A stretch of 64,000 nt of DNA from positions 80,819 through 144,818 of IMG/VR virus record IMGVR_UViG_3300045988_060821. One strand, 5' to 3'. Within the stretch, counting starts at the first letter, position 1, and every line of letters starts with the position of its first letter. The DNA is from a virus. The translations under genes were made by a program, and so were the position numbers. Positions 1 through 64,000 of the stretch are shown one piece after another. The notes under the pieces were generated by a model. The model was not told the DNA's origin. It saw only the letters and a program-made list of their open reading frames with translations, and searched no databases.

Positions 1-2457
1 CAAGCTGAGGCAGCGTTACTGCCAAGCTATCAAGAAGAGTGGAATTCTCTTAAAGAGCTTTATGAAAGCACTACAGATGACGCAGATAGACGAGCTATCA
101 TGGATGAAATCAAGAGCTTGCAAGGTAACATCGTGGATTCCGCGAAAGCTATCGCGGAATGGGCAAATTCTATTGAGGACATTGTCCCAGATGCTGTTGA
201 TGCGGCTTCTGAGAGATTTGCAGCATTTACTGATCAGTTAGAGCATAATACTTCTGTACTAGATACTATTAAAGAGCTTTATACTCTACAGGGTGTAACT
301 TATAAGACTGCGGAAGGATTTAATCGTCTCCAAAAGAATAGCCAAGAAAAACTAAACGCTCAGCTAACATCCGCTAAACTGCAAAGAGGTTGGTACGAAT
401 AGGCTGCTCAGAGATTAGAAGAAGCACAAGCAAAACTCGATTCTCTTGGCGGCGATGAAACTGATTTGCGTTATGATGCTTATAAGAAAGCAAGAGACGC
501 ATATCTAGAGGAGTTTAATGAAGCTCAAGAAGCTTATCTATCTTCTGCTAAAGAAGCAATGGAGACAGCGCAAGATATGTATCTCCAGCAAATTGAGAAA
601 GCGGTTTATGAATTTGGTCAAGCCGTATCCAATGGTGTTGGTCTTGACTTACTACAAGATAAGTACGATCATTATATCGAGCAAAATGAACGCTACTTTG
701 ATAAAGTAAATGAAGCATATCAAGTATCTGCTTGGTATAACAAACTTCAGCAAGACATCGACAATACCACTAACTCCGCGCATAAAGAAAGATTAAAAGC
801 TCTCCAAGAAGAGATTAATCAACGCAGAGAAGGTAATAAGTTATCTCAGTATGACCTTGATATTCTCAATGCTAAATACCAGGTATTACAGGCTTAGATG
901 GCTCTTGAGGATGCTCAAAACGCTAAGAACCAAATTCAGTTAGTAAGAGACAGTCAAGGTAACTGGAACTACCAATATACTGCTAACCAAGATGATATAG
1001 CCAATGCTTAGCAAAATCTTCTTGACGCAGAGAATGATTGGTATAATATCGCTAAACAACAGGTAACTGATGTAACGGGCGAGATTGTTTCCACTTGGCA
1101 AGAGTGTCAGGATAAGATTAAAGACATCTACTCCGATATGACACTTACTGACGAAGAACGCTCCGCGCAGGCGCAAGAAATCTATAAGTATTATAGCGAA
1201 AAGATTAAGTATCTCGAAGAAGAGAAGCAAAACGCGATCGCTGATATGACAGAAGCAGGTAATAAGAACCTGATTGATAACGCGATTATCACAGGTGATA
1301 CTATTACCGACTTAACTGGCATTACCACAGAAGAATTGAAGCAATTAGTAGCCGATTCTGGTGAAAGTATTGCTGATATTTTGATGAAGAATAGCGAACA
1401 GCTAAAAGAGATTGCGGGCAACAATACCGATCTTATCGACAAGTTCAATAATACTTATGCCAAGGATCTTGACGACATGACTCAAAATACAACGAATTTT
1501 GAGGATGAACTCCGCAAGTTATTAGATCAAGCACAGCAAGATTTTGATAACTATAAGGATAAGGTTCAAAATGTTGCTTCTGAAACTGGTACTACTCTTG
1601 ATAATTTGGCACAAGAAACTGATAAGGTTTCCGAAGCTACAGATCAATTAAGAGAACGCGGCGATGAAGCTAAGGATACTCTGTGGGATATGATTGATGC
1701 AGCTCAAAACGCTTCTGACGGTTATTTAGAGTTGGCGCAATCCATCTGGGATACCGTTGAAGCATTGCGTGCTCTTGCTTCTCAACAAGCTCAATTTGCA
1801 GCATCTTCTTCTTCTAAAGGCAATTCTAGTAAGGGTTATGATCCAAATACCGATTATTCTGGTGTTATTATGGATGGTATTGCTAATGGATGGTTAGAAT
1901 ATGGAAGTAAAGAATATAAAGAATTAACAAGCCAACGTGAAAATAAAATTGATGATATGGGATTAACAAAAGAATATTTTGGAACTCGTGGCGATGCGGC
2001 AGATAACCGTTATAAAGATTCTACTTCTGTTGGTCAATATGAAAGTGAAGAAGAATGGAAGAAAAAAATGCAAGCATTGGGCGTTCCTGGGTTTGCTACT
2101 GGTGGATATACTGGTATATTTGATGATGCGAAACTCGCTTTCCTTCACCAAAAGGAATTGGTGTTAAATCAAAGTGATACCGAGAATATTCTCGCGGCAG
2201 TTCAAGCTGTAAGAACTATTGGTACGGATTTGTTTAAGTCTATTGAGAAATCTCTTGATGGTAATGCGATTGCGGCAATGGCTCTTATGGGTCAGAAGCT
2301 CAATCCAGTCGCTACTACACCAATTCAAGATTCTATTGAGCAAACTGTTCATATTGATAAAGTAGAGTTCCCGAATGTGACTAGCCGCACTGAAATTGAG
2401 GAAGCATTTATTAGTCTTACTAATGATGCTGCACAGTGGGCCAGAAGAAAGACTTAA
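1..2457 (+). CDS. Tail tape-measure-like coiled-coil structural protein (5' partial). One continuous frame with recoded TAG at 400-402, 895-897 and 1009-1011.
   Basis: ORF-track pieces 100-402, 466-897 and 1138-2457 are all in the same frame. The only interruptions are TAG. It ends in a TAATAA double stop at 2455-2460, followed by a hairpin. The protein is long, Ala/Gln/Glu-rich and coiled-coil with a Gly-rich C-terminal region, as is typical of tape-measure proteins. Confidence 0.5.
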
Positions 2458-2460
2458 TAA

Positions 2461-2485
2461 GGAGAGCTTTTTAGCTCTCCTTATT
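2461..2485 (+). terminator. Rho-independent terminator (GGAGAGCT-TTTT-AGCTCTCC hairpin plus T-rich tail).
   Basis: Perfect 8-bp inverted repeat immediately after the TAATAA stop. Confidence 0.7.
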
Positions 2486-2507
2486 AAAGGAGTGAAAGGA
2501 GATAAAC

Positions 2508-5500
2508 ATGAATAATATATCTGAACAGCTATTACAGGCTATGGATATTATTACGGAAGAAAAGGTAAGATAGTTAAAATATGATAAAACTATCCAAGCC
2601 ACCGTTTATTCTATTGTAGATGTAGATACTGGAGAATACAAAGTTAGATATAACGGCAACATCTTTTCCGCGTTTAGCGAGGATACTAGTAAAAGCTATT
2701 CTATTAAAGATGTGGTTTATGTCAAAGTGCCAGAAGGTAATTTCTCTAACAAGAAGTTGATTACTTCCTTGGTGACTGCGAAGTCTTTATCCAATGCTTA
2801 GTTATCCGATTTAACTAACTCTGTATTTGAAGTATCTCCTACTTTTGATGCATTGTATGATGGAGCTTATGACGCTTCACAAAGTTACGGAGTAATTGCG
2901 GGAACGCCAGTTGGAGAGATCGGAAGTTCTATTTATATTTTTCAAAATAGTGAGGAATATGAGTAGAATGGATATCACGGTTTATTTCAACAATACTCTA
3001 ACAATTATGAGTATATCCGCCTAAAAGCATCTTTCTTAACTCAGTTCCATAATGTCCATAATCAAGGTAATTATGGCATTGAGGTTGAGTTCTATACCAA
3101 GGATAATAGTAGCGTAAAATATAGATTAGATCTCTAGAACTTTAATGGTAATCCTTATGGATTCTCAGTCTACTCTCCGTAGTAGATTATCCTTAAGGCG
3201 CAGAAGAACTATTTAATGGGACTTAAATCTATTAGACTCTTTGAAGAAGACTTTGTCTATGATAAAATTGTTAAGAATGGCATAGTTACAGATAAAGAGA
3301 ATAGAACTGTTGCTAATATTTTTGTAAAAGATATTTCCCTTTAGTATGTTGATATGCAGGATTTAAGTGATACGACCTATTATCTCATGATTTCTGCCCC
3401 CAAAGGTATTGCCTTTACGGATAAAGTATCTAGCTTGAATTTAGTTGGACGCTTAATTTATAATGGCGAAGACATTATGGATAGTAAGAAATGTGTTTGT
3501 CAATGGTATGAGAGAGACTTAAGCGTGGTTGTTGGTAGCGATGAATATAGCAAGTCCGCAGGTTTCGGATGGAGGAAAATTGACGGGCAAACATCTAGCT
3601 CTCTTACTCTTGATGCAACTGATATTCTATATCAATAGAAGTATAAATTAGTAGTCGTCTATAATGATAGCATTACTCTAACTGCGGAAATCGCTGTATG
3701 GAATCGTAATGCAAGTTATGATTATTCTATTGAGCAAGTTACTGATGGTGCTGATATTAAACTACAGATTAGAAATAATGTTGATAGTGAGTCTTTGGTG
3801 GGAGATTGGTATTTATCTTATCCAGATAATAGTTACAGCTCTGTGCCGGAAGGAGAAAAGAAGTCCGAGATTGTCGTAAGTTCTTATTTGCAATACAGTT
3901 CTGTGACTTTCTATTGCATGGTATATAATTCTGCGGGAGAGTTTATCGGAACTTTAGAACATACTATTGTGAATAGTGAGAGCGAAGATGATGTAACTAT
4001 TAGTTACATCGGTGAAGATTCCTTTAGATACGATGCTAATGGCGATATTTCTATTGAAGACGCAGAGAAAGAAAGAACTCTATAGGTTAATCTAGCATGG
4101 AAGGAAGGATTTGGTACTTCTTATTTCGTGTCTTGGTTAATGAAAGATGCGAATAATAAAGAGTACGAGATCCCTACCTCTAAAGAGCTTGCTTATAGTC
4201 CGGACAACTCTATGCTTGAGAATATTTGGGTTGACAAATATAATATTTTACACTACAATATTAAATAGAAGTATAGAGTTAATTTCAGTAATAATACAGT
4301 TATTATAAAAATAAGAACGATTACAGAATCTATTTATCTATTTAATAAAGAGATTCTTTGTTTGAAAGATGGCGACTAGGGAACTAATGGTACTACCTAT
4401 ATTACCGCGATTCGTCCATGTAATTCAGACGGCGTAAAGTTAAGTGGATTACAGCCTTTAAGATATAATAATGGATGGACTAATGATATTAGGGTTCGTT
4501 GTTATGTTTATAAAGATGGAGAATTGATTAACGGTAATAGTAAGTATTCTATTACATATAAATGGCAAGGAACAAATGTCACAGTAGAGAACAAAGAAAT
4601 GGTTACTGATTCCGTTGATCGAGTTCTAGTGCGCGGTATACCTACGATTTCCGCAGATACCCCTAATGCAGAGTTAGCTTTCTATGTGAGAGTTCAAGTT
4701 ACTATTAAAGATGATAATAGCTCGGTTGATATCTACGCTTCTTATCCTCTTGATGTTATCGTTGGTTCTACCTTGGCGAGTGCTATTGATATTGATACTA
4801 TTCCGTCTTATATCAAATATAATTCTTCTGGTTTAACTCCCTCTTTCTATAGTAACGATATTAACTTCTATTATAATGATGTAGCTTATAATGATAACAT
4901 TACCTCGTTAAACACCAATATCCTTACTATTAAGACAGATAATGGTAAGAAATATTTAGAACCAGCTTCTAGCTTTATCTTTGAGAATATTAAGGATAAT
5001 GATTAGAGCAATATCGGTGTATTAAATCTTGCTATTCCAAATAGTAACGATAGATTAATTCATCCAATTATTATGTATCTTGATACTTATGGTAATGAAG
5101 CTATCAACGGTTGGGATGGAACAGCTCTTGATACTGGCGATGGAGAATATGTATTCGCTCCACAGGTTGGTGCAGGAACAAAAGATAGCCAAAATAGATT
5201 TACAGGCGTAGTCATGGGTAAAGATAGTGGCCAAGATAAAGTGGGTTTATATGGCTATCAGGAGGGCGTTAATACTTTCGGTTTAATGGAAGACGGTACC
5301 GCGTTCTTCGGAGCTTCTAGCGGAGGCGGCCGCATTGAGATTAACGGTAAATCTGGTTCTATTAAAGGCGGCGGTGGAGGAAATAATTCCACTGGTATGA
5401 CTATCAATTTTGCCGATCTTAATCCTGGCAATAATACTACTGCAATCAAGATAGGTGGAGGAGTTTTTGAAGTTACATATAATGGTGCTTTAAAAGCAAC

Positions 5501-6398
5501 CTCTGCGACTATTGAAGGTTAGATTTTTGCTCAGTCTGGTAAGATTGGTTGTACTAGCAGAAATAGTAATGATGGTTGGACTATCGAGAAGAATAAATTA
5601 TATAGCGGAAGTGGAGCAACAAGAGTAGAACTAAATAGTGATAAGGATGAAGAGTTTGCTATTTGGGCTGGTGCTACAAGTTCAACTTCTGCAAAAGATA
5701 GCTATTTTGCAGTTTCTAAAAAAGGTTCTCTCTACGCTAAGCAAGGTAATATTGGCGGATGGATTCTTAAGAGTAAATCTCTTTCTAGCAATAACAATAA
5801 AATTGGTATGGCTAGCTCTGGTTCTTATGTATTTTGGTCTGGTGCAAATACCGGTAATCCAGGTGATACTCCAGATTTTAGCAATAGTGGTACCTACTTC
5901 TATGTTACTAATGGCGGAAAACTCTCTTGTAAGAACGCAGAAGTGCGTGGTAACATTACCGCAGATAGCCTTGAATGTGATAATGGTGAGATCGGTGGAT
6001 GGACTATTAGTAGTAATTCTCTACGAGGCGGAAGCACTTATCTATATTCTAGTGGTCGAATTGTTTGTGATGACCTTAACTGTGATGGTGGCAATATCGG
6101 TGGATGGACAATTGGAGAAGATTCAATTTCTGCTAGTGGCACTATTTTACAAAGTGATGGTAACATTTATACTAGGTTAGGTAGAATTGGTCTGGTCGAA
6201 GGAGAAGATAGCCAAGGTACTACTTATAACTTTGGAATGTAGGCAACTGGCGGTAATGGAAGTGTTATCATTCAAACGACATATGGCAATGGTAACGTAG
6301 CTCTACGTGCCGCGAATTATATTATCTTAAATGGTAATAGACTTACTTGCACAGTGCCAGCAGCTAATCAGTCTGGTATTTATGCAAGATTTGCTTAA
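2508..6398 (+). CDS. Giant virion structural protein (about 1296 aa) with about 13 in-frame TAG codons. The C-terminal half carries repeated GxIGGW(T/I)I motifs (tail fibre or baseplate-spike-like).
   Basis: SD box AAAGGAGTGAAAGGAG then ATG at 2508. ORF-track pieces 3354-3638, 3795-4085, 4524-5006, 5073-5522 and 5808-6242 are all congruent with frame 2508. No TAA or TGA occurs until TAA at 6396-6398. Confidence 0.65.
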
Positions 6399-6411
6399 GG
6401 AGGGATAAATA

Positions 6412-7243
6412 ATGCCGAGTGCTTCTCTTACTTTTGTCAGTGCAAGTCGTTCTAGTGTGCAAATTGAGTATGATGGAAGTGGGTGGAATATCCCTGCCAA
6501 TGGGCCTGAACACAGTTCTGGATGGTCTACTATAACAAGTACTGATACTAGACAAGTTCAGTAGAAAACTGTCACTCAGGTAGTTTATGATGTTGCTGGT
6601 TGTACTACTACTTGGCATTGGAGTTTTAGTGGTGGTAATGGTGGTTCTAGTTCTGTTAAGACTGAAACCATTACCATTGGTGGAATGACAGCAGGATCGA
6701 GAGGTAGTGTCACAGGAAGGCTCTCAGCTACAAGAAGTGCAAAACAAAAAAAAGAAGTTTATACACGCACTCGAACTCGTACTAAAACGACAGTAAAAGA
6801 TGATAAAGGAAATACTACTACTAAGTATGGAGAGTGGAGCGATTGGAGTGAATCGGGTCCAAGAACAACATATAGCTCTGCTAGCAGTAAAAATTTAGGC
6901 TCTGCATCTGATACTTTGGTATTTTATACTAAGCCAGCTGAGTTTTCATGGGGTAGTGGTGTAGACACTGATAAAACTATTTAGGTATCTGGTGGACTTT
7001 CAGCTAGTAAGTGGAATACCTTGGTTGCTAGAGTAGAATAGCGGAAGAACTGGGAAAATTAGTCTGGCAGAGCTAATTATAGTGATGCGGAGGTTAGCTC
7101 TGGTGAATTAGTAACAGCCGCTAAATATAATATTTTAGCTAGAGCACTTGGCGTAAGCCAAGTGACAGCACACACAGATAGAACTACCGGTACACTTATT
7201 ACTGCTAGCGTATTTATTGCATTATAGACTGCGGTTAATGCAT
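6412..7243 (+). CDS. Ser/Thr-rich virion-associated protein (about 277 aa) with recoded TAGs; the stop is TGA.
   Basis: SD box TAAGGAGGG then ATG at 6412. Piece 6685-6984 is in the same frame. TGA at 7241-7243. Confidence 0.5.
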
Positions 7244-7261
7244 GAGCTAAAGGAGATAACC

Positions 7262-7623
7262 ATGTTAAATAAAGATATTGTCACGATGTACCGTGGGTTA
7301 ACAAGCTTGGCTTCCGATCTGGAAACCAAGCTTCCCGCGAAGGTATCATTTGCTATTGTTAGGAATATTAAGCTTTTAACTCCTATTGTTGAAGATATTG
7401 ATTTTGCTCGTCAATCAGTTGCAGCAACTTATGGAGTAGAAGTCGATGGTGGATACAGTATTCCTGAATAGCAAATAGATACAGTTAATTAGGAGTTAAC
7501 TGCGATTGCGGAAACAGAAGTTGATGTTCCTATTGTTAAAGTTAAAATGTCAGATATTGAGAACTTGAATATCTCTGTTGGTATCGCAGAAGCTCTTGAG
7601 TTTATGATAGAGGAAGAGGTTTA
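7262..7623 (+). CDS. Small structural-module protein (about 120 aa, 2 recoded TAG).
   Basis: SD box AAAGGAGATAACC then ATG at 7262. TAA at 7621-7623 sits inside a terminator hairpin. Confidence 0.45.
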
Positions 7624-7647
7624 AGTCTCTTCCTCTTTTCTTTTTGC
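7609..7647 (+). terminator. Rho-independent terminator (GAGGAAGAGG / CTCTTCCTC stem, T-run).
   Basis: 10-bp inverted repeat followed by TTTTCTTTTTGC. Confidence 0.65.
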
Positions 7648-7721
7648 TTGGACGGATTTAATTATCTTAACCAAAGCAATTTTTATAATATATAGAGTTA
7701 GAGAAAAAGGAGGCGCGGAAT

Positions 7722-10463
7722 ATGCCAATTAGTATTTATCCGCCTACTTTATAGAGTACATAGCCTGCATTTTTAGCCACTACGCCGGACTATGAAATCA
7801 AATATACTCTATAGAAGGTGACAAGTGCCGAGACTATTAAACATATTCAAATTCGAGTAGTTGAATAGCGCTCAAATTCTAGCATTGTAAATACTTCGAA
7901 ATACCCAGACAATATTATCTATAAGAATGTGGATTTGACTAAAGAGTCTAGCCCTTATGGAATTAAAATCCTAACTGCGGACTTGCGGAAATCTTGGTCA
8001 CCAGGCGTGTGTTATAAGATTCAGTTACGCTTTGGATCTACTAGCTTTCCTACTGACTTAAGTTCTTTTGCCGCATGGAAGAAAGAATAGATTAACAATC
8101 AGACTTTCTCTGAGTGGTCTACTGTCATGATCATTAAAGCTATCGCGCAACCAGAAATTTATATCGAGAATGCCGGTACTTTAAGAACAGATGTTATTGC
8201 TAGTAAGTAGACAGAGGCTAGCTTAACTCCATTATTTGTAGGAGATTATATTGATAATGCTTCTGAGGAACCGTTGGAGAAATATAAGTTTGATCTATAT
8301 GATGAAACTGGAACGGATTTAATCGAGTCATCAGATTGGATTCAAGCAGTTAGCGGTAAGAATAACTCTTATCGGTTTAAGACTATGTTGACAAATAACG
8401 AGTCTTATAAAGTTTATTTTTCTATTGTAACGCGCAACGGATATGAAGCAAGAGTATTCTATGACTTCCAAGCTGTTAAAGTATATTTAGAAGCATTAGA
8501 AGGCGTAACAATGCGTGTAGATGATACAGATGTCTATTGTCGTGAAAACGGTTGTATGCGAATTTATCTAACCGCAAAGAATCCATTAACTGGATGTTAT
8601 GTACTTACTCGTGCATCTGAGGAGAGTAATTATCAAGTATATGAGGATTTAAAGTATTTTAATTACTTTGAAGAAACTCTTAATGATAACCTAATTTATA
8701 CAGATTTTATTATCGAGAGTGGCGTCAAATACAAGTATGCTTTCTAGTATCAAAACTCTCAAGGATTGCGGAGCGCGCCTTTGCAAGAAAGTGGTTCTCC
8801 TATTCCAGCGAGAAGTGTTGACTTTGAATACTCTTATCTATATAGAGATGGAGTATAGTTGCGTTTGAAGTATAATCAAAAGCTCAGTAGCTTTAAGCAT
8901 ACGGTACTAGCGAGCAAGCAAGATACCCTCGGAGACCAATTCCCGCATTTAGCGAAGAATGGTTATGCTTATTATGCCGAGTTTCCAATTAGCGGTTTAA
9001 TTAGCTTCTAGATGGATGAAGACTAGACCTTTTTTACTTTAGGGACAGATGGTTATTATTATAATAATGAGTTGGTAATCCCTAAAGATAAGTTTAGTAT
9101 GTCTACTGCGGCGAGAGGAGAGATTACAGCTCCTTCTTATCTTGCTATTGATACTAATATTACCGATGATAATATTTTTATAGAGCGTAAGTTTAGAGAG
9201 AAAGCTGAATAGTTCCTTAATGACTTTACTTATAAACTCTATAAATCTCCAACTGAGGGAAACATTATTGTTGGCCTAATGAATGTATCAATGACACCTA
9301 ATGCATCCCTAGGGCGTATGATTTTTGAGTTCTCTGCTACTGCTTATGAAGTTTTAGAGAATACGCTTGAAAATCTTAACGAGATTGGCATTACTGATAT
9401 TGGAGTTTTTAGTAATGAAGTATCTACCGAAGAACAATCTGCATTTGGTCAGATTAGTGGTATCTATTCAGGATGTCCTGAAGGAGATGATATCTATGCT
9501 TTAATTAAGCAATAGGAAGAGATTGCTGTTGGCGATGGTCGATATAAGTTGTCTCTTATTAATGTCGATTCCTTCTGGATTGAGAGATATCCAACTATTG
9601 ACTTTGATGGTAAGATTTATGAGTTAGAGGCAAAGAAGGCTGAACAAGAGCAAGCTGGAGAAGATACTAAAGAGACAGAAGCTGAACTTACTCGTTGGGC
9701 GGCACTAAAAGAAGCCGCAAGTAATGCTCCATCTTCTGCGGTTAAACTTGCTGTTAATGGAACTGATATTATTGTAGCTCCAAATAGGTTATATAGTGTC
9801 AGAGAGGGCGTCAGCTCTTTAACTATGAAATCTGTTAAATATCCCATTATTGTGAATTATGTCTGCTCTTTAACAAGAGAAAGAAATGATGAAGTCGGTG
9901 AAGTAGAATCTATTGATACTTCCCGTATTTGGGGCTAGATTTCTGGTATCTTCAGCGGAACTGATAAAGTCTTAAAGAACTATAAGTATTACTATGGACC
10001 TGGCGAGACTCCGTATCGTATCTATAGTGATTCTACTGTGGAAGAAGATAAGTTGGGTCGTATCTTGGTAGATAATACGAACTATAATGTTTATAAGACT
10101 ATCAATCTATATGATATTATAGAAGAAGAAACTCGTAAGCAAGTAGAGTTTATCTATAATATTCAAGGTGGATTTGAGCAAGATGAAGATGGTAAATGGA
10201 CAGATGGAATTATCTATTATTCCTTCTCTGATATTACCTCCTTCGACATTGAAGCAGACCCGCAAACCATCCTATATATCGGCCAAGAAAAAGATGGTAG
10301 CGATAAGCATCCAGTTATGCTCGGTCCAACTGGTCGATATACCCTTAGCCCGATGGATGGTATGATTAAGTATATTGCTTTATAGAAACCACAATTTGCG
10401 GTTATTAACTATAAATGCCTAACCGCGCAGACAACAATGAAGTATAGCAAAGAAAGGAGTTAA
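7722..10463 (+). CDS. Large virion structural protein (about 913 aa) with many recoded TAG codons.
   Basis: SD box AAAAAGGAGG then ATG at 7722. Pieces 8274-8747, 9279-9515, 9549-9938 and 10038-10385 all share the frame. The first non-TAG stop is TAA at 10461-10463. Confidence 0.6.
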
Positions 10464-10468
10464 TATTC

Positions 10469-12372
10469 ATGTTTGAGTATCTTAATGACATGGATTTTCT
10501 AATCTAGTTAGATAAGTTGCATATGCGAGTACAGTATGCAAAAATTATTCTCCTTTCTTTCAAGGACGAAGAACCTATTAAAGAGATTTAGGGTTCTATC
10601 ACGAGTGGCAACTTGAGTGTTAATGGTTCTTCCGCAATTAGAAGAACCATTAACCTTACTATGCTTGCTTCTATTGATAATAGTAATCTTGAAGATATTG
10701 ATAACGAGATTTCTATTAACAAGAAGATTAAAGTCTTAATTGGTTATGACAATCCATTAAAGTCTTATAAGAACTATGGAGATATTATTTGGTTTCCTTG
10801 CGGCTTGTTTGTTTTATCCTCTGCTAATATTAGCCGCTCTACTAGTGGTTGGAATATTTCTATTACGGGTAAAGATAAGATGTGTTTATTAGACGGAACC
10901 GCAGGCGGCACTTTGCCGGCATCAATAACCTTTCATGAAAGTCTTGTTTAGCTTGATAATGGAGACGTAGAGATTCAATATCCTACTATCTTTCAAATTA
11001 TCTATGAAGCGGTAAATCACTGGGGTGGAGAAGCTATTGAGAATATTATCATTACTGACATTGATGAAGAGATTAAGATGTTAGTAAGATATATGGGAGA
11101 TAAGCCAGTATATTTCTCCAATGACTACTAGAGTTTAAGCTTTGAAGCGCAAGCAGATTATCCGCATATGTTTAGTTATGGACAAGATGTTGGATATAAG
11201 TATACCGACTTTACCTATCCAGGAGAGTTGGTATTAAATGCAGGAGACACGGTAGTAACTCTATTAGACAAGATTGTTAGCACTCTTGGCAATTATGAAT
11301 ATTTCTATAATATAGATGGCAAGTTCGTATTTCAAGAGATTAAGAATTATCTTAATACCGGTAGTCCTCTATTAGAGTTAAGTCCAGAAGACTATGTACG
11401 TTCATATAATAATGCAAAGTTTTTATACTCGCTTACCGATCTTGACACGACAACCGCGATTACCCGCAATCCTAAGTATGATAATGTGAAGAATGACTTT
11501 TATGTTTGGGGCAAGCGTAAGACTTCAACAGGCGTAGAGGTGTCTATCCGTTATCATCTTGCTATTGATGATAAGCCAGATATTGACTTAGCTATGTAGA
11601 ATATGTGGGAAGTCAAAGATAAAGAATCTAACCTTATTGTGCGTTATGATTTCAATACTCTTGATGAATACAGCGTGGATGGTTATGTAGTTACCTTAGT
11701 AGGTACTCCATGCGACGAGTGGAGAGAAGAGCTATACCGTCGTGCTCTTAATGCTTAGGTATCTAATAGTGTCTATGATAACTATTATGATTCAGAGCTA
11801 ATTGCGGAGTGGCGTAATCTATATAATCCAATGAACAAGAATTGGGATGCTACAAATCATTGGAACCCAGATGTATTTAATGACCCAGGTTCTATTAACT
11901 TCTGGCTAGATTTTATAGATACTAGTTCCGCTCTCGGTAAGTATTCTATTAAGAATATTGGCCGTAGGACTAAAGTCGTTAATAATAATGACATAAAAAC
12001 CGTATATAATAGCGAAGTTCCTGATGTTGTATTTATTGAAGGATTAGATTAGGACTTGATTGTTAAATATCAAGGGATTGGTTAGAGATTCTTTATTCTA
12101 ACCAATGAATACTATGATATGTTTTCAATAAGCACTACTGGAACTAGTTGCTTTGACCAAATTCGAGAAATGATGTATTAGAATTTATGTTATAATACTA
12201 CTATTTCTTTAACCTGTTTGCCGAAATATTATATAGAGCCTAATAATATAATTAGGGTTGAAGATAAAGATAGCAATATCTATGGTAATTATCAAATTAC
12301 TCAATATTCTCTACCTCTTACTTATAATGGCGCTATGAGTATTACTGCAACAGAAGTTTTAACACGAGTATA
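10469..12372 (+). CDS. Virion structural protein (about 634 aa, baseplate or tail-associated) with recoded TAGs.
   Basis: SD box AAAGGAG then ATG at 10469. Pieces 10613-10951, 11168-11599 and 11831-12052 are congruent. TAA at 12370-12372. Confidence 0.55.
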
Positions 12373-12386
12373 AGGAGGAGAGGGCG

Positions 12387-12965
12387 ATGTCTGCTATTGG
12401 ACAAATCTACTATCGTGTAGTAGATACAAGTAGCACTGGCGATGGAAAACATTATATTTCCTCTGGAATTGATATTTACAATGATATTGTAAGTGCTTCT
12501 AGTGCCAAATAGTTTACCAAAGTTGGTATTCAGGCTCCACCGGGAGCGCAAGTTGTCATGAATGCTAGCAAGACTATCATGATCGGCCGCACTGGTATTT
12601 ATGAGCTTGATGAAGATATTGTTATTACAAGTATGAAATTCGTTCGTCCTACAGTTTATATTAAAGACGAGGAAGAATCAGAAAGTAAGAAACAAGAAGG
12701 CGAGAAGATTATCAAGGAGGCTAAGGCGGCTCTTGAGGCCGCTATCGCTGCATTGGGAGAAGAGCCTACTGATCCAACTTCTGATGCTTATAAAACCTAT
12801 TGGAATGGATATAATGAAGCCAATGAGACTTACATTGCTGCATTTCAAAAAGGTAGTGCAATTTTAAATCAAGGTCTAAATGGAGTTTACAAGGAAGATA
12901 AAACTGTTGTTGGCGAGTTAGATAACGTGATTGTAGACTTTATTTACGATCCACTCTAGGGATAA
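12387..12965 (+). CDS. Hypothetical virion protein (about 192 aa, 2 TAG).
   Basis: SD box TAAGGAGGAG then ATG at 12387. Piece 12558-12959 is in frame. TAA at 12963-12965. Confidence 0.5.
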
Positions 12966-12977
12966 GGAGGTATAGAC

Positions 12978-14897
12978 ATGCAATCTTTCTACGGAGGTCC
13001 TGCTGGACAGAGCTTCGAGATTAAAAAGATATTTGAGTCTTATTACGGTCCTGATGGAGCGCAAGTTGACTTAGATAAAGGATGGGCATCTCCTATCTCT
13101 GTGGGCGAATTTGTTATGGTGTCTTATGGCTTGCCATCTGACGCTACATACATGACTCGCATGAACTATGACTTAAATGCGGGTGACAAGAAAAACTTAA
13201 ACTCTACTTTATGGTAGAAAGTATATGACGAGTCTGCGGGAGAGGGAAGTGGTCTTAGCTATAAGCTCATTTCTTCTTGCACCGGTAATACTCCAAAGAT
13301 TAGTATTACAAAACCCGCAATCGTGCTTCATGCGAATGAACAGCCAGACATTGAAACTGATTTATCTAACCAAGATATGCCAGTTATTCAATTTAAGTTG
13401 CCAAGAGCATAGGTATTATCAATGCCGCAAGAAGCAACTGTTCTAAATGCGGATGAAAAGCCAAGTATTGTATATAACGATGATGATATTGACCACCCAA
13501 CCGTGCATTTTAATATTCCGCAGTCTCAAGTAATTGATTAGGTTGCAGTTGATGTTATTGGCGTTGGGGAAGAACCAAAGGTCAGACTTGACTTAACTGA
13601 TATTAACCGACCTGTACTTAAATTCCAACTACCTGTAGCTCAGGAATTTTTAGACAGTAACATTCTTCACGAAGTATTAAATGCTAATGCTGAGCCAACT
13701 GTAAGTTTTGGTTATAGCGAAGAAGATACTCTTCACAAGCATCCTATCTTGACATTCTCTCTGCCTCGTAGCCAAGTAATGGCTGCACCAGAGACGATTA
13801 CTAGAGCGCCAGACTTTGAGCCTAAAGTAACTGATGTTGGAACGGTCAATGAACCTAAATTACATTTTGAATTGCCTCGTGCGGTTAAGTTCTATTATGG
13901 TAGCTTGTTAGGGCAAAGAACCAATAAAACATATACTCTTACCGATCCACTTTTCGCCAATTATGGAGTTGGAGATTACTATATCAATGAATCCACTGGT
14001 TTTATTTATAAAGTAACTAGTAAGACAGATGATACTACTTGTGTCTTTGAATATCAAGCAAGCATTCAGCAACCGCTACCAGTAGTCAACGCTAGTGCTA
14101 TCGCTCCTTATATCGAAGGTGACGAAGGATTTAAACCTGCGGTTCCGCAAGTTAAAAGGACACTAACAAACGCGGAAGGTACCGAATGGCAACTTGAATT
14201 TAAGCTCCCATAGGCTCCGAAGCCCGCAGTTTCTTCTACTTTTGTTGGTTCGGCAGAGCAAGGATCTGTCACTTCTGCTATTACTAGCGAAGACACAGTA
14301 ACCTTTACTTTCAAGATTCCAACTGGTAGTAAGCTATTCGCGGGTCTTGAGATTACAGCCGATGGAGCAACTACCACTATTGATGGCGCGAGAATCGGAG
14401 ATATTTATCTCAATAGCGAGACCGGTGTTTTGTATACTTTAACCGCTAATGGATGGAAAGCTAGTGAGAAGAGTATTAAAGGTCCTGTTGGGGATGCTCT
14501 TAATATTGAAGCTGAATATCATTTAACTGAAACTGCGGAGTTCGCTGCTAGTTTAGCAAATGGTGTCACCTATATTCAGGAACACTATTCTGGTACTATT
14601 GATTCTCATAAAATCTTTGCTATTACTTGGGCTTTGCTTGATAATGGCGGAGATGTATCTTACTGGTATTATAAAACTAATGCTGGTGAGTGGGATAGAG
14701 CGCAATTAACTGGTGGCATTTCTAGTTTAATTGAGCAGTCTTACAAGGAAAATGTTGACAATAAGACTTACTCAGTCAATTATATTAACTCGCTAATTGG
14801 CGGCGATGGAGATACATCAAAAACGGCTTATTCTAAAGATTAGGTATAGAGCCTTGTTTCATGGGGATCTTTCCAAGACCTTATAGAAAAGCCTTGA
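12978..14897 (+). CDS. Fibre-like protein (about 640 aa) with tandem ~30-aa repeats ending in (K/H)F.LP..Q motifs. Recoded TAGs; TGA stop.
   Basis: SD box TAAGGAGG then ATG at 12978. Pieces 13749-14213 and 14430-14843 are in frame. The repeats are ...VIQFKLPRA, HFNIPQSQV, LKFQLPVAQ, LTFSLPRSQ, LHFELPRAV and LEFKLP. Confidence 0.55.
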
Positions 14898-14916
14898 TTA
14901 AAGGGAGGATTTAATA

Positions 14917-15699
14917 ATGGCTTTATTTAAGATTTATAAAGGTGAGGAAGAGCTTCTCACTCAAATTCCCATGCATGAGGGATATGCCTATTTCTGCGAA
15001 GATACAGGCAATCTATTTATTGACATTTCTAATAGTACTGGTGGACGCGTTCAAGTTAACGCATATGCAGCTTCTATTTTGAAGAAAGATACCAAAGAAA
15101 TCGACATTGATGATATCTTTCTTACTAATATGACCGCTACTGTTGCGCAAGGTGGTACTGGACAGAAAACCTTGACAGTTAATGCTTTACTACTCGGTAA
15201 TGGTACTGATGCAGTTAAGATGGTATCTATCGAGAAAGGTGCTATTGTAACTGGAGATTCTACTGATGGCGTCTCTGGTTTGTTAGGTACTGGAGCATTA
15301 TTTGCAGATGTTTCTGGCGTTCCAAAGTTCGGTACTCTACCTATTAAAGCTGGTGGTACCGGTGCTACAACTGCGGCGGCCGCAAGAACTAACCTAGATG
15401 TATATAGTAAGAGCGAGACAGATAATAAGATGGATGAAGTAACTACCGTCTCTTATACTGCTACTCTTGCTCAAGCTAACTGGGTACATTCTGGAGATAC
15501 TTATACCTATTCTTATAGCAATACTAATTTGAAGTGTGGCAAGAATGGTAATGTACCTCCAATCATTTCTTGGATTAGTAATCATGATGATTATAATAAG
15601 ATTGATGACGCACAGGCAACTGTTGGCTCTGGCATTACCTTCACTGCTAGTAAGGCTATTGAGGGAGATATTGAAATCGTCATTATCGACGTGAAATAA
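14917..15699 (+). CDS. Tail fibre protein (260 aa) with the LPIKAGGTGATTAAAARTNL motif common in phage tail fibres.
   Basis: SD box AAAGGGAGG, intact ORF with no TAG, and the Gly/Thr/Ala-rich collagen-like fibre motif. Confidence 0.7.
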   Translation: MALFKIYKGEEELLTQIPMHEGYAYFCEDTGNLFIDISNSTGGRVQVNAYAASILKKDTKEIDIDDIFLTNMTATVAQGGTGQKTLTVNALLLGNGTDAVKMVSIEKGAIVTGDSTDGVSGLLGTGALFADVSGVPKFGTLPIKAGGTGATTAAAARTNLDVYSKSETDNKMDEVTTVSYTATLAQANWVHSGDTYTYSYSNTNLKCGKNGNVPPIISWISNHDDYNKIDDAQATVGSGITFTASKAIEGDIEIVIIDVK

Positions 15700-15708
15700 A
15701 CAAAAAAA

Positions 15709-15750
15709 AAATAGGGGAGAACCTTTTAATTAAGGTTCTCCCCTATTTTT
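15709..15750. terminator. Strong bidirectional rho-independent terminator (AGGGGAGAACC-TTTTAATTAA-GGTTCTCCCCT) flanked by an A-run and a T-run.
   Basis: 11-bp perfect inverted repeat sitting between the convergent genes 14917-15699 (+) and 15755-16210 (-). Confidence 0.85.
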
Positions 15751-15754
15751 CGTT

Positions 15755-16210
15755 TTAATGGCAAACTTTGTCTTTAAGATGGTAGTGCGGAATTTCCTCG
15801 CCAAACCATTTCCAACGGAGATAGTCGTCGAGAAAGATAGCTATAAGAGCTAATCCGAACCATGCGAGTGAGAAAGGAAGACAAACCTGCCCCAATATAT
15901 TGAAAGGTAAGTTTGAATAGTCCCAAATTCCTAGCTTTAGGACTAGATTCAAAATTACGCCGAATACAAATTCAAGTGAGGTAACTATTGCGGCTCCAAT
16001 AGCCCCTTGTTTAATGATAGACATTTCCCAAGGTATAACCTCGTTTATCTCTCCAATAAGAACGAAACAAAGTCCGCCTAGGAGAAACATTGACCAATGT
16101 ATCATACCTCCACTAATGAAGGTCTTAAACAAGAACTCTATAATAAAATAGAGAGAACCTCCAACAGTGAATAAGGTAAGAAACTTATTCAGTTTAGTCC
16201 GCATAATCAA
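15755..16210 (-). CDS. Multi-pass integral membrane protein (151 aa).
   Basis: Intact ORF with a TAA stop at 15755-15757 and four or more hydrophobic helices. Confidence 0.5.
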   Translation of the reverse strand: MIMRTKLNKFLTLFTVGGSLYFIIEFLFKTFISGGMIHWSMFLLGGLCFVLIGEINEVIPWEMSIIKQGAIGAAIVTSLEFVFGVILNLVLKLGIWDYSNLPFNILGQVCLPFSLAWFGLALIAIFLDDYLRWKWFGEEIPHYHLKDKVCH

Positions 16211-16850
16211 GCTCTACCTGTTCTAGCTCCTCTAAAGAAGCTGCTCCATAAATAGAGATTTTATACTACTGCATTTGACGATACATTGGATATACAGCCG
16301 CAGAGATGGACATAGACAATGCAACAAGATTTTCTAATGTCCAAGGCTAGCACTCTTCGTGTCGAGCGTGCCATTCCAGAATTGGAGATTCAATACCTGC
16401 CTGAACGGCGATCTGATATTGACTTAAGTTAAGACTAATCTCAGATTGATCCTCCATTGTAACTCCATATTCTTTTCCATCTGTCCATGTTAATGGATGA
16501 GAAGCAAGATACTCTGCGAAAAGTAGCTTGTTCTTCTCTTGCTTAAGCTCTTTAGCTTCATCTAAACTATAACGATAAACAAAACTCTGAGTTTCATTGT
16601 CGAACTTATATAGATTAGGTGTAACATTGGATGGAATTTCTTCAACTTCGATAACGCGAACTGCGTTAGGAGAGTTGATTGTATCAGCTTGAATTAAGAC
16701 ATAATGAGTGTCGCAATCAGAGCCAATAACCCCAGTGCCTTCTTCTTCTGAACAGGCAACGACAATACCATTGGAAGATTGCAGTTTAATGTAACGAAGA
16801 TTGTCGAGAATATCAACTACAATATTCCCACGATTTAATAATACATACAT
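16194..16850 (-). CDS. Hypothetical protein (about 218 aa, 3 recoded TAG). Its ATG overlaps the RT stop (TAATG).
   Basis: ORF 16347-16850 continues through TAG at 16347-16349 to TAA at 16194-16196. It is translationally coupled to the RT. Confidence 0.45.
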
Positions 16851-18115
16851 TACTTTATTTCAACTCCTTTGAATAGTGAACGAAAATAATTATCCATATC
16901 TTGGATAATATAGAAGCTAGATCCTTTAGCGATATGTGCTCTCCAACCTTGATAAGATTTCTGAATTTCTTCAGTAGGAATTTTACCTTGTTGCCATAAA
17001 GCAGCCATTTTACGCAATTTTCTGCGCTAATGAACAATCTTTTTCTTAAAAGGTATCTAGATTACATGATTTGTAGTAGTTAAATAGAAATTCCATTTAA
17101 GATACTTAAATGGAGTGCCATGAACCTTATCTTTAGGTGCGATAGGGGTAATGCGCGAGATAGTGGTTTTCTTCTAGTTAAGAGTAAGACCTATATCTTT
17201 TAATTTCTTCTCTATCTTAGCTTTACATTCTGCTAAGTATTTGCTATCGTTACATAGAAGATAAGAATCATCCATGTAGCGTCCATAATACTTAATATGT
17301 AATTCTTCTTTAATGAAATGGTCAACTTCGTTCAAAGCTAGCAATGCAAATAACTGTGATGTCTAACTGCCTAGTCCAAGACTTTTAGCTTCACACTCAT
17401 AATATTGATGATGCGGCCGGAAAGACTGGATATCCGCAGGTATATATTTTCTACCTTTAGCAATATAATACTATTTGCCCGGAATTGGATGCTTATCTTT
17501 TGTTAGCTTAAAAGAAAATGTATCAATTAGGTATGAGCATAATTCATAGACTTGAGGATCTTTAATAACACGCTTAGCGATTTCTTTAAGAGCCTCATGG
17601 TCGATAGAATCAAAGTATTTACGAATATCAATTCGTAAAGCAAAGAAATCGTTTCCTAATCCGTACTCTCTATGAGCCATCTGTAAATGTTTCTTTGCTC
17701 TTGCTAAAGCAAAATCTATACCTCTATTTTTAAGCGTTGCATAGTTATCATAAATAAACTTAGGAGTTAATTCTGGTAGTAAGCTCTATTCACATAGGGC
17801 ATTTTGTACCAGTCTGTCGTTGATATGACACGCTCTTATATCTCGTGGCTTACCTCGTTCAATGATTGAGAAACAACTAAACACAAGCTGCTTGTATTCA
17901 CAAGCTCGCAAATCGGCTTCTGTTTGTAAGATTGTTTCAATTCTATTCTCTTCAAAATTGATTGTACTATCTTTCCATCGAACATTTCGACAAACTCGAT
18001 AAGAGGAATCATATAATGCGTCAAAACTACAAAAACGCTCGAAAGATGTCTACTACTAACTCAACTTCTTTCTCCTTATCATACAGTAATAGCGGTCACT
18101 TCGCGAGTTCCGCAT
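16850..18115 (-). CDS. Diversity-generating-retroelement reverse transcriptase (about 420 aa), read through about 9 recoded TAG codons.
   Basis: The frame of ORF 17471-17680 carries the RT motif-2 sequence FDSIDH (RIDIRKYFDSIDHEAL). Extending that frame through TAG codons gives YYGRYMDDSYLL (YxDD catalytic motif) and GLTLNQKKTTI downstream. The gene ends at TAA 16850-16852. Confidence 0.85.
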
Positions 18116-18368
18116 CTGTAATCGTATTTATTTATCCGTCGCAAGGACGAAATAGTCAAGTTCTCCTTAGATGAAAAGGCATCTACCTATAATATACTAT
18201 TTAATAATATGTTCTATTCCTTCTCCTTCTTAGTCCACAAAGGTGAACCAATGCATCCAGAATAAACCATAATTAGATGGACAATAATATATTCTGGGGT
18301 ACTATTCTAGGTGTTGCTCGTCTGCGCTGCTTCGCAGCTTGACTTGCAACGTGATAGCTCCATCTAAT

Positions 18369-18468
18369 CCGGCGCGAGGCCATTGCTGTTGTTGTAGTTG
18401 TTGTTGTTCGCGTTCCCGTTGTTGTTGACATTGCACACGTTGTTCGAGTTGTTGTAGTTGCGCGAGCG
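18369..18468 (-). repeat. DGR template repeat (TR). The coding-strand sequence is AAC-rich (translating to RSRNYNNSNNVCNVNNNGNANNNNYNNSNGLAP).
   Basis: 100-bp near-repeat of 19097-19196 at offset +728. There are 22 mismatches; 21 of them fall at TR adenines on the minus (coding) strand. Confidence 0.85.
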
Positions 18469-18500
18469 AAAAATACAGAACTTGACATCTTGTAAAATCA

Positions 18501-18995
18501 TTACCGACCTCTTCTATAACTCTTTGGCTTCTAGTAGGAATGCTCGTAGATTAAATAATCTCGATTAACTCTATCCTATAAAGTTTCCTTCATAGCTTTT
18601 GTTAAACGAGCAAGATGCTCAAAAGAGCGTCGTTTCTTCTGATTGGTCTATGCGTATTCGAAGATACAGAGATCGATTTGACGAAAGATACTATCACAAT
18701 AAGCGATAGCCTAATTCCAATATTTCTTTCGTGCAATTAGAGTTTCCTAACTATTCAAGTAGATTTCACTAGCTTGATAGCAGGCGGCATGTATGCCTTT
18801 TCCGCATTTAATAATATCTAACCCGAAGGCTTGGAAAGGTTGTCCCTCTCCAAGCAATCCGGGCTTTTTAACTTGTTTTCCAGATTCGTCAAACTCTCTA
18901 GGACGAGTTAAGACTAAAATGTAATTTACCAGTTCGCGTGATTTCTGGAGACATTCACGCTTGGATTTATGTCGATCTTTTGTTTTTACAGACAA
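18501..18995 (-). CDS. Candidate Avd (accessory variability determinant)-like small basic protein (about 165 aa, 5 recoded TAG), located between VR and TR.
   Basis: ORF 18747-18995 extends through TAGs to TAA at 18501-18503. It is basic with K/R-rich termini, and its position matches the canonical DGR order. Homology cannot be verified by eye. Confidence 0.4.
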
Positions 18996-19076
18996 AATTA
19001 ACGCCTTCCTTTCTCATTATTTATATGAGAAAACTGGCTAACATTTTAATCTATGCTGCCCCACCTTTGAAAGTTT

Positions 19077-20852
19077 TTAATTACCAATGACGAAAGCCGG
19101 CGCGAGGCCAAAGCTGTCGTTGTAGCGGCCGTAGTACGCGTTCCCGCTGCCGGTGATAAGGCACACGGCGTTCGAGTAGCTGCAGTAGCGCGAGCGCTCC
19201 CATGGATAACCGTAGCTACTTGTGGATGTATCTCCTAAATACATGATGCGTGTAGCATTACTGGTATAATAACTATACGCAAAATTCTTACCCTAAGTAC
19301 ATTCTGCTTTTGATGTAGTAGAATTGGCAATAGAAAGAGGAGAATAAATATCAAGACCAAATTCTCTTTCAGAAAGCAAGAATACTGTTTCGTCATTATA
19401 AGTTACATTTTGATTTCTGTCACCATAATTGGGGCAAGTACCTTTTTTAATTGTCTTAATGGCTGCTTTACCGGGGAAGGCATTATAGTAATTTTGACAC
19501 AGGCTTCTAGCTGTAGAACCAATCCAAGCTGCATTACTACCAAAAGTAGTATATTGACTTAAACAGTTTTTAGTCTGGAATGTAACTGTATTATTAGCAT
19601 CTTGATCTACGCCAATAACTCTAATTAAGTGAGTAGTAGTACCTAAAACTGCGCTTGAAAGCGTTACAGATTTAGTTGTACCAAGAATGGCACCACCGCT
19701 ACTAGTCTTAATAGATGTACCAGTATGAGAAGCAAGATAGTTCTTTAGTCCCGTAAACCATGCTGCATCAACAGTACCACCATCAGCGCCCCAAGACCAA
19801 TATTCTGCGCTAACGGTAATTGTCTTATTGGCAGGAGCAGTATGGTTAGTACCTGCGGCGACACTAATAGTAATAGTTTTTGCGGAAACCGCAGTAGAAC
19901 CATTACCTTTAATGGTAAGAGTATTGCCATTAAGAGATAGTGTTAAACCAGAAATACTAGTAGGACTGTAGCTAATAGCGCCATCACCGGTGCGAGTAAT
20001 AGTAACAGCTACACCGGAACTATAGTTATTACCATTAATAGCTACTGTTGTTGGGTTTACATTCAAACTACCTGTTGCTTTGTTGATTGTCCAGTTGACA
20101 TTAATTGCGGTGGTCGTTCCGTCCGTCCAGCGATAATTGCTTCCTGGTGTAAAGGTAGCAATATAAGTGCCAGCATTAGTTGCAGATGTTGTGCCACCGA
20201 TAGTCATGTAACTAGCATTGTAGTTATTCCAATAACTGGTGCTACTAACAGATTGCGCGCTTCCAGTATATGTAAGATTACTCTTCCACGTAGGTTTAGC
20301 TACAGACTTACGATTGACTGTGACATTAAAAGTCGCAGTTTGAGTAATTCCATTTTCTGTGTAGCTAACTGTAACTACTTGATTTCCAACAGTTGAGAAA
20401 GTTGTTGGAGAACAAGAGTAACCAGTTACAGTTTTAGTTTGAGAATCGGAATAACTAGCTGTTACTACCATTCCCGTGGTAACAAGAGTATCTCCATACT
20501 CATAAGTCAACTTATTGGGTTTAGTAGTTACAGCAATCGTGGAGAGCCTATGCGTGACTGTGACTGCTAGAGTCGTAGTGCAAGTTTCTCCGCCCTCAGA
20601 GTAGGTGATGGTTACGGAAGTAGTACCATCAGTTAAGACGCTAGGGGATACAGAATATCCACTAACTTCTGCGGTTGCTAGAACCGCTTGCCCAGTACCA
20701 TAAGATGCGGTAACGACCATACCGGCGCTATTGAAGCTGTCGCCCGCAAGATAGCTGGTCTTAGTAGGCTTAGTGGTGACTTCGATCTTCATAAGAACGA
20801 TGCCGCTTCCTCCACCTTTTCCGCCTTGCTCAGCTAAAATACACTTAGGCAA
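19077..20852 (-). CDS. DGR target protein (about 591 aa): Ig-like (BIG2-type) repeats followed by a C-terminal C-type-lectin/FGE-like variable domain. One recoded TAG at 19293-19295.
   Basis: Strong SD box GAAGGAGG then TTG at 20852 (alternative ATG at 20792). ORF 19293-20996 reads through the TAG to TAA at 19077-19079. The VR occupies the last ~35 codons. It carries repeated VTASY...TVTV Ig-like modules. Confidence 0.8.
19097..19196 (-). repeat. DGR variable repeat (VR) at the 3' end of the target gene. It includes an invariant GC-rich 14-bp 3' element (TGGCCTCGCGCCGG on the coding strand; IMH-like).
   Basis: See the TR entry. The VR codons encode RSRYCSYSNAVCLITGSGNAYYGRYNDSFGLAP. Confidence 0.85.
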
Positions 20853-21106
20853 GATTATAACCTCCTTCGTATCTAGCTCTTTTAAAAATGCCAAAAGATT
20901 TTCCGAGAAAAAGTACACTTTTTTATGGGAAAAATACTCCCAGAAACTAGATAATAAAAAATTGGGAAAAAGGTATAGAAACCCTTTTCCCTTCAAGTAG
21001 GTATCTTACCTTTTCAGATATACATAAAAAACAAGCTAAGAAAATTATTTATGATTGACCAAAGCCCAGTTAAGTGTACTTTTTAGAAGATGAAAGGAGA
21101 ATTAAA

Positions 21107-22138
21107 GTGAGCTTAAAATGTATTTTGCAAGGTCAAGATTCGAAAAACTTGGCTACTAAAATTGAATTGAATTAGCATATAGAAAATAAAAGCAATCCGC
21201 ATGAAGTAACAGCGTAGCAAGTTGGAGCAATTAAGTTTACAAATAGATATGTAGCAGGTACAGAAGAAGAGATTGATAATGCATTAGAGACTATGATTAG
21301 CGCTGGATTACCTGGCGATACACTCTTTGGAGAAATCGTTATATCTGCTAATAATTTGAGTCTATTAGGTGGCGGATGGTCCATTCGTTTACATCAAGGA
21401 AATGCTGGATATGCTGATGTAATTGCTACTATCATGGCTGATGATGTTATTAGAACTAAAACTCGCGTAAAATATTAGGGAGCGTGGATGCCGTGGCAAA
21501 ACTTATCAGATGATAATTCTATTAGTTAGGCCACAAAAGGATTCGGCTTAGGAAATACCGTAGGATACGTTCTATTAGATGCTAATACAGCTATTTATGG
21601 AGGATTTTATTATTGGGGACCAACAGCTCTTAATGTACCATTTTTATACGGTGCGATGATAGTTATTCCCAGATCAGCAAGTTCTAGTAATAAACCTAGC
21701 TTAACTCAAATTGCTTCGCAAGAGACTAGCGGAATATTAGAAACTCATGCGATATTGGCTGTACGAAAGGCTAGTGATAATGGAGATGGATCTTGGGGAG
21801 AATGGGAATACATCAACCCTCCCATGGAGTCAGGCGTCGAGTACCGCACCACGGAACGGTTCTGGGGAAGACCAGTATATTATAAAATCGTTGATTGTGG
21901 ACAGATTGCGGACAATAAACAAGTGGAACACGGAGTTGCGAATACGCGAGATTGCATATTTTGCCAAGGATTGCGTGGCGCTATGCCAATGCCTAGCATT
22001 TCCAACAATGATTTGTCAGACCAATGGAGCTATTATGTTGCTGACGTTAATCGTACAAAAATCACACTTGCGTGCGGCACAGCCGCGGCAGTAGGTAACT
22101 GCCATGTAATACTCAAATACACCAAAACCACAGATTAA
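21107..22138 (+). CDS. Hypothetical fibre or receptor-binding-like protein (about 343 aa, 4 recoded TAG).
   Basis: SD box GAAAGGAG then GTG at 21107. Pieces 21293-21478 and 21656-22138 are in the same frame. TAA at 22136-22138. Confidence 0.45.
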
Positions 22139-22148
22139 GGAGGGTCCC

Positions 22149-22742
22149 ATGAAACTCATCAAATATCAACTTTGCACGGAGATTAACCACGGCACAGAGG
22201 ATGAGCCGCAGATTGAGCAGGTTTTCTCCGCTGTCACACTTGGCTGGAGCGAAGTCAATGAGGAAATCGCCAAAGTGGAAGCCTACAATGGCAAATATAC
22301 CATTGAAGAAGAACCAGATAATCGTCCATTCGAAGAAATTCAAACAGAAAAGCTATCTAGTCTCTCAGAAATTTGCAATCAAACTATCGTCACTGGTATG
22401 GACGTAGAAACAACAGAAGGTATGGAACATTTTAGCCTTGAAGAAACAGATCAAATTAACTTAACGACAGCTCTATCTGCAATTGAACAAGGAGCCAAGG
22501 GATATCCCTACCATGCAGATAAAAAATTATGTCGTATGTTTACCGCTGTAGAACTTAAGGCTATCGCCGAAAAAGCTACCGCGCATAAATTATATCATAC
22601 GACTCTCTGCAATCACCTCTTAATTCTAGCAAGACGTGCGACCACAACCGCAGAATTGGATAAAATTACTTATTCTGCGGATTGCCTTCCTCCTGATCTC
22701 GCGGAGAATATGAAGAAGGTTCTAGTTGCGGCGGGTTACTGA
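22149..22742 (+). CDS. Hypothetical protein, possibly tail-fibre assembly or chaperone-like (197 aa).
   Basis: SD box TAAGGAGGG then ATG; intact ORF; TGA stop. Its position after a fibre-like gene and weak resemblance to fibre-assembly proteins are the only support. Confidence 0.35.
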   Translation: MKLIKYQLCTEINHGTEDEPQIEQVFSAVTLGWSEVNEEIAKVEAYNGKYTIEEEPDNRPFEEIQTEKLSSLSEICNQTIVTGMDVETTEGMEHFSLEETDQINLTTALSAIEQGAKGYPYHADKKLCRMFTAVELKAIAEKATAHKLYHTTLCNHLLILARRATTTAELDKITYSADCLPPDLAENMKKVLVAAGY

Positions 22743-22765
22743 ATAATTTTACCAAAAAATTTGGC

Positions 22766-22795
22766 AAAGTTGTTAAATCAACTTTGCCAATTTTT
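22766..22795. repeat. Perfect 30-bp palindrome TTGGCAAAGTTG-TTAAAT-CAACTTTGCCAA followed by a T-run. Either a terminator or a recombinase binding site.
   Basis: Seen directly. It lies between the TGA of 22149-22742 and the serine recombinase start. Confidence 0.6.
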
Positions 22796-22817
22796 ATTAT
22801 ATAATGAGGTGATAAAG

Positions 22818-23423
<606 letters not shown>

Positions 23424-23472
23424 TCAATCTTCCTTTTGTTTGATATATTATATACAATAAGGAGGAATTATT

Positions 23473-23856
23473 ATGCCAGAAATTGTGATTCAGATTATCC
23501 AGGTATGTGTTATTCCTTTGCTCGGTATTTTAACTAAATATCTCGTTGACTACTTGACTGCTAAGCGCAATGAGATTAACTCTAAGACCGATAATGAGAC
23601 TGCTCAGAAGTACACTAATATGATTTATCAGACTGTTGTTGATTGCGTTATTGCAACCAATCAAACCTATGTAGATAGCTTGAAGAAATCTGGAAGCTTC
23701 GATGAAGCAGCTCAGAAGGAAGCATTTAACCGCACAATGAACGCTATTATGACTATTCTAAGTGACGATGCTAAGGAATATATTACCGAGGCTACAGGTG
23801 ACTTAAATACTTATCTCACTCAGTTAATTGAGGCTGAAGTCAATAAGCGCAAATAA
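23473..23856 (+). CDS. Small membrane protein with one N-terminal TM helix and an amphipathic tail (possible holin or anti-holin-like).
   Basis: 127 aa. Hydrophobic segment IVIQIIQVCVIPLLGILTKYLV. Followed by a terminator. Confidence 0.35.
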   Translation: MPEIVIQIIQVCVIPLLGILTKYLVDYLTAKRNEINSKTDNETAQKYTNMIYQTVVDCVIATNQTYVDSLKKSGSFDEAAQKEAFNRTMNAIMTILSDDAKEYITEATGDLNTYLTQLIEAEVNKRK

Positions 23857-23865
23857 CAAGAAAAA

Positions 23866-23897
23866 GGGAGCCTATTAGGCTCCCTATATTTTTTTTC
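23866..23897 (+). terminator. Rho-independent terminator (AGGGAGCCTA-TTA-GGCTCCCT plus T8).
   Basis: Perfect stem followed by TTTTTTTT. Confidence 0.8.
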
Positions 23898-23908
23898 AAA
23901 AAAATTGG

Positions 23909-23945
23909 CAAAATTTTTGGCAAAAATGTAAAATCGTCCATAGAC
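23909..23945 (+). promoter_or_regulatory. Candidate sigma-A-type promoter: TTGGCA - 18 nt - TGnTAAAAT (extended -10), containing two direct TTGGCAAAA repeats.
   Basis: Read by eye. It lies upstream of the SD-equipped gene at 24001. Confidence 0.35.
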
Positions 23946-24000
23946 GATTTTCATATACTAATGAAAGGTCAAAGGAAATATTTTTTAGGAGGTAAAAATT

Positions 24001-24399
24001 TTGGCAACTAATTATCCATACTATCCACAGCAACCTATGTATCCAAGACCAGGTATTCAATATGTGGATCAGACCTAGCCGCAAATGGGTATTAAAGGCC
24101 GGCCTGTATCTTCTATTGAAGAGGCCCGTGCCATTAGCATTGATTTCGATGGCTCTGTATTTTATTTTCCTGATTTAGCAAATAGACGTATTTATACTAA
24201 GCAAATAAACATGGATGGTACAGCCAGTCTTAATGTTTATGAGCTAAAGAATGAGCCAGTCGTCAGCTCTCCTCAGTATGTTACTAGAGAAGAGTTTGAG
24301 ACTACATTAGCACAATTAAAACAAGCTATGTTAGGAAAGGAGCCAGAATCTCAGTCCGCACCGGCATAGCCGCAGTAGACTGAGAAATTTAAGTTTTAA
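24001..24399 (+). CDS. Hypothetical protein with a Pro/Tyr/Gln-rich N-terminus (about 132 aa, 3 TAG).
   Basis: SD box AGGAGGTAAAAATT then TTG at 24001. Piece 24085-24369 is in frame. TAA at 24397-24399. Confidence 0.4.
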
Positions 24400-24412
24400 G
24401 GAGACATGAATT

Positions 24413-24648
24413 ATGAACCCAATGCAACTTATCCAAATGCTTAGGAGTGGACAGAATCCTTAGCAACTCGCTATGAATCTGCTAGAAAGCTAGATGGGTG
24501 AGACCCCAATGGGTCAAAACCTTTTAAACCTAGCCAAGAATGGTCGATCCGCAGATATTGAGCAAATTGCTCGTAACTTAGCTAAACAATAGGGAATAGA
24601 TTTCGACAAAGAATTTGCCGCCTTTAAAGAGATGCTTGGCCTTTAATC
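24413..24648 (+). CDS. Small hypothetical protein (about 78 aa, 3 TAG).
   Basis: SD box TAAGGAGAC...ATG at 24413; TAA at 24646-24648. Confidence 0.35.
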
Positions 24649-24673
24649 ATCTTATTAAAGGAGGAACATTTTT

Positions 24674-25534
24674 ATGTTCAATAATTCTAATGGCTATAGT
24701 CTAGCTGATATTGCGGCTGCTACTGGTGGTAACAACCGCAATGATGGTATGTGGGACAACGGTGCGTGGTGGATTATTATCCTCTTCCTCTTCTGTTTCA
24801 ACGGTGGTATGTGGGGTAATGGTTTCGGTCGCGGCATGGGCGGCCAAGGCGCTGGATCTCCTGCGTTCCAGGGAACTGCAACTCGTGAGGAAATCGCTTA
24901 TGGTTTCGATATGAACGGTCTCCAGAGTGGTATTCGTGGTGTACAGCAGGGTCTCTGTGACGGACTCTATGCTATGAATACTGGAATGTTAAATGGCTTT
25001 GCTGGTGTTAATAATGCAGTTTGCTCTCTCGGCTATCAAACCGCTCAGCTTGCTAACGGTTTAACTTCTGACATTGTTGCTAACCGCTTTGCCGCACAAC
25101 AGGGCGTATGCCAGGTTGAAAATGCTATCAATCAGGCTCGTTATGATAATACTATTGGTCAGAATAGTATTGCTCGTGAGATTTCTGATTGCTGCTGCGA
25201 AAATGGTCGCGCTATGGAACGTGGTTTTGCTGATATTAACTATAATATGGCAACCAACACTTGCGCTATCCAGACCTCTATGGCAAATCACACCCGTGAT
25301 ATTATCGACAGTCAGAACGCTGGCACTCGTGCTATCCTTGATTATCTCTGCCAGGAGAAAATCTCTGATCTCCAGAGTGAGAACCAGGCTCTCCGCCTTG
25401 CTGCATCTCAGCAGGCTCAGAACAATTATCTGGTCAGCCAGCTCGGCACTAAGGCACCTGTTCCCGCTTATGTGGTTGCAAACCCATACTGCAACTGCGG
25501 GACCGCAGCTTATGGTTGCGGGTTAACTGCCTAA
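24674..25534 (+). CDS. Gly/Asn/Cys-rich membrane-anchored protein (286 aa, no TAG, higher GC).
   Basis: SD box AAAGGAGGAACA; intact ORF; one TM (WWIIILFLFCF); 13 Cys. Confidence 0.5.
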   Translation: MFNNSNGYSLADIAAATGGNNRNDGMWDNGAWWIIILFLFCFNGGMWGNGFGRGMGGQGAGSPAFQGTATREEIAYGFDMNGLQSGIRGVQQGLCDGLYAMNTGMLNGFAGVNNAVCSLGYQTAQLANGLTSDIVANRFAAQQGVCQVENAINQARYDNTIGQNSIAREISDCCCENGRAMERGFADINYNMATNTCAIQTSMANHTRDIIDSQNAGTRAILDYLCQEKISDLQSENQALRLAASQQAQNNYLVSQLGTKAPVPAYVVANPYCNCGTAAYGCGLTA

Positions 25535-25546
25535 ATTAACCTATAA

Positions 25547-25575
25547 GGGGAGAGTAATCTCCCCTTATATTAAAA
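25547..25575 (+). terminator. Rho-independent terminator (AAGGGGAGA-GTAATC-TCCCCTT).
   Basis: Stem-loop after TAA 25535-25537. Confidence 0.7.
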
Positions 25576-25593
25576 ACAAGGAGGATTTGTATT

Positions 25594-26016
25594 ATGGAAA
25601 TTACCGCTAATGCTGTGCAAACAGTCGCGGCTAATCAAGATGTTTTATTCACAAATATTGCTGTCGCAGGCAACTCTTCTACCGTTCATCGTAGCGGTAG
25701 CGGTCAAGTAACTTTAAGAGGTTTGACTAATTGTCAGTGTCGTGCGCGTTTTCGCGTGACATTTGGAAGTAATATTGCGGTTCCCGCAGATGGTACTGCT
25801 GGACCAATTTCATTAGCTATTGCTATTGATGGTGAACCTATCAATACCACTACCATGATTTATACGCCAACCGCGGTTAGCACTTATGGCAATATTTTTG
25901 GTGCTATTTTTATTGATATCCCACGTGGATGCTGTGGAAAAGTAAGCGTAAGAAATATTTCTACTATTCCAGTAAGCGTTCAAAACGCTAATCTAATTGT
26001 TGAAAGGGTGGCTTAA
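25594..26016 (+). CDS. BclA C-terminal-domain-like (C1q/TNF-fold-like) protein (140 aa, no TAG).
   Basis: SD box ACAAGGAGGA. The C-terminus ...VQNANLIVERVA resembles the ...SASIIIEKVA terminus of the exosporium protein BclA C-terminal domain. An FN(T/V) segment sits near the N-terminus of the domain. Confidence 0.4.
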   Translation: MEITANAVQTVAANQDVLFTNIAVAGNSSTVHRSGSGQVTLRGLTNCQCRARFRVTFGSNIAVPADGTAGPISLAIAIDGEPINTTTMIYTPTAVSTYGNIFGAIFIDIPRGCCGKVSVRNISTIPVSVQNANLIVERVA

Positions 26017-26019
26017 TTT

Positions 26020-26583
26020 ATGGAACGACTAAAGCATATGGAAGAAGTCTTGATGGGCTGTGTTCAGGCACAGTTAAGTCATCTTGATACGGTAGATACT
26101 GAGGAATTAGGTCAGGCTATTGATATGATTAAAGACCTTGAGCAGGCTAAATATTACTGCTCTATTATCAAGGCAATGGAAGAAGCCGAAGAGGACGAAA
26201 CTAAAGAAAAGAGCCATCATCACCATAGAGATATGGATAAAGTATATGGAAGAATGTATTATGAAGGTCCAGATGGCCGTTATCCATGGAAAAAGCGCGA
26301 TCGTGATGAAGATTATCCTTATTATCCTGAACGTGGACGCGAGATTGATATTCGCGATTCTCGCGAAGGCCGCAGTCCAGTAACTCGTCGTATGTATATG
26401 GAGTCTAAACAACTTCATAAAGATAAGACAGAAAAGGTTAAGGAATTAGAGAAGTATATGCAAGAACTCTCTGAGGACATCGTAGAAATGATTGATGGAG
26501 CTTCTCCAGAAGAGCGTCAAGTTCTAGAGAAGAAAATGACTAGCCTGACTAATAAAATTGCGCAGTTAAATCTCAATGCTTAA
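26020..26583 (+). CDS. Highly charged His/Tyr/Arg-rich low-complexity protein (187 aa, no TAG).
   Basis: Intact ORF with HHHH, YPYYPERGREIDIRDSREGR and a coiled-coil C-terminus. Confidence 0.4.
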   Translation: MERLKHMEEVLMGCVQAQLSHLDTVDTEELGQAIDMIKDLEQAKYYCSIIKAMEEAEEDETKEKSHHHHRDMDKVYGRMYYEGPDGRYPWKKRDRDEDYPYYPERGREIDIRDSREGRSPVTRRMYMESKQLHKDKTEKVKELEKYMQELSEDIVEMIDGASPEERQVLEKKMTSLTNKIAQLNLNA

Positions 26584-26839
26584 TATTAACGGAGTAAGTT
26601 GGAGGATATTGCTAGTACCTCCAACTTCTTCTACTCTTGCTAGGAGCGATGGGTCATTAGCTTCTGGTGTTTGTGATAATGATACTAAATGTATCTATAT
26701 CAATGAGAATCTTAATTCTTCTTTAATGAAGAGAGTGTTATGTCACGAAATAACTCATGCTGCTATGTTCAGCTATGAAACTGATTTAACCGTTGAACAA
26801 GAGGAGCTATTAGCGGATCTAATAGCTACTTATGGATAG
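26576..26839 (+). CDS. Small HExxH zinc-metallopeptidase-like protein (87 aa; ImmA/IrrE or DUF955-like).
   Basis: VLCHEITHAAMF motif; overlaps the upstream gene by 8 nt. Confidence 0.4.
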   Translation: MLNINGVSWRILLVPPTSSTLARSDGSLASGVCDNDTKCIYINENLNSSLMKRVLCHEITHAAMFSYETDLTVEQEELLADLIATYG

Positions 26840-26880
26840 GAAATAATTTCTAAAACCAATGATATATTTCAACGATTAAA

Positions 26881-26925
26881 AGCAAATAAAGGGGACTTGT
26901 CAAGTTAAAGACAAGTCCCCTTTAT
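26881..26925. terminator. Bidirectional terminator (AAAGGGGACTTGTC-AAGTTAAA-GACAAGTCCCCTTT) between the convergent gene blocks.
   Basis: 14-bp perfect inverted repeat with T-runs on both strands. Confidence 0.8.
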
Positions 26926-27118
26926 TTTGTTATTCGAGTTTAATTGGTAGTTCCAATGCTAATTCGTAATATTCTTTAGCTTGACCATTTCCGCCTAATC
27001 CAGAGTATATTCGATAAAACTCACTTAATTGATCATATTGCTCTTGTGTCATATAACCCTATTTAATATAAGCTTTACAAAGCTAAACCAAACGGAATTT
27101 ATAAGACGAAATGATTAG

Positions 27119-27361
27119 CTACATATGACTTTTCTCAATATCTTTAGTTTCCATGATATATTTTCGGAGTTCTTCGATTTCTTTCTGAATTGGTTCAATG
27201 CGGGAGTCTATAGTTTTTTCTAGTTCAGTATCTTTGCTTTCTTCAAGTAGCTTTTTATAATTCTTTAACTGGCCATGTAAGTATTTACAAAAAGCTAAGG
27301 CTCCCGCAGATACTAAGCCAAAAAAAATCTCAACTAAATGTTCAGCAATAAAAGTAAACAT
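27119..27361 (-). CDS. Small protein with an N-terminal TM helix and a coiled-coil (80 aa).
   Basis: SD box GGAAGGAGG then ATG (internal Met of ORF 27119-27388). Confidence 0.35.
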   Translation of the reverse strand: MFTFIAEHLVEIFFGLVSAGALAFCKYLHGQLKNYKKLLEESKDTELEKTIDSRIEPIQKEIEELRKYIMETKDIEKSHM

Positions 27362-27437
27362 AAAATCCTCCTTCCTTAAACCTCTCAAAAAATTTTAAGA
27401 GTTAAGAAAGGAGGATTATTTTATTTAGACCGCATCC

Positions 27438-27917
27438 TTACCAAGCGCATTTATTCTTCTTGATATGATGAGTTCCAATGCATACAGCATCCGCAATATC
27501 CTAGATAACATGGATACCATAATTCTATTCTACATAGAGTTGAGCATTCTTTTTCTATTCTGCTCTTGTTCGACCTTTAATACCTAAAGTAGATTTCCAA
27601 GACGAGGCGAGGACTGTTGAATGAGGAATCTGGATTTCTTGCAGTAATTCTGAAACAACTCCATAAACCTCTGCCAAGACCTTAAAGGTCTAAACATTAT
27701 TAGCCACATTGTTCTGTTGCTAAATATCTTCAAAGATTACTTCGTCGATATTATAATCTGTAACTAAAGTCTAAATACCCTATCGTAACTAAACTAGTCT
27801 AATATCGGTATTTGGATCATCTAAAGAAATCTTGCCGTAGGACTTTAACTTTCCATCTTCAAAGATAGCCCATCCCGTAACCTTCGAGGCTTGGTCAAGG
27901 GCTAACAAGCGACTCAT
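27438..27917 (-). CDS. RuvC-like Holliday-junction resolvase (159 aa) with 7 recoded TAG codons.
   Basis: N-terminal MSRLLALDQASKVTGWAIFEDG... and C-terminal ...IADAVCIGTHH (RuvC motifs). It is invisible in the ORF track because of the TAG density. Its ATG overlaps the dUTPase stop (TAATG). Confidence 0.7.
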
Positions 27918-28480
27918 TACTTACTTGTAGAACCGAATCCACCTACGCGCTCGCCTGTCGCGGCATCATCATCGGTTACTCCATACGTATGAATAATTCC
28001 TTGTCCGATCTTATCTCCACGCTTAAGTTGAATAGCAAAAGGAGAAAGGTTGATAATCTGGAAGAAGATTTCGCCCTCATTGTCGGGATTATCGCAATAG
28101 TCGGCGTCGATAATACCAATACTGTTGCCGATAATCAGCCAATGTTTAAGAGGAGTAGAACTGCGGGCGCTCAGTTCGAGATACTGACCAGGCTCAAGAT
28201 GACACTTCATACCAGTAGATACCAGAGGAATCTTGGCTTTAAGTTCCTTAGTAAGAGCTGCCATTTCATCAAGAGAAAGTGGATCAATGAAACCATAGAA
28301 GTCTTCGTGGCGTTCTTTCTCAAATAAGTCATCCTGAATCTTGGTTCTTAGAAAATCATATGGAGGAATCACAATATCCTCTGCGACTACAAAATCATAA
28401 CCCGCGGAATTGGCGGTTGCACGAGTCGGTAGAGGTAGATCAACATCCGCGAAGCGAGAAACTTTCTCAAATTTAACCAT
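27917..28480 (-). CDS. dut: dUTPase / dCTP-deaminase-family protein (about 187 aa).
   Basis: GIIDADYCDNPDNEGEI... and the Gly-rich C-terminal motif GERVGGFGSTSK. SD box GGAGGA then ATG at 28480. Confidence 0.75.
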   Translation of the reverse strand: MVKFEKVSRFADVDLPLPTRATANSAGYDFVVAEDIVIPPYDFLRTKIQDDLFEKERHEDFYGFIDPLSLDEMAALTKELKAKIPLVSTGMKCHLEPGQYLELSARSSTPLKHWLIIGNSIGIIDADYCDNPDNEGEIFFQIINLSPFAIQLKRGDKIGQGIIHTYGVTDDDAATGERVGGFGSTSK

Positions 28481-28724
28481 TATCTGTATCCTCCATATTG
28501 ATAGGCATAACCCCTTCAGGGTCTTTCTCATTGTCGATAGTAATAGTAGCAGTCACAAGCTGATACTCTTCAACAATCTCGCCCTTTGCCTTAATATATT
28601 TAGTAACGTACTTAAAGGAAGTTAGCTCGCCAATACAGTTCTTGTCAAGCCACTTCCGCAGACGAAGAGCATCTTCGACAGTAGGCACGCGATACACATT
28701 CGTTGTTTTCAAAGTATACATCAT
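28473..28724 (-). CDS. Small hypothetical protein (83 aa).
   Basis: Intact ORF; its stop overlaps the dUTPase start. Confidence 0.35.
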   Translation of the reverse strand: MMYTLKTTNVYRVPTVEDALRLRKWLDKNCIGELTSFKYVTKYIKAKGEIVEEYQLVTATITIDNEKDPEGVMPINMEDTDNG

Positions 28725-28727
28725 TAA

Positions 28728-28981
28728 ATACCTTCCACTTCAATTTTTTCCTTTGTATAATTACTTGTAATTAACTGTTGTCTAATTTCTTCCACAATAT
28801 GGGATGGAGCATCAATCTTTACAGAAAAGATATTAGTTGCATCCGCAAGTAGACCAATATTCTTCGCAAACTCAGAGATATTGGAGTCGATTACTGTCTG
28901 CTACTGAGAGTCATCTCGGCAGATATAAACACGGGATTCCGCAGAAAATGGATCGTAATGAACTACTAATACGTTGTTCAT
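28728..28981 (-). CDS. Small hypothetical protein (about 83 aa, 1 TAG).
   Basis: ATG overlaps the upstream TGA (ATGA); TAA at 28728-28730. Confidence 0.3.
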
Positions 28982-29322
28982 ACTTCAATCACCCCTTGTG
29001 TATAGTCAAACATGGCATACATGGAGCAAGTTTTATCTTGCTGAATCCAGAACTCAACCATGTCATCTCGTACTTCGATACCTTTGAGGACGCCCAATGT
29101 TTTAGCGATATCAATCATCTCAAAAGCCATCTTCTTTACATCATGCTCTTGATTATAGGTATATACAGTGTAATATCTACCATCTACATTTAACATCATG
29201 TAGTATTTAGAGTCATGCTTAGTTAGAAACTGTTCAAGCTCTTCAGTTGCCCTACGGATTTCAGCCTTCGGCATCTTAGGGAGCTTGTTATAAGCAATCT
29301 GATTCATTTCATATAATGTCAT
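28978..29322 (-). CDS. Hypothetical protein (114 aa).
   Basis: Intact ORF in an operon context. Confidence 0.35.
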   Translation of the reverse strand: MTLYEMNQIAYNKLPKMPKAEIRRATEELEQFLTKHDSKYYMMLNVDGRYYTVYTYNQEHDVKKMAFEMIDIAKTLGVLKGIEVRDDMVEFWIQQDKTCSMYAMFDYTQGVIEV

Positions 29323-29351
29323 AGCAATTCTCCTTTTCTTTTATTATAATA

Positions 29352-29903
29352 TCACAAAACTTTAGTTCTGTCAATTAAAATGGCTCCTAAAGAGTTGCCA
29401 ATAAGTGCCACTACAAAGAAAGGAAACATTTCATAACAGAAAGAACCAGAAGCTATAAAATAGCATAAGTCTGCGATACAGTGTTCTCCGCCAAAGAGGA
29501 TAAAACCCGCGACACATAATGGAACCATATATGGAGCAGAATTGCGGAAGCAAGAGACAGCAGTATACATAAATATACCACATACTATTGCTTTTATCAT
29601 TACCAATCCAAGCGGAAGAGCTAGTTTAGTAGCGACTAAAGGAATGGCCGCAGAGTGCGGGAAGAACAAGAGTAAGCATACTCCAATTAGGTTACCAACG
29701 AGAATTGTAGTAATATTTTGCATATCTGCGGGATTCAGATGCACAAAACCTATCGCGCCAGTATATAGCTTAAAGTTCATATTAAGAATAGTTAGGAGTC
29801 CTATAGAAAAGAGAAAGGCTCCTACTATTCCACCAACTTGAAGATAAATATAACTAGCTATGGCAATCATCATGCCACCAAAAATAGCGTTAATCAATAT
29901 CAT
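29352..29903 (-). CDS. Polytopic integral membrane protein (about 185 aa; transporter-like).
   Basis: Six hydrophobic helices. The start was trimmed to avoid a 95-nt overlap with nrdG. Confidence 0.4.
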   Translation of the reverse strand: MILINAIFGGMMIAIASYIYLQVGGIVGAFLFSIGLLTILNMNFKLYTGAIGFVHLNPADMQNITTILVGNLIGVCLLLFFPHSAAIPLVATKLALPLGLVMIKAIVCGIFMYTAVSCFRNSAPYMVPLCVAGFILFGGEHCIADLCYFIASGSFCYEMFPFFVVALIGNSLGAILIDRTKVL

Positions 29904-30324
29904 GTAAATCAATAATGCGTTGATTGCGGCTACCGCGCATAGGCAAGGTAATATCTCGTTCAGCTTGAATATAAGGACCATCAATCAAAACATCCGCAGT
30001 CTTAAGGATCTCCCGCATATTTGTATCAGAAGAATGAAGAAGTTCTTCATATTTATTGCCTGTCCAAATATAAATTTTAGTATCTGGCAATTCTTTCTTT
30101 ACTGTTGTTACAACCAATCTGGTAAGAAACGAATTTTCTTGACATAAAGGTTCTCCCCCCATGATACATAGATTTCTATGTATTCCATTGGCTTTCAATC
30201 CATCAACGATTGACTGTAAAGTATCTTGCGTAAACTCTCTTCCGCCATCAAAATCCCAAGTCTCAGGGTTGTGGCACCCCTCACAATGGAAGGGGCACCC
30301 CTGAGTAAAGAATGATAGGCACAC
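29890..30324 (-). CDS. nrdG: Anaerobic ribonucleotide reductase activating protein (radical-SAM, NrdG).
   Basis: Radical-SAM CxxxCxxC cluster GCPFHCEGCHNPETW at the N-terminus; small size; adjacent to nrdD. Confidence 0.85.
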   Translation of the reverse strand: MCLSFFTQGCPFHCEGCHNPETWDFDGGREFTQDTLQSIVDGLKANGIHRNLCIMGGEPLCQENSFLTRLVVTTVKKELPDTKIYIWTGNKYEELLHSSDTNMREILKTADVLIDGPYIQAERDITLPMRGSRNQRIIDLHDID

Positions 30325-30375
30325 ACCTGGTGCTGAAGAAAAATCATTATAAATAATTCCTGCGTAACGAATAGG

Positions 30376-32616
30376 TCATTCCTCCAATCGACCAGCGTGT
30401 TTTACTCTGTCATTTGCTTCTGCAATTTTACCTGCATTAAATGCAGTCGTATAGTTACCAGTTAGATAACCAGTTACTCGTCTAAGCTGCTGGATATGAT
30501 GGCTTCCGCAAACAGGACAGTGATCATTAAACTCGTCCATGAAACCACATTCAAGACAAGTATCATTAGGAACATTGATAGCAAAGTAAGGAATGTCATG
30601 TTCCATAGCATAATGCACTAGAGTTTCCAAAGCATCAATGTTATTTTTGACACCGCTATCAAGTTCAACATAGGTGATGCAACCAGCAGAAGAGTATCCA
30701 GTCAACTGACTTTCAATATCAATCTTATTAAATGGAGACATTTCCTTCCATACGGGGACATGGATAGAGTTAGTGAAATAATCTCTGTCACTCACATTAG
30801 GAATCTCTCCATACTTCTCTTTGAATTTTGTCATAGCGGTATAGCAAAGATTCTCAGCAGGTGTATAGTATACACCAAAGTTTAACTTATATTGTTCTTT
30901 AAACTCTGCGCATCTATCCTTGAAGAGCTGTTCAATTCGTTTCGCTAGCTCCATACCTTCTGGAGTAGTATGGTCTTGACCGATAAGGATTTGCAGAGTC
31001 TCAGCCAGACCGATCTGACCAACAGCAAGAGTACCATGTCTAAGAGCACTACGAGTAGTCTTACCATCATATCCTGCCATTAAGCCATTCTCATACATGA
31101 ATTTGGCAGATGCCGCGGGTTGAGAGCAGATATAATCAAAACGTTCAATCAGCATATCTTTTGCTTCATGGATTTTCTGGTCAAGTTTATAAAGGAATCT
31201 GTCAATTAAAATTTGTCTATCATTAAAAGAATAATGGCCTTTTACATCTGCATCAAAGTTAATCTTACACTCCATAGCAAGAGTAGGCATGATAATAGTT
31301 ACGGGGCAAATATTACCACGGCCATCTTTTGTTTGACCCATACCGTTGATATCCCAGCCATTCGCGGTGCGGCAGCCCATAGTAGAGAAATAGGTCTTGG
31401 GGTCATTGATGTCATATCCCGCATTACCAGACCAATCAACATTAGCATAGTTGGGATAAAGTCTAGTTGCAGTAGATCTTAGAGCCAGTTTAAACAGATC
31501 ATAGTTTGGATCACCGGGCTTTTGATTGACGCCTTTCATGCACTGGAAGATACCACATGGGAAGATAGAAGTCTTATGTAATCTACCAAGTCCCTCAATA
31601 GAAACATCAAGCAATGCTTTTGTAACCATTCTACCTTCTGGGAGAGTGCAAGTACCATAGTTGATAGAAGTGAATGGTAATTGATTACCAGAACGAGACT
31701 GAAGAGTATTAAGATTATGATACATACCTTCTACAGCTTGATGTACTTCTTTAACAGTCATATCAAGAGCATATTGATATGCTTTATTATAAATCATATA
31801 TTCATTATCTTCAATTCCAGCAGTATCTGGGATATGGTCAAAAAGCTCTTTATCGGAGATATTCTCAATATACTTTAAACCTTCAATATAGTGTTTTCTA
31901 AAACTTTTTCTTACATAAGGAACCATAGTCCAGTCAAGATGAGTAGCACTTACTCCACCAAACTGCTGTAAGGATTGAAGCTGGAAAATAACTGCAACCA
32001 GCTGGAATGCAGTATTCACAGAACCTGCAGGTCGCACGTCGGTTTGTCTAGTATTGAAACCTTTTGCTAGTAGATCATCAAAAGGAATGGAGAGACAGTT
32101 ATGCATACCAACCGCATAAGCAGATAGGTCATGGATATAAATTTCATTGTTCTCGTGATTGCGGCGAGCCATATCAGAGACGCAGTAATCTAAAGCGTAT
32201 CTCTTCATTTGCAAGTCAGAACCTGCGCCAACTCGACCACCAAATGACATTTCATCGACATTAGCGTTCTAATTCTCAATGGCTGTACCGTTAATCTTCT
32301 CAGAGAAAGCCCTAATAAAATCGTCTCTACCGGAGCGCGCAACTTCTCGCTTATAGCGATAACGAATGTAGGTTTTAGCCACGTCCTTGCGCTCAGACCG
32401 CATGAGGAAGTCTTCAACCATGTCTTGAATTTCCTCAACAGAGATAATATCTTCTGCGGTCTTTGCACTATACTTAATTTCATCAGCAATATCATTTGCT
32501 GTATCTTCTTCGTATAAAGTGCCATCAACTTCGATAAAAGCCTTATTGATGGCATTAACGATTCTTTGCTTATCAAATGGTACAAGGATACCATTTCTCT
32601 TTTTCACTTGTAGCAT
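30376..32616 (-). CDS. nrdD: Anaerobic (class III) ribonucleotide reductase NrdD with N-terminal ATP-cone. One recoded TAG at 32269-32271.
   Basis: The ATP-cone piece 32269-32616 and the catalytic body 30376-32250 share a frame and are joined only by TAG. C-terminal Zn ribbon CPVCG plus Gly-radical region (RVTGY). Confidence 0.9.
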
Positions 32617-32681
32617 TTAGATCAAACTCCTTAATTAAAAATAATAGTCTATACAAGATATAGTGTTTTTGATAAGCAAAT

Positions 32682-33236
32682 TTAACAAAATTGCCCAGCT
32701 ATAAGATCGACAGCACGAAGTAAATCGCCTGCATCTTGATTTTTAATTACTTGATAATCAATATCCTCTAAATCTTCAAAATCTTGTTCATCTGTCGAGA
32801 ATCGTCTAATAATCTCCTTAATATCAGGATTCTCTTCTCTATTCAACTGCCTGATTAGACGTTCTTTATCACTAGTCTGCACATAATACACAGTTAAATC
32901 TACGAAATTATCTTCCATTAGGCATCTAATACCTTGAGGATTAAAGACGCCTACATTGATTTTATCTTTTGATAAACTAGATAAAGCAGTTCCATAGTGC
33001 CAGTCATTAAATTCAGTTGCTTCTAGCATATCGCCATTAAGGACTTTCTCTGTGAATTGGTCAATTGTTAAGAAGTGATAATTTATTCCCTCTTGTTCTC
33101 CTTCGCGAGGAGGACGAGTAGTACAGCTCACAATCTCATTAAATTTATTAGGATCTACTTTAACGAGAGCGCGAAGGATTGTATCCTTCCCGCTCCCGGC
33201 TTTACCAAACAAAGCGATGACTTTGACTTTATTCAT
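32682..33236 (-). CDS. Guanylate-kinase-like deoxynucleoside monophosphate kinase.
   Basis: P-loop GKAGSGKDT and the guanylate kinase signature CTTRPPREGEQEGINYHF. Confidence 0.75.
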   Translation of the reverse strand: MNKVKVIALFGKAGSGKDTILRALVKVDPNKFNEIVSCTTRPPREGEQEGINYHFLTIDQFTEKVLNGDMLEATEFNDWHYGTALSSLSKDKINVGVFNPQGIRCLMEDNFVDLTVYYVQTSDKERLIRQLNREENPDIKEIIRRFSTDEQDFEDLEDIDYQVIKNQDAGDLLRAVDLIAGQFC

Positions 33237-36200
33237 CTTCTTCTTCCTCTCCTGTTGCTCTCTCACTTCTTAGAACGAGAGAGCCATCAGCGGTTACTTC
33301 GTCGATATGATATAGTTGGTGACCATTGGAACTTGCATACTTCTTAGTTACAAATTCATCGCCTCTGCGGATACCTTGCACCATAATCATGTTTCCACGA
33401 TTGAACCAAGACTTCTCAATGACGGTTTTAGTTCCATCACTATTCTTGCGGAAGGTCTGCTTATCAAACAAGGCGAAATATTCCTGTCTGAATTTAACAG
33501 ATACTACGCCTGTTGTTGTAAGTAGATACACAACACTCTTAGTCTTATTTTTTGCAATGCAAGTTCCGCAGATTCTATTGAGCTTATAAATTGGAATAAT
33601 AGATGCACCTTTTTTGAAAGTTTTTTCAATGATTGAATCTTCAGGCAGAGAGAAGAAATCTACTAAACCATACTTTTGCGTATTCACATTACTTAATTCG
33701 TGGTCATGGTAATAGAAGCACAGAACTTCCATTTCCCAAGAGGAAATATTTCCTTTAGCATACTTTTCCCAATCTTGCATGAAGATTCGAGTATTCAGTT
33801 CATCAAGAATACTATCTTTATTTTCTTTAATCCAATCTCTGAATATATCCATTTCCTTTTGATAGAAGTTATCCCAATCTTTTACATTAAAGAGGAATAT
33901 ATCATTCTCATTCACGATATTCTCCTCAATGCCCCCGACTTGCGTGCTAAGCTCATAAATGAAGTCAACCGCTCGTTCATCCAACTTATAATAAGTCCCA
34001 TCATACTTACATTCTGCTTTTAGATACCGATTGAACTCATAGATTCGGCGCGCAAGAACTTGCCCTTCTGTATTTTCGGGCAAAAGACCATAGCGGATAA
34101 GACCTGGCATATTCTGTAGAGTTAAACGCTTTTTTCTATCACAAGTCATCCACAAATATTGTACCATAGCTTTTTTACGATCACAAAATTGATCAAAAGC
34201 ACCACCCTTAATAAGAGCAATCATAGCTTGCTTATTAGGTGTTACTCTATAATAAAAATCAACCATAGATACATATGGGCGTTTTGCGATAATCTCTTTA
34301 ATCAAATCATTGTTGACGTTAGTTAAACCCTTCAGACCAAACAAGATTTGATTGTTTTCCGCGTCGGGTTTAAAGCCAAGCGCAGAATGGTTAATATCAA
34401 CAAGAGATACTTTAATACCCTTGTTGCGAATTTCACCGATAGCTTTCGCTAACTTTGTATAGTCAGATTGCTCGCCCTCATCTTCATCAATAGCACCGCT
34501 ATTAACGATTAGGTACGCAGTATTCCAATACACAGGATTGAAATGAGTGGCGAGATAAAGAGTTTGCATACCAACAAAGCTATAAGCAAGAGCGTGGATT
34601 GCAGAGAATGAATAACCCATCTGCGGGCCGAGGCCAAACTTCCAGACATATTTACCCAATGTCTCTGACTTTGCCGTATCCAAAACCTTTTGGTGAAGTT
34701 CTGGAATCTTATTCATCTGCTTCTTACCAACAATCTTTCTTGCGGCGTTTGCTTCAGCCAGACTAAAGTTGCAAATATCGGGGTCCCGCAACATCTTCAT
34801 TAACTGTTCCTGAGAAGGAGGTACACCATAAGATGATAAGAAGTAAGGCTCCAAAGTCTTTTGCTCTTGTTTCGTCAGACCATTATTATCCATCTCTTGA
34901 TACCACAAAGAAATATTATTCTTATATCTGACATACTTTTCCATCGGAGTTTCTGCGCCCGGCTCAGAAGCCATAAGACGCATTAGACCATTTGCGTCCG
35001 CCATTTCGAGAGGATTATGCGGACGGATTTTCTTGGCCGCTTGTGCACCAACTGCACTATCGAACTGGAAGCAACCAATTACATCACCATTTGCCAGAGC
35101 AGTCCACATAGCTTCATCATCCTGCGGAAGAACAGATGGATGTAGATATTTATTATAAACCTCTCTAAGAGTTAAGTCTTTCTCAATAACTCCATCAGCT
35201 TGAAGAAGTTCAATAGTCTGAATGATAATATCCTGCACGCTTGTTAACAGGAAGTCATATTTCACAGAACCTGCGGCCTCCTGGTCATGTAGATCCCACT
35301 GGGTAATCAATGCGCCCTTTGGAGTACGCATGACTGCGGCAGAATCATAGATATTTTCATCAAAGAGAATGACACCAGATGCGTGACTACTTCTCTTATT
35401 CACCATGCCTTGAATACGAACAATGATGTCTAAGAGTCCGTCATACTGCGAAACCGCAGTTACAAATGCTTTAACAGGCTTTCTGCCTTTCTCTTGATTA
35501 CCATTGACAACATCTTCAATAGGCCACAAGAAACCACGCTCTTGAGGAATCAAAGAACTCAGATACTGTGCTTCATCAACATCAATACCATCTGGATATT
35601 CCTCAGAACGATAACCTCTACACGCAGTCAAGATTGCAGATTTCGTACCTTCTGTGCCGAAAGTGCAAACCTGAATAAGACCAAGTTCTCCTCTTTCCTT
35701 GCGGATTTCGGCGAAAATCTTCTGAATTTTAGACGGTGCCAAGTCAAGATCAATATCACCTAACTCAACACGTTCATCGTTAATGTAACGCCAGAATGGT
35801 AAATCCCATTCGATAGGATCGAGCTGAGTAATACCAAGGAGATAATGATTCAAAGCGGCGCACGCAGAACCACGACCTGCGCCGACTGTACTGCCGCAAT
35901 TCCAGAACAAATCTACATAGTGTTTCAATGTATTAGGATATGCAAACATACAAGTCTGCAACTTTTCACCGATAACTCTCTTTACTCTTGCTTCTTCTTC
36001 AAGTCTTTCCCAATACTCTTTCTTGTGGATAAGACCTTTCTCTTGCATCGCAATGATACACTCTTGAATCCAATACTTCTCTTGCTCATTATCAGATTCA
36101 ATCAAGGAAGTCAGTACCTTATAATCGTCACGGAAAGTATCCATCATATCTTCTGGAACTCGTGACCAATCATACTTATCATAATGAGTTACTTCTACTT

Positions 36201-37125
36201 CTGGAATAGACTGATGCTTCTCAAGAGAGTAAAACTCAATCTTATCCTTGATTTCATTGGAATTGTCGTAGATCCAATAAATTGTATTTAAGTCGTAGCT
36301 AGACAAAAGTAAATCTGTTGCCTCTTGCTCAGACATAAGATAAGTAAACTCATAAAATGAATCAACTTCTCTTTCTCCACCTTTGGAATTAAGATAGGAT
36401 TTATGCACATATCTATCTTCCTTGGTGAGATAGTGAGCGTCAGTGCCAACGCACATCTTTACGTCAAATGCTTTAGCAATACTAAGCATTCTCTTATTCG
36501 CAATAATCTGGTCTTCGTTATTCGCTGGCGCACACTCTATATAAAAATCATCTTTACCAAAGACATCAATACCGAACTCCATAAAGTCGATAATCTGCTC
36601 ATGGTAACGACGCGCATTATTTTCATCGTTAGCTTTTTCGCAAGCATCAAGGTTTAGAATAGATTGTCCCAATTCTCCACCGATACAAGCGGTTGTACCA
36701 ATAATATCTCCCTTAAATCTCTGCATAACTTCTTTAAGTTCAGATTTGAGGAGCGGTACTCTTTCCATTCGACGGTCATAATAACCGTTTGTCCATGCAA
36801 TAGAGGATAATTCTTTTAGACCTCTATAACCATGCTCATTCTTTGCGAGAAGAATAAAGTGATAATATTTCTGACCCATCTCTCGCGTATCGGTCAGATA
36901 GATCTCGTTGCCCAATGCTACGGTAAACTCAGGATGAGTTTCCTGTAGCTTCTTAGCATACTTATTGACTCTCATATGGGCACTCAACGATTCGTGATCT
37001 GTAATTGCGATTCCTGTCAATCCAAGCTCGATAGCTTTGTCAATCAACTCTTCCGGGTGATTTATACAGTCGAGAAGACGGAGATTGCTATATTCTGTAT
37101 GAGCATGATTGTTGAAATAACTCAT
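33229..37125 (-). CDS. dnaE: DNA polymerase III alpha-type (DnaE/PolC-family) replicative polymerase with N-terminal PHP domain (1298 aa, no TAG).
   Basis: PHP motifs HAHTEYS...AITDH at the N-terminus; length and domain order match a C-family polymerase. Confidence 0.85.
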   Translation of the reverse strand: MSYFNNHAHTEYSNLRLLDCINHPEELIDKAIELGLTGIAITDHESLSAHMRVNKYAKKLQETHPEFTVALGNEIYLTDTREMGQKYYHFILLAKNEHGYRGLKELSSIAWTNGYYDRRMERVPLLKSELKEVMQRFKGDIIGTTACIGGELGQSILNLDACEKANDENNARRYHEQIIDFMEFGIDVFGKDDFYIECAPANNEDQIIANKRMLSIAKAFDVKMCVGTDAHYLTKEDRYVHKSYLNSKGGEREVDSFYEFTYLMSEQEATDLLLSSYDLNTIYWIYDNSNEIKDKIEFYSLEKHQSIPEVEVTHYDKYDWSRVPEDMMDTFRDDYKVLTSLIESDNEQEKYWIQECIIAMQEKGLIHKKEYWERLEEEARVKRVIGEKLQTCMFAYPNTLKHYVDLFWNCGSTVGAGRGSACAALNHYLLGITQLDPIEWDLPFWRYINDERVELGDIDLDLAPSKIQKIFAEIRKERGELGLIQVCTFGTEGTKSAILTACRGYRSEEYPDGIDVDEAQYLSSLIPQERGFLWPIEDVVNGNQEKGRKPVKAFVTAVSQYDGLLDIIVRIQGMVNKRSSHASGVILFDENIYDSAAVMRTPKGALITQWDLHDQEAAGSVKYDFLLTSVQDIIIQTIELLQADGVIEKDLTLREVYNKYLHPSVLPQDDEAMWTALANGDVIGCFQFDSAVGAQAAKKIRPHNPLEMADANGLMRLMASEPGAETPMEKYVRYKNNISLWYQEMDNNGLTKQEQKTLEPYFLSSYGVPPSQEQLMKMLRDPDICNFSLAEANAARKIVGKKQMNKIPELHQKVLDTAKSETLGKYVWKFGLGPQMGYSFSAIHALAYSFVGMQTLYLATHFNPVYWNTAYLIVNSGAIDEDEGEQSDYTKLAKAIGEIRNKGIKVSLVDINHSALGFKPDAENNQILFGLKGLTNVNNDLIKEIIAKRPYVSMVDFYYRVTPNKQAMIALIKGGAFDQFCDRKKAMVQYLWMTCDRKKRLTLQNMPGLIRYGLLPENTEGQVLARRIYEFNRYLKAECKYDGTYYKLDERAVDFIYELSTQVGGIEENIVNENDIFLFNVKDWDNFYQKEMDIFRDWIKENKDSILDELNTRIFMQDWEKYAKGNISSWEMEVLCFYYHDHELSNVNTQKYGLVDFFSLPEDSIIEKTFKKGASIIPIYKLNRICGTCIAKNKTKSVVYLLTTTGVVSVKFRQEYFALFDKQTFRKNSDGTKTVIEKSWFNRGNMIMVQGIRRGDEFVTKKYASSNGHQLYHIDEVTADGSLVLRSERATGEEEEDE

Positions 37126-37187
37126 AAACTATCTCCTTTACCTTTTATATAAATATTATAGCATAATTAAATACAAAAAGCAAGTTA

Positions 37188-38348
37188 TCAATCTTTTAAT
37201 ACCAAGGTTAATTTCTGCGAAGCTCTTGTCACAGCTGTGTATAGCCATCTTGCATGGTCTGCTCTTTTTAGGACTTCTTCAAGCACTAGCACTTTATCAT
37301 ACTCGCTACCTTGACTCTTATGAACTGTAATACAGTAACCATAATCAAACTGCTCTGGTCGCAACTGCTTAGGAAACATTCGGAAGTTTTCTTTATTAAC
37401 AGTCGCTTCTTTTGTAGTAATAAGCTTATAGTCCATCAAGAGTTCATGGAATACTTGATCACGAGGGTCTGTTTCATCAATAGTCTCTGGTGCGAAATCA
37501 ATGATGCACATAGGATTAAGCCACGGATTTGGGTAGGTAGCAATCTCTTCAATTGTGCCAATAGTCCCATTAACAAGAGCATCACCTGTGGCAGTAATCT
37601 TATCCCAGTTATTCTTAAGACAAATAACTTTATCTCCAACAATAGGAGCAGGAATATCTTCGCCATATCGCATATTGCGATAATAATTATTCATAGTGTG
37701 ACGAGTAATATTCTTGCCACAGAGGATTTGATCCGCCCATGTGAACATACCATCACAAAGGTCTCTCTGTCGGACTACGTTGATTTCAGAACCCTTGTAA
37801 GGTTTAATAATCTTACCAGCACGAATATCCGCGGACAGGCGGATAATCTCACTTTCTGCGGCTTGACGCATAATTTCGTCAAGGAAGATATGCGGATGGT
37901 CGAGGATGCCATTCTCCTCGCCAATAGGAGGCAATTGACCTGGGTCGCCGCAAGCAATCACATAAACATTATGCGATAGCAGTAATTCCCACATCTGTTT
38001 TGGCAGCATAGATACCTCATCTACCACGACAATATCGCAATCAGAGTTGAGTGACTCTCTTGGAATATGAATGAAGGTGCCATCAGCTCGCTGTAAGGAT
38101 TTATAGAGTAGTCGGTGCGCAGTCATCGCAGTTGGACAACCTTTATTTCTTAACACTTGAGCTGCTTTGCCCGTATAAGCAATATAGGCCACTCGTTCAG
38201 GATTGATATCTAGAGCAGAAATAATGAACTTAATAAGTGTTGATTTACCAGTACCGGCGTATCCAGCAATCACAGTATAGGGTTCATTTTGGTGATATCG
38301 CTCTACTGCAATTCTCAATCCTTCCTCTTGTTTACGTGTTAGTTCCAT
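37188..38348 (-). CDS. Dda/RecD-like SF1 DNA helicase.
   Basis: Walker A GYAGTGKST, Walker B VVVDEVSML, and GDPGQLPPI motifs. Confidence 0.8.
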   Translation of the reverse strand: MELTRKQEEGLRIAVERYHQNEPYTVIAGYAGTGKSTLIKFIISALDINPERVAYIAYTGKAAQVLRNKGCPTAMTAHRLLYKSLQRADGTFIHIPRESLNSDCDIVVVDEVSMLPKQMWELLLSHNVYVIACGDPGQLPPIGEENGILDHPHIFLDEIMRQAAESEIIRLSADIRAGKIIKPYKGSEINVVRQRDLCDGMFTWADQILCGKNITRHTMNNYYRNMRYGEDIPAPIVGDKVICLKNNWDKITATGDALVNGTIGTIEEIATYPNPWLNPMCIIDFAPETIDETDPRDQVFHELLMDYKLITTKEATVNKENFRMFPKQLRPEQFDYGYCITVHKSQGSEYDKVLVLEEVLKRADHARWLYTAVTRASQKLTLVLKD

Positions 38349-38559
38349 TTTCCTTCTCCTTAATCGCTGCATCTACTTTAGCTTTTAAATCATACAAATC
38401 TTCCAATCTCACGTCATAGAGCAGTCTAGTATTCATCGGTAGTGTAATTAAATCTCCATTTAGCTTATAGGAGAGTTGTTCATGCAGCGAAGCTACTTCT
38501 TCAACATTCATACTAGTCATATCTACATATAAAATATTCATACCACTTTTCCTTTCCAA
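38332..38559 (-). CDS. Small hypothetical protein (75 aa).
   Basis: Intact ORF only. Confidence 0.3.
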   Translation of the reverse strand: MERKSGMNILYVDMTSMNVEEVASLHEQLSYKLNGDLITLPMNTRLLYDVRLEDLYDLKAKVDAAIKEKENGTNT

Positions 38560-38629
38560 AAATAGTAAACCCTATTTTAGTTTCGGCGAACGGCCGTCTA
38601 GGTTCCGGCCAGTTCGTCGATTCTTTATT

Positions 38630-39394
38630 TTAACTTATGAAGTAATTATATGCAGCAATAGCATTTTGCTGTCGCGTATAATAGCTCCCAGAACCGCACC
38701 TCTCATAGCATTTAGCAAATGCTAGAGCAGCGCTCTTAATGTCGGTTAAATCCAAGAAACTATTGTAATCAAAGTTTCTCTTATAAACATAACCGAATGT
38801 ATCGAACTCGTACTCAATAGTATCTCGCAGATAGTCGCATTGCTCTTCTAACGAGGCTCCCCATACATTTGAGTAGGCTTTATTCCATTGACATATACCA
38901 TAATATCCGTTACCAGAAATCGTGGCTTGAATGTCTAATGTGTTACCTCCAGTTTCAGCCATTATATTACCAAGAATGCCAGCGCAAACTTGGTTACTGT
39001 AGCCCAGATCTTTGAAGTAGGTCCATATATAAGTAGCTGTTGGGTACTCTTCTTCTTTTTGATGCCAATGTTCCATGAGTTGGTCATATACACTTTGATA
39101 TTTCAGTCTCAAAGCATTTGCATCAGCGTGTTCTTGTTTTGCTAATACAATGACGTCATGGTCTTCACTATAGCCTAGCTATCTAGCAGCTTCAGCCATT
39201 TGATGTGCGGCGTTCATATTCGAGATTTGTTCCGCAATAAGCTCAATCAATGTATCCATATCATCAAGAGTATAACTAACAGTTTCGTTATACGGCACGG
39301 AATAAGCTTGAGCAGTGACCGCTAGGCCATAGCTACATCCGCATAAAGACAATATAATGATTAAACTTGTGATAACTTTAATAAAACGACTCAT
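38630..39394 (-). CDS. Lipoprotein with a lysozyme-like (phage tail lysozyme family) peptidoglycan hydrolase domain (about 254 aa, 1 TAG at 39179-39181).
   Basis: N-terminal lipobox signal IIILSLCGCS. Pieces 39179-39394 and 38630-39112 share a frame and are joined by TAG. Motifs GILGNIMAETGGN and GICQW. Confidence 0.6.
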
Positions 39395-39470
39395 TTGATT
39401 GTTCCTCCTTTAGTAAGAGGTCGCGCAATCATTAAAAATAATATTCCTGACGATTTATAATCTCATAATT

Positions 39471-41180
39471 CTAGATAATAAGTTGTGGTGTTATACTATT
39501 GAAGTATTTATTTACTTCGGCCTTACCCACAAGATTAATAGTCACGCAACCGTTTTCGCTGAACAAACTATCCAGCTCCTCTTCGCTTGATTTAAACTTG
39601 ATGCAAGTAACTCCGTTGGGTAATTGGATCTTCAACGTGGGGTTCCTATCTCTTGCCATGAGTGTAATCATGTCTTTTGTTACTGCAACATTTTCCACCG
39701 CGATAAGTGGTTCATCAACATTTTGACCCCAAAGATTTTTCATGTTACCTAGTTCAAGAATTTCTTTAGGATTAAAGTTGTTTACAGAATGAATAAAATC
39801 CACTTTATAACTTGGTGAAAATTCTATATCCTTGAGTGCATTATCGGCATATTCGAGAAAGGCATCAAAATTCTCGTCTAAGATACCGAAACCAAATGCA
39901 TTAGGATGGCCTTCAGCAAGATAAACTAAACCGCTATCTCGACAAAAGCCTCTGAAATCATTTAGCTTAGATTTCTCATATCCACGCGCCGAACCGCTCC
40001 AAGCGATTTTCCCATCTTCTTCTACTTCCACTAACAATGCCACAGGCCGCTGATACTCTGCCATAAGTTTATTAGCAATTAAACCAGTGATACCTCTATC
40101 AAAAGAAGGATGTTCTAATTTAATTAACAGAATCTTATGGTCGAGGAGTTTATTATCCTCGATAATCGCTTTAACCTGTTCAACTGCGGCATCCTGATTT
40201 CTAGTCTGCCGATTCTTGACATTAGTGCAAGTCCGCAGACTTTGTTCCAACCTTGTCTCTTGTTGACCAGAGCATCCTCTCTTAGTTGAAGGAACTAAAT
40301 CAAAAGCTTTCCAGTTAAGCATCGACTCAAATAATAGAGTCTTTTCAGCCATTGTTCCAACTCTTGTAATTGAGTTAATAAGCGGCACAATGTAGAAAGC
40401 CACCCCGATAGGAGTAGGGTGATCACCTAACTGATAATGGTTCTTTTCCGCCATACCTTTGATAAATGGATTTTGAATTTGGCTTAATCCAGTTTGAACC
40501 AGATAGTGTGTTTCAAAATCTCTCAAATCCATCATATCTCCAACTAAGCCAATAGCTACTATATCCAAGAATTGATCCGCTTTCTGTTGATCTGCGGGAA
40601 GCAGAGAATCAATAAATTGACATAGCTTATAAACTACACCAACACCGGAAAGCGACTTAGTAGGATAATCACAAAGCTGATTATTTACGACACAGGCGTA
40701 TTCTGAAATTCTCTCAGCCTAATGGTGATCCAATACAAGGACTTCAATACCTTTATCATGAAGAGCCTTGTGAATATCGTAGTCATTAGAACTTGAATCT
40801 GGTGCAATGACCAATGATGTCTCTGATGGAATCAACTCAGGGTTAATGCCATGAATCTTGCCATCGTGGAAACTATATGAAATATGCGATATAGCAGATG
40901 GAAATACGGCATGAATATAATTCAATAATAAAGCTGCTGAAGTATATCCATCGCAGTCGCTATCTACTTGCACATGAATATGAAAACTATCTCTACTAAG
41001 TTGATTAAAAATCATCTTAGCTGCACTCTCAATATTTTTGAGTAAAAGGGGTGATAAATTATCTGATTCTGATACATTAAGATAATGGTCAATATCTTCA
41101 AATTTAATCCCTCTATTTGTCAACACCTGTTCAATAGCGGAGTAACCGTCATGAATAGGCTTAATCAGCTAATAATCCAT
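39471..41180 (-). CDS. DHH-family (RecJ-like) phosphoesterase/exonuclease (about 570 aa, 2 recoded TAG at 41169-41171 and 40719-40721).
   Basis: SD box AAGGAGG then ATG at 41180. The LVLDHH motif is followed directly by TAG, then an open frame into piece 39471-40568. DHHA1 Gly-His motif (AEGHPNAFG). Confidence 0.8.
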
Positions 41181-41191
41181 GATTTACCTCC

Positions 41192-42295
41192 TTAACCTTT
41201 TGGAATAATTCGTTCGGCTAATAACTTCTCAAAAACTTGCGGCCCTTGGTCAATAGGGCTAGCTTTATAAGGTGAAATCATAGCTTTATCGAATATAGCT
41301 GTTACTCTTATAGAGTTATTATATTTATTATAAAAATGAATAAGTTTAGCTTTTAATCGCTTAAATTCATCATCACTAATTTCTTGAAACTGCCTATCAA
41401 GAGCAATCACAATTTCTCTCGCGCCAACGTGCTTCAACAAATCAACCTGATAGCTCGATAAGCTACTTCCGCAAATAGCGACAGAAATATCGTTCTCATG
41501 CCCATAATATGATTGATACATTAAACAAGATTTCTCACTCTCAAAGATAACTGCCGCGTGGATTTTAGCGATATTATCTTTGCTATTATTTAAGTTATAC
41601 AAATTCATACTTAATGGATGATTGTATAACTGCTTACCAATCAATAGAGGTCTATATTTGCCATATCTTTCAGCTTCATCTGCCGCCAAAGAACGACCTC
41701 TAATACCAATCAAACGATTATCAATGTCAAAATGCGGGATTGTGATTTGCTCGCCGCCTGGATAGTAGCCAATGAGATTCTTCTTACTCACTTCATCGCT
41801 AATTCCTTCTTGCTCCCAGCGAGAGATTCGCGGATAAGCAAAGCGAGTAAGAATAACTGGATCATATTCCTTTAGCTGAACCATAGGTTTCTTTTCTGGA
41901 AGCCGCAGATTGTGTTTCTTAAATATGTCCCAGTCTTTTAATTCCGATTGTTCATCTTGTTTTTCGATACCATCAAAACCAAAGTACGATGCTATATAAT
42001 CCATAGCATCGTACATTTCCCATTTCAGTTGCTTTTGATTTTTCATTACCTTGATACATAGGTCAAAGATATCAAAAGTAGGGTCAATACAGCCAGTATA
42101 GCATCTAAACAATCGAGTATTAGTGTAATAATAAAGCTTGCGGGAACCTTCGCCAGGTAGATTGTGACAAATGGTCTGGGAGATAAGCCCTCCATCTGTG
42201 TACTCAGGCTCGCCTCCCCAAGCTTCTACCAAGTCATAAATCTGCTCTAGTTCTAGTTTCTCCTTTAGCTCGTCTTTATCATAATAACGAGACAT
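41192..42295 (-). CDS. DnaG-like DNA primase (CHC2 zinc finger plus TOPRIM).
   Basis: Zn finger CHN...FRCYTGC near the N-terminus; TOPRIM-like acidic motifs downstream; sits beside the DnaB helicase. Confidence 0.7.
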   Translation of the reverse strand: MSRYYDKDELKEKLELEQIYDLVEAWGGEPEYTDGGLISQTICHNLPGEGSRKLYYYTNTRLFRCYTGCIDPTFDIFDLCIKVMKNQKQLKWEMYDAMDYIASYFGFDGIEKQDEQSELKDWDIFKKHNLRLPEKKPMVQLKEYDPVILTRFAYPRISRWEQEGISDEVSKKNLIGYYPGGEQITIPHFDIDNRLIGIRGRSLAADEAERYGKYRPLLIGKQLYNHPLSMNLYNLNNSKDNIAKIHAAVIFESEKSCLMYQSYYGHENDISVAICGSSLSSYQVDLLKHVGAREIVIALDRQFQEISDDEFKRLKAKLIHFYNKYNNSIRVTAIFDKAMISPYKASPIDQGPQVFEKLLAERIIPKG

Positions 42296-42468
42296 TACTC
42301 AATAATAACGAGATGAGTTACCGTACCACGCAGACCATAACTCTCATTGATAATCACCATTACATACTGATAAGGGTTCTTCTTTGCTTCATCATCCTTA
42401 CGAGTAGAAAGAATACTATCAAACTGCTTCTTAGTAATCTGATAATCAATAGCCTTAGAGTTCTTCAT
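42295..42468 (-). CDS. Small hypothetical protein (57 aa); TAATG-coupled to the primase.
   Basis: SD box TTAAGGAGAAG then ATG at 42468. Confidence 0.3.
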   Translation of the reverse strand: MKNSKAIDYQITKKQFDSILSTRKDDEAKKNPYQYVMVIINESYGLRGTVTHLVIIE

Positions 42469-42480
42469 ATTATCTTCTCC

Positions 42481-44021
42481 TTAATTATTATTATCCCATG
42501 CACTGGGTCCATCATCTACAATAACCTTAATATCTTCAATACCAACCATTTCATGATGCCAAGTGGTACAAAACTGAGGATGAATGCGACAAGTACCTAA
42601 ATCCGCGGTACACCACAAGAAAACGCCCTTATAAGAGCCTCGTCTGTTCTTATAGACAGAGAGTTTAATGTTCGGTCTTTGAAGATTGGGGTTTGCTTCA
42701 AGAATTGGTTCTAACTTTGCTAAATCTTCTTCTGAAACACCTAGCAAAATCATACCTACGTCAGCTCGGTCGGCAATACTCTTAGCACCACGTAGTAAGT
42801 TCTGGTCAGGAGTTTCGCTATCTTTATAATCACCATTCAGCTGAGTTGCTGACATGATAAAAATACCATATTTATTTGCCAAATCTTTCAGTCTTGCGGA
42901 AAGCATAAACAAGATATTATCCTCTCTCAAGCGGATACCACCTGTCTTCTTGGTAATTTCCTCCAAGATTTTCAAAGAGGTCTGAATATAGTCGAACAAG
43001 ACATACTTAACATCATGCTCTCGAATATTCTTCTTAATCTTATTCTCAACATCTTGCAAAGAGAAATCTGGTAATTCCTCAATCCAGATAGGGCTATCTT
43101 TAATAATCTTCGCCGCCTCTACGACTCGCTCGCGTTCTCCCTCAAGATACTGACCGTTAAGAATATGCTCCTCATTTACGCAAGAAAGAAAAGCCAACAT
43201 CATTGTTTGAACTTCACCTTTATCTTGCTCTGTGGCAATAAAGAGTGTTGGTTGAGACGCGCCATTTTTAATCCAGCCAAACTGTTCATGGTAGATACGA
43301 TTACACGCAAAATTGCAGGCATCCGCGATCATACTTCTCGTTTTACCGATACCAGTAGCTGCGGACCGCAAGTAATATTTCCGCAATCTTGCTCCTCTTG
43401 TTACCGTATTGATAAGCGGTCCATAGAGAGGAATACCGACCTCTGGATGCTTCTCAAGGTCTTCGATTAACTCCATGATACCATCACCCGCTTGATATCC
43501 AAGACCTAAATCATCTTCAATATACTTACTCTTGATTTCATCAATCTTAGTATCAATCGTATTTGCAATATCAATTAGTGAAGTTGCATCTAACCAATCC
43601 TCTTGTTGCTGACGCTTCTTAGTATCAAGAAGATTATCTGCGTCATACAATCCACTTACATCCACTCCATAGCTATCATAAGCTCTTAACAAAGTGAACT
43701 TTTTCAATCTACCGTAGTAGTAGTTAAAAGTGTCTTGTCGAGCATTTTGAGAAGCTTCTAATAGATACTCAACACCTTTATTCTTCTTAAAGATTGCATC
43801 AAACTTAGGTCTATTGGCTAGATAGTCAATAATAGCGTCGATATTAACCTAACTACCTGTCAGATGAATATTATACATACTACCGAATACAATCTTGTGA
43901 AAATCTTCTACGAAGTCCTCTTCATGGATCATATACTTGTCTGTGTCATCGAGAATCGCGGCATTATTGAAGACACAACCGATAATCTGTGTGATAGCAG
44001 CAGTATCAACATAACTACTAT
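42481..44021 (-). CDS. DnaB-like replicative helicase (about 513 aa; 1 recoded TAG near 43851).
   Basis: The N-terminal DnaB-like domain (43708-44021) is in frame with the ORF-track piece 42481-43707 via a single TAG. RecA-fold Walker A ATGIGKT. SD box GGAGAGGAAG then ATG at 44021. Confidence 0.75.
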
Positions 44022-44558
44022 TCATGTATCTTCCTCTCCTTCGTCTAAGAATGTAAATAATTGCCGCGTATGCTTCATTGGCTCTCTCTTAGGAGGAACA
44101 ATGTGAATCTCCCGCACAGGCAAATTATACTTCTGAATTTCTACTCCCTTATTGCGCTCTTGAGCTTCCCATAAAGCTCTCCAATAGTCAAATGCTTTAT
44201 CATATACCCAAGGAATAATACCGATACCGCCGTTAGCTTTTTCAATCGGATTACCTTTAACTTCAAAGAAAAATTTTAGCGTTTTCCTCATTCCAGAATA
44301 ACTATAATTTTTTTCTTTTCTAAAGGTGTCCATCTGTTTCCTAATTTTGATTGGGATAGTGCTAACTCCAAATAATTCCTTGATATATTCTTCTAATTCA
44401 CGCTTGTCTTTTTCTTCTTGAGTTTGATTTTCTTCTTCTGTCCTCGCACAAGCTACATGAGCATATCGTCTTGCATTTGGTTTTACGAAAGGTTCGGTAT
44501 TAGCATCAAACATCTGGCCGCAGTACAAGCACTTCACCATATGTTTTGCCATAATCAT
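44022..44558 (-). CDS. Zn-ribbon protein (CLYCG...HVAC); possible helicase loader or replication accessory.
   Basis: Intact ORF with a Cys4-like N-terminus, upstream of dnaB. Confidence 0.35.
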   Translation of the reverse strand: MIMAKHMVKCLYCGQMFDANTEPFVKPNARRYAHVACARTEEENQTQEEKDKRELEEYIKELFGVSTIPIKIRKQMDTFRKEKNYSYSGMRKTLKFFFEVKGNPIEKANGGIGIIPWVYDKAFDYWRALWEAQERNKGVEIQKYNLPVREIHIVPPKREPMKHTRQLFTFLDEGEEDT

Positions 44559-44613
44559 TACGCTCCTTTCTTTACATTTTCTATAACTATTATACCATAA
44601 TTATAATAAAAAA

Positions 44614-44650
44614 TCAAAAGGAGAGTATTCATACAAGAATACTCTCCTTT
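44614..44650 (-). terminator. Rho-independent terminator for the minus strand (AAAGGAGAGTATTC-ATACA-AGAATACTCTCCTTT, then a T-run on the minus strand).
   Basis: 14-bp perfect inverted repeat. Confidence 0.7.
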
Positions 44651-44654
44651 AATC

Positions 44655-45629
44655 TTAGCCCTTAATTAGAAGCTCCAAGTCATGAACAATAAGGTCGATT
44701 TGTTCAGCTTGCTCAGGAGTACATTCTCCGACTTTCTTTCCCCTACCAAGATACTTATCAACAATAGCGGTAATCTTACCGGCATTAGACTGATTAGCAG
44801 ACATCAATTCGCCAACCAATTCTTGGAAACGAGCATTTAGTCGGTCAAAATCATAAGTTACATCTTCTGTAACTACCTGAGTAGCTTCATTAGAAATAAA
44901 CTTACCACCAGTCTCTTCTGCCTGCTTGTCGATAGCTTCCGCAATTGCATTTACTAAGTTATCATAGGTAAACTCAATAGAGTTCGGGATATACTTGAAA
45001 CGAGAACCCGCTACATAACGAGGAGTACCTCTCATGAAGAGACGAGTCTGAACACCTTCATCGGTATTCACAGAAGTAGAATAACCAATGATATCGCAAG
45101 TTCTCTCGCAAATCAGACGACCTCTCTTATCAAGAGTAGGAACGATTTGGTTATACTCGTTACCCTCTTCATCCTTAAATACCTTGTCAGTAGAGTGAGA
45201 AATCAAAATCAGACCATAATTCAACTGAAGAATCTTGCGGATTGCCTCGTCAAATTCGGTACCAACCATGGAATAGCCCTTACCATAGGGTAGATCCGCG
45301 ATGGTATCAACACCTTCACGATTGCAGACATACTTCTCGCAATAGCTGTAAGCAATATCTGCGGTGTCAATAACAATGGTCTGGAACTTTTCCTGTACTT
45401 CTGGAGTTTTCAGCTCTGTAAAGAGCTTCTTAAATTCGCCCCAGCTATTGATAGGCTGGGCATATACACCAGGCAACGCGTTATAACCCTTCTCAAAAGC
45501 GAGAAGAAGCGCGCCGGGAAATTTACTGGCAATCGTAGTCTTACCAGACTTAGGAGTGCCATAGAATAAAACGGAATATCCTCTTAAATCTCTTGATACT
45601 TCATGTGGTTTAAGGTCAAGCAAACTCAT
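44655..45629 (-). CDS. AAA_24-type (Sak4/RecA-like) phage ATPase.
   Basis: Walker A FYGTPKSGKTT; size and context next to an SSB-like gene. Confidence 0.55.
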   Translation of the reverse strand: MSLLDLKPHEVSRDLRGYSVLFYGTPKSGKTTIASKFPGALLLAFEKGYNALPGVYAQPINSWGEFKKLFTELKTPEVQEKFQTIVIDTADIAYSYCEKYVCNREGVDTIADLPYGKGYSMVGTEFDEAIRKILQLNYGLILISHSTDKVFKDEEGNEYNQIVPTLDKRGRLICERTCDIIGYSTSVNTDEGVQTRLFMRGTPRYVAGSRFKYIPNSIEFTYDNLVNAIAEAIDKQAEETGGKFISNEATQVVTEDVTYDFDRLNARFQELVGELMSANQSNAGKITAIVDKYLGRGKKVGECTPEQAEQIDLIVHDLELLIKG

Positions 45630-45702
45630 AATTATCTTTCTCCTTTAATTATTTTATTTATAATGAGGAAATGAAAGGGGTAGATAACTACCCCTTATTT
45701 AA

Positions 45703-46659
45703 TTAGAAGTTGTAGTCGCCCTTCGCAGGAGCCGCAGTTGCCTTAGAGGCACCACCCGCGGCCGCGTTACCACGAGAAGCCTGATACTCGTCCTGACGCT
45801 TCTTAATCTCAGCAAGATGAACCTCACGAGCGGTCATCATCTCACCCAGTTCAGAAGCCAACAAAGTATCTTCGCTATCCCACTCATAAGTCTCAGGCTG
45901 CGCCCAGTTAATCACAAAGTCACGCTGAGAAGTACGAGTTTCCTTTACAACAGCTTCACCAAATGCGCTCTCTTCCTCAGTCTTGCGCACAATAGTTTTG
46001 GATACCTGAATACCCTGAACTCTGGTGAAGATGGGAGAACTAGAAGAAGCGCCGAGATTTTCGAAATAATCGAGAGCCTTAGCAGGAGCATATGGCTCAT
46101 AAACGCTAAACTCAACAGGAAGCAGAGCATTGCGGAAGTCAAATACGCAACCCTTAACAATTACCTTTTCGGGAGTTTCCTTCTCTTCATCGGCCTCAAC
46201 ACGACGGACATTAGTAATCACCATATCAGTGTTGAAAGTTGCACGACTCTTAGGCTCGCACAGTTCCTGTACCTGATGTACGAAGCCCCCCTCGTTACGA
46301 CGGACAGACACCAGATTGCCATCCTTATCATACCACTCATTTAGACCAATGGCAGTATCAATACGGACCTTACCTGCGTTCTCTTTGCCGTGTTCCATTA
46401 CAGAACCAATCTTGCCATCAATGATAGATTGTAGAACATTAAAGGTGTTATTAGGCTTGCCCTTAGCGGTCACCGCAGTTACATAAGTGAAATGTACCTG
46501 CACAACATTGAGCATCTCGTCATCAGTTGCCACGCTAAGAGTACCACTAATAAACTCAGTACCGGGATTCTTAGAGTTGGGGCCGCTCTCCTTCATTTCC
46601 AGCTTGTGCTCGTAAACATAACCTTCAACATGGGATTCATTCTTCATTTTCTTACTCAT
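45703..46659 (-). CDS. Putative ssDNA-binding protein (phage SSB-like) with an acidic-aromatic C-terminal tip.
   Basis: The C-terminus ...APAKGDYNF resembles SSB tails; it sits beside a recombinase-type ATPase. Weakly supported. Confidence 0.3.
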   Translation of the reverse strand: MSKKMKNESHVEGYVYEHKLEMKESGPNSKNPGTEFISGTLSVATDDEMLNVVQVHFTYVTAVTAKGKPNNTFNVLQSIIDGKIGSVMEHGKENAGKVRIDTAIGLNEWYDKDGNLVSVRRNEGGFVHQVQELCEPKSRATFNTDMVITNVRRVEADEEKETPEKVIVKGCVFDFRNALLPVEFSVYEPYAPAKALDYFENLGASSSSPIFTRVQGIQVSKTIVRKTEEESAFGEAVVKETRTSQRDFVINWAQPETYEWDSEDTLLASELGEMMTAREVHLAEIKKRQDEYQASRGNAAAGGASKATAAPAKGDYNF

Positions 46660-47032
46660 TGTTCAAATTCTCCTTATAAGCGTTAATATCAAAATTTTTG
46701 CCCTTTTCCGTCAAGCTATAAATGACAGGATTCTGGCCATATTTATCTACAAACCCATCAGATACGAGTTTACGAATAGCTCCAGATACTTTGCGAGATG
46801 AAATAACCATTCCGCCTGCGATATCTTTTGCTTTCAAACTCGTAGCATCACAAGTCTGTAAATATTCAAGGATTGAAAGTCCACTTTCTGTGAACATGGG
46901 TTTCTCCATACCTTGCTGAGCAAGGAGGAGATTATAGACATCTTGTACTTCATCGGGAAGTACAACTGGCTCCTTGCAATTCTGCACTAGCCAGTCGAAG
47001 TAATCAGTAAATGCTTTGTACTTATTATTCAT
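46652..47032 (-). CDS. Winged-helix DNA-binding protein (MarR/PadR-like).
   Basis: ...ISSRKVSGAIRKLVSDGFVDK recognition-helix and wing pattern. Confidence 0.4.
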   Translation of the reverse strand: MNNKYKAFTDYFDWLVQNCKEPVVLPDEVQDVYNLLLAQQGMEKPMFTESGLSILEYLQTCDATSLKAKDIAGGMVISSRKVSGAIRKLVSDGFVDKYGQNPVIYSLTEKGKNFDINAYKENLNNE

Positions 47033-47087
47033 TTAATCCATTTCCTTACCTTTTATACATATATAATAACATAAAATTAAAGAAAAA

Positions 47088-47606
47088 TCAACTGACCCTA
47101 TCATACCGCCAAAATTGATATTTGATGTCGTTATATGAGGCCATTGAGTCTTCCTCAATAGCATTCCATTCTTTTGATTCATCGAGATTAGGGAAAAAGG
47201 TATCAATATTATCATGACTTGCATAGATTTTTGTTACATAAACTCTATCGCAATAGGGGAGAAGAGCATTGTAAATCTGTCCTCCACCAATAACAAAAAT
47301 ATCCATATCACAAGCCTTAATGTAATCAAGAGTTATTTCTAATGGCATTGCAACAGTTAGATTTCCAAGAATAGAAATTACTCCATTTGGAACCATTGAG
47401 TTAGAAACAATAATATTGATACGATCTGGAAGCCTTGGTAAAGAATCCTTTTTAGGGAGACTATCCCAAGTATTACGCCCCATTACTACAACATTATATT
47501 GAGTCAATTCTTTAAAATGTTTTAGGTCAGCGGGAATATGTTCTAACAACTGACCTTGATAACCAATACCCCAATTCTCGTCTACTGCAACAATAGCAGA
47601 AATCAT
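47088..47606 (-). CDS. folA: Dihydrofolate reductase.
   Basis: MISAIVAVDENWGIGYQGQLLEHIPADLKHFKELT...VVMGRNTW motifs. Confidence 0.85.
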   Translation of the reverse strand: MISAIVAVDENWGIGYQGQLLEHIPADLKHFKELTQYNVVVMGRNTWDSLPKKDSLPRLPDRINIIVSNSMVPNGVISILGNLTVAMPLEITLDYIKACDMDIFVIGGGQIYNALLPYCDRVYVTKIYASHDNIDTFFPNLDESKEWNAIEEDSMASYNDIKYQFWRYDRVS

Positions 47607-48451
47607 ATACCCAACTCCAACTTTAACTGCGGTTTCATGGGAGAGTAATTCTCTATCGTAAAATCATCAATGGTCATGTCATAGAAATTAGTTTTCTCAG
47701 GATTTAGACGCAATACAGGATTCTTATAAGTATCGTCAAAAAACATACTATTGAAAAATCTCGAAATCATTTCATGTGCAGCATCCATATGACGGTCATA
47801 AATCTGTTCATTAGCCACTACATGACTAAATACTCCAGGTTTATAACCAGTATGACGAGCAATCATCATCAAGAGCGCTGCATACTGAATTTCATTGATA
47901 CCACCGGGACCAGAAGCGGTAAGCATATCGCCGCTACGTTGAACCAGCATCATATCAAGATATTCTCCACGAACATTCCAGATGGTTAGAAACGCACAAG
48001 GTGCCAATCCCGCAGTTTCACGGAGATCAGCCTCCTGCCATAAAGAAACTACCTTGCGGCGGCCATATGGGTCATTCTTAATATCCTTAATCAAATTATT
48101 GATTAAGTCATATCGACTTACTGTTGCTCCATAACGCTGACCGATCGTACCATCCCCAATATCCCAGTCACCCCACCAATTAACACCCATTTCTTCCATC
48201 TTAGCGATTTCATTCGTAGGCTTTTGATAGATAGTGAAGATTTCCTTGATACCAGTCTTCCAAGCCATCGGCCGTAGGGTACAAATAGGAAATTCTCCTT
48301 TGGACAAATCATAAGTGCGGAAATTATGATTTACAGAGAGAGTATGCGCGGGAGTACCATCGGCGTAATGCGGTCTTGGGTTAATATCCTTATATCCATT
48401 ATCAAGAATAAGATTGATTGTTTCAACCATATAATTATCTGCTTTATTCAT
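47603..48451 (-). CDS. Thymidylate synthase (ThyA-fold) homolog. It is divergent: the catalytic Cys is present but the adjacent His is replaced (LAPCAF).
   Basis: Collinear with ThyA: ...RRKVVSLWQEADLRETAGLAPCAF...QRSGDM...GINEIQYAALL. ATGA overlap with DHFR. Confidence 0.75.
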   Translation of the reverse strand: MNKADNYMVETINLILDNGYKDINPRPHYADGTPAHTLSVNHNFRTYDLSKGEFPICTLRPMAWKTGIKEIFTIYQKPTNEIAKMEEMGVNWWGDWDIGDGTIGQRYGATVSRYDLINNLIKDIKNDPYGRRKVVSLWQEADLRETAGLAPCAFLTIWNVRGEYLDMMLVQRSGDMLTASGPGGINEIQYAALLMMIARHTGYKPGVFSHVVANEQIYDRHMDAAHEMISRFFNSMFFDDTYKNPVLRLNPEKTNFYDMTIDDFTIENYSPMKPQLKLELGI

Positions 48452-48763
48452 TCAGTTATCGTCTCCCACAGTATTTGTGTATCCTACAATGTTGAATTGA
48501 TTGAGCCAGCTATCTAGTTCATCAATAACAGCAATACATTTCATACCTCTAGCTTTTGTTAGAAAATATCCATAGCTAATAAATCCTAAATTTTGCGGTA
48601 GATTACGCTCTTTTGTTAACTCTAAGAACTTTTTAACCATCAGTTGAGGATGTTGAGTAACAAAGAGTACCATCTTATCAGGATACTTATGTGCTAAATC
48701 ATTTGCGTAGTACATTAAGCTAGTTGTCTTACCTGCACCACGACTTGCAATTACCTTAAACAT
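48452..48763 (-). CDS. Small P-loop NTPase/kinase-like protein (103 aa).
   Basis: Walker A SRGAGKTT. SD box GGAGG then ATG. TGA abuts the thyA-like ATG. Confidence 0.4.
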   Translation of the reverse strand: MFKVIASRGAGKTTSLMYYANDLAHKYPDKMVLFVTQHPQLMVKKFLELTKERNLPQNLGFISYGYFLTKARGMKCIAVIDELDSWLNQFNIVGYTNTVGDDN

Positions 48764-49680
48764 TATGAACCTCCACGAGTTCCATTCATACCTAGTTCTT
48801 TAGTCTTATAGAACTCAATCCAATAAGTCTCTCGTTCATTTAACTAATCTCTAGGCACTTCTTCCAAAATCTCAAATATAAAATTATATTGACCAGATTT
48901 TTGCATCGCCTAATATAACTTATTAGTCACAGGTCCGTATGCTAAAGAGGTTTTAATGTGCTGTCTAAAACGCTCTTTAATATCAACAGACTAACCAATA
49001 TAAGCCTAACCAGTTGTTAGATCGGTAATTTTATAGATACCGCATACTTTACCTTTATTAGTGGCAAATAGATGCGTCATAAGAATATCATATGCAGGAC
49101 GATAATAGGTCTCCCATATTACTTTATCAATGATTTCCTTTTTCACAAAGTGAATTTGCAAATCACGCAATAGAGTAATATCGTTCAAACTAAATTCATC
49201 AATAGCAAGACGATAATAGTCCTAATCTGCGGCAATTGCTTCTTGGCGTTGCTAAGCCTAGATATAAGATAACTATTTAGCTTCCAATTCATGGAGTTTA
49301 TCTTGCTAATGTGAGATTTGATTAGTTATCTATTGAAGTTCTGCTAAATGATATTTTTCTTTAGCTTGATATGTTTCATCAAGCTCTTTACTTTTCTTTT
49401 CAAATTGAGCCTTAGCGCTCTCTTCTGCTCGCTATTCAGCGCTTTCCCGCAACTTATTCGCAGTATCAGTCAAAGAATTGACAATTTCATTATGTGATAC
49501 AATATCTTCTTTTACTTTTGCTAATTCTCTCTATTTCAATGCAATATCTTGTTCAATGCGTTTATTCTCTTCTTGTCTTTCTTTATTTATCAATACTACC
49601 TAAAGCCGATTATTGCGAAGATATAAAACATATCCGATCAGCGCAAGAATAACCAAGCCTGATAATATATAATAAATCAT
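48763..49680 (-). CDS. Membrane-anchored coiled-coil protein with a C-terminal GIY-YIG nuclease domain (about 305 aa, 15 or more recoded TAG).
   Basis: The frame of ORF 49006-49188 extends both ways through TAGs. The N-terminus is a TM helix MIYYILSGLVILALIGYVLYL, then about 180 aa of Q/E/K/A-rich coiled-coil. The C-terminus reads KVCGIYKITDLTTG-Q-AYIG-Q-SVDIKERFRQHIK...YNFIFEILEEV...ERETYWIEFYKT...GMN (I-TevI-like catalytic core). TAA at 48763-48765. Confidence 0.6.
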
Positions 49681-49729
49681 AAGTAAAAGAAATCGGTAAG
49701 AGGCATAATCCTCTTACCGATCTAATTTA

Positions 49730-49993
49730 TTACTCCTGGGCGTCAGGATCGAAAGCCAAGCCCTTATCAGTCAAGCGAAGATACTTAACTTTCTGATGGG
49801 AGCCATCGGCAAGCTCAACCTCAGCGGGCTCACGCACACCATAGTCCTTGCGCTGTAGAGCAGAGGTAAAAATACCATCAACCTGGCGCTTCTCAAGACC
49901 AAGAGCTTCAGCCACATCAGCGGCAGTTAGATCCTTGTCAGTATTGTCCTTTAGATAATCAAAAACCTTACGAGTATTTTCCTTCATAGCCAT
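49730..49993 (-). CDS. Small hypothetical protein (87 aa).
   Basis: Intact ORF; TAA stop. Confidence 0.3.
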   Translation of the reverse strand: MAMKENTRKVFDYLKDNTDKDLTAADVAEALGLEKRQVDGIFTSALQRKDYGVREPAEVELADGSHQKVKYLRLTDKGLAFDPDAQE

Positions 49994-50022
49994 TGTAATA
50001 ATCTCCTCTAAAATGTATTATT

Positions 50023-50218
50023 TAATTCTCGATGCAATTAAAGCATCAATTTCCAGTAAAGCATTTATCCCATCGGGAAGAGCCATAATCTAGTTAGTTA
50101 ACTGCATAATTCGGTCTTCTGCGTGGGCTTTTTCCTCTTTTGAGGAATTTTCATCTTGGTGAATAAGTTCGCATTTATAGATTTCATCTGCGAACCGCTT
50201 CATCTGTTTACGGGTCAT
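50023..50218 (-). CDS. Small hypothetical protein (about 64 aa, 1 TAG).
   Basis: ATG at 50218; TAA near 50023. Confidence 0.25.
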
Positions 50219-50286
50219 ACAATCTGTCCTTTTTACTATTGCTTTTCTGAATTACATATATATTATATCAGAAAATATTTTTTAAG

Positions 50287-51435
50287 TCAACAAAAAATTT
50301 CTGATATTACGCAATCTTTTGCATCCTTGTCGTCTCTTTTACACTTGAATACTGGATGTCGCAAAGTATGCTCTTTCTTATCAATTTGCATACAATCAAG
50401 AGCAACAACATGGCCAAGCCACAAATCTGGATTCTCAGTCATCTCTCTTTTGTTATCGTCAGTTAATCCAGAGCTAACTGTACCTAAATCAACAAGTTCA
50501 CCGTTATCATTGTAGGCGCCAATTCTAATTGCGGTTTTCCAGCCAAGAAAATAAGGTTTAGTTACTGGTCTATAAATATGAGGATTATGCAAATAATCTT
50601 CATAATATCGGCCTTCGCTTAACAGCCAAGTATATTCACCATCTTGGCTTCGCTCGCCACGCTCTTCCCAGTATTCCCAAGTAGCTAACTCTTTACCGGT
50701 ATACTCTTTTGTAGCATCGCAAAAGCCAGTGCAGATTAAATCAATAGAATCCATCTGCTTAACTTTGATTGTAGACCATGCAGGTCTTTTACCGGGAGTA
50801 TATGGATAATCTTTCTTCTTTAAGACCGCGCCTTCACCACCAGATTTCAAGATACGAGAGATTTCAGCTTCCATATCTTCATCAACACGGGTGGCAAGTC
50901 TTAAAAAACTATACTGCTCAAGATTATGTTTCTTCCAGATAGCGGAAAGAATCTTATAGCGCAAATCCGCAGGCGAGTCAATAAGATTGACTGTATCATA
51001 TGCAATAATATCATGCACATAATAATGGATCGGTTCTTTCTCTTGTCTCTTGATAGCAAGAGCAGGTAAACACCCCATAATACTTACAGTATCTTTCGAT
51101 GTACCACCGGGAACATAGATTTCTCCAATAAGGATAGTTCCTGCGGGAAGGCAGCTCAATGCTTCCTTCAAGTGAGGTACATTGTCACTTTTTTCTGTAA
51201 GAATGCCAGATAGTTTACTTACTGTGCGACCAAAAAGATAAGAATGATTTTCAGTTTTTACAAACTGATAAAATGCTCCATCAATCTTCTCTTCAAGGAA
51301 ATATTCCCCATTAGAGCATACTTCAGAGAGCATGGATTCCTTTCCCGCAGGTAACTTCCAAATGAGCATTGGCTCAATCATTAAGTTTTCCGCTTCAGGA
51401 TACAACTCATGTATCTTACTTTTATCAAAACTCAT
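50287..51435 (-). CDS. ATP-dependent DNA ligase.
   Basis: Adenylation motif I EEKIDGAF (KxDG), motif-like regions downstream; length 382 aa. Confidence 0.8.
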   Translation of the reverse strand: MSFDKSKIHELYPEAENLMIEPMLIWKLPAGKESMLSEVCSNGEYFLEEKIDGAFYQFVKTENHSYLFGRTVSKLSGILTEKSDNVPHLKEALSCLPAGTILIGEIYVPGGTSKDTVSIMGCLPALAIKRQEKEPIHYYVHDIIAYDTVNLIDSPADLRYKILSAIWKKHNLEQYSFLRLATRVDEDMEAEISRILKSGGEGAVLKKKDYPYTPGKRPAWSTIKVKQMDSIDLICTGFCDATKEYTGKELATWEYWEERGERSQDGEYTWLLSEGRYYEDYLHNPHIYRPVTKPYFLGWKTAIRIGAYNDNGELVDLGTVSSGLTDDNKREMTENPDLWLGHVVALDCMQIDKKEHTLRHPVFKCKRDDKDAKDCVISEIFC

Positions 51436-51449
51436 TTATTGTAAACTCC

Positions 51450-51683
51450 TTATCCCGCGAGCAGTGACATTAAACCGGCACAAGCAAAAATGCCAAGAGT
51501 ACAAATAGAACTTATGGTAAATTCTATCCAAAATATCCTAGACCATTGGGCGGATTTTTCCTCGTCGGGAAGGTTTATAAGTTGCATAACAATACTTATA
51601 CTTAAAGCTATGCACCCAATTCTTACTATCTCACGCAATACAAATGCTACTACAGTAATTAGTCCAACTAAAAATGCACTCAT
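51450..51683 (-). CDS. Small two-TM membrane protein (77 aa).
   Basis: Intact hydrophobic ORF. Confidence 0.35.
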   Translation of the reverse strand: MSAFLVGLITVVAFVLREIVRIGCIALSISIVMQLINLPDEEKSAQWSRIFWIEFTISSICTLGIFACAGLMSLLAG

Positions 51684-51746
51684 ATAATAATTAAATCCTT
51701 TCTTCTTATATAAATATATTATAATAATTAAAAAGAAAAGTCAACT

Positions 51747-51780
51747 AAGAGAAAGAATGGGTATACCCATTCTTTCTCTT
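51747..51780 (-). terminator. Stem-loop (AGAGAAAGAATGGGTA-TACCCATTCTTTCTCT) downstream of the topo II A-subunit gene.
   Basis: 16-bp inverted repeat. Confidence 0.55.
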
Positions 51781-54142
51781 ATACTTGCGTGATAGAAATC
51801 ACTTGTTCGTTGTTCTTCAGCATGATATTGCCCATGGAAACTCGACCAAGAGTAGGAATGTCTTTACCACTAATAACAATAGAAGACTTGTCACCATTGA
51901 TAAGGAGATTATCACTTTCTTTGATAATCTCCGCTCCGGCGATTTCTCCCTTATAGCAGAGTAATCCCTTGCCTCCACGATTCTGTAAAGTAAGTTCATC
52001 AATCTGCATTTTCTTACCCAAGCCATTCTTGGAAACAATAGCGAGATAATCTGCGGGATCCACGATCGGCAATGCTGCGATTACACTGTCGCCATCATTT
52101 AGTTTCATGCCCTTAACCCCTTGTGCTGTGCGCGAAGAGATAGGCATTTCCGTGGTTCCAAATCGAATAGCCATGCCATTCTTTGTTACCAATAACATCT
52201 GCTCTTGATTGATAAATGTAACATCTGCAAGTTCATCGCCGTCTTTAAAGCTGATGGCGATAATGCCAGTACGCTTCATCTTATCATATTCATCAAGAGG
52301 AACCTTCTTGATAGTACCATTCTTTGTGGCAAAGAAGATAAACTTCTTGTCAGTATCTCTGGTCATTGTTGTAAATGCCATAGGTTTCTCGCCATTCTCA
52401 AACTCAATTAGAGTGGAGATAGGCGTTCCGTTAGACGCATTTGTACCTTCTGGAATATTATCCACTAATACACGATACATCTTGCCCTTAGAGGAGAATA
52501 CCATCAAGGTATCTTGTGTATTAGTTTTTTGCGAGAAGAGAACAATATCACCGGTTTTAACACCAGTAGTATTACGCTTTTGAGCTTTGAAATTTTTAGC
52601 ATCAATACGCTTAATAGTGTTCTTCTTTGTCACTACAACTACGCAATCCTTCGGCTCGACGATAACTACTTCTTTCTCTTGCTTTGGAATGTCGGTGTTA
52701 AGCAGTTTAGTTCTACGAGCATCGCCATAAGTGTCTCTTAACTGAGTAATCTTAGAGATTAAGACTTTATTTCTTACTTCTTTATCAGTTAGGATTTCAA
52801 TACACTTAGCAATAAACTCTTTCTTTTCTTTTAACTCATTGACTAATTCTTCTTTATCAATACGAGTTAATTTGCCGAGCTTCATATCGAGGATTGCGTT
52901 TGCTTGCACTTCATCAACAGAGAGGAAATCCATTAACTTGGCTCTCGCATCAGCGCGTCCCGCAGATTGTTTAATCAATGCAATTACTTCATCAATTTTA
53001 TCAACTGCGGCGATCAGACCTTCAAGGATATGTGCTCTTGCTTCGGCTTTCTCTTTATCAAAAGTTGTGGCATTGACAAGAACATCTTCTTGATGGTCAA
53101 CATACGCATGGAGTAAGTCAACCATAGAACAGAGCTTAGGTGTGCCATTGACAATATAGTTCATGTTATAGGATAAAGTGGACTGTAAATCTGTCAGCAA
53201 GAATAATTTATTCAATGCTTTAGACACAGATACTCCATCCTTCACATGGAATACCAGCTTGTTCTGGCCGATATTAGACTCATCGTCGAAGTCATCAATC
53301 AACTCACTCAAAACATCAATATTCTTCTCAATCTGTTCTTTAATCTTATTGCGGTAGGTACGATAAGGAATACTGGTGAAGACGATATCTTGTCCATCAA
53401 TCTCATAATCACCCTGGATTTTCAGAGAGATGTTAGATTTACCTGACGCAAAAGCCGCCCGCACATCCTTAATGTTAAGAACTGTACCACCGAGAGGGAA
53501 ATCTGGACCGGGGATATAGGACAATACTTCATCAATAGTCAGTTCGCCCTTCTCAATTAGAGCAATAGCAGCATTACATACCTCTGTCAGATTGTGCGGG
53601 GCAGAGTTATGCGCCATAGAAATGCCGATTGCCTGACGACCGTTACAGATTGCATTAGGGAATAGTGAGGGAAGAACGATAGGCTCTTGAAACTCGCCAT
53701 TATAAGTCTCTTTAGTAGGAACAACATTCTTACTAAAGTCATTCATCATCAGGTCGGTAAACTTAGAAGGCTTAGCCTCAGTATAACGAGAAGATGAGAA
53801 CATATCGTTATTTTCCTGCGTGCCCAACTGTCCTTGTCCAGTTACAAGAGGATAGCGCATGAGGAATTCCTGCGCCATCTTCCGCAGAACACCATAGCAG
53901 GCAATATCACCATGGAAGTAGGAGGTTGCCAAAGTAGAACCAATGATAGCATTACACTTCTTAGTCTTACTCTTGTTATCCATCTTGAGATAATCTTCCA
54001 TTGTCCAAAGAATCTTTCGCTGAGCACTAAGGAGACCATCTTCCGCGGCAGGAATCGCACGATCGGTTAGAACTTCTTCTGCATAAGTTAGAAAGTTATC
54101 TTTAGCTTCATCAAGAATATCAACTTCTGTAATCAAACTCAT
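51779..54142 (-). CDS. Type IIA topoisomerase A-subunit (GyrA/ParC-like; T4 gp52-like) (787 aa, no TAG).
   Basis: N-terminal breakage-reunion domain motifs (AIPAAEDGL...RKILW) and a C-terminal repeat region. Confidence 0.85.
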   Translation of the reverse strand: MSLITEVDILDEAKDNFLTYAEEVLTDRAIPAAEDGLLSAQRKILWTMEDYLKMDNKSKTKKCNAIIGSTLATSYFHGDIACYGVLRKMAQEFLMRYPLVTGQGQLGTQENNDMFSSSRYTEAKPSKFTDLMMNDFSKNVVPTKETYNGEFQEPIVLPSLFPNAICNGRQAIGISMAHNSAPHNLTEVCNAAIALIEKGELTIDEVLSYIPGPDFPLGGTVLNIKDVRAAFASGKSNISLKIQGDYEIDGQDIVFTSIPYRTYRNKIKEQIEKNIDVLSELIDDFDDESNIGQNKLVFHVKDGVSVSKALNKLFLLTDLQSTLSYNMNYIVNGTPKLCSMVDLLHAYVDHQEDVLVNATTFDKEKAEARAHILEGLIAAVDKIDEVIALIKQSAGRADARAKLMDFLSVDEVQANAILDMKLGKLTRIDKEELVNELKEKKEFIAKCIEILTDKEVRNKVLISKITQLRDTYGDARRTKLLNTDIPKQEKEVVIVEPKDCVVVVTKKNTIKRIDAKNFKAQKRNTTGVKTGDIVLFSQKTNTQDTLMVFSSKGKMYRVLVDNIPEGTNASNGTPISTLIEFENGEKPMAFTTMTRDTDKKFIFFATKNGTIKKVPLDEYDKMKRTGIIAISFKDGDELADVTFINQEQMLLVTKNGMAIRFGTTEMPISSRTAQGVKGMKLNDGDSVIAALPIVDPADYLAIVSKNGLGKKMQIDELTLQNRGGKGLLCYKGEIAGAEIIKESDNLLINGDKSSIVISGKDIPTLGRVSMGNIMLKNNEQVISITQV

Positions 54143-54156
54143 AAAATCACTCCTTA

Positions 54157-56055
54157 TTACTCAAAATTGAAACCGAGTTCGTTAGCATTATCGTAGATAT
54201 ACTGCTTGCGCGGTTCAACTGCGCTGCCCATCAGAATATTGAGTAATTCTGTGGTTTTCTCTGCGTCAGAGATAGAAATACACTTATATCTCTCATTCAT
54301 AAAGCAGACCTTCTGCAAATCTTCAGGATTCAACTCGCCAAGGCCCTTAGCACGCAGTAAATCATACGAGCCGTTATGACTATTCTTCCACTCTGTTAAT
54401 TCATCTTCGGAGTAACAGTAATACTCTTTTCCTTTTTGACGAATAATATACAATGGAGTTACAGCCCTGTATAGCTTACCAGCTTCCACGAGAGGCCGCA
54501 TATAGGTATAGAAGAAAGTGATAAGCAGAAGTTCAATGTCTGCGCCATCACTATCTGCATCAGAAGTAATGACAATCTTGTCAAAATTCATCTTGTTGAC
54601 ATCAAAAGAAGAATCAAATCCAGCGCCAATTACACGCACAATATCTGACATCTCTTGATTCGCAAGAATCTTGTCTACCGCAGTTTTCAGCGGAGAGACA
54701 ATCTTTCCGCGCAACATATAGATGCAGTCAGTCTTGGGGTTGCGGGCCTCCACCGCAGATGCGCCTGCGGACAAGCCCTCTACGAGAAGCAGGTTACGAT
54801 TTTTAGGATTTTTATTTGTGCAATCAATAAATTTGTTACTGATTTGCATTTTTGCCTTAAGACCAGTTTCCTTTTTCGCTTTTACACCACGGGCTGCATC
54901 TCTTGCCTTACGAGCAGCTTCTCTAGCCTTACGAGCATTAAGTGCCTTATCCGCGATTCCCTTAATATCTTTCTCATTAGCGGCAAACCAATATTGAAGC
55001 TCCTCTGCGATCGTCGCAGTAAAAGGCTTCATATCGAGTTTAACAACTCTACTCTTGGTCTGAGCGTCATATGCAACGCCGGGAGCGGTTACATTAAAGG
55101 CAATATACATACCTTCTTGACAATCTTCACCAGTAAGATTTTCGTCCTTATCTTTTAGCCACCCTTTTTCACGAAAGAATTTATTCATCTCTCTCGTGAG
55201 GATGGTTTTAATCTGCGTAATATGCGGACCTGAATCTGTAAGACCAGTATTTACATAAGGAACAATGGTCGCAGAATAAGCATTTGTATAGGTCAGAACT
55301 AAATCCAGCTTGTTCTTGCCATCAGAAAAATTGAAGTTTAAGCGATTCTTCAAGATTTCCTTACCCTTAACTGCTTCATCTACTAAGTCCATAAGACCAT
55401 TCTTCGAAGCGAAGATAATCTGCGGCTGGCCCTCTCTATTCAACTCGATAGTCAGACCGGGGCACAGGCACGCAATTACCTTAAAAAGATTGGTAATGAC
55501 AGGTATATCTACCTCTGGATGCGTGAAGAACTCTTCATTAGGTTGCCACTGAACCAGAGTACCAGAGGGACTATTCTTGTTATCCCATGCGCCAGTATCT
55601 CGTTTATCAAAGACACCTTCCTTAAACCAGATATGCTCATACTTACCATCTCGATGAGTAATTACCTCAAGCCAATGAGACAGATAAGTGGTCAGCTTAC
55701 TACCAATACCATTCAAACCAAGAGCAGTACCTTCATAAACGCCATCGTCAGAATACTTACCAGAAGTGTTTAGCACGCTAAAAGACGCTTCAAGTACAGT
55801 CTTACCATCATCACGCATGGCATTAGGAATAAATCCCTGACCGTTATCTTCTACGATAATAGTATTATCCTTTTTAATAGTAACAATAATCTTATTACCG
55901 TGACCCGCCTTAAATTCATCGACTGCGTTAGAGACAATCTCAATCAATAGCTGAGTAGAATACTCAGTGCTGCCGACGTAAACGCCCGGCCGCAGTCTTG
56001 TAAACTCTAATGGAGAAAGTGACTCGATTGATTTCTCGTCATATAGTTTTCCCAT
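54157..56055 (-). CDS. Type IIA topoisomerase B-subunit (GyrB-like; T4 gp39-like ATPase plus TOPRIM) (632 aa).
   Basis: GHKL ATPase motifs (EIVSNAVDE, DNGQGF, GLNGIGSK) and TOPRIM (LLVEGLSAG...DADSDG). Confidence 0.9.
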   Translation of the reverse strand: MGKLYDEKSIESLSPLEFTRLRPGVYVGSTEYSTQLLIEIVSNAVDEFKAGHGNKIIVTIKKDNTIIVEDNGQGFIPNAMRDDGKTVLEASFSVLNTSGKYSDDGVYEGTALGLNGIGSKLTTYLSHWLEVITHRDGKYEHIWFKEGVFDKRDTGAWDNKNSPSGTLVQWQPNEEFFTHPEVDIPVITNLFKVIACLCPGLTIELNREGQPQIIFASKNGLMDLVDEAVKGKEILKNRLNFNFSDGKNKLDLVLTYTNAYSATIVPYVNTGLTDSGPHITQIKTILTREMNKFFREKGWLKDKDENLTGEDCQEGMYIAFNVTAPGVAYDAQTKSRVVKLDMKPFTATIAEELQYWFAANEKDIKGIADKALNARKAREAARKARDAARGVKAKKETGLKAKMQISNKFIDCTNKNPKNRNLLLVEGLSAGASAVEARNPKTDCIYMLRGKIVSPLKTAVDKILANQEMSDIVRVIGAGFDSSFDVNKMNFDKIVITSDADSDGADIELLLITFFYTYMRPLVEAGKLYRAVTPLYIIRQKGKEYYCYSEDELTEWKNSHNGSYDLLRAKGLGELNPEDLQKVCFMNERYKCISISDAEKTTELLNILMGSAVEPRKQYIYDNANELGFNFE

Positions 56056-56057
56056 AT

Positions 56058-56561
56058 TTAACCTCCATACATATCTAATACTTGCTGTTCTGTAATCTTG
56101 CCTGTTGCTAACTGATCAGCAAGCTCATTAAACAGCGTTCCATTATGCCCTTTTACATATCTTAAATCAACCTGTAATCCTTCTTTAGTGGTTAATCTAT
56201 CATATTCGAGAATTAAGTCCTTATTCTCTAAGGGTTTATTACCGGCACGAACCCAGCCATTTGCCTTCCAATTCTTAATCCAATTAGTGAAGCTATTTAC
56301 GCAATACATAGAATCACTATAAACAATAGGAATGAAGAAGTCACCGTCTTTCGCGCCATAATGGGTTAATGCCCACAAGATTGCGGACATTTCCATTCTA
56401 TTGTTTGTGGTGCCATCTGCGCGTTCAGAATACGCCGCGACAACTTTATAGGTTGACGGGTCTTGGTGTGGTTCAGCTTCACAAACTACAACTCCAAAAC
56501 CACCTTTTGCGTCTTTCGCGCCATTTTTTAAGGTTGAGCCGTCTGTATATATCACTATCAT
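56058..56561 (-). CDS. rnhA: RNase H (type 1).
   Basis: IVIYTDGS...NNRMEM...SDSMYC...KGH motifs. Confidence 0.85.
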   Translation of the reverse strand: MIVIYTDGSTLKNGAKDAKGGFGVVVCEAEPHQDPSTYKVVAAYSERADGTTNNRMEMSAILWALTHYGAKDGDFFIPIVYSDSMYCVNSFTNWIKNWKANGWVRAGNKPLENKDLILEYDRLTTKEGLQVDLRYVKGHNGTLFNELADQLATGKITEQQVLDMYGG

Positions 56562-56663
56562 TCGCTATACCTCAAATACTTCATTTATTTTTAAGTTCTC
56601 CTTTTTTATTTCTGAATATATAATACCATATATTTTATGAAAAATCAAGCTTAAAATAAGAAA

Positions 56664-56700
56664 AAGGCTTAGTAGACTATTAAGTCTACTAAGCCTTTAA
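56664..56700 (-). terminator. Rho-independent terminator for the minus-strand lysis transcript (AAGGCTTAGTAGACT-ATTAA-GTCTACTAAGCCTT, T-run on the minus strand).
   Basis: 14-bp inverted repeat just downstream of the holin-like gene. Confidence 0.75.
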
Positions 56701-56702
56701 TA

Positions 56703-57026
56703 TTAAATGGTTGCTTCATCCTCGACTACTTGCTGCTATTGTTTCTCACACATAGCTAAATCATAAGTAATCCCACCCTTGCGGTGATCGGATTTACTCA
56801 TGTTTAAGTAAAAAGAGCAAACAATACCATGCGCAGACCATGGCAATCCTACTAATGCACTAATCCATGGGAGAGTACCCAGATAACCAAGATGTACGCA
56901 ATAGAAAGCAAGAGCAATACCGGAGATAGTTACAATCCACAAGAGAGAGCGAATGTCGCAAATAAGCTATTTAGAAAATTCTTTTTTCTAGCTATGTTTT
57001 CCTTTTCCTCTTGTTTGACGACCCAT
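56703..57026 (-). CDS. Holin-like small membrane protein (about 107 aa, 2 TM, charged termini). Its ATG overlaps the endolysin TAA (TAATG); 3 recoded TAG.
   Basis: ORF 56736-56942 extends upstream through TAGs to an ATG at 57026 and downstream through TAG 56736 to TAA 56703. Two hydrophobic helices, located immediately after the endolysin. Confidence 0.45.
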
Positions 57027-58432
57027 TATTGACCACTCTTTTCAGCATAACGCTTTAGAACAGCCGCAAATTCGCCACGAGTCATAAAGCGTTTTGGCAT
57101 CAACTGACCTTTTTCATTGCCATTGATTAAGCCATTAGCCTGTGCCCAAGTCATTGCGTCTTGCTCCCAGGTGACTGGTTGCGCAGCGAGCTGACTAAGA
57201 TATACATTCATCATTTCATTGAATTTTTCTTGAGTCATGTCTTCATCATCCTCCTCGATAACTTTAGACTGCATTAAAGCAGCAACATCTTTGCGAACGG
57301 TTGTCATATCTTTGCCATATTTCTTGAACCAATGGTATACATCAGCATGGTTACTACCGAGGCCCAACTGATAGCTATCTTGATGGCAGAGAATGGTTGG
57401 AACTGTTACGCCATTTACATTTACAGAACCATTTGGATTGATATTATATGTCTTACATAAGTAGGCTGTCAATTCGCAAGCCTCTTTGTAGACTTTAGCG
57501 AAGTAATCGGGGTCACTTAGATTGTCTTCGCAGATTTCAAACTGAATCCATCCAGTATTACAGCTACCTTTAGAGCCTGAGCCGCAACCCCAAGGTCTAT
57601 AATTCCAAGGTAGTGTTTGTACTGCGGCTACGCTTCCGTCAGCAAGAGCACCAATCCAAGCGTTTACACCAGCCTGCTATGAGCTATGATTCCAATCGGT
57701 TCTACTGGTATTTTTACCAATTTTAGTAATCAGAGATTGATAGTTCTTGTCGTTCTCAGACGGTTGAACATAACGCTTAATAGTTTTATTATTGGCGCCT
57801 GTACTGTGCCAGAGGACGCCTTTAATATCCATCTTGCGGGTTTGCTTATAACAAGTGCTATTAGTCATCATGCAAACCAATGGGTGATTAGCGTTTGAAT
57901 ATTTCATCTTAGCTATTTCCTCCTTTTGCGTTGAATAAATATTGAAGTAACGTTGGCTATATAACGCACGCTATTTTAGTGTGCTAGAGCTCTGATCTGC
58001 CGGTCTTTCAAACTGAGTGACCACCAAATTAGATGCTTCTTCAACAGATGAGGTAGTCTTCAAGATTTTTAATAGCTAGGAGTAACTTGTAGTTAGTTCC
58101 TGATATAAAAAATCTAGTTGGGTGTTTAAGTCACCAATAGACTTTCCTCGACTTTTACACAGCTAAAACAGACCTTGCTTGCGGCTCCAATATGTCCATT
58201 GAGCTAAACCATATCCCGCAGAATCATGCGTGAAATTGGTATAGGAGCCGTTATCAACAGCCGCAGTATACGAGGCATCGTTCATTCCTAACTTACTCTC
58301 ATATGAGTTCTATAAGTTAGTTGGAATAAGTCCGCTTTCCGCGAATAGATTCCCCATTAGACCTGCGGCACCGCAGTTACTTAATCCTTTTGATTTGAGA
58401 TAATCCCAAATAACTTGAGCATTATCCGCCAA
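57026..58432 (-). CDS. Three-domain endolysin: N-terminal lysozyme-like (phage tail lysozyme family) domain, central Amidase_2 (N-acetylmuramoyl-L-alanine amidase) and C-terminal SLH cell-wall-binding domain. About 468 aa with about 6 recoded TAG.
   Basis: One frame runs from TTG 58432 (SD box GGAGGTGAGG) through pieces 57677-57907 and 57026-57472. N-terminal domain motifs AGLMGNLFAESG...GYGLAQWT...FERP. Amidase_2 motifs LWHSTGANN...NAWIGALADGSV...GWIQFEICE...ILCHQD. SLH domain W..DAMTWAQANGLINGNEKGQLMPKRFMTRGEFAAVLKRY. Confidence 0.8.
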
Positions 58433-58454
58433 TGACCTCACCTCCAATTAGGAT

Positions 58455-58490
58455 ATAAAAATAGGTCGAGGGATTTCTCCCTCGACCTCA
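58455..58490 (-). terminator. Stem-loop terminator (GGTCGAGGGA-TTTC-TCCCTCGACC) between the phoH-like and endolysin genes.
   Basis: 10-bp perfect inverted repeat. Confidence 0.65.
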
Positions 58491-58493
58491 TTA

Positions 58494-59867
58494 TTAAATT
58501 TTATCAGCGATAGAAGCAATCTTACTACGATAGATATTCTTAAGAGTTACCTCTCCATAAATATCCTTACCTCTGAATACTTTTGATACTCTCCGCATAC
58601 CATTGTTTGCACCAGAGAAGTGAATATCATCAACCTGAGTTTTTTCATCACCATCAATAATGCAAATACAATCTTCGCCAACACGCTGTAGAGCGAGTTT
58701 CATTAGTGTGCGGTCAAGGTTCTAAGCTTCAGAAATATAGATACCTGCGTTCATACCAGAAGTATCATAACCACGAATATCAGAGAATGGTAGTAAAACT
58801 AATTTACCTTCTGCGATCAGTCTCTCAACTTCCTCTCGACCACCAAACTTACTACTTAGCAAGTTACCAATCTGAGAGTCAAGTAGCTTTTCATCTTTTG
58901 TCCCAGGATAGTATCCGAGACGAGCAGAGTTAGCAGTAGCAACAGTATTGCAGAAGATAATAATTTTATCTAGTTCATGGGCTTCCATTTTTGCCATTAA
59001 ATAAGCCAAAGAAACGAAAGTCTTTCCGCTACCAGCTGGACCTTTAACAAGAGTTAGTTTGTTATTACGCAAACTATCAAATAGCATCTTCTGATAAATA
59101 TCTCCAGAATATGGAGAAATCTTACCAAACCACTTAGAGTTAATAGTCTTAGAAGAAAGGTATCTGAACTCTTCGCCTGTCCAAACCCGCAAATCGACAA
59201 TCTCTCCATTGCTATTTTTCAGGATAAGATACTGTCCTGGTAATAGGTTAAAGGAATTATCGTTCGGGTTCTGATAAAACTCTGCTAGAGCTTCGTCGCT
59301 ATAAGTAACTTCAATATAACCAGTATAATCGTCTACTTCTTCTGGAACGCTCTCAATCATTCCATTACCAAAGAAGCAGTTAGCGATATGCTTTAGACTT
59401 AAATCGTTAGTTACAAAGACAATATCTTTTTCTTTGTCGCACGCAATGGCATCAGACAAGATGCGAGTATCATCAGTAACATCGAAACCAGCTTCTTTAA
59501 TTACGAACTCATTGTCTACTTTGTGCGGGATTACTTCATACTTATCTGGATATTCTTCAAATAAATGAAGCAATAGACGAGCCGAATACTTGATGTCAGC
59601 ATCCTTGTTTGAAGCTGTCTTAATTCTCTCTAATTCTTTTAATGTAATTGAGGAAACTAAGAAGGGCTTCTTGTCCTGCTCAAATAGACTTTCTCCGGCT
59701 AACAAAAGGGAGCAAGTATCGTAGAAGTATCTATCTGTTGGAAACCGTACATCATAGTTCATGTTCATCTTCCTCTTCGTATGTAGTGGCAAATCCGATT
59801 GCCCTAGATTGAGTTTCTCCTTCACTAAGTTTATTAATCGCAACATTGTGACGAACAATCCTTTCAT
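58494..59867 (-). CDS. phoH: PIN-domain plus PhoH-like P-loop ATPase (about 457 aa; recoded TAG at 58722-58724).
   Basis: GPAGSGKTF Walker A and LGYYPG PhoH motif. The C-terminal piece 58494-58703 (..IIDGDEKTQVDD..) is in frame via TAG. N-terminal PIN-like region. Confidence 0.8.
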
Positions 59868-60021
59868 TTATATTAGCTTTAATAAGTTCTGTAATAGCAC
59901 TTATAATTTCACTAATACTATTGAGTGTAAGGTGGCACCTACTGTGATAAGGAGAACTCCAATTAAAATATTTACCAATAAAACCACCTCTTATGTTATT
60001 ATAATAAATAAGAGAAGTTCG

Positions 60022-60486
60022 TTAATTATTATCGGCCTTCTGTCTAAAGCGTTTGACAGATTCAATAGCTTTATCTTGACCAAGAATATATTTATGTAAC
60101 ATATTTTTCTCTTTATCAAGAGCCTCTTTAAGTGCGTCGGCTCTATATTTGCAGCGCATCATATTTCGATTAAAAGCGCCTAATGGGTCCACTTCCGCAG
60201 GAGTTTTAACGCCAAGACCTAATACCTCTTGATAAAACTGATTGCGGACATTAAACTTATCTCTCTCTTGCTTATAAAAATATTCAAGGGCTTCAATTCT
60301 TGCTTTTGATAGAGCAATATTATATCCAACTTTTTTAGAGTAGAAACCTTCATCACCCTTACTTAGTACAGCAGCGCCATGAAAAGTATGCCCTTGATAG
60401 CAAATCTTTACATTGGTGATACCTTCTTCTTCCCAATAATCTTTCATAATCACAGGAGCTTTATATATAGCTTTAACCAAATTCAT
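60022..60486 (-). CDS. Hypothetical protein (154 aa).
   Basis: Intact ORF only. Confidence 0.3.
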   Translation of the reverse strand: MNLVKAIYKAPVIMKDYWEEEGITNVKICYQGHTFHGAAVLSKGDEGFYSKKVGYNIALSKARIEALEYFYKQERDKFNVRNQFYQEVLGLGVKTPAEVDPLGAFNRNMMRCKYRADALKEALDKEKNMLHKYILGQDKAIESVKRFRQKADNN

Positions 60487-60666
60487 ATAGTTTTGTTCTC
60501 CTTATTTAATTCTTTATCTATATGATAGCAAAATTTTATAGATAAATCAAATTTGCCCTATTTCTCCGAAAAATTTGCTGGGCCTATGTGCGCGGAAACT
60601 CGGAGATCGACGATGCTAGCGACAAAAAAAAAAGAACCGCGCTCTTACGAACGCGGTTCTTCAAAA

Positions 60667-62163
60667 TTACTCCTTATTGGAGGAGTCTGCCAACTTGCCA
60701 CCGAGGAAACCGGTGAGCAAGGTTTTCACATCAATACCGAGGGATTCGCTCAGTCCCTCAGAAACCTGAGCGACATTCTTGATAATGTTGCCAGACAGCT
60801 TGCTGGTGTCATCACCGAACATCACAATCTTGTCAACATTGGTGTACGCCTGACCGGTAGCCTGAGCAATAGCAGGCAACTGCTGGAAGTACAGCTTGAG
60901 GGCTTCCATCTGCATATCCATCTTGGCGGCTTCGCCGTACTGCTTCATAGCTTCTGCTTTCTTCATAAGACCTTCGGCTTCTGCCTCAGCCTTAGCCTGA
61001 ATCGCGGCAGCCTCAGCTTCACCACGAGCCTTAGTAGCCGCAGCTTCTGCCTCACCCTGAACACGAACAGCTTCAGCCGTAGCACGCTGGGCTTCAGCTC
61101 TTTGCTCTGCCTCAAAGCGCTCGGCTTCCGCAGTCTTCTGACGCTCATACAGGTCTGCCTCAGACTGCTTCTGAGTAGCGTACAGCTTAGCATCAGCTTC
61201 CTGCTGAGCAGCATACTTCTTAGCTTCCGCGGTCTTCTTGACCTCAGCCTCCAGAGCACGCTCCTTAATGGCAACTTCGCGCTCCTTCAAGTCGATTTCC
61301 TTTTCCTGACGAGCAATGTCAGCATCTGCCGCAGCCACATCACGCAGTTTACGCTGGTTCTCAGACTCAATCTCCATAGCAGCATTAGCCTGAGCCTGCT
61401 TGGTATCAGCTTCCTGCTTCAACTGAGCCTTCTGAATAGCCAGACTATTGTTGCGCTTGGCAATCTCTTCCTCAGCCTTTACGCGGGCATCATTAGAAGC
61501 CTTAGCGTTCTCAGCCTCGGCAACCGCAATCTCACGCTGGGCATTAGACTTAGCGATTGCGGCGTCCTTACGGATCTGCTCGACGTTATCAATACCAAGG
61601 TTGGTGATAACATCATTGTCGTCAGAGAAGTTCTGGACATTGAAGGAAACCAGTTCCAGACCGAAACGAGCCAGATCAGGCACAGCATTTTCCTGCACCT
61701 TTTCGGAGAATGCCTTGCGATCACCGACCATCTCGGTCAGCTTCATCTGACCCACAATCTCACGAATATTACCTTCCAGAAGGTCGTTAATCTTCTGTGC
61801 GATCTGATCGCGAGAGACATTTAGGAAGTTCTGAGCAGCAAGAGCAATCATCTCTTCGCTCTGACCCACGCGTACAGAAACGGTAGAATCGACTCGTACA
61901 TTGATGTATTCAGCAGTCGGCACGGCAGAGCCAGTCTTAACATCAATCTGAATGGCTCCTAGTGCCAGCTTATCCAGTCGCTCCAAGAAGGGAATCTTGA
62001 TGCCAGCCTTACCGACCAAAATACGAGGTTTCTTGTGCAGACCAGAAATGATATAGGCAACATCAGGTGGAGCCTTTACATAACCAGAAGCCAAGAGGGC
62101 GATAAGAGCAATAGCAATAATCACCGCAGGAACAAAAGGAAGAATAGTCATCAAAATTTCCAT
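60667..62163 (-). CDS. Flotillin-like SPFH/band-7 protein (498 aa; FloT/YuaG-like). No TAG, with a GC-rich coiled-coil.
   Basis: N-terminal TM anchor, SPFH domain, then a long Ala/Glu-rich (EA-repeat) coiled-coil typical of bacterial flotillins. SD box TTAAGGAG then ATG. Confidence 0.75.
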   Translation of the reverse strand: MEILMTILPFVPAVIIAIALIALLASGYVKAPPDVAYIISGLHKKPRILVGKAGIKIPFLERLDKLALGAIQIDVKTGSAVPTAEYINVRVDSTVSVRVGQSEEMIALAAQNFLNVSRDQIAQKINDLLEGNIREIVGQMKLTEMVGDRKAFSEKVQENAVPDLARFGLELVSFNVQNFSDDNDVITNLGIDNVEQIRKDAAIAKSNAQREIAVAEAENAKASNDARVKAEEEIAKRNNSLAIQKAQLKQEADTKQAQANAAMEIESENQRKLRDVAAADADIARQEKEIDLKEREVAIKERALEAEVKKTAEAKKYAAQQEADAKLYATQKQSEADLYERQKTAEAERFEAEQRAEAQRATAEAVRVQGEAEAAATKARGEAEAAAIQAKAEAEAEGLMKKAEAMKQYGEAAKMDMQMEALKLYFQQLPAIAQATGQAYTNVDKIVMFGDDTSKLSGNIIKNVAQVSEGLSESLGIDVKTLLTGFLGGKLADSSNKE

Positions 62164-62346
62164 GTGTTACTCCTTAATATATTAAATTGTTTTATTTATA
62201 AATCAATGCGTTAGCATTGTTTATCCGTAGTAGCCTCCATCGGGAGGATCTCGCTTATAAGATTTACAAAACCCAGGGATACAGCCACAATTAGGATAGG
62301 TATATATACATTTATTACATCTTATGATAGGGCTTGACTCTTCAAT

Positions 62347-62907
62347 CTACAGCTGCGCCTTACACTCCTCAACCTTCTCATTCATTTCCTTGATAACATC
62401 ATCAAGGAGAACAGGATAACACTCATGAGAGTCAACTCCTACATGGTACATAAATGGAATTTCATTGTAGAAGTTGGAGGTCTGATGGGTATGACCGAAA
62501 AGATTGCAAGTTACTTGCTTGAGGGACTCTTTCTCAAGGTTGCCGGTCAAAGTAGGATAATGAGAAGCATAGAAATGATACTTGCGGTAAGTGAAAGCAT
62601 AAGCGTCAAACACAGGAATACCAGTTCTAAGATAGGCTTCTCTACGATTAGGGGTATCATGGTTACCACCAACCACGAGTTTAAGACCATTCATGCGATT
62701 GAGTAAGGCAAGCCCCTCCTCAAGCTTATCAGCTCCGCCAAGCATGAGATCGCCGCAGATAATAAGTGTATCTTCAGGGGCCACACACTCATTATTCTTC
62801 TTTACGATAGTTTCATTCATCTCTTCAACGCTTTCAAAACCACGGGCTTTCCAGATGAACTCCTTATCGTGATTATAATGGTAATCTGATGATAGCCAAA
62901 TTTTCAA
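62347..62907 (-). CDS. Calcineurin-like metallophosphoesterase.
   Basis: Motifs D.H...GDL.D...GNHD. Confidence 0.7.
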   Translation of the reverse strand: MKIWLSSDYHYNHDKEFIWKARGFESVEEMNETIVKKNNECVAPEDTLIICGDLMLGGADKLEEGLALLNRMNGLKLVVGGNHDTPNRREAYLRTGIPVFDAYAFTYRKYHFYASHYPTLTGNLEKESLKQVTCNLFGHTHQTSNFYNEIPFMYHVGVDSHECYPVLLDDVIKEMNEKVEECKAQL

Positions 62908-62913
62908 TATAAG

Positions 62914-63618
62914 TCACTTCCTTTTAGGTGTTGTAATGGCTTCAATTCTCGACATTCCATTTTTCATACGCTTGTATACTGAATTTTTTGAAATATTATA
63001 AATGGAACACCAATCTTTGAAATTGTGAAATTCTCCATTGATTTCAATTAACTTGCTGGCTTCTTCTATGGGGATGTTATTTGGAATGATTTCCAGTGTT
63101 TCTGGATTATATTCCCTAAATATAAATCCCTTTACTGTTTTATATCTGTTACTACCGGATGCGCATTTTCTAATACTAGCTCTATCAGTTCCTAACTCAT
63201 GAGCTGCGGCAGTTATTGTAGGAAAAAATTTCTTTTCTCCACTTGTTTCTGAAATGGCACAAATGGGTGTTGCCAATTTAGCTCGTACTTCTGGATCATC
63301 AAACGGATATTCTGTGTTTAGAGTTTGATTATATCCATGCTAAGAGGTTAAGCTATTATATTCAATAATTGCATCATGCTCTAATTTATATCTTTCTTCT
63401 GGAGTTTGAATATCTTTTATTAAGATTTGAAAATCAAAATTCTCTATACCATATTTTCTTATGGCTCGATATAATGGATATTCATATCCTGCGCGAGATT
63501 CGAGACGAGCATTTTGCTAATGTTCATACCACCTTGTTGTAAATCCTCGTGACTAGTCACTGGAACCAATATAGGTTTTATGGTTAATCAGATTTTCGAT
63601 TTTATAAATGAAATACAT
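62914..63618 (-). CDS. Free-standing GIY-YIG homing endonuclease with C-terminal NUMOD/IENR-type HTH DNA-binding domains (about 234 aa, 3 recoded TAG).
   Basis: SD box GGAAGGTGATAAA then ATG at 63618. N-terminus MYFIYKIENLINHKTYIGSSD-Q-SRGFTTRWYEH...E..YN..L..GYN. C-terminal piece 62914-63276 carries KKFFPTITAAAHELG...VKGFIFREY HTH modules. TGA stop. Confidence 0.75.
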
Positions 63619-63707
63619 TTTATCACCTTCCATTTATAAATGGAAATTCTTACAGACTCTTTTATTACTTCTGACCTCATCTTTGATAGTCATTGAAAAA
63701 CTTATTC

Positions 63708-64000
63708 TTAATGATGCACACGCACCTCGATATTAGAAAAACCCCAATTAGTCTTAGGGAACTCTTTTTCAGTAGGAATAGAAAATCCCTTCTTCATCTT
63801 CTTAATTGCGGAATCGGGGATTCTGGCAACGCCAGTCCGCTGAGCATTACGCTCAAGAGCGGTTTCGACAGGGACATCAATGACTTCAAAGGTCAGTTTG
63901 GTATGCGGATCTGCGATCAACCGACCAAGGAGCTTTGCGCGAGAAGCGGGGCTAATATGAGTCGCATCCGCAAACACAACATCAATACCAAGTTCCATAG
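63708..64000 (-). CDS. C-terminal part of a P-loop kinase-like (polynucleotide-kinase or AAA_33-like) protein. The N-terminus lies outside the window.
   Basis: ...VVFADATHISPASRAKLL...TFEVIDVPVETALERNAQR pattern. The ORF runs off the window edge. Confidence 0.35.
   Translation of the reverse strand, partial: MELGIDVVFADATHISPASRAKLLGRLIADPHTKLTFEVIDVPVETALERNAQRTGVARIPDSAIKKMKKGFSIPTEKEFPKTNWGFSNIEVRVHH

Follow-up and report, generated by a model that had tools for sequence, protein, structure and literature searches.

The window analysed here, a 64,000-nt stretch of a ~146-kb genome, belongs to a large tailed gut phage in which TAG is a sense codon (code 15-like). Its phage origin, assumed in the first-pass annotation, is borne out by the tape measure protein, tail proteins, DNA polymerase, primase and NrdD that it encodes. 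With TAG read through, ORFs of 100 aa or longer give 98% coverage instead of 76%, and late genes contain 3–14 in-frame TAGs each. Homologues of the PIN/PhoH protein align across its TAG codon, and Gln occupies this conserved position (codon 382) in 51 of 59 homologues; this is the sole well-conserved TAG site, the remaining sites falling at variable positions. No tRNA gene, and so no suppressor tRNA(CUA), was found within the 64 kb of the ~146-kb genome that make up the window.

The gene under study encodes a flotillin-type SPFH protein and is accompanied by its own expression signals and by a conserved set of neighbours (Table 1). The intrinsic terminator begins 5 nt past the flotillin stop codon. 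The candidate sigma-70-like site upstream of the gene was not called in a promoter scan. A second upstream motif, AAYAATTTAATATA, which is common to the alternative cassette described below, was considered as a phage promoter and set aside, as it is not enriched in the window (6 found, 5.9 expected). The metallophosphatase lies immediately upstream of the flotillin throughout the phage clade to which the flotillin belongs; in this protein, read-through of the TAG at 62347–62349 adds a Cys-rich tail, and other contigs also call the 228-aa form. Downstream, orf154 has no Pfam or PHROG match. The SLH domain of the endolysin is cell-wall-binding, and orf107 is kept beside the endolysin across the clade. 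Its position and hydrophobic segments suggest that orf107 is holin-like, with no match to any Pfam or PHROG family, holin families included. No NfeD-type partner adjoins the phage flotillin; a Dorea chromosomal flotillin likewise lacks one, so this feature is uninformative here.

Table 1. Features at and around the flotillin gene (positions within the window)
Feature	Position	Strand	Description and basis
orf107, small membrane protein	56703..57026	-	3 in-frame TAGs; sequence
Endolysin	57026..58357	-	Phage_lysozyme2 + Amidase_2 + SLH, 5 in-frame TAGs; Pfam, TAG count
PIN/PhoH protein	58494..59867	-	One in-frame TAG (codon 382), read through; Pfam PIN_4 + PhoH
orf154, downstream neighbour	60022..60486	-	Upstream region holds the right border of the slot; slot comparison
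Intrinsic terminator	60621..60662	-	14-bp stem (7 G-C pairs) followed by a T run; terminator scan and sequence
Flotillin-type SPFH protein, CDS	60667..62163	-	498 aa, start ATG, stop TAA, no in-frame TAG; ORF
Flotillin-like C-terminal tail, residues 442-498	60670..60840	-	Alignment to human flotillin-1; pLDDT low in the monomer model
Ala/Glu-rich coiled-coil region, residues ~191-441	60841..61593	-	Two long helices; model, composition, flotillin-1 alignment
SPFH / Band_7 domain, residues 31-209	61537..62073	-	Pfam PF01145, AlphaFold model, 1win superposition
N-terminal membrane anchor, residues 1-27	62083..62163	-	Predicted N-out/C-in; hydropathy, K/R counts, AlphaFold model
Ribosome-binding site	62170..62175	-	AAGGAG, 6-nt spacer to ATG; read from sequence
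Candidate weak sigma-70-like promoter	62179..62206	-	TTGATT-16 nt-TAATAT, 8/12 matches; by eye, under scanner threshold
Metallophosphatase, upstream neighbour	62221..62907	-	Left border of the exchangeable slot; Pfam Metallophos, 228 aa with TAG read

The gene product belongs to the SPFH superfamily, in which it is a FloT-like flotillin of a phage lineage. It contains a single hydrophobic segment at residues ~3–27 (Kyte-Doolittle peak up to 2.9, with a maximum of 0.91 elsewhere), which agrees with a helix at residues 2–27 in the AlphaFold model and with a role as membrane anchor. No Lys or Arg precedes this helix and five follow just after it, predicting a topology in which the remainder of the protein is cytoplasmic. 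The model, a monomer of moderate quality (pLDDT 69, pTM 0.36), has an alpha/beta domain at residues 28–180 (pLDDT 75–90), and the band-7 domain of mouse flotillin-2 (1win) superposes on it with an rmsd of 2.0. Beyond this domain, the model continues with very long helices at residues 191–282 and 288–441; residues 200–430 are 26% Ala and 16% Glu, and the region aligns to the coiled coil of flotillin-1.

Sequence searches point the same way. Pfam Band_7 (PF01145) was matched at residues 31–209 with an E-value of 5.8e-19 (69 bits vs a cut-off of 23.6), and Pfam Flot (PF15975) just below its gathering score of 27 (25.4 bits, E = 1.6e-5). A PDB sequence search aligned the protein to human flotillin-1 (E = 9e-50) in two stretches spanning residues 32–479 and favoured flotillin-2 (2e-40) over QmcA (6.5e-5); phmmer aligned residues 343–479 to the C-terminal part of flotillin-1 (i-E 3e-14). 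By fold, Foldseek placed flotillin-1/2 at the top (~1e-20), above HflK/C and prohibitin (~1e-10 to 1e-11), QmcA and stomatin. The NCBIfam FloT model (NF058507) matched residues 44–486 at 229.5 bits, far below the equivalog cut-off of 700 bits, which marks the protein as a homologue and not as a FloT equivalog. The initial description of a flotillin homologue with FloT-like architecture (membrane anchor, SPFH domain and EA-rich coiled coil) therefore holds, and the best matches are to flotillins, not to phage structural coiled-coil proteins. No PHROG family was found for the flotillin type.

In composition, the gene stands apart from the window, as had been remarked at first sight: its GC content is 0.505 vs an average of 0.390 per gene (z 3.3), the highest of the 53 genes in the window, and its GC3 is 0.519 vs 0.336 (z 2.9). 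A composition like that of the background is thus not what was observed, and the GC excess is not only an effect of Ala and Glu content. Among the Gln codons, CAG outnumbers CAA by 32 to 1. The lack of TAG noted earlier is confirmed and gains meaning from the fact that the genome reads TAG as sense: given late-gene codon usage, the probability of finding no TAG among the 33 Gln-type codons of the flotillin is 1.2e-5. The replication-block genes around it, such as those for DNA polymerase (1,298 aa) and gyrA (787 aa), are mostly TAG-free too, which argues that the absence of TAG marks a class of genes and is not a sign of foreignness.

Comparison of related genomes revealed that the flotillin occupies an exchangeable slot, a new finding: the slot may hold a flotillin, a prohibitin-type SPFH gene, both, or neither. 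Near-identical strains, whose flanking proteins are 96–99% identical, carry either the flotillin or the prohibitin-type gene in its place. The boundaries of the cassette are exact, at the metallophosphatase stop codon on the left and in the upstream region of orf154 on the right, and flotillin strains share identical flanks of the slot with prohibitin-type strains. At L287/L288 the flotillin and a prohibitin-type gene are present in tandem. The prohibitin-type protein is ~310–323 aa in length with a short coiled coil, has prohibitins as its best PDB matches and does not align to the flotillin beyond the EA stretch; none of the SPFH cassettes of either type contains TAG. In a PhoH-anchored survey, 43 of 64 informative loci (about two thirds) held a flotillin, nine held the prohibitin-type gene and 12 held no SPFH gene. 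The function supplied by the slot is thus dispensable, and this limits what can be claimed of its importance. The earlier classification as an auxiliary or moron gene is upheld in that the gene is an accessory cassette with its own ribosome-binding site, a strong terminator and presence or absence at the strain level; the recent host acquisition that it implied is not.

The most likely function of this protein is that of an accessory membrane scaffold. The phage-lineage flotillin is quite probably a fitness-modulating scaffold of this kind, occupying an exchangeable slot and translatable before the code switch. Lacking TAG, it should be translatable by the unmodified host machinery, ahead of the switch that would enable the TAG-containing structural and lysis genes, and its extreme bias towards G/C-ending codons suggests selection for efficient, abundant expression; timing and abundance are both predictions from codon content. 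On the cytoplasmic side of the host membrane the protein would oligomerise, as solved SPFH proteins do, and the ring or dome so formed would surround a membrane patch together with the membrane proteins within it. Since two SPFH types interchange and some strains do without the gene, what is useful is probably the generic SPFH cage. Such a cage would act on a membrane client, whether of the host or of the phage, candidates being the FtsH protease, the Sec machinery and the holin or lysis apparatus; both the cage and its clients are proposed by analogy to published SPFH complexes (PMC11260169, PMC13000311, PMC12624060). Its role during infection would be accessory and fitness-modulating, outside the core steps of replication and assembly. 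More speculatively, this whole group of large gut phages may keep an "SPFH slot" of interchangeable cages that are made before the switch and wall off a client such as FtsH or a holin, thereby setting the timing or robustness of infection. This would be the first case of a functional flotillin encoded by a virus, and the slot would be a natural experiment on the functional equivalence of two SPFH subfamilies.

A more specific role in lysis timing or envelope export is possible though doubtful: the cage would organise or restrain the holin, or provide a Sec/FtsH platform, so that endolysin and holin act on time. The slot is located 1–6 kb upstream of the genes for PIN/PhoH, endolysin and small membrane protein in the flotillin-clade loci and in close prohibitin-type (PHB) loci, and prohibitin-type versions in other phages adjoin a glucosaminidase gene or lie upstream of an amidase gene. 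In Kayvirus, the SPFH protein MbpS is encoded among lysis genes, between the endolysin gene lysK and tgl and beside the holin-like MbpV, and its authors suggested an aid to Sec-dependent export (PMC7150955). A TAG-free scaffold could also be ready before the TAG-containing lysis proteins. However, the flotillin gene forms a transcription unit of its own, closed by a strong terminator, PhoH and further terminators intervene before the lysis genes, and the linkage may be mere conserved gene order. Moreover, one prohibitin-type gene (L291) has no lysis gene nearby, the 12 loci without an SPFH gene retain the lysis block, and orf107, the putative holin, matches no holin family.

A role in conflict, in which the cage would shield or repair the host membrane against defence effectors or block competing phages by superinfection exclusion, appears unlikely. 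Presence and absence among strains and the swapping of types in a fixed hotspot are typical of conflict genes. The region is also rich in functions of the repair and counter-defence type, namely NAMPT and NAD synthase (NAD salvage), RNA ligase, a PNK-like kinase plus phosphatase, Thg1, RtcB and a CCA-adding enzyme, and bacterial SPFH proteins tie the membrane-repair system PspA to the membrane (PMC8581546). On the other side, no PADLOC defence model matches the flotillin, no known anti-defence family is involved, and a dN/dS of 0.05 indicates no arms-race diversification in the flotillin itself; the nearness of the repair genes could be plain gene order.

The origin of the accessory scaffold gene bears on the first-pass annotation, which had taken it to be a recently captured host gene. 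In that scenario, a classic moron from a Bacillota host, the high GC content would be that of the donor genome. Several features lend themselves to it: the gene stands out from the window in both GC and GC3, carries its own ribosome-binding site and terminator, varies among near-identical strains and has its nearest cellular relatives among Clostridia flotillins, which places these relatives in the Bacillota and fits the earlier host guess. The comparative data nevertheless indicate that the flotillin is an old gene of a phage-specific lineage and not a fresh theft from a host. The exact protein is found on hundreds of contigs, many of them 144–148 kb in length, with a conserved neighbourhood, and 277 IMG/VR loci encode flotillin relatives. 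In a neighbour-joining tree of this one protein, the query falls in a phage-specific clade of 28 dereplicated sequences (bootstrap 99.5%) that is found on many viral contigs of ~90–200 kb. The tree thus provides the phylogeny that had been proposed to identify the donor, and it places the phage clade without resolving which family of Clostridia is its sister. Phage relatives form a graded series of identities from 100% to 51%, with members at 93–100%, whereas the closest bacterial flotillins in a genome scan with an 8-sequence alignment, those of Lachnospiraceae, Ruminococcus, Oscillospiraceae and Acetobacterium, are 49–58% identical. The one exception is a bacterial chromosomal copy (L091) that is 64% identical and nested inside the phage clade. 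A nucleotide search of the 6 kb around the gene against annotated phages gave only a 4% match, to an Alicyclobacillus phage, and so returned no close cultured relative. A cluster look-up of the nearest representatives led to metagenomic proteins only. Matches by tblastn in GenBank records labelled "UNVERIFIED" (Enterococcus and Listeria "phages", short scaffolds) were set aside as unannotated and possibly bacterial.

Throughout the clade, the flotillin is always located between the metallophosphatase and the block encoding PIN/PhoH, endolysin and small membrane protein. This one slot is used even across phages in which the neighbouring proteins are only 45–60% identical and the flotillin 60–77%, meaning that the flanks are more diverged than the flotillin. 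The gene is under strong purifying selection (dN/dS 0.04–0.05), and dS is ~0.95 in comparison to the 93% relative and saturated in comparison to the 74–77% relatives. All clade members nonetheless keep a GC excess of ~+0.10 over their flanks, while flotillins on bacterial chromosomes exceed theirs by only ~+0.03, and the flotillin ranks first or second in GC3 among the large ORFs at 25 of the 28 clade loci. As the excess in GC and GC3 persists at saturated dS, the compositional anomaly is one that is maintained and not the decaying signature of a transfer, and these comparisons show the unusual codon usage of the flotillin to be, in all appearance, actively maintained. Some other viral flotillins (L073 and L078–L089 subsets) are scattered among bacterial ones and lack the synteny; together with the nesting of L091, they indicate that transfers between phages and bacteria do occur. 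For the flotillin under study, sequence comparison largely refutes recent capture, which is now very improbable.

The least probable identity, to the point of being negligible, is a phage structural coiled-coil protein (e.g., tape-measure-like) that matches flotillins spuriously through its Ala/Glu-rich helices: the L287 homologue does have a weak PHROG tape-measure match (E = 3.6e-4) through the coiled coil, but the globular SPFH domain matches independently in Pfam and in the 1win superposition, the flotillin-1 alignment extends well outside the coiled coil, the product has an N-terminal membrane anchor and its gene resides in a TAG-free non-structural block, so that the matches of domain and structure refute this identity.

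SPFH proteins, flotillins among them, occur throughout cellular life; the structures of their cages have been solved only recently, and their role in bacteria is still debated. A phage lineage that keeps a flotillin under strong purifying selection and swaps it with a prohibitin-type protein offers a compact, genetically tractable test of what an SPFH cage is for, and natural strains with the flotillin, the prohibitin-type gene, both or neither are already available for comparison. There is also a caution for virome annotation, as high GC and a private terminator mimicked a fresh capture in what comparison indicates to be an old phage gene. In addition, a well-defined "standard-code" accessory gene joins the picture of TAG-recoded phages, whose genes divide into a part that can be read before the code switch and a part that can be read after it.

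The contigs carrying this gene, at 144–148 kb, are near the size of the Agate clade of stop-codon-recoded gut phages, with genomes of 154 ± 27 kb (Borges et al., bioRxiv 10.1101/2021.08.26.457843), a likeness that concerns size and recoding pattern only. As in those phages, recoded stops occur in structural and lysis genes of several modules, and recoding of replication genes is variable or absent. The paper on recoded gut phages (10.1101/2021.08.26.457843) says nothing of flotillin or SPFH genes. Likewise, the text of the paper on the TAG-recoded phAss-1 group, to which the comparison was confined, mentions no flotillin, SPFH or gyrase and gives a tape measure of ~3,150 aa; it offers nothing that would tie that group to the present phage. 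A paper on phage Perkons was discarded as a precedent for a phage flotillin, since it concerns integration into the host floA gene.

Among cellular proteins, the Bacillota FloT/YuaG proteins (NF058507) and the Clostridia flotillins share with the phage protein the anchor, the SPFH domain, the long EA-rich coiled coil and the C-terminal tail, and they are of similar length (~490–550 aa vs 498 aa). Unlike them, the phage protein belongs to a separate clade, sits in a phage accessory slot and has the larger GC excess given above. The closest solved structures are those of the eukaryotic flotillin-1/flotillin-2 complex (PDB 9bq2, 9l3g; Foldseek E = 9e-21, ~29% identity over ~460 columns). The flotillin complex comprises 44 subunits in a dome or truncated cone attached to the membrane (PMC11260169, PMC13000311), and these structures are the basis on which a cage is proposed for the phage protein. 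Eukaryotic flotillins are hetero-oligomers with hairpin and acylation anchors, in contrast to the single predicted transmembrane helix of the phage protein; as there is only one flotillin gene in this phage genome, a homo-oligomer would be needed.

Other phages also encode SPFH membrane proteins, of the prohibitin/stomatin type (phrog_200; Kayvirus MbpS; the Schitoviridae GIB1 SPFH "lipoprotein"). The phage prohibitin-type proteins are of a different subfamily from the flotillin, yet in the phage group described here they use the same slot, replacing the flotillin or accompanying it. HflK/HflC has a related fold (Foldseek E = 3e-11) with only 17% identity to the phage flotillin and differs from it in being host-encoded and periplasm-facing, with a much shorter coiled coil. 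In E. coli, HflK/HflC forms an SPFH cage on the cytoplasmic membrane that encloses a client protease, FtsH, and affects the fate of phage lambda via the stability of CII. The HflK/HflC-FtsH system thus illustrates a way in which an SPFH cage can be of consequence for a phage.

The protein encoded at 60667-62163 is a FloT-like flotillin of a phage lineage. A single strong hydrophobic segment covers residues ~3-27; the residues preceding it are uncharged and five K/R follow it directly, so that the remainder of the chain should lie on the cytoplasmic side. Residues 31-209 match the Pfam Band_7/SPFH domain (E 5.8e-19), the C-terminal flotillin domain stays below threshold (25.4 vs. 27 bits), and residues 44-486 align to the NCBIfam FloT model with 229 bits, its cut-off being 700. 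Among solved structures, human flotillin-1 (E 9e-50) and flotillin-2 match best, the alignment falling into two stretches that span residues 32-479. In an AlphaFold model (pLDDT 69) the TM helix is followed by an alpha/beta SPFH domain, two very long helices (191-282 and 288-441) and a poorly ordered tail; Foldseek ranks flotillin complexes first for this model, with HflK/C, prohibitin, QmcA and stomatin below. These results agree with the first-pass annotation of a flotillin homolog with a TM anchor, SPFH domain and long coiled coil. No match to the protein was found in PHROGs or PADLOC. The sigma-70-like promoter candidate preceding the gene is weak (8/12 matches) and falls below the scanner's call.

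Positions of the features discussed, in the window unless another contig is named
Feature	Position	Strand	Remarks
Flotillin ORF	62163 down to 60667	minus	ATG start, TAA stop, 498 aa
RBS	6-nt spacer to flotillin ATG	minus	AAGGAG, canonical; from sequence
Terminator	begins 5 nt past flotillin stop	minus	14-bp G+C-rich hairpin, then T run; from scan
orf154	60022-60486	minus	downstream neighbor
Endolysin	57026-58357	minus	TAG as sense
orf107	56703-57026	minus	small membrane protein; TAG as sense
Metallophosphatase	62221-62907	minus	standard-code stop TAG at 62347-62349
HNH/NUMOD-type homing endonuclease	62914-63633	minus	3 in-frame TAGs
TAG-as-sense gene block	100-14897	plus
Scattered TAG-as-sense genes	27438-27917, 48763-49680
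Diversity-generating retroelement	16850-18115 (-), 18366-18468, 19094-19196, 19077-20792 (-)		reverse transcriptase and template/variable repeat pair
GC3-rich, TAG-free gene, phrog_16490	24674-25534	plus	GC3 0.43
GC3-rich, TAG-free gene, phrog_2367	45703-46659	minus	GC3 0.46
L287 flotillin	5437-6981		tandem-arrangement phage
L091 flotillin	5004-6533		Clostridiales RUG166 contig
L293 gene with major-vault-protein shoulder domain	1-877		related 114-kb phage contig

The genome is that of a TAG-recoded tailed phage: with TAG read as sense, ORFs of 100 aa or longer cover 98% of the window instead of 76%, and at a conserved PhoH site 51 of 59 homologues have Gln where this phage has TAG. The plus-strand block at 100-14,900 is made up of giant ORFs that each hold 3-14 TAGs in frame, including those for tape measure and tail proteins; the minus-strand block encoding DNA polymerase, primase, anaerobic NrdD, gyrase and ligase is nearly TAG-free. 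TAG serves as a sense codon in the genes for tail and lysis proteins and in some others, and most replication genes are without it. A tRNA gene search of the 64-kb window found none, and hence no suppressor tRNA there. The metallophosphatase ends after 186 aa under the standard code; TAG read-through adds a 42-aa Cys-rich tail, giving the 228 aa called on other contigs, so that a recoding switch could yield two isoforms. Elsewhere in the window, the retroelement reverse transcriptase (phrog_1423, E 1.6e-84) carries nine in-frame TAGs. Its 103-nt template and variable repeats are 78% identical, with 22 of 23 mismatches at template adenines, and the variable repeat sits at the 3' end of a gene for a 571-aa repeat-rich, Thr/Ser-rich protein with no assigned family.

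Against this background the flotillin gene proved as GC-rich and TAG-free as first described. Its GC content is the highest of 53 genes (0.505 vs. a mean of 0.390, z 3.3), and its GC3 is similarly raised (0.519 vs. 0.336, z 2.9), so the excess does not come only from Ala/Glu richness. Glutamine is encoded by 32 CAG, one CAA and no TAG codons, compared with 60 CAG, 153 CAA and 87 TAG in late genes, under whose usage zero TAG would have a probability of 1.2e-5. Because most genes of the replication block are likewise TAG-free, the missing TAG places the gene in the standard-code-translatable class and is no sign of foreign origin. In nearly all viral loci the flotillin gene lies ~0.10 GC above its flanks, over backgrounds of 0.27-0.47, compared with only ~0.03 in bacterial chromosomes, and in 25 of 28 clade loci no more than one large ORF exceeds it in GC3. 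A foreign relic would have decayed across such divergence; the bias is therefore maintained, and codon selection is likely behind it. Two other GC3-rich, TAG-free genes without a Pfam match (phrog_16490 and phrog_2367) may share the flotillin's expression class.

Hundreds of metagenomic contigs, many of them 144-148 kb long, encode the protein in exact or near-exact form; one copy is annotated just as "hypothetical protein [Caudoviricetes sp.]". Among 1.84 billion cluster representatives, 4,425 flotillin homologues were found, the closest non-self clusters (74, 57, 56 and 54% identity) being all metagenomic proteins. An IMG/VR scan returned 277 viral loci on contigs of 90-200 kb, graded from 100% to 51% identity, and a GTDB scan with one genome per species returned 591 relatives. 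The best GTDB match, L090 (74% identity), lies on a 148-kb contig with phage synteny, a piece of phage DNA that was binned into a MAG. The second, L091 (64%), sits on a true bacterial chromosome between NrfA/ResB/CcsA flanks, and below it is a plateau of chromosomal flotillins from Clostridia at 49-57% (Lachnospiraceae, Ruminococcus, Oscillospiraceae, Acetobacterium). Full-text literature searches found no paper on a phage-encoded FloT-type flotillin; papers on cultured phages do mention SPFH proteins of the stomatin/prohibitin type and give no functional data on them (PMC7150955; PMC13239085).

In a neighbor-joining tree of 114 dereplicated flotillin sequences, the query falls into a clade of 28 (99.5% bootstrap) formed with 25 IMG/VR viral contigs, L090 and L091. 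The gene occupies the same slot throughout this clade, and the flanking proteins diverge more; in one comparison the flotillin is 77% identical, PhoH 58%, the metallophosphatase 51% and GyrB 31%. With a dN/dS of 0.04-0.05, the gene is an accessory one under strong constraint, and dS is 0.95 against a relative at 93% identity and saturated against those at 74-77%. The phage clade, the fixed slot and saturated dS with the GC bias kept speak against the proposal of a recently captured host gene. The accompanying view of an accessory or moron gene holds in a modified sense, as a cassette exchanged within the phage gene pool and not one of recent host origin. The L091 flotillin, nested within the otherwise phage-only clade, has a GC3 of 0.90 on a contig of GC 0.60, and is related to the original donor or else arose by phage-to-bacterium transfer. 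The L287 flotillin, 55% identical to the query overall, is nearly identical in its C-terminal half and strongly diverged in its SPFH domain, a mosaic that suggests recombination inside the gene.

The most interesting result, and one that appears undescribed, is that the slot itself is exchangeable. The gene order metallophosphatase, flotillin, orf154, PIN/PhoH, endolysin, orf107, RNase H, gyrase B/A and ligase is conserved, and PIN/PhoH was used as an independent anchor to collect slot loci. In near-identical strains with flanking proteins 96-99% identical, the flotillin is missing and another gene takes its place, with exact borders at the metallophosphatase stop codon and just past the terminator. 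The replacement encodes a Band_7 protein (Pfam 2e-27; phrog_200) with prohibitins as best PDB matches, mostly called as a single 323-aa ORF with an N-terminal TM segment, and alignable with the flotillin only in the EA-rich stretch. It has flotillin-like codon traits (GC3 0.43; CAG 11, CAA 1, TAG 0) and its family, too, is graded in identity, across contigs of 107-149 kb. L285 has this prohibitin type alone, and L287 and L288 carry both genes in tandem. Among 64 informative viral loci in the unbiased PhoH-anchored survey, 43 have the flotillin, nine the prohibitin type and 12 neither; these 12 include a group with an empty slot and L311, with two small Cys-rich ORFs. In L312, the sister strain of L311, a third Band_7 gene is present. 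Every SPFH cassette examined lacks TAG and exceeds its flanks in GC. The slot is a hotspot favoring SPFH-family cargo. A few genes upstream of the prohibitin-type gene, L293 codes for a protein of 812 aa that contains a major-vault-protein shoulder domain (SPFH-like fold).

Upstream of the metallophosphatase-flotillin stretch lie NAD-salvage genes, RNA ligase, Thg1 and an AAA_33 kinase. Beyond the window's right end, contigs L001-L006 carry a NAD-salvage set (isochorismatase-like, PRPP-synthetase-like, NAMPT, NAD synthase) and an RNA-repair set (RNA ligase, AAA_33 kinase, metallophosphatases, Thg1-like), together reminiscent of counter-defence modules. The homing endonuclease upstream of the metallophosphatase is present in only part of the near-identical strains (L012, L026, L174, L181). 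The endolysin combines lysozyme, amidase and S-layer-homology (SLH) domains, the last of which points to a Bacillota host with a cell wall that binds SLH domains; between close relatives whose gyrases are 92-94% identical the endolysin reaches 35%, which puts it among the least conserved genes.

The flotillin would be translated under the standard code, ahead of the recoded late genes, and probably abundantly. It would then assemble into a membrane-attached ring or dome, as solved SPFH complexes do (PMC11260169, PMC13000311, PMC12624060), and act on a membrane client. That two SPFH subfamilies replace each other suggests that the generic property of forming a cage matters, and not an interaction peculiar to flotillins. 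The computation does not choose among three candidate roles. One is control of lysis or envelope export, favored by the conserved closeness of the endolysin gene and of a gene for a small membrane protein. The second is modulation of FtsH or Sec, both known partners of bacterial SPFH proteins. The third is a role in conflict, either shielding the membrane from defence effectors or serving in superinfection exclusion; it is favored by the strain-level variability of the slot and the surrounding NAD-salvage and RNA-repair genes. Among described phages, the "Agate" group of Borges et al. (bioRxiv 10.1101/2021.08.26.457843) resembles this phage in its modular recoding and in the size of the related contigs (144-148 kb). 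The lysis or export role also has a parallel in Kayvirus, whose SPFH protein MbpS is placed among the lysis genes, as the present flotillin is near the endolysin (PMC7150955).
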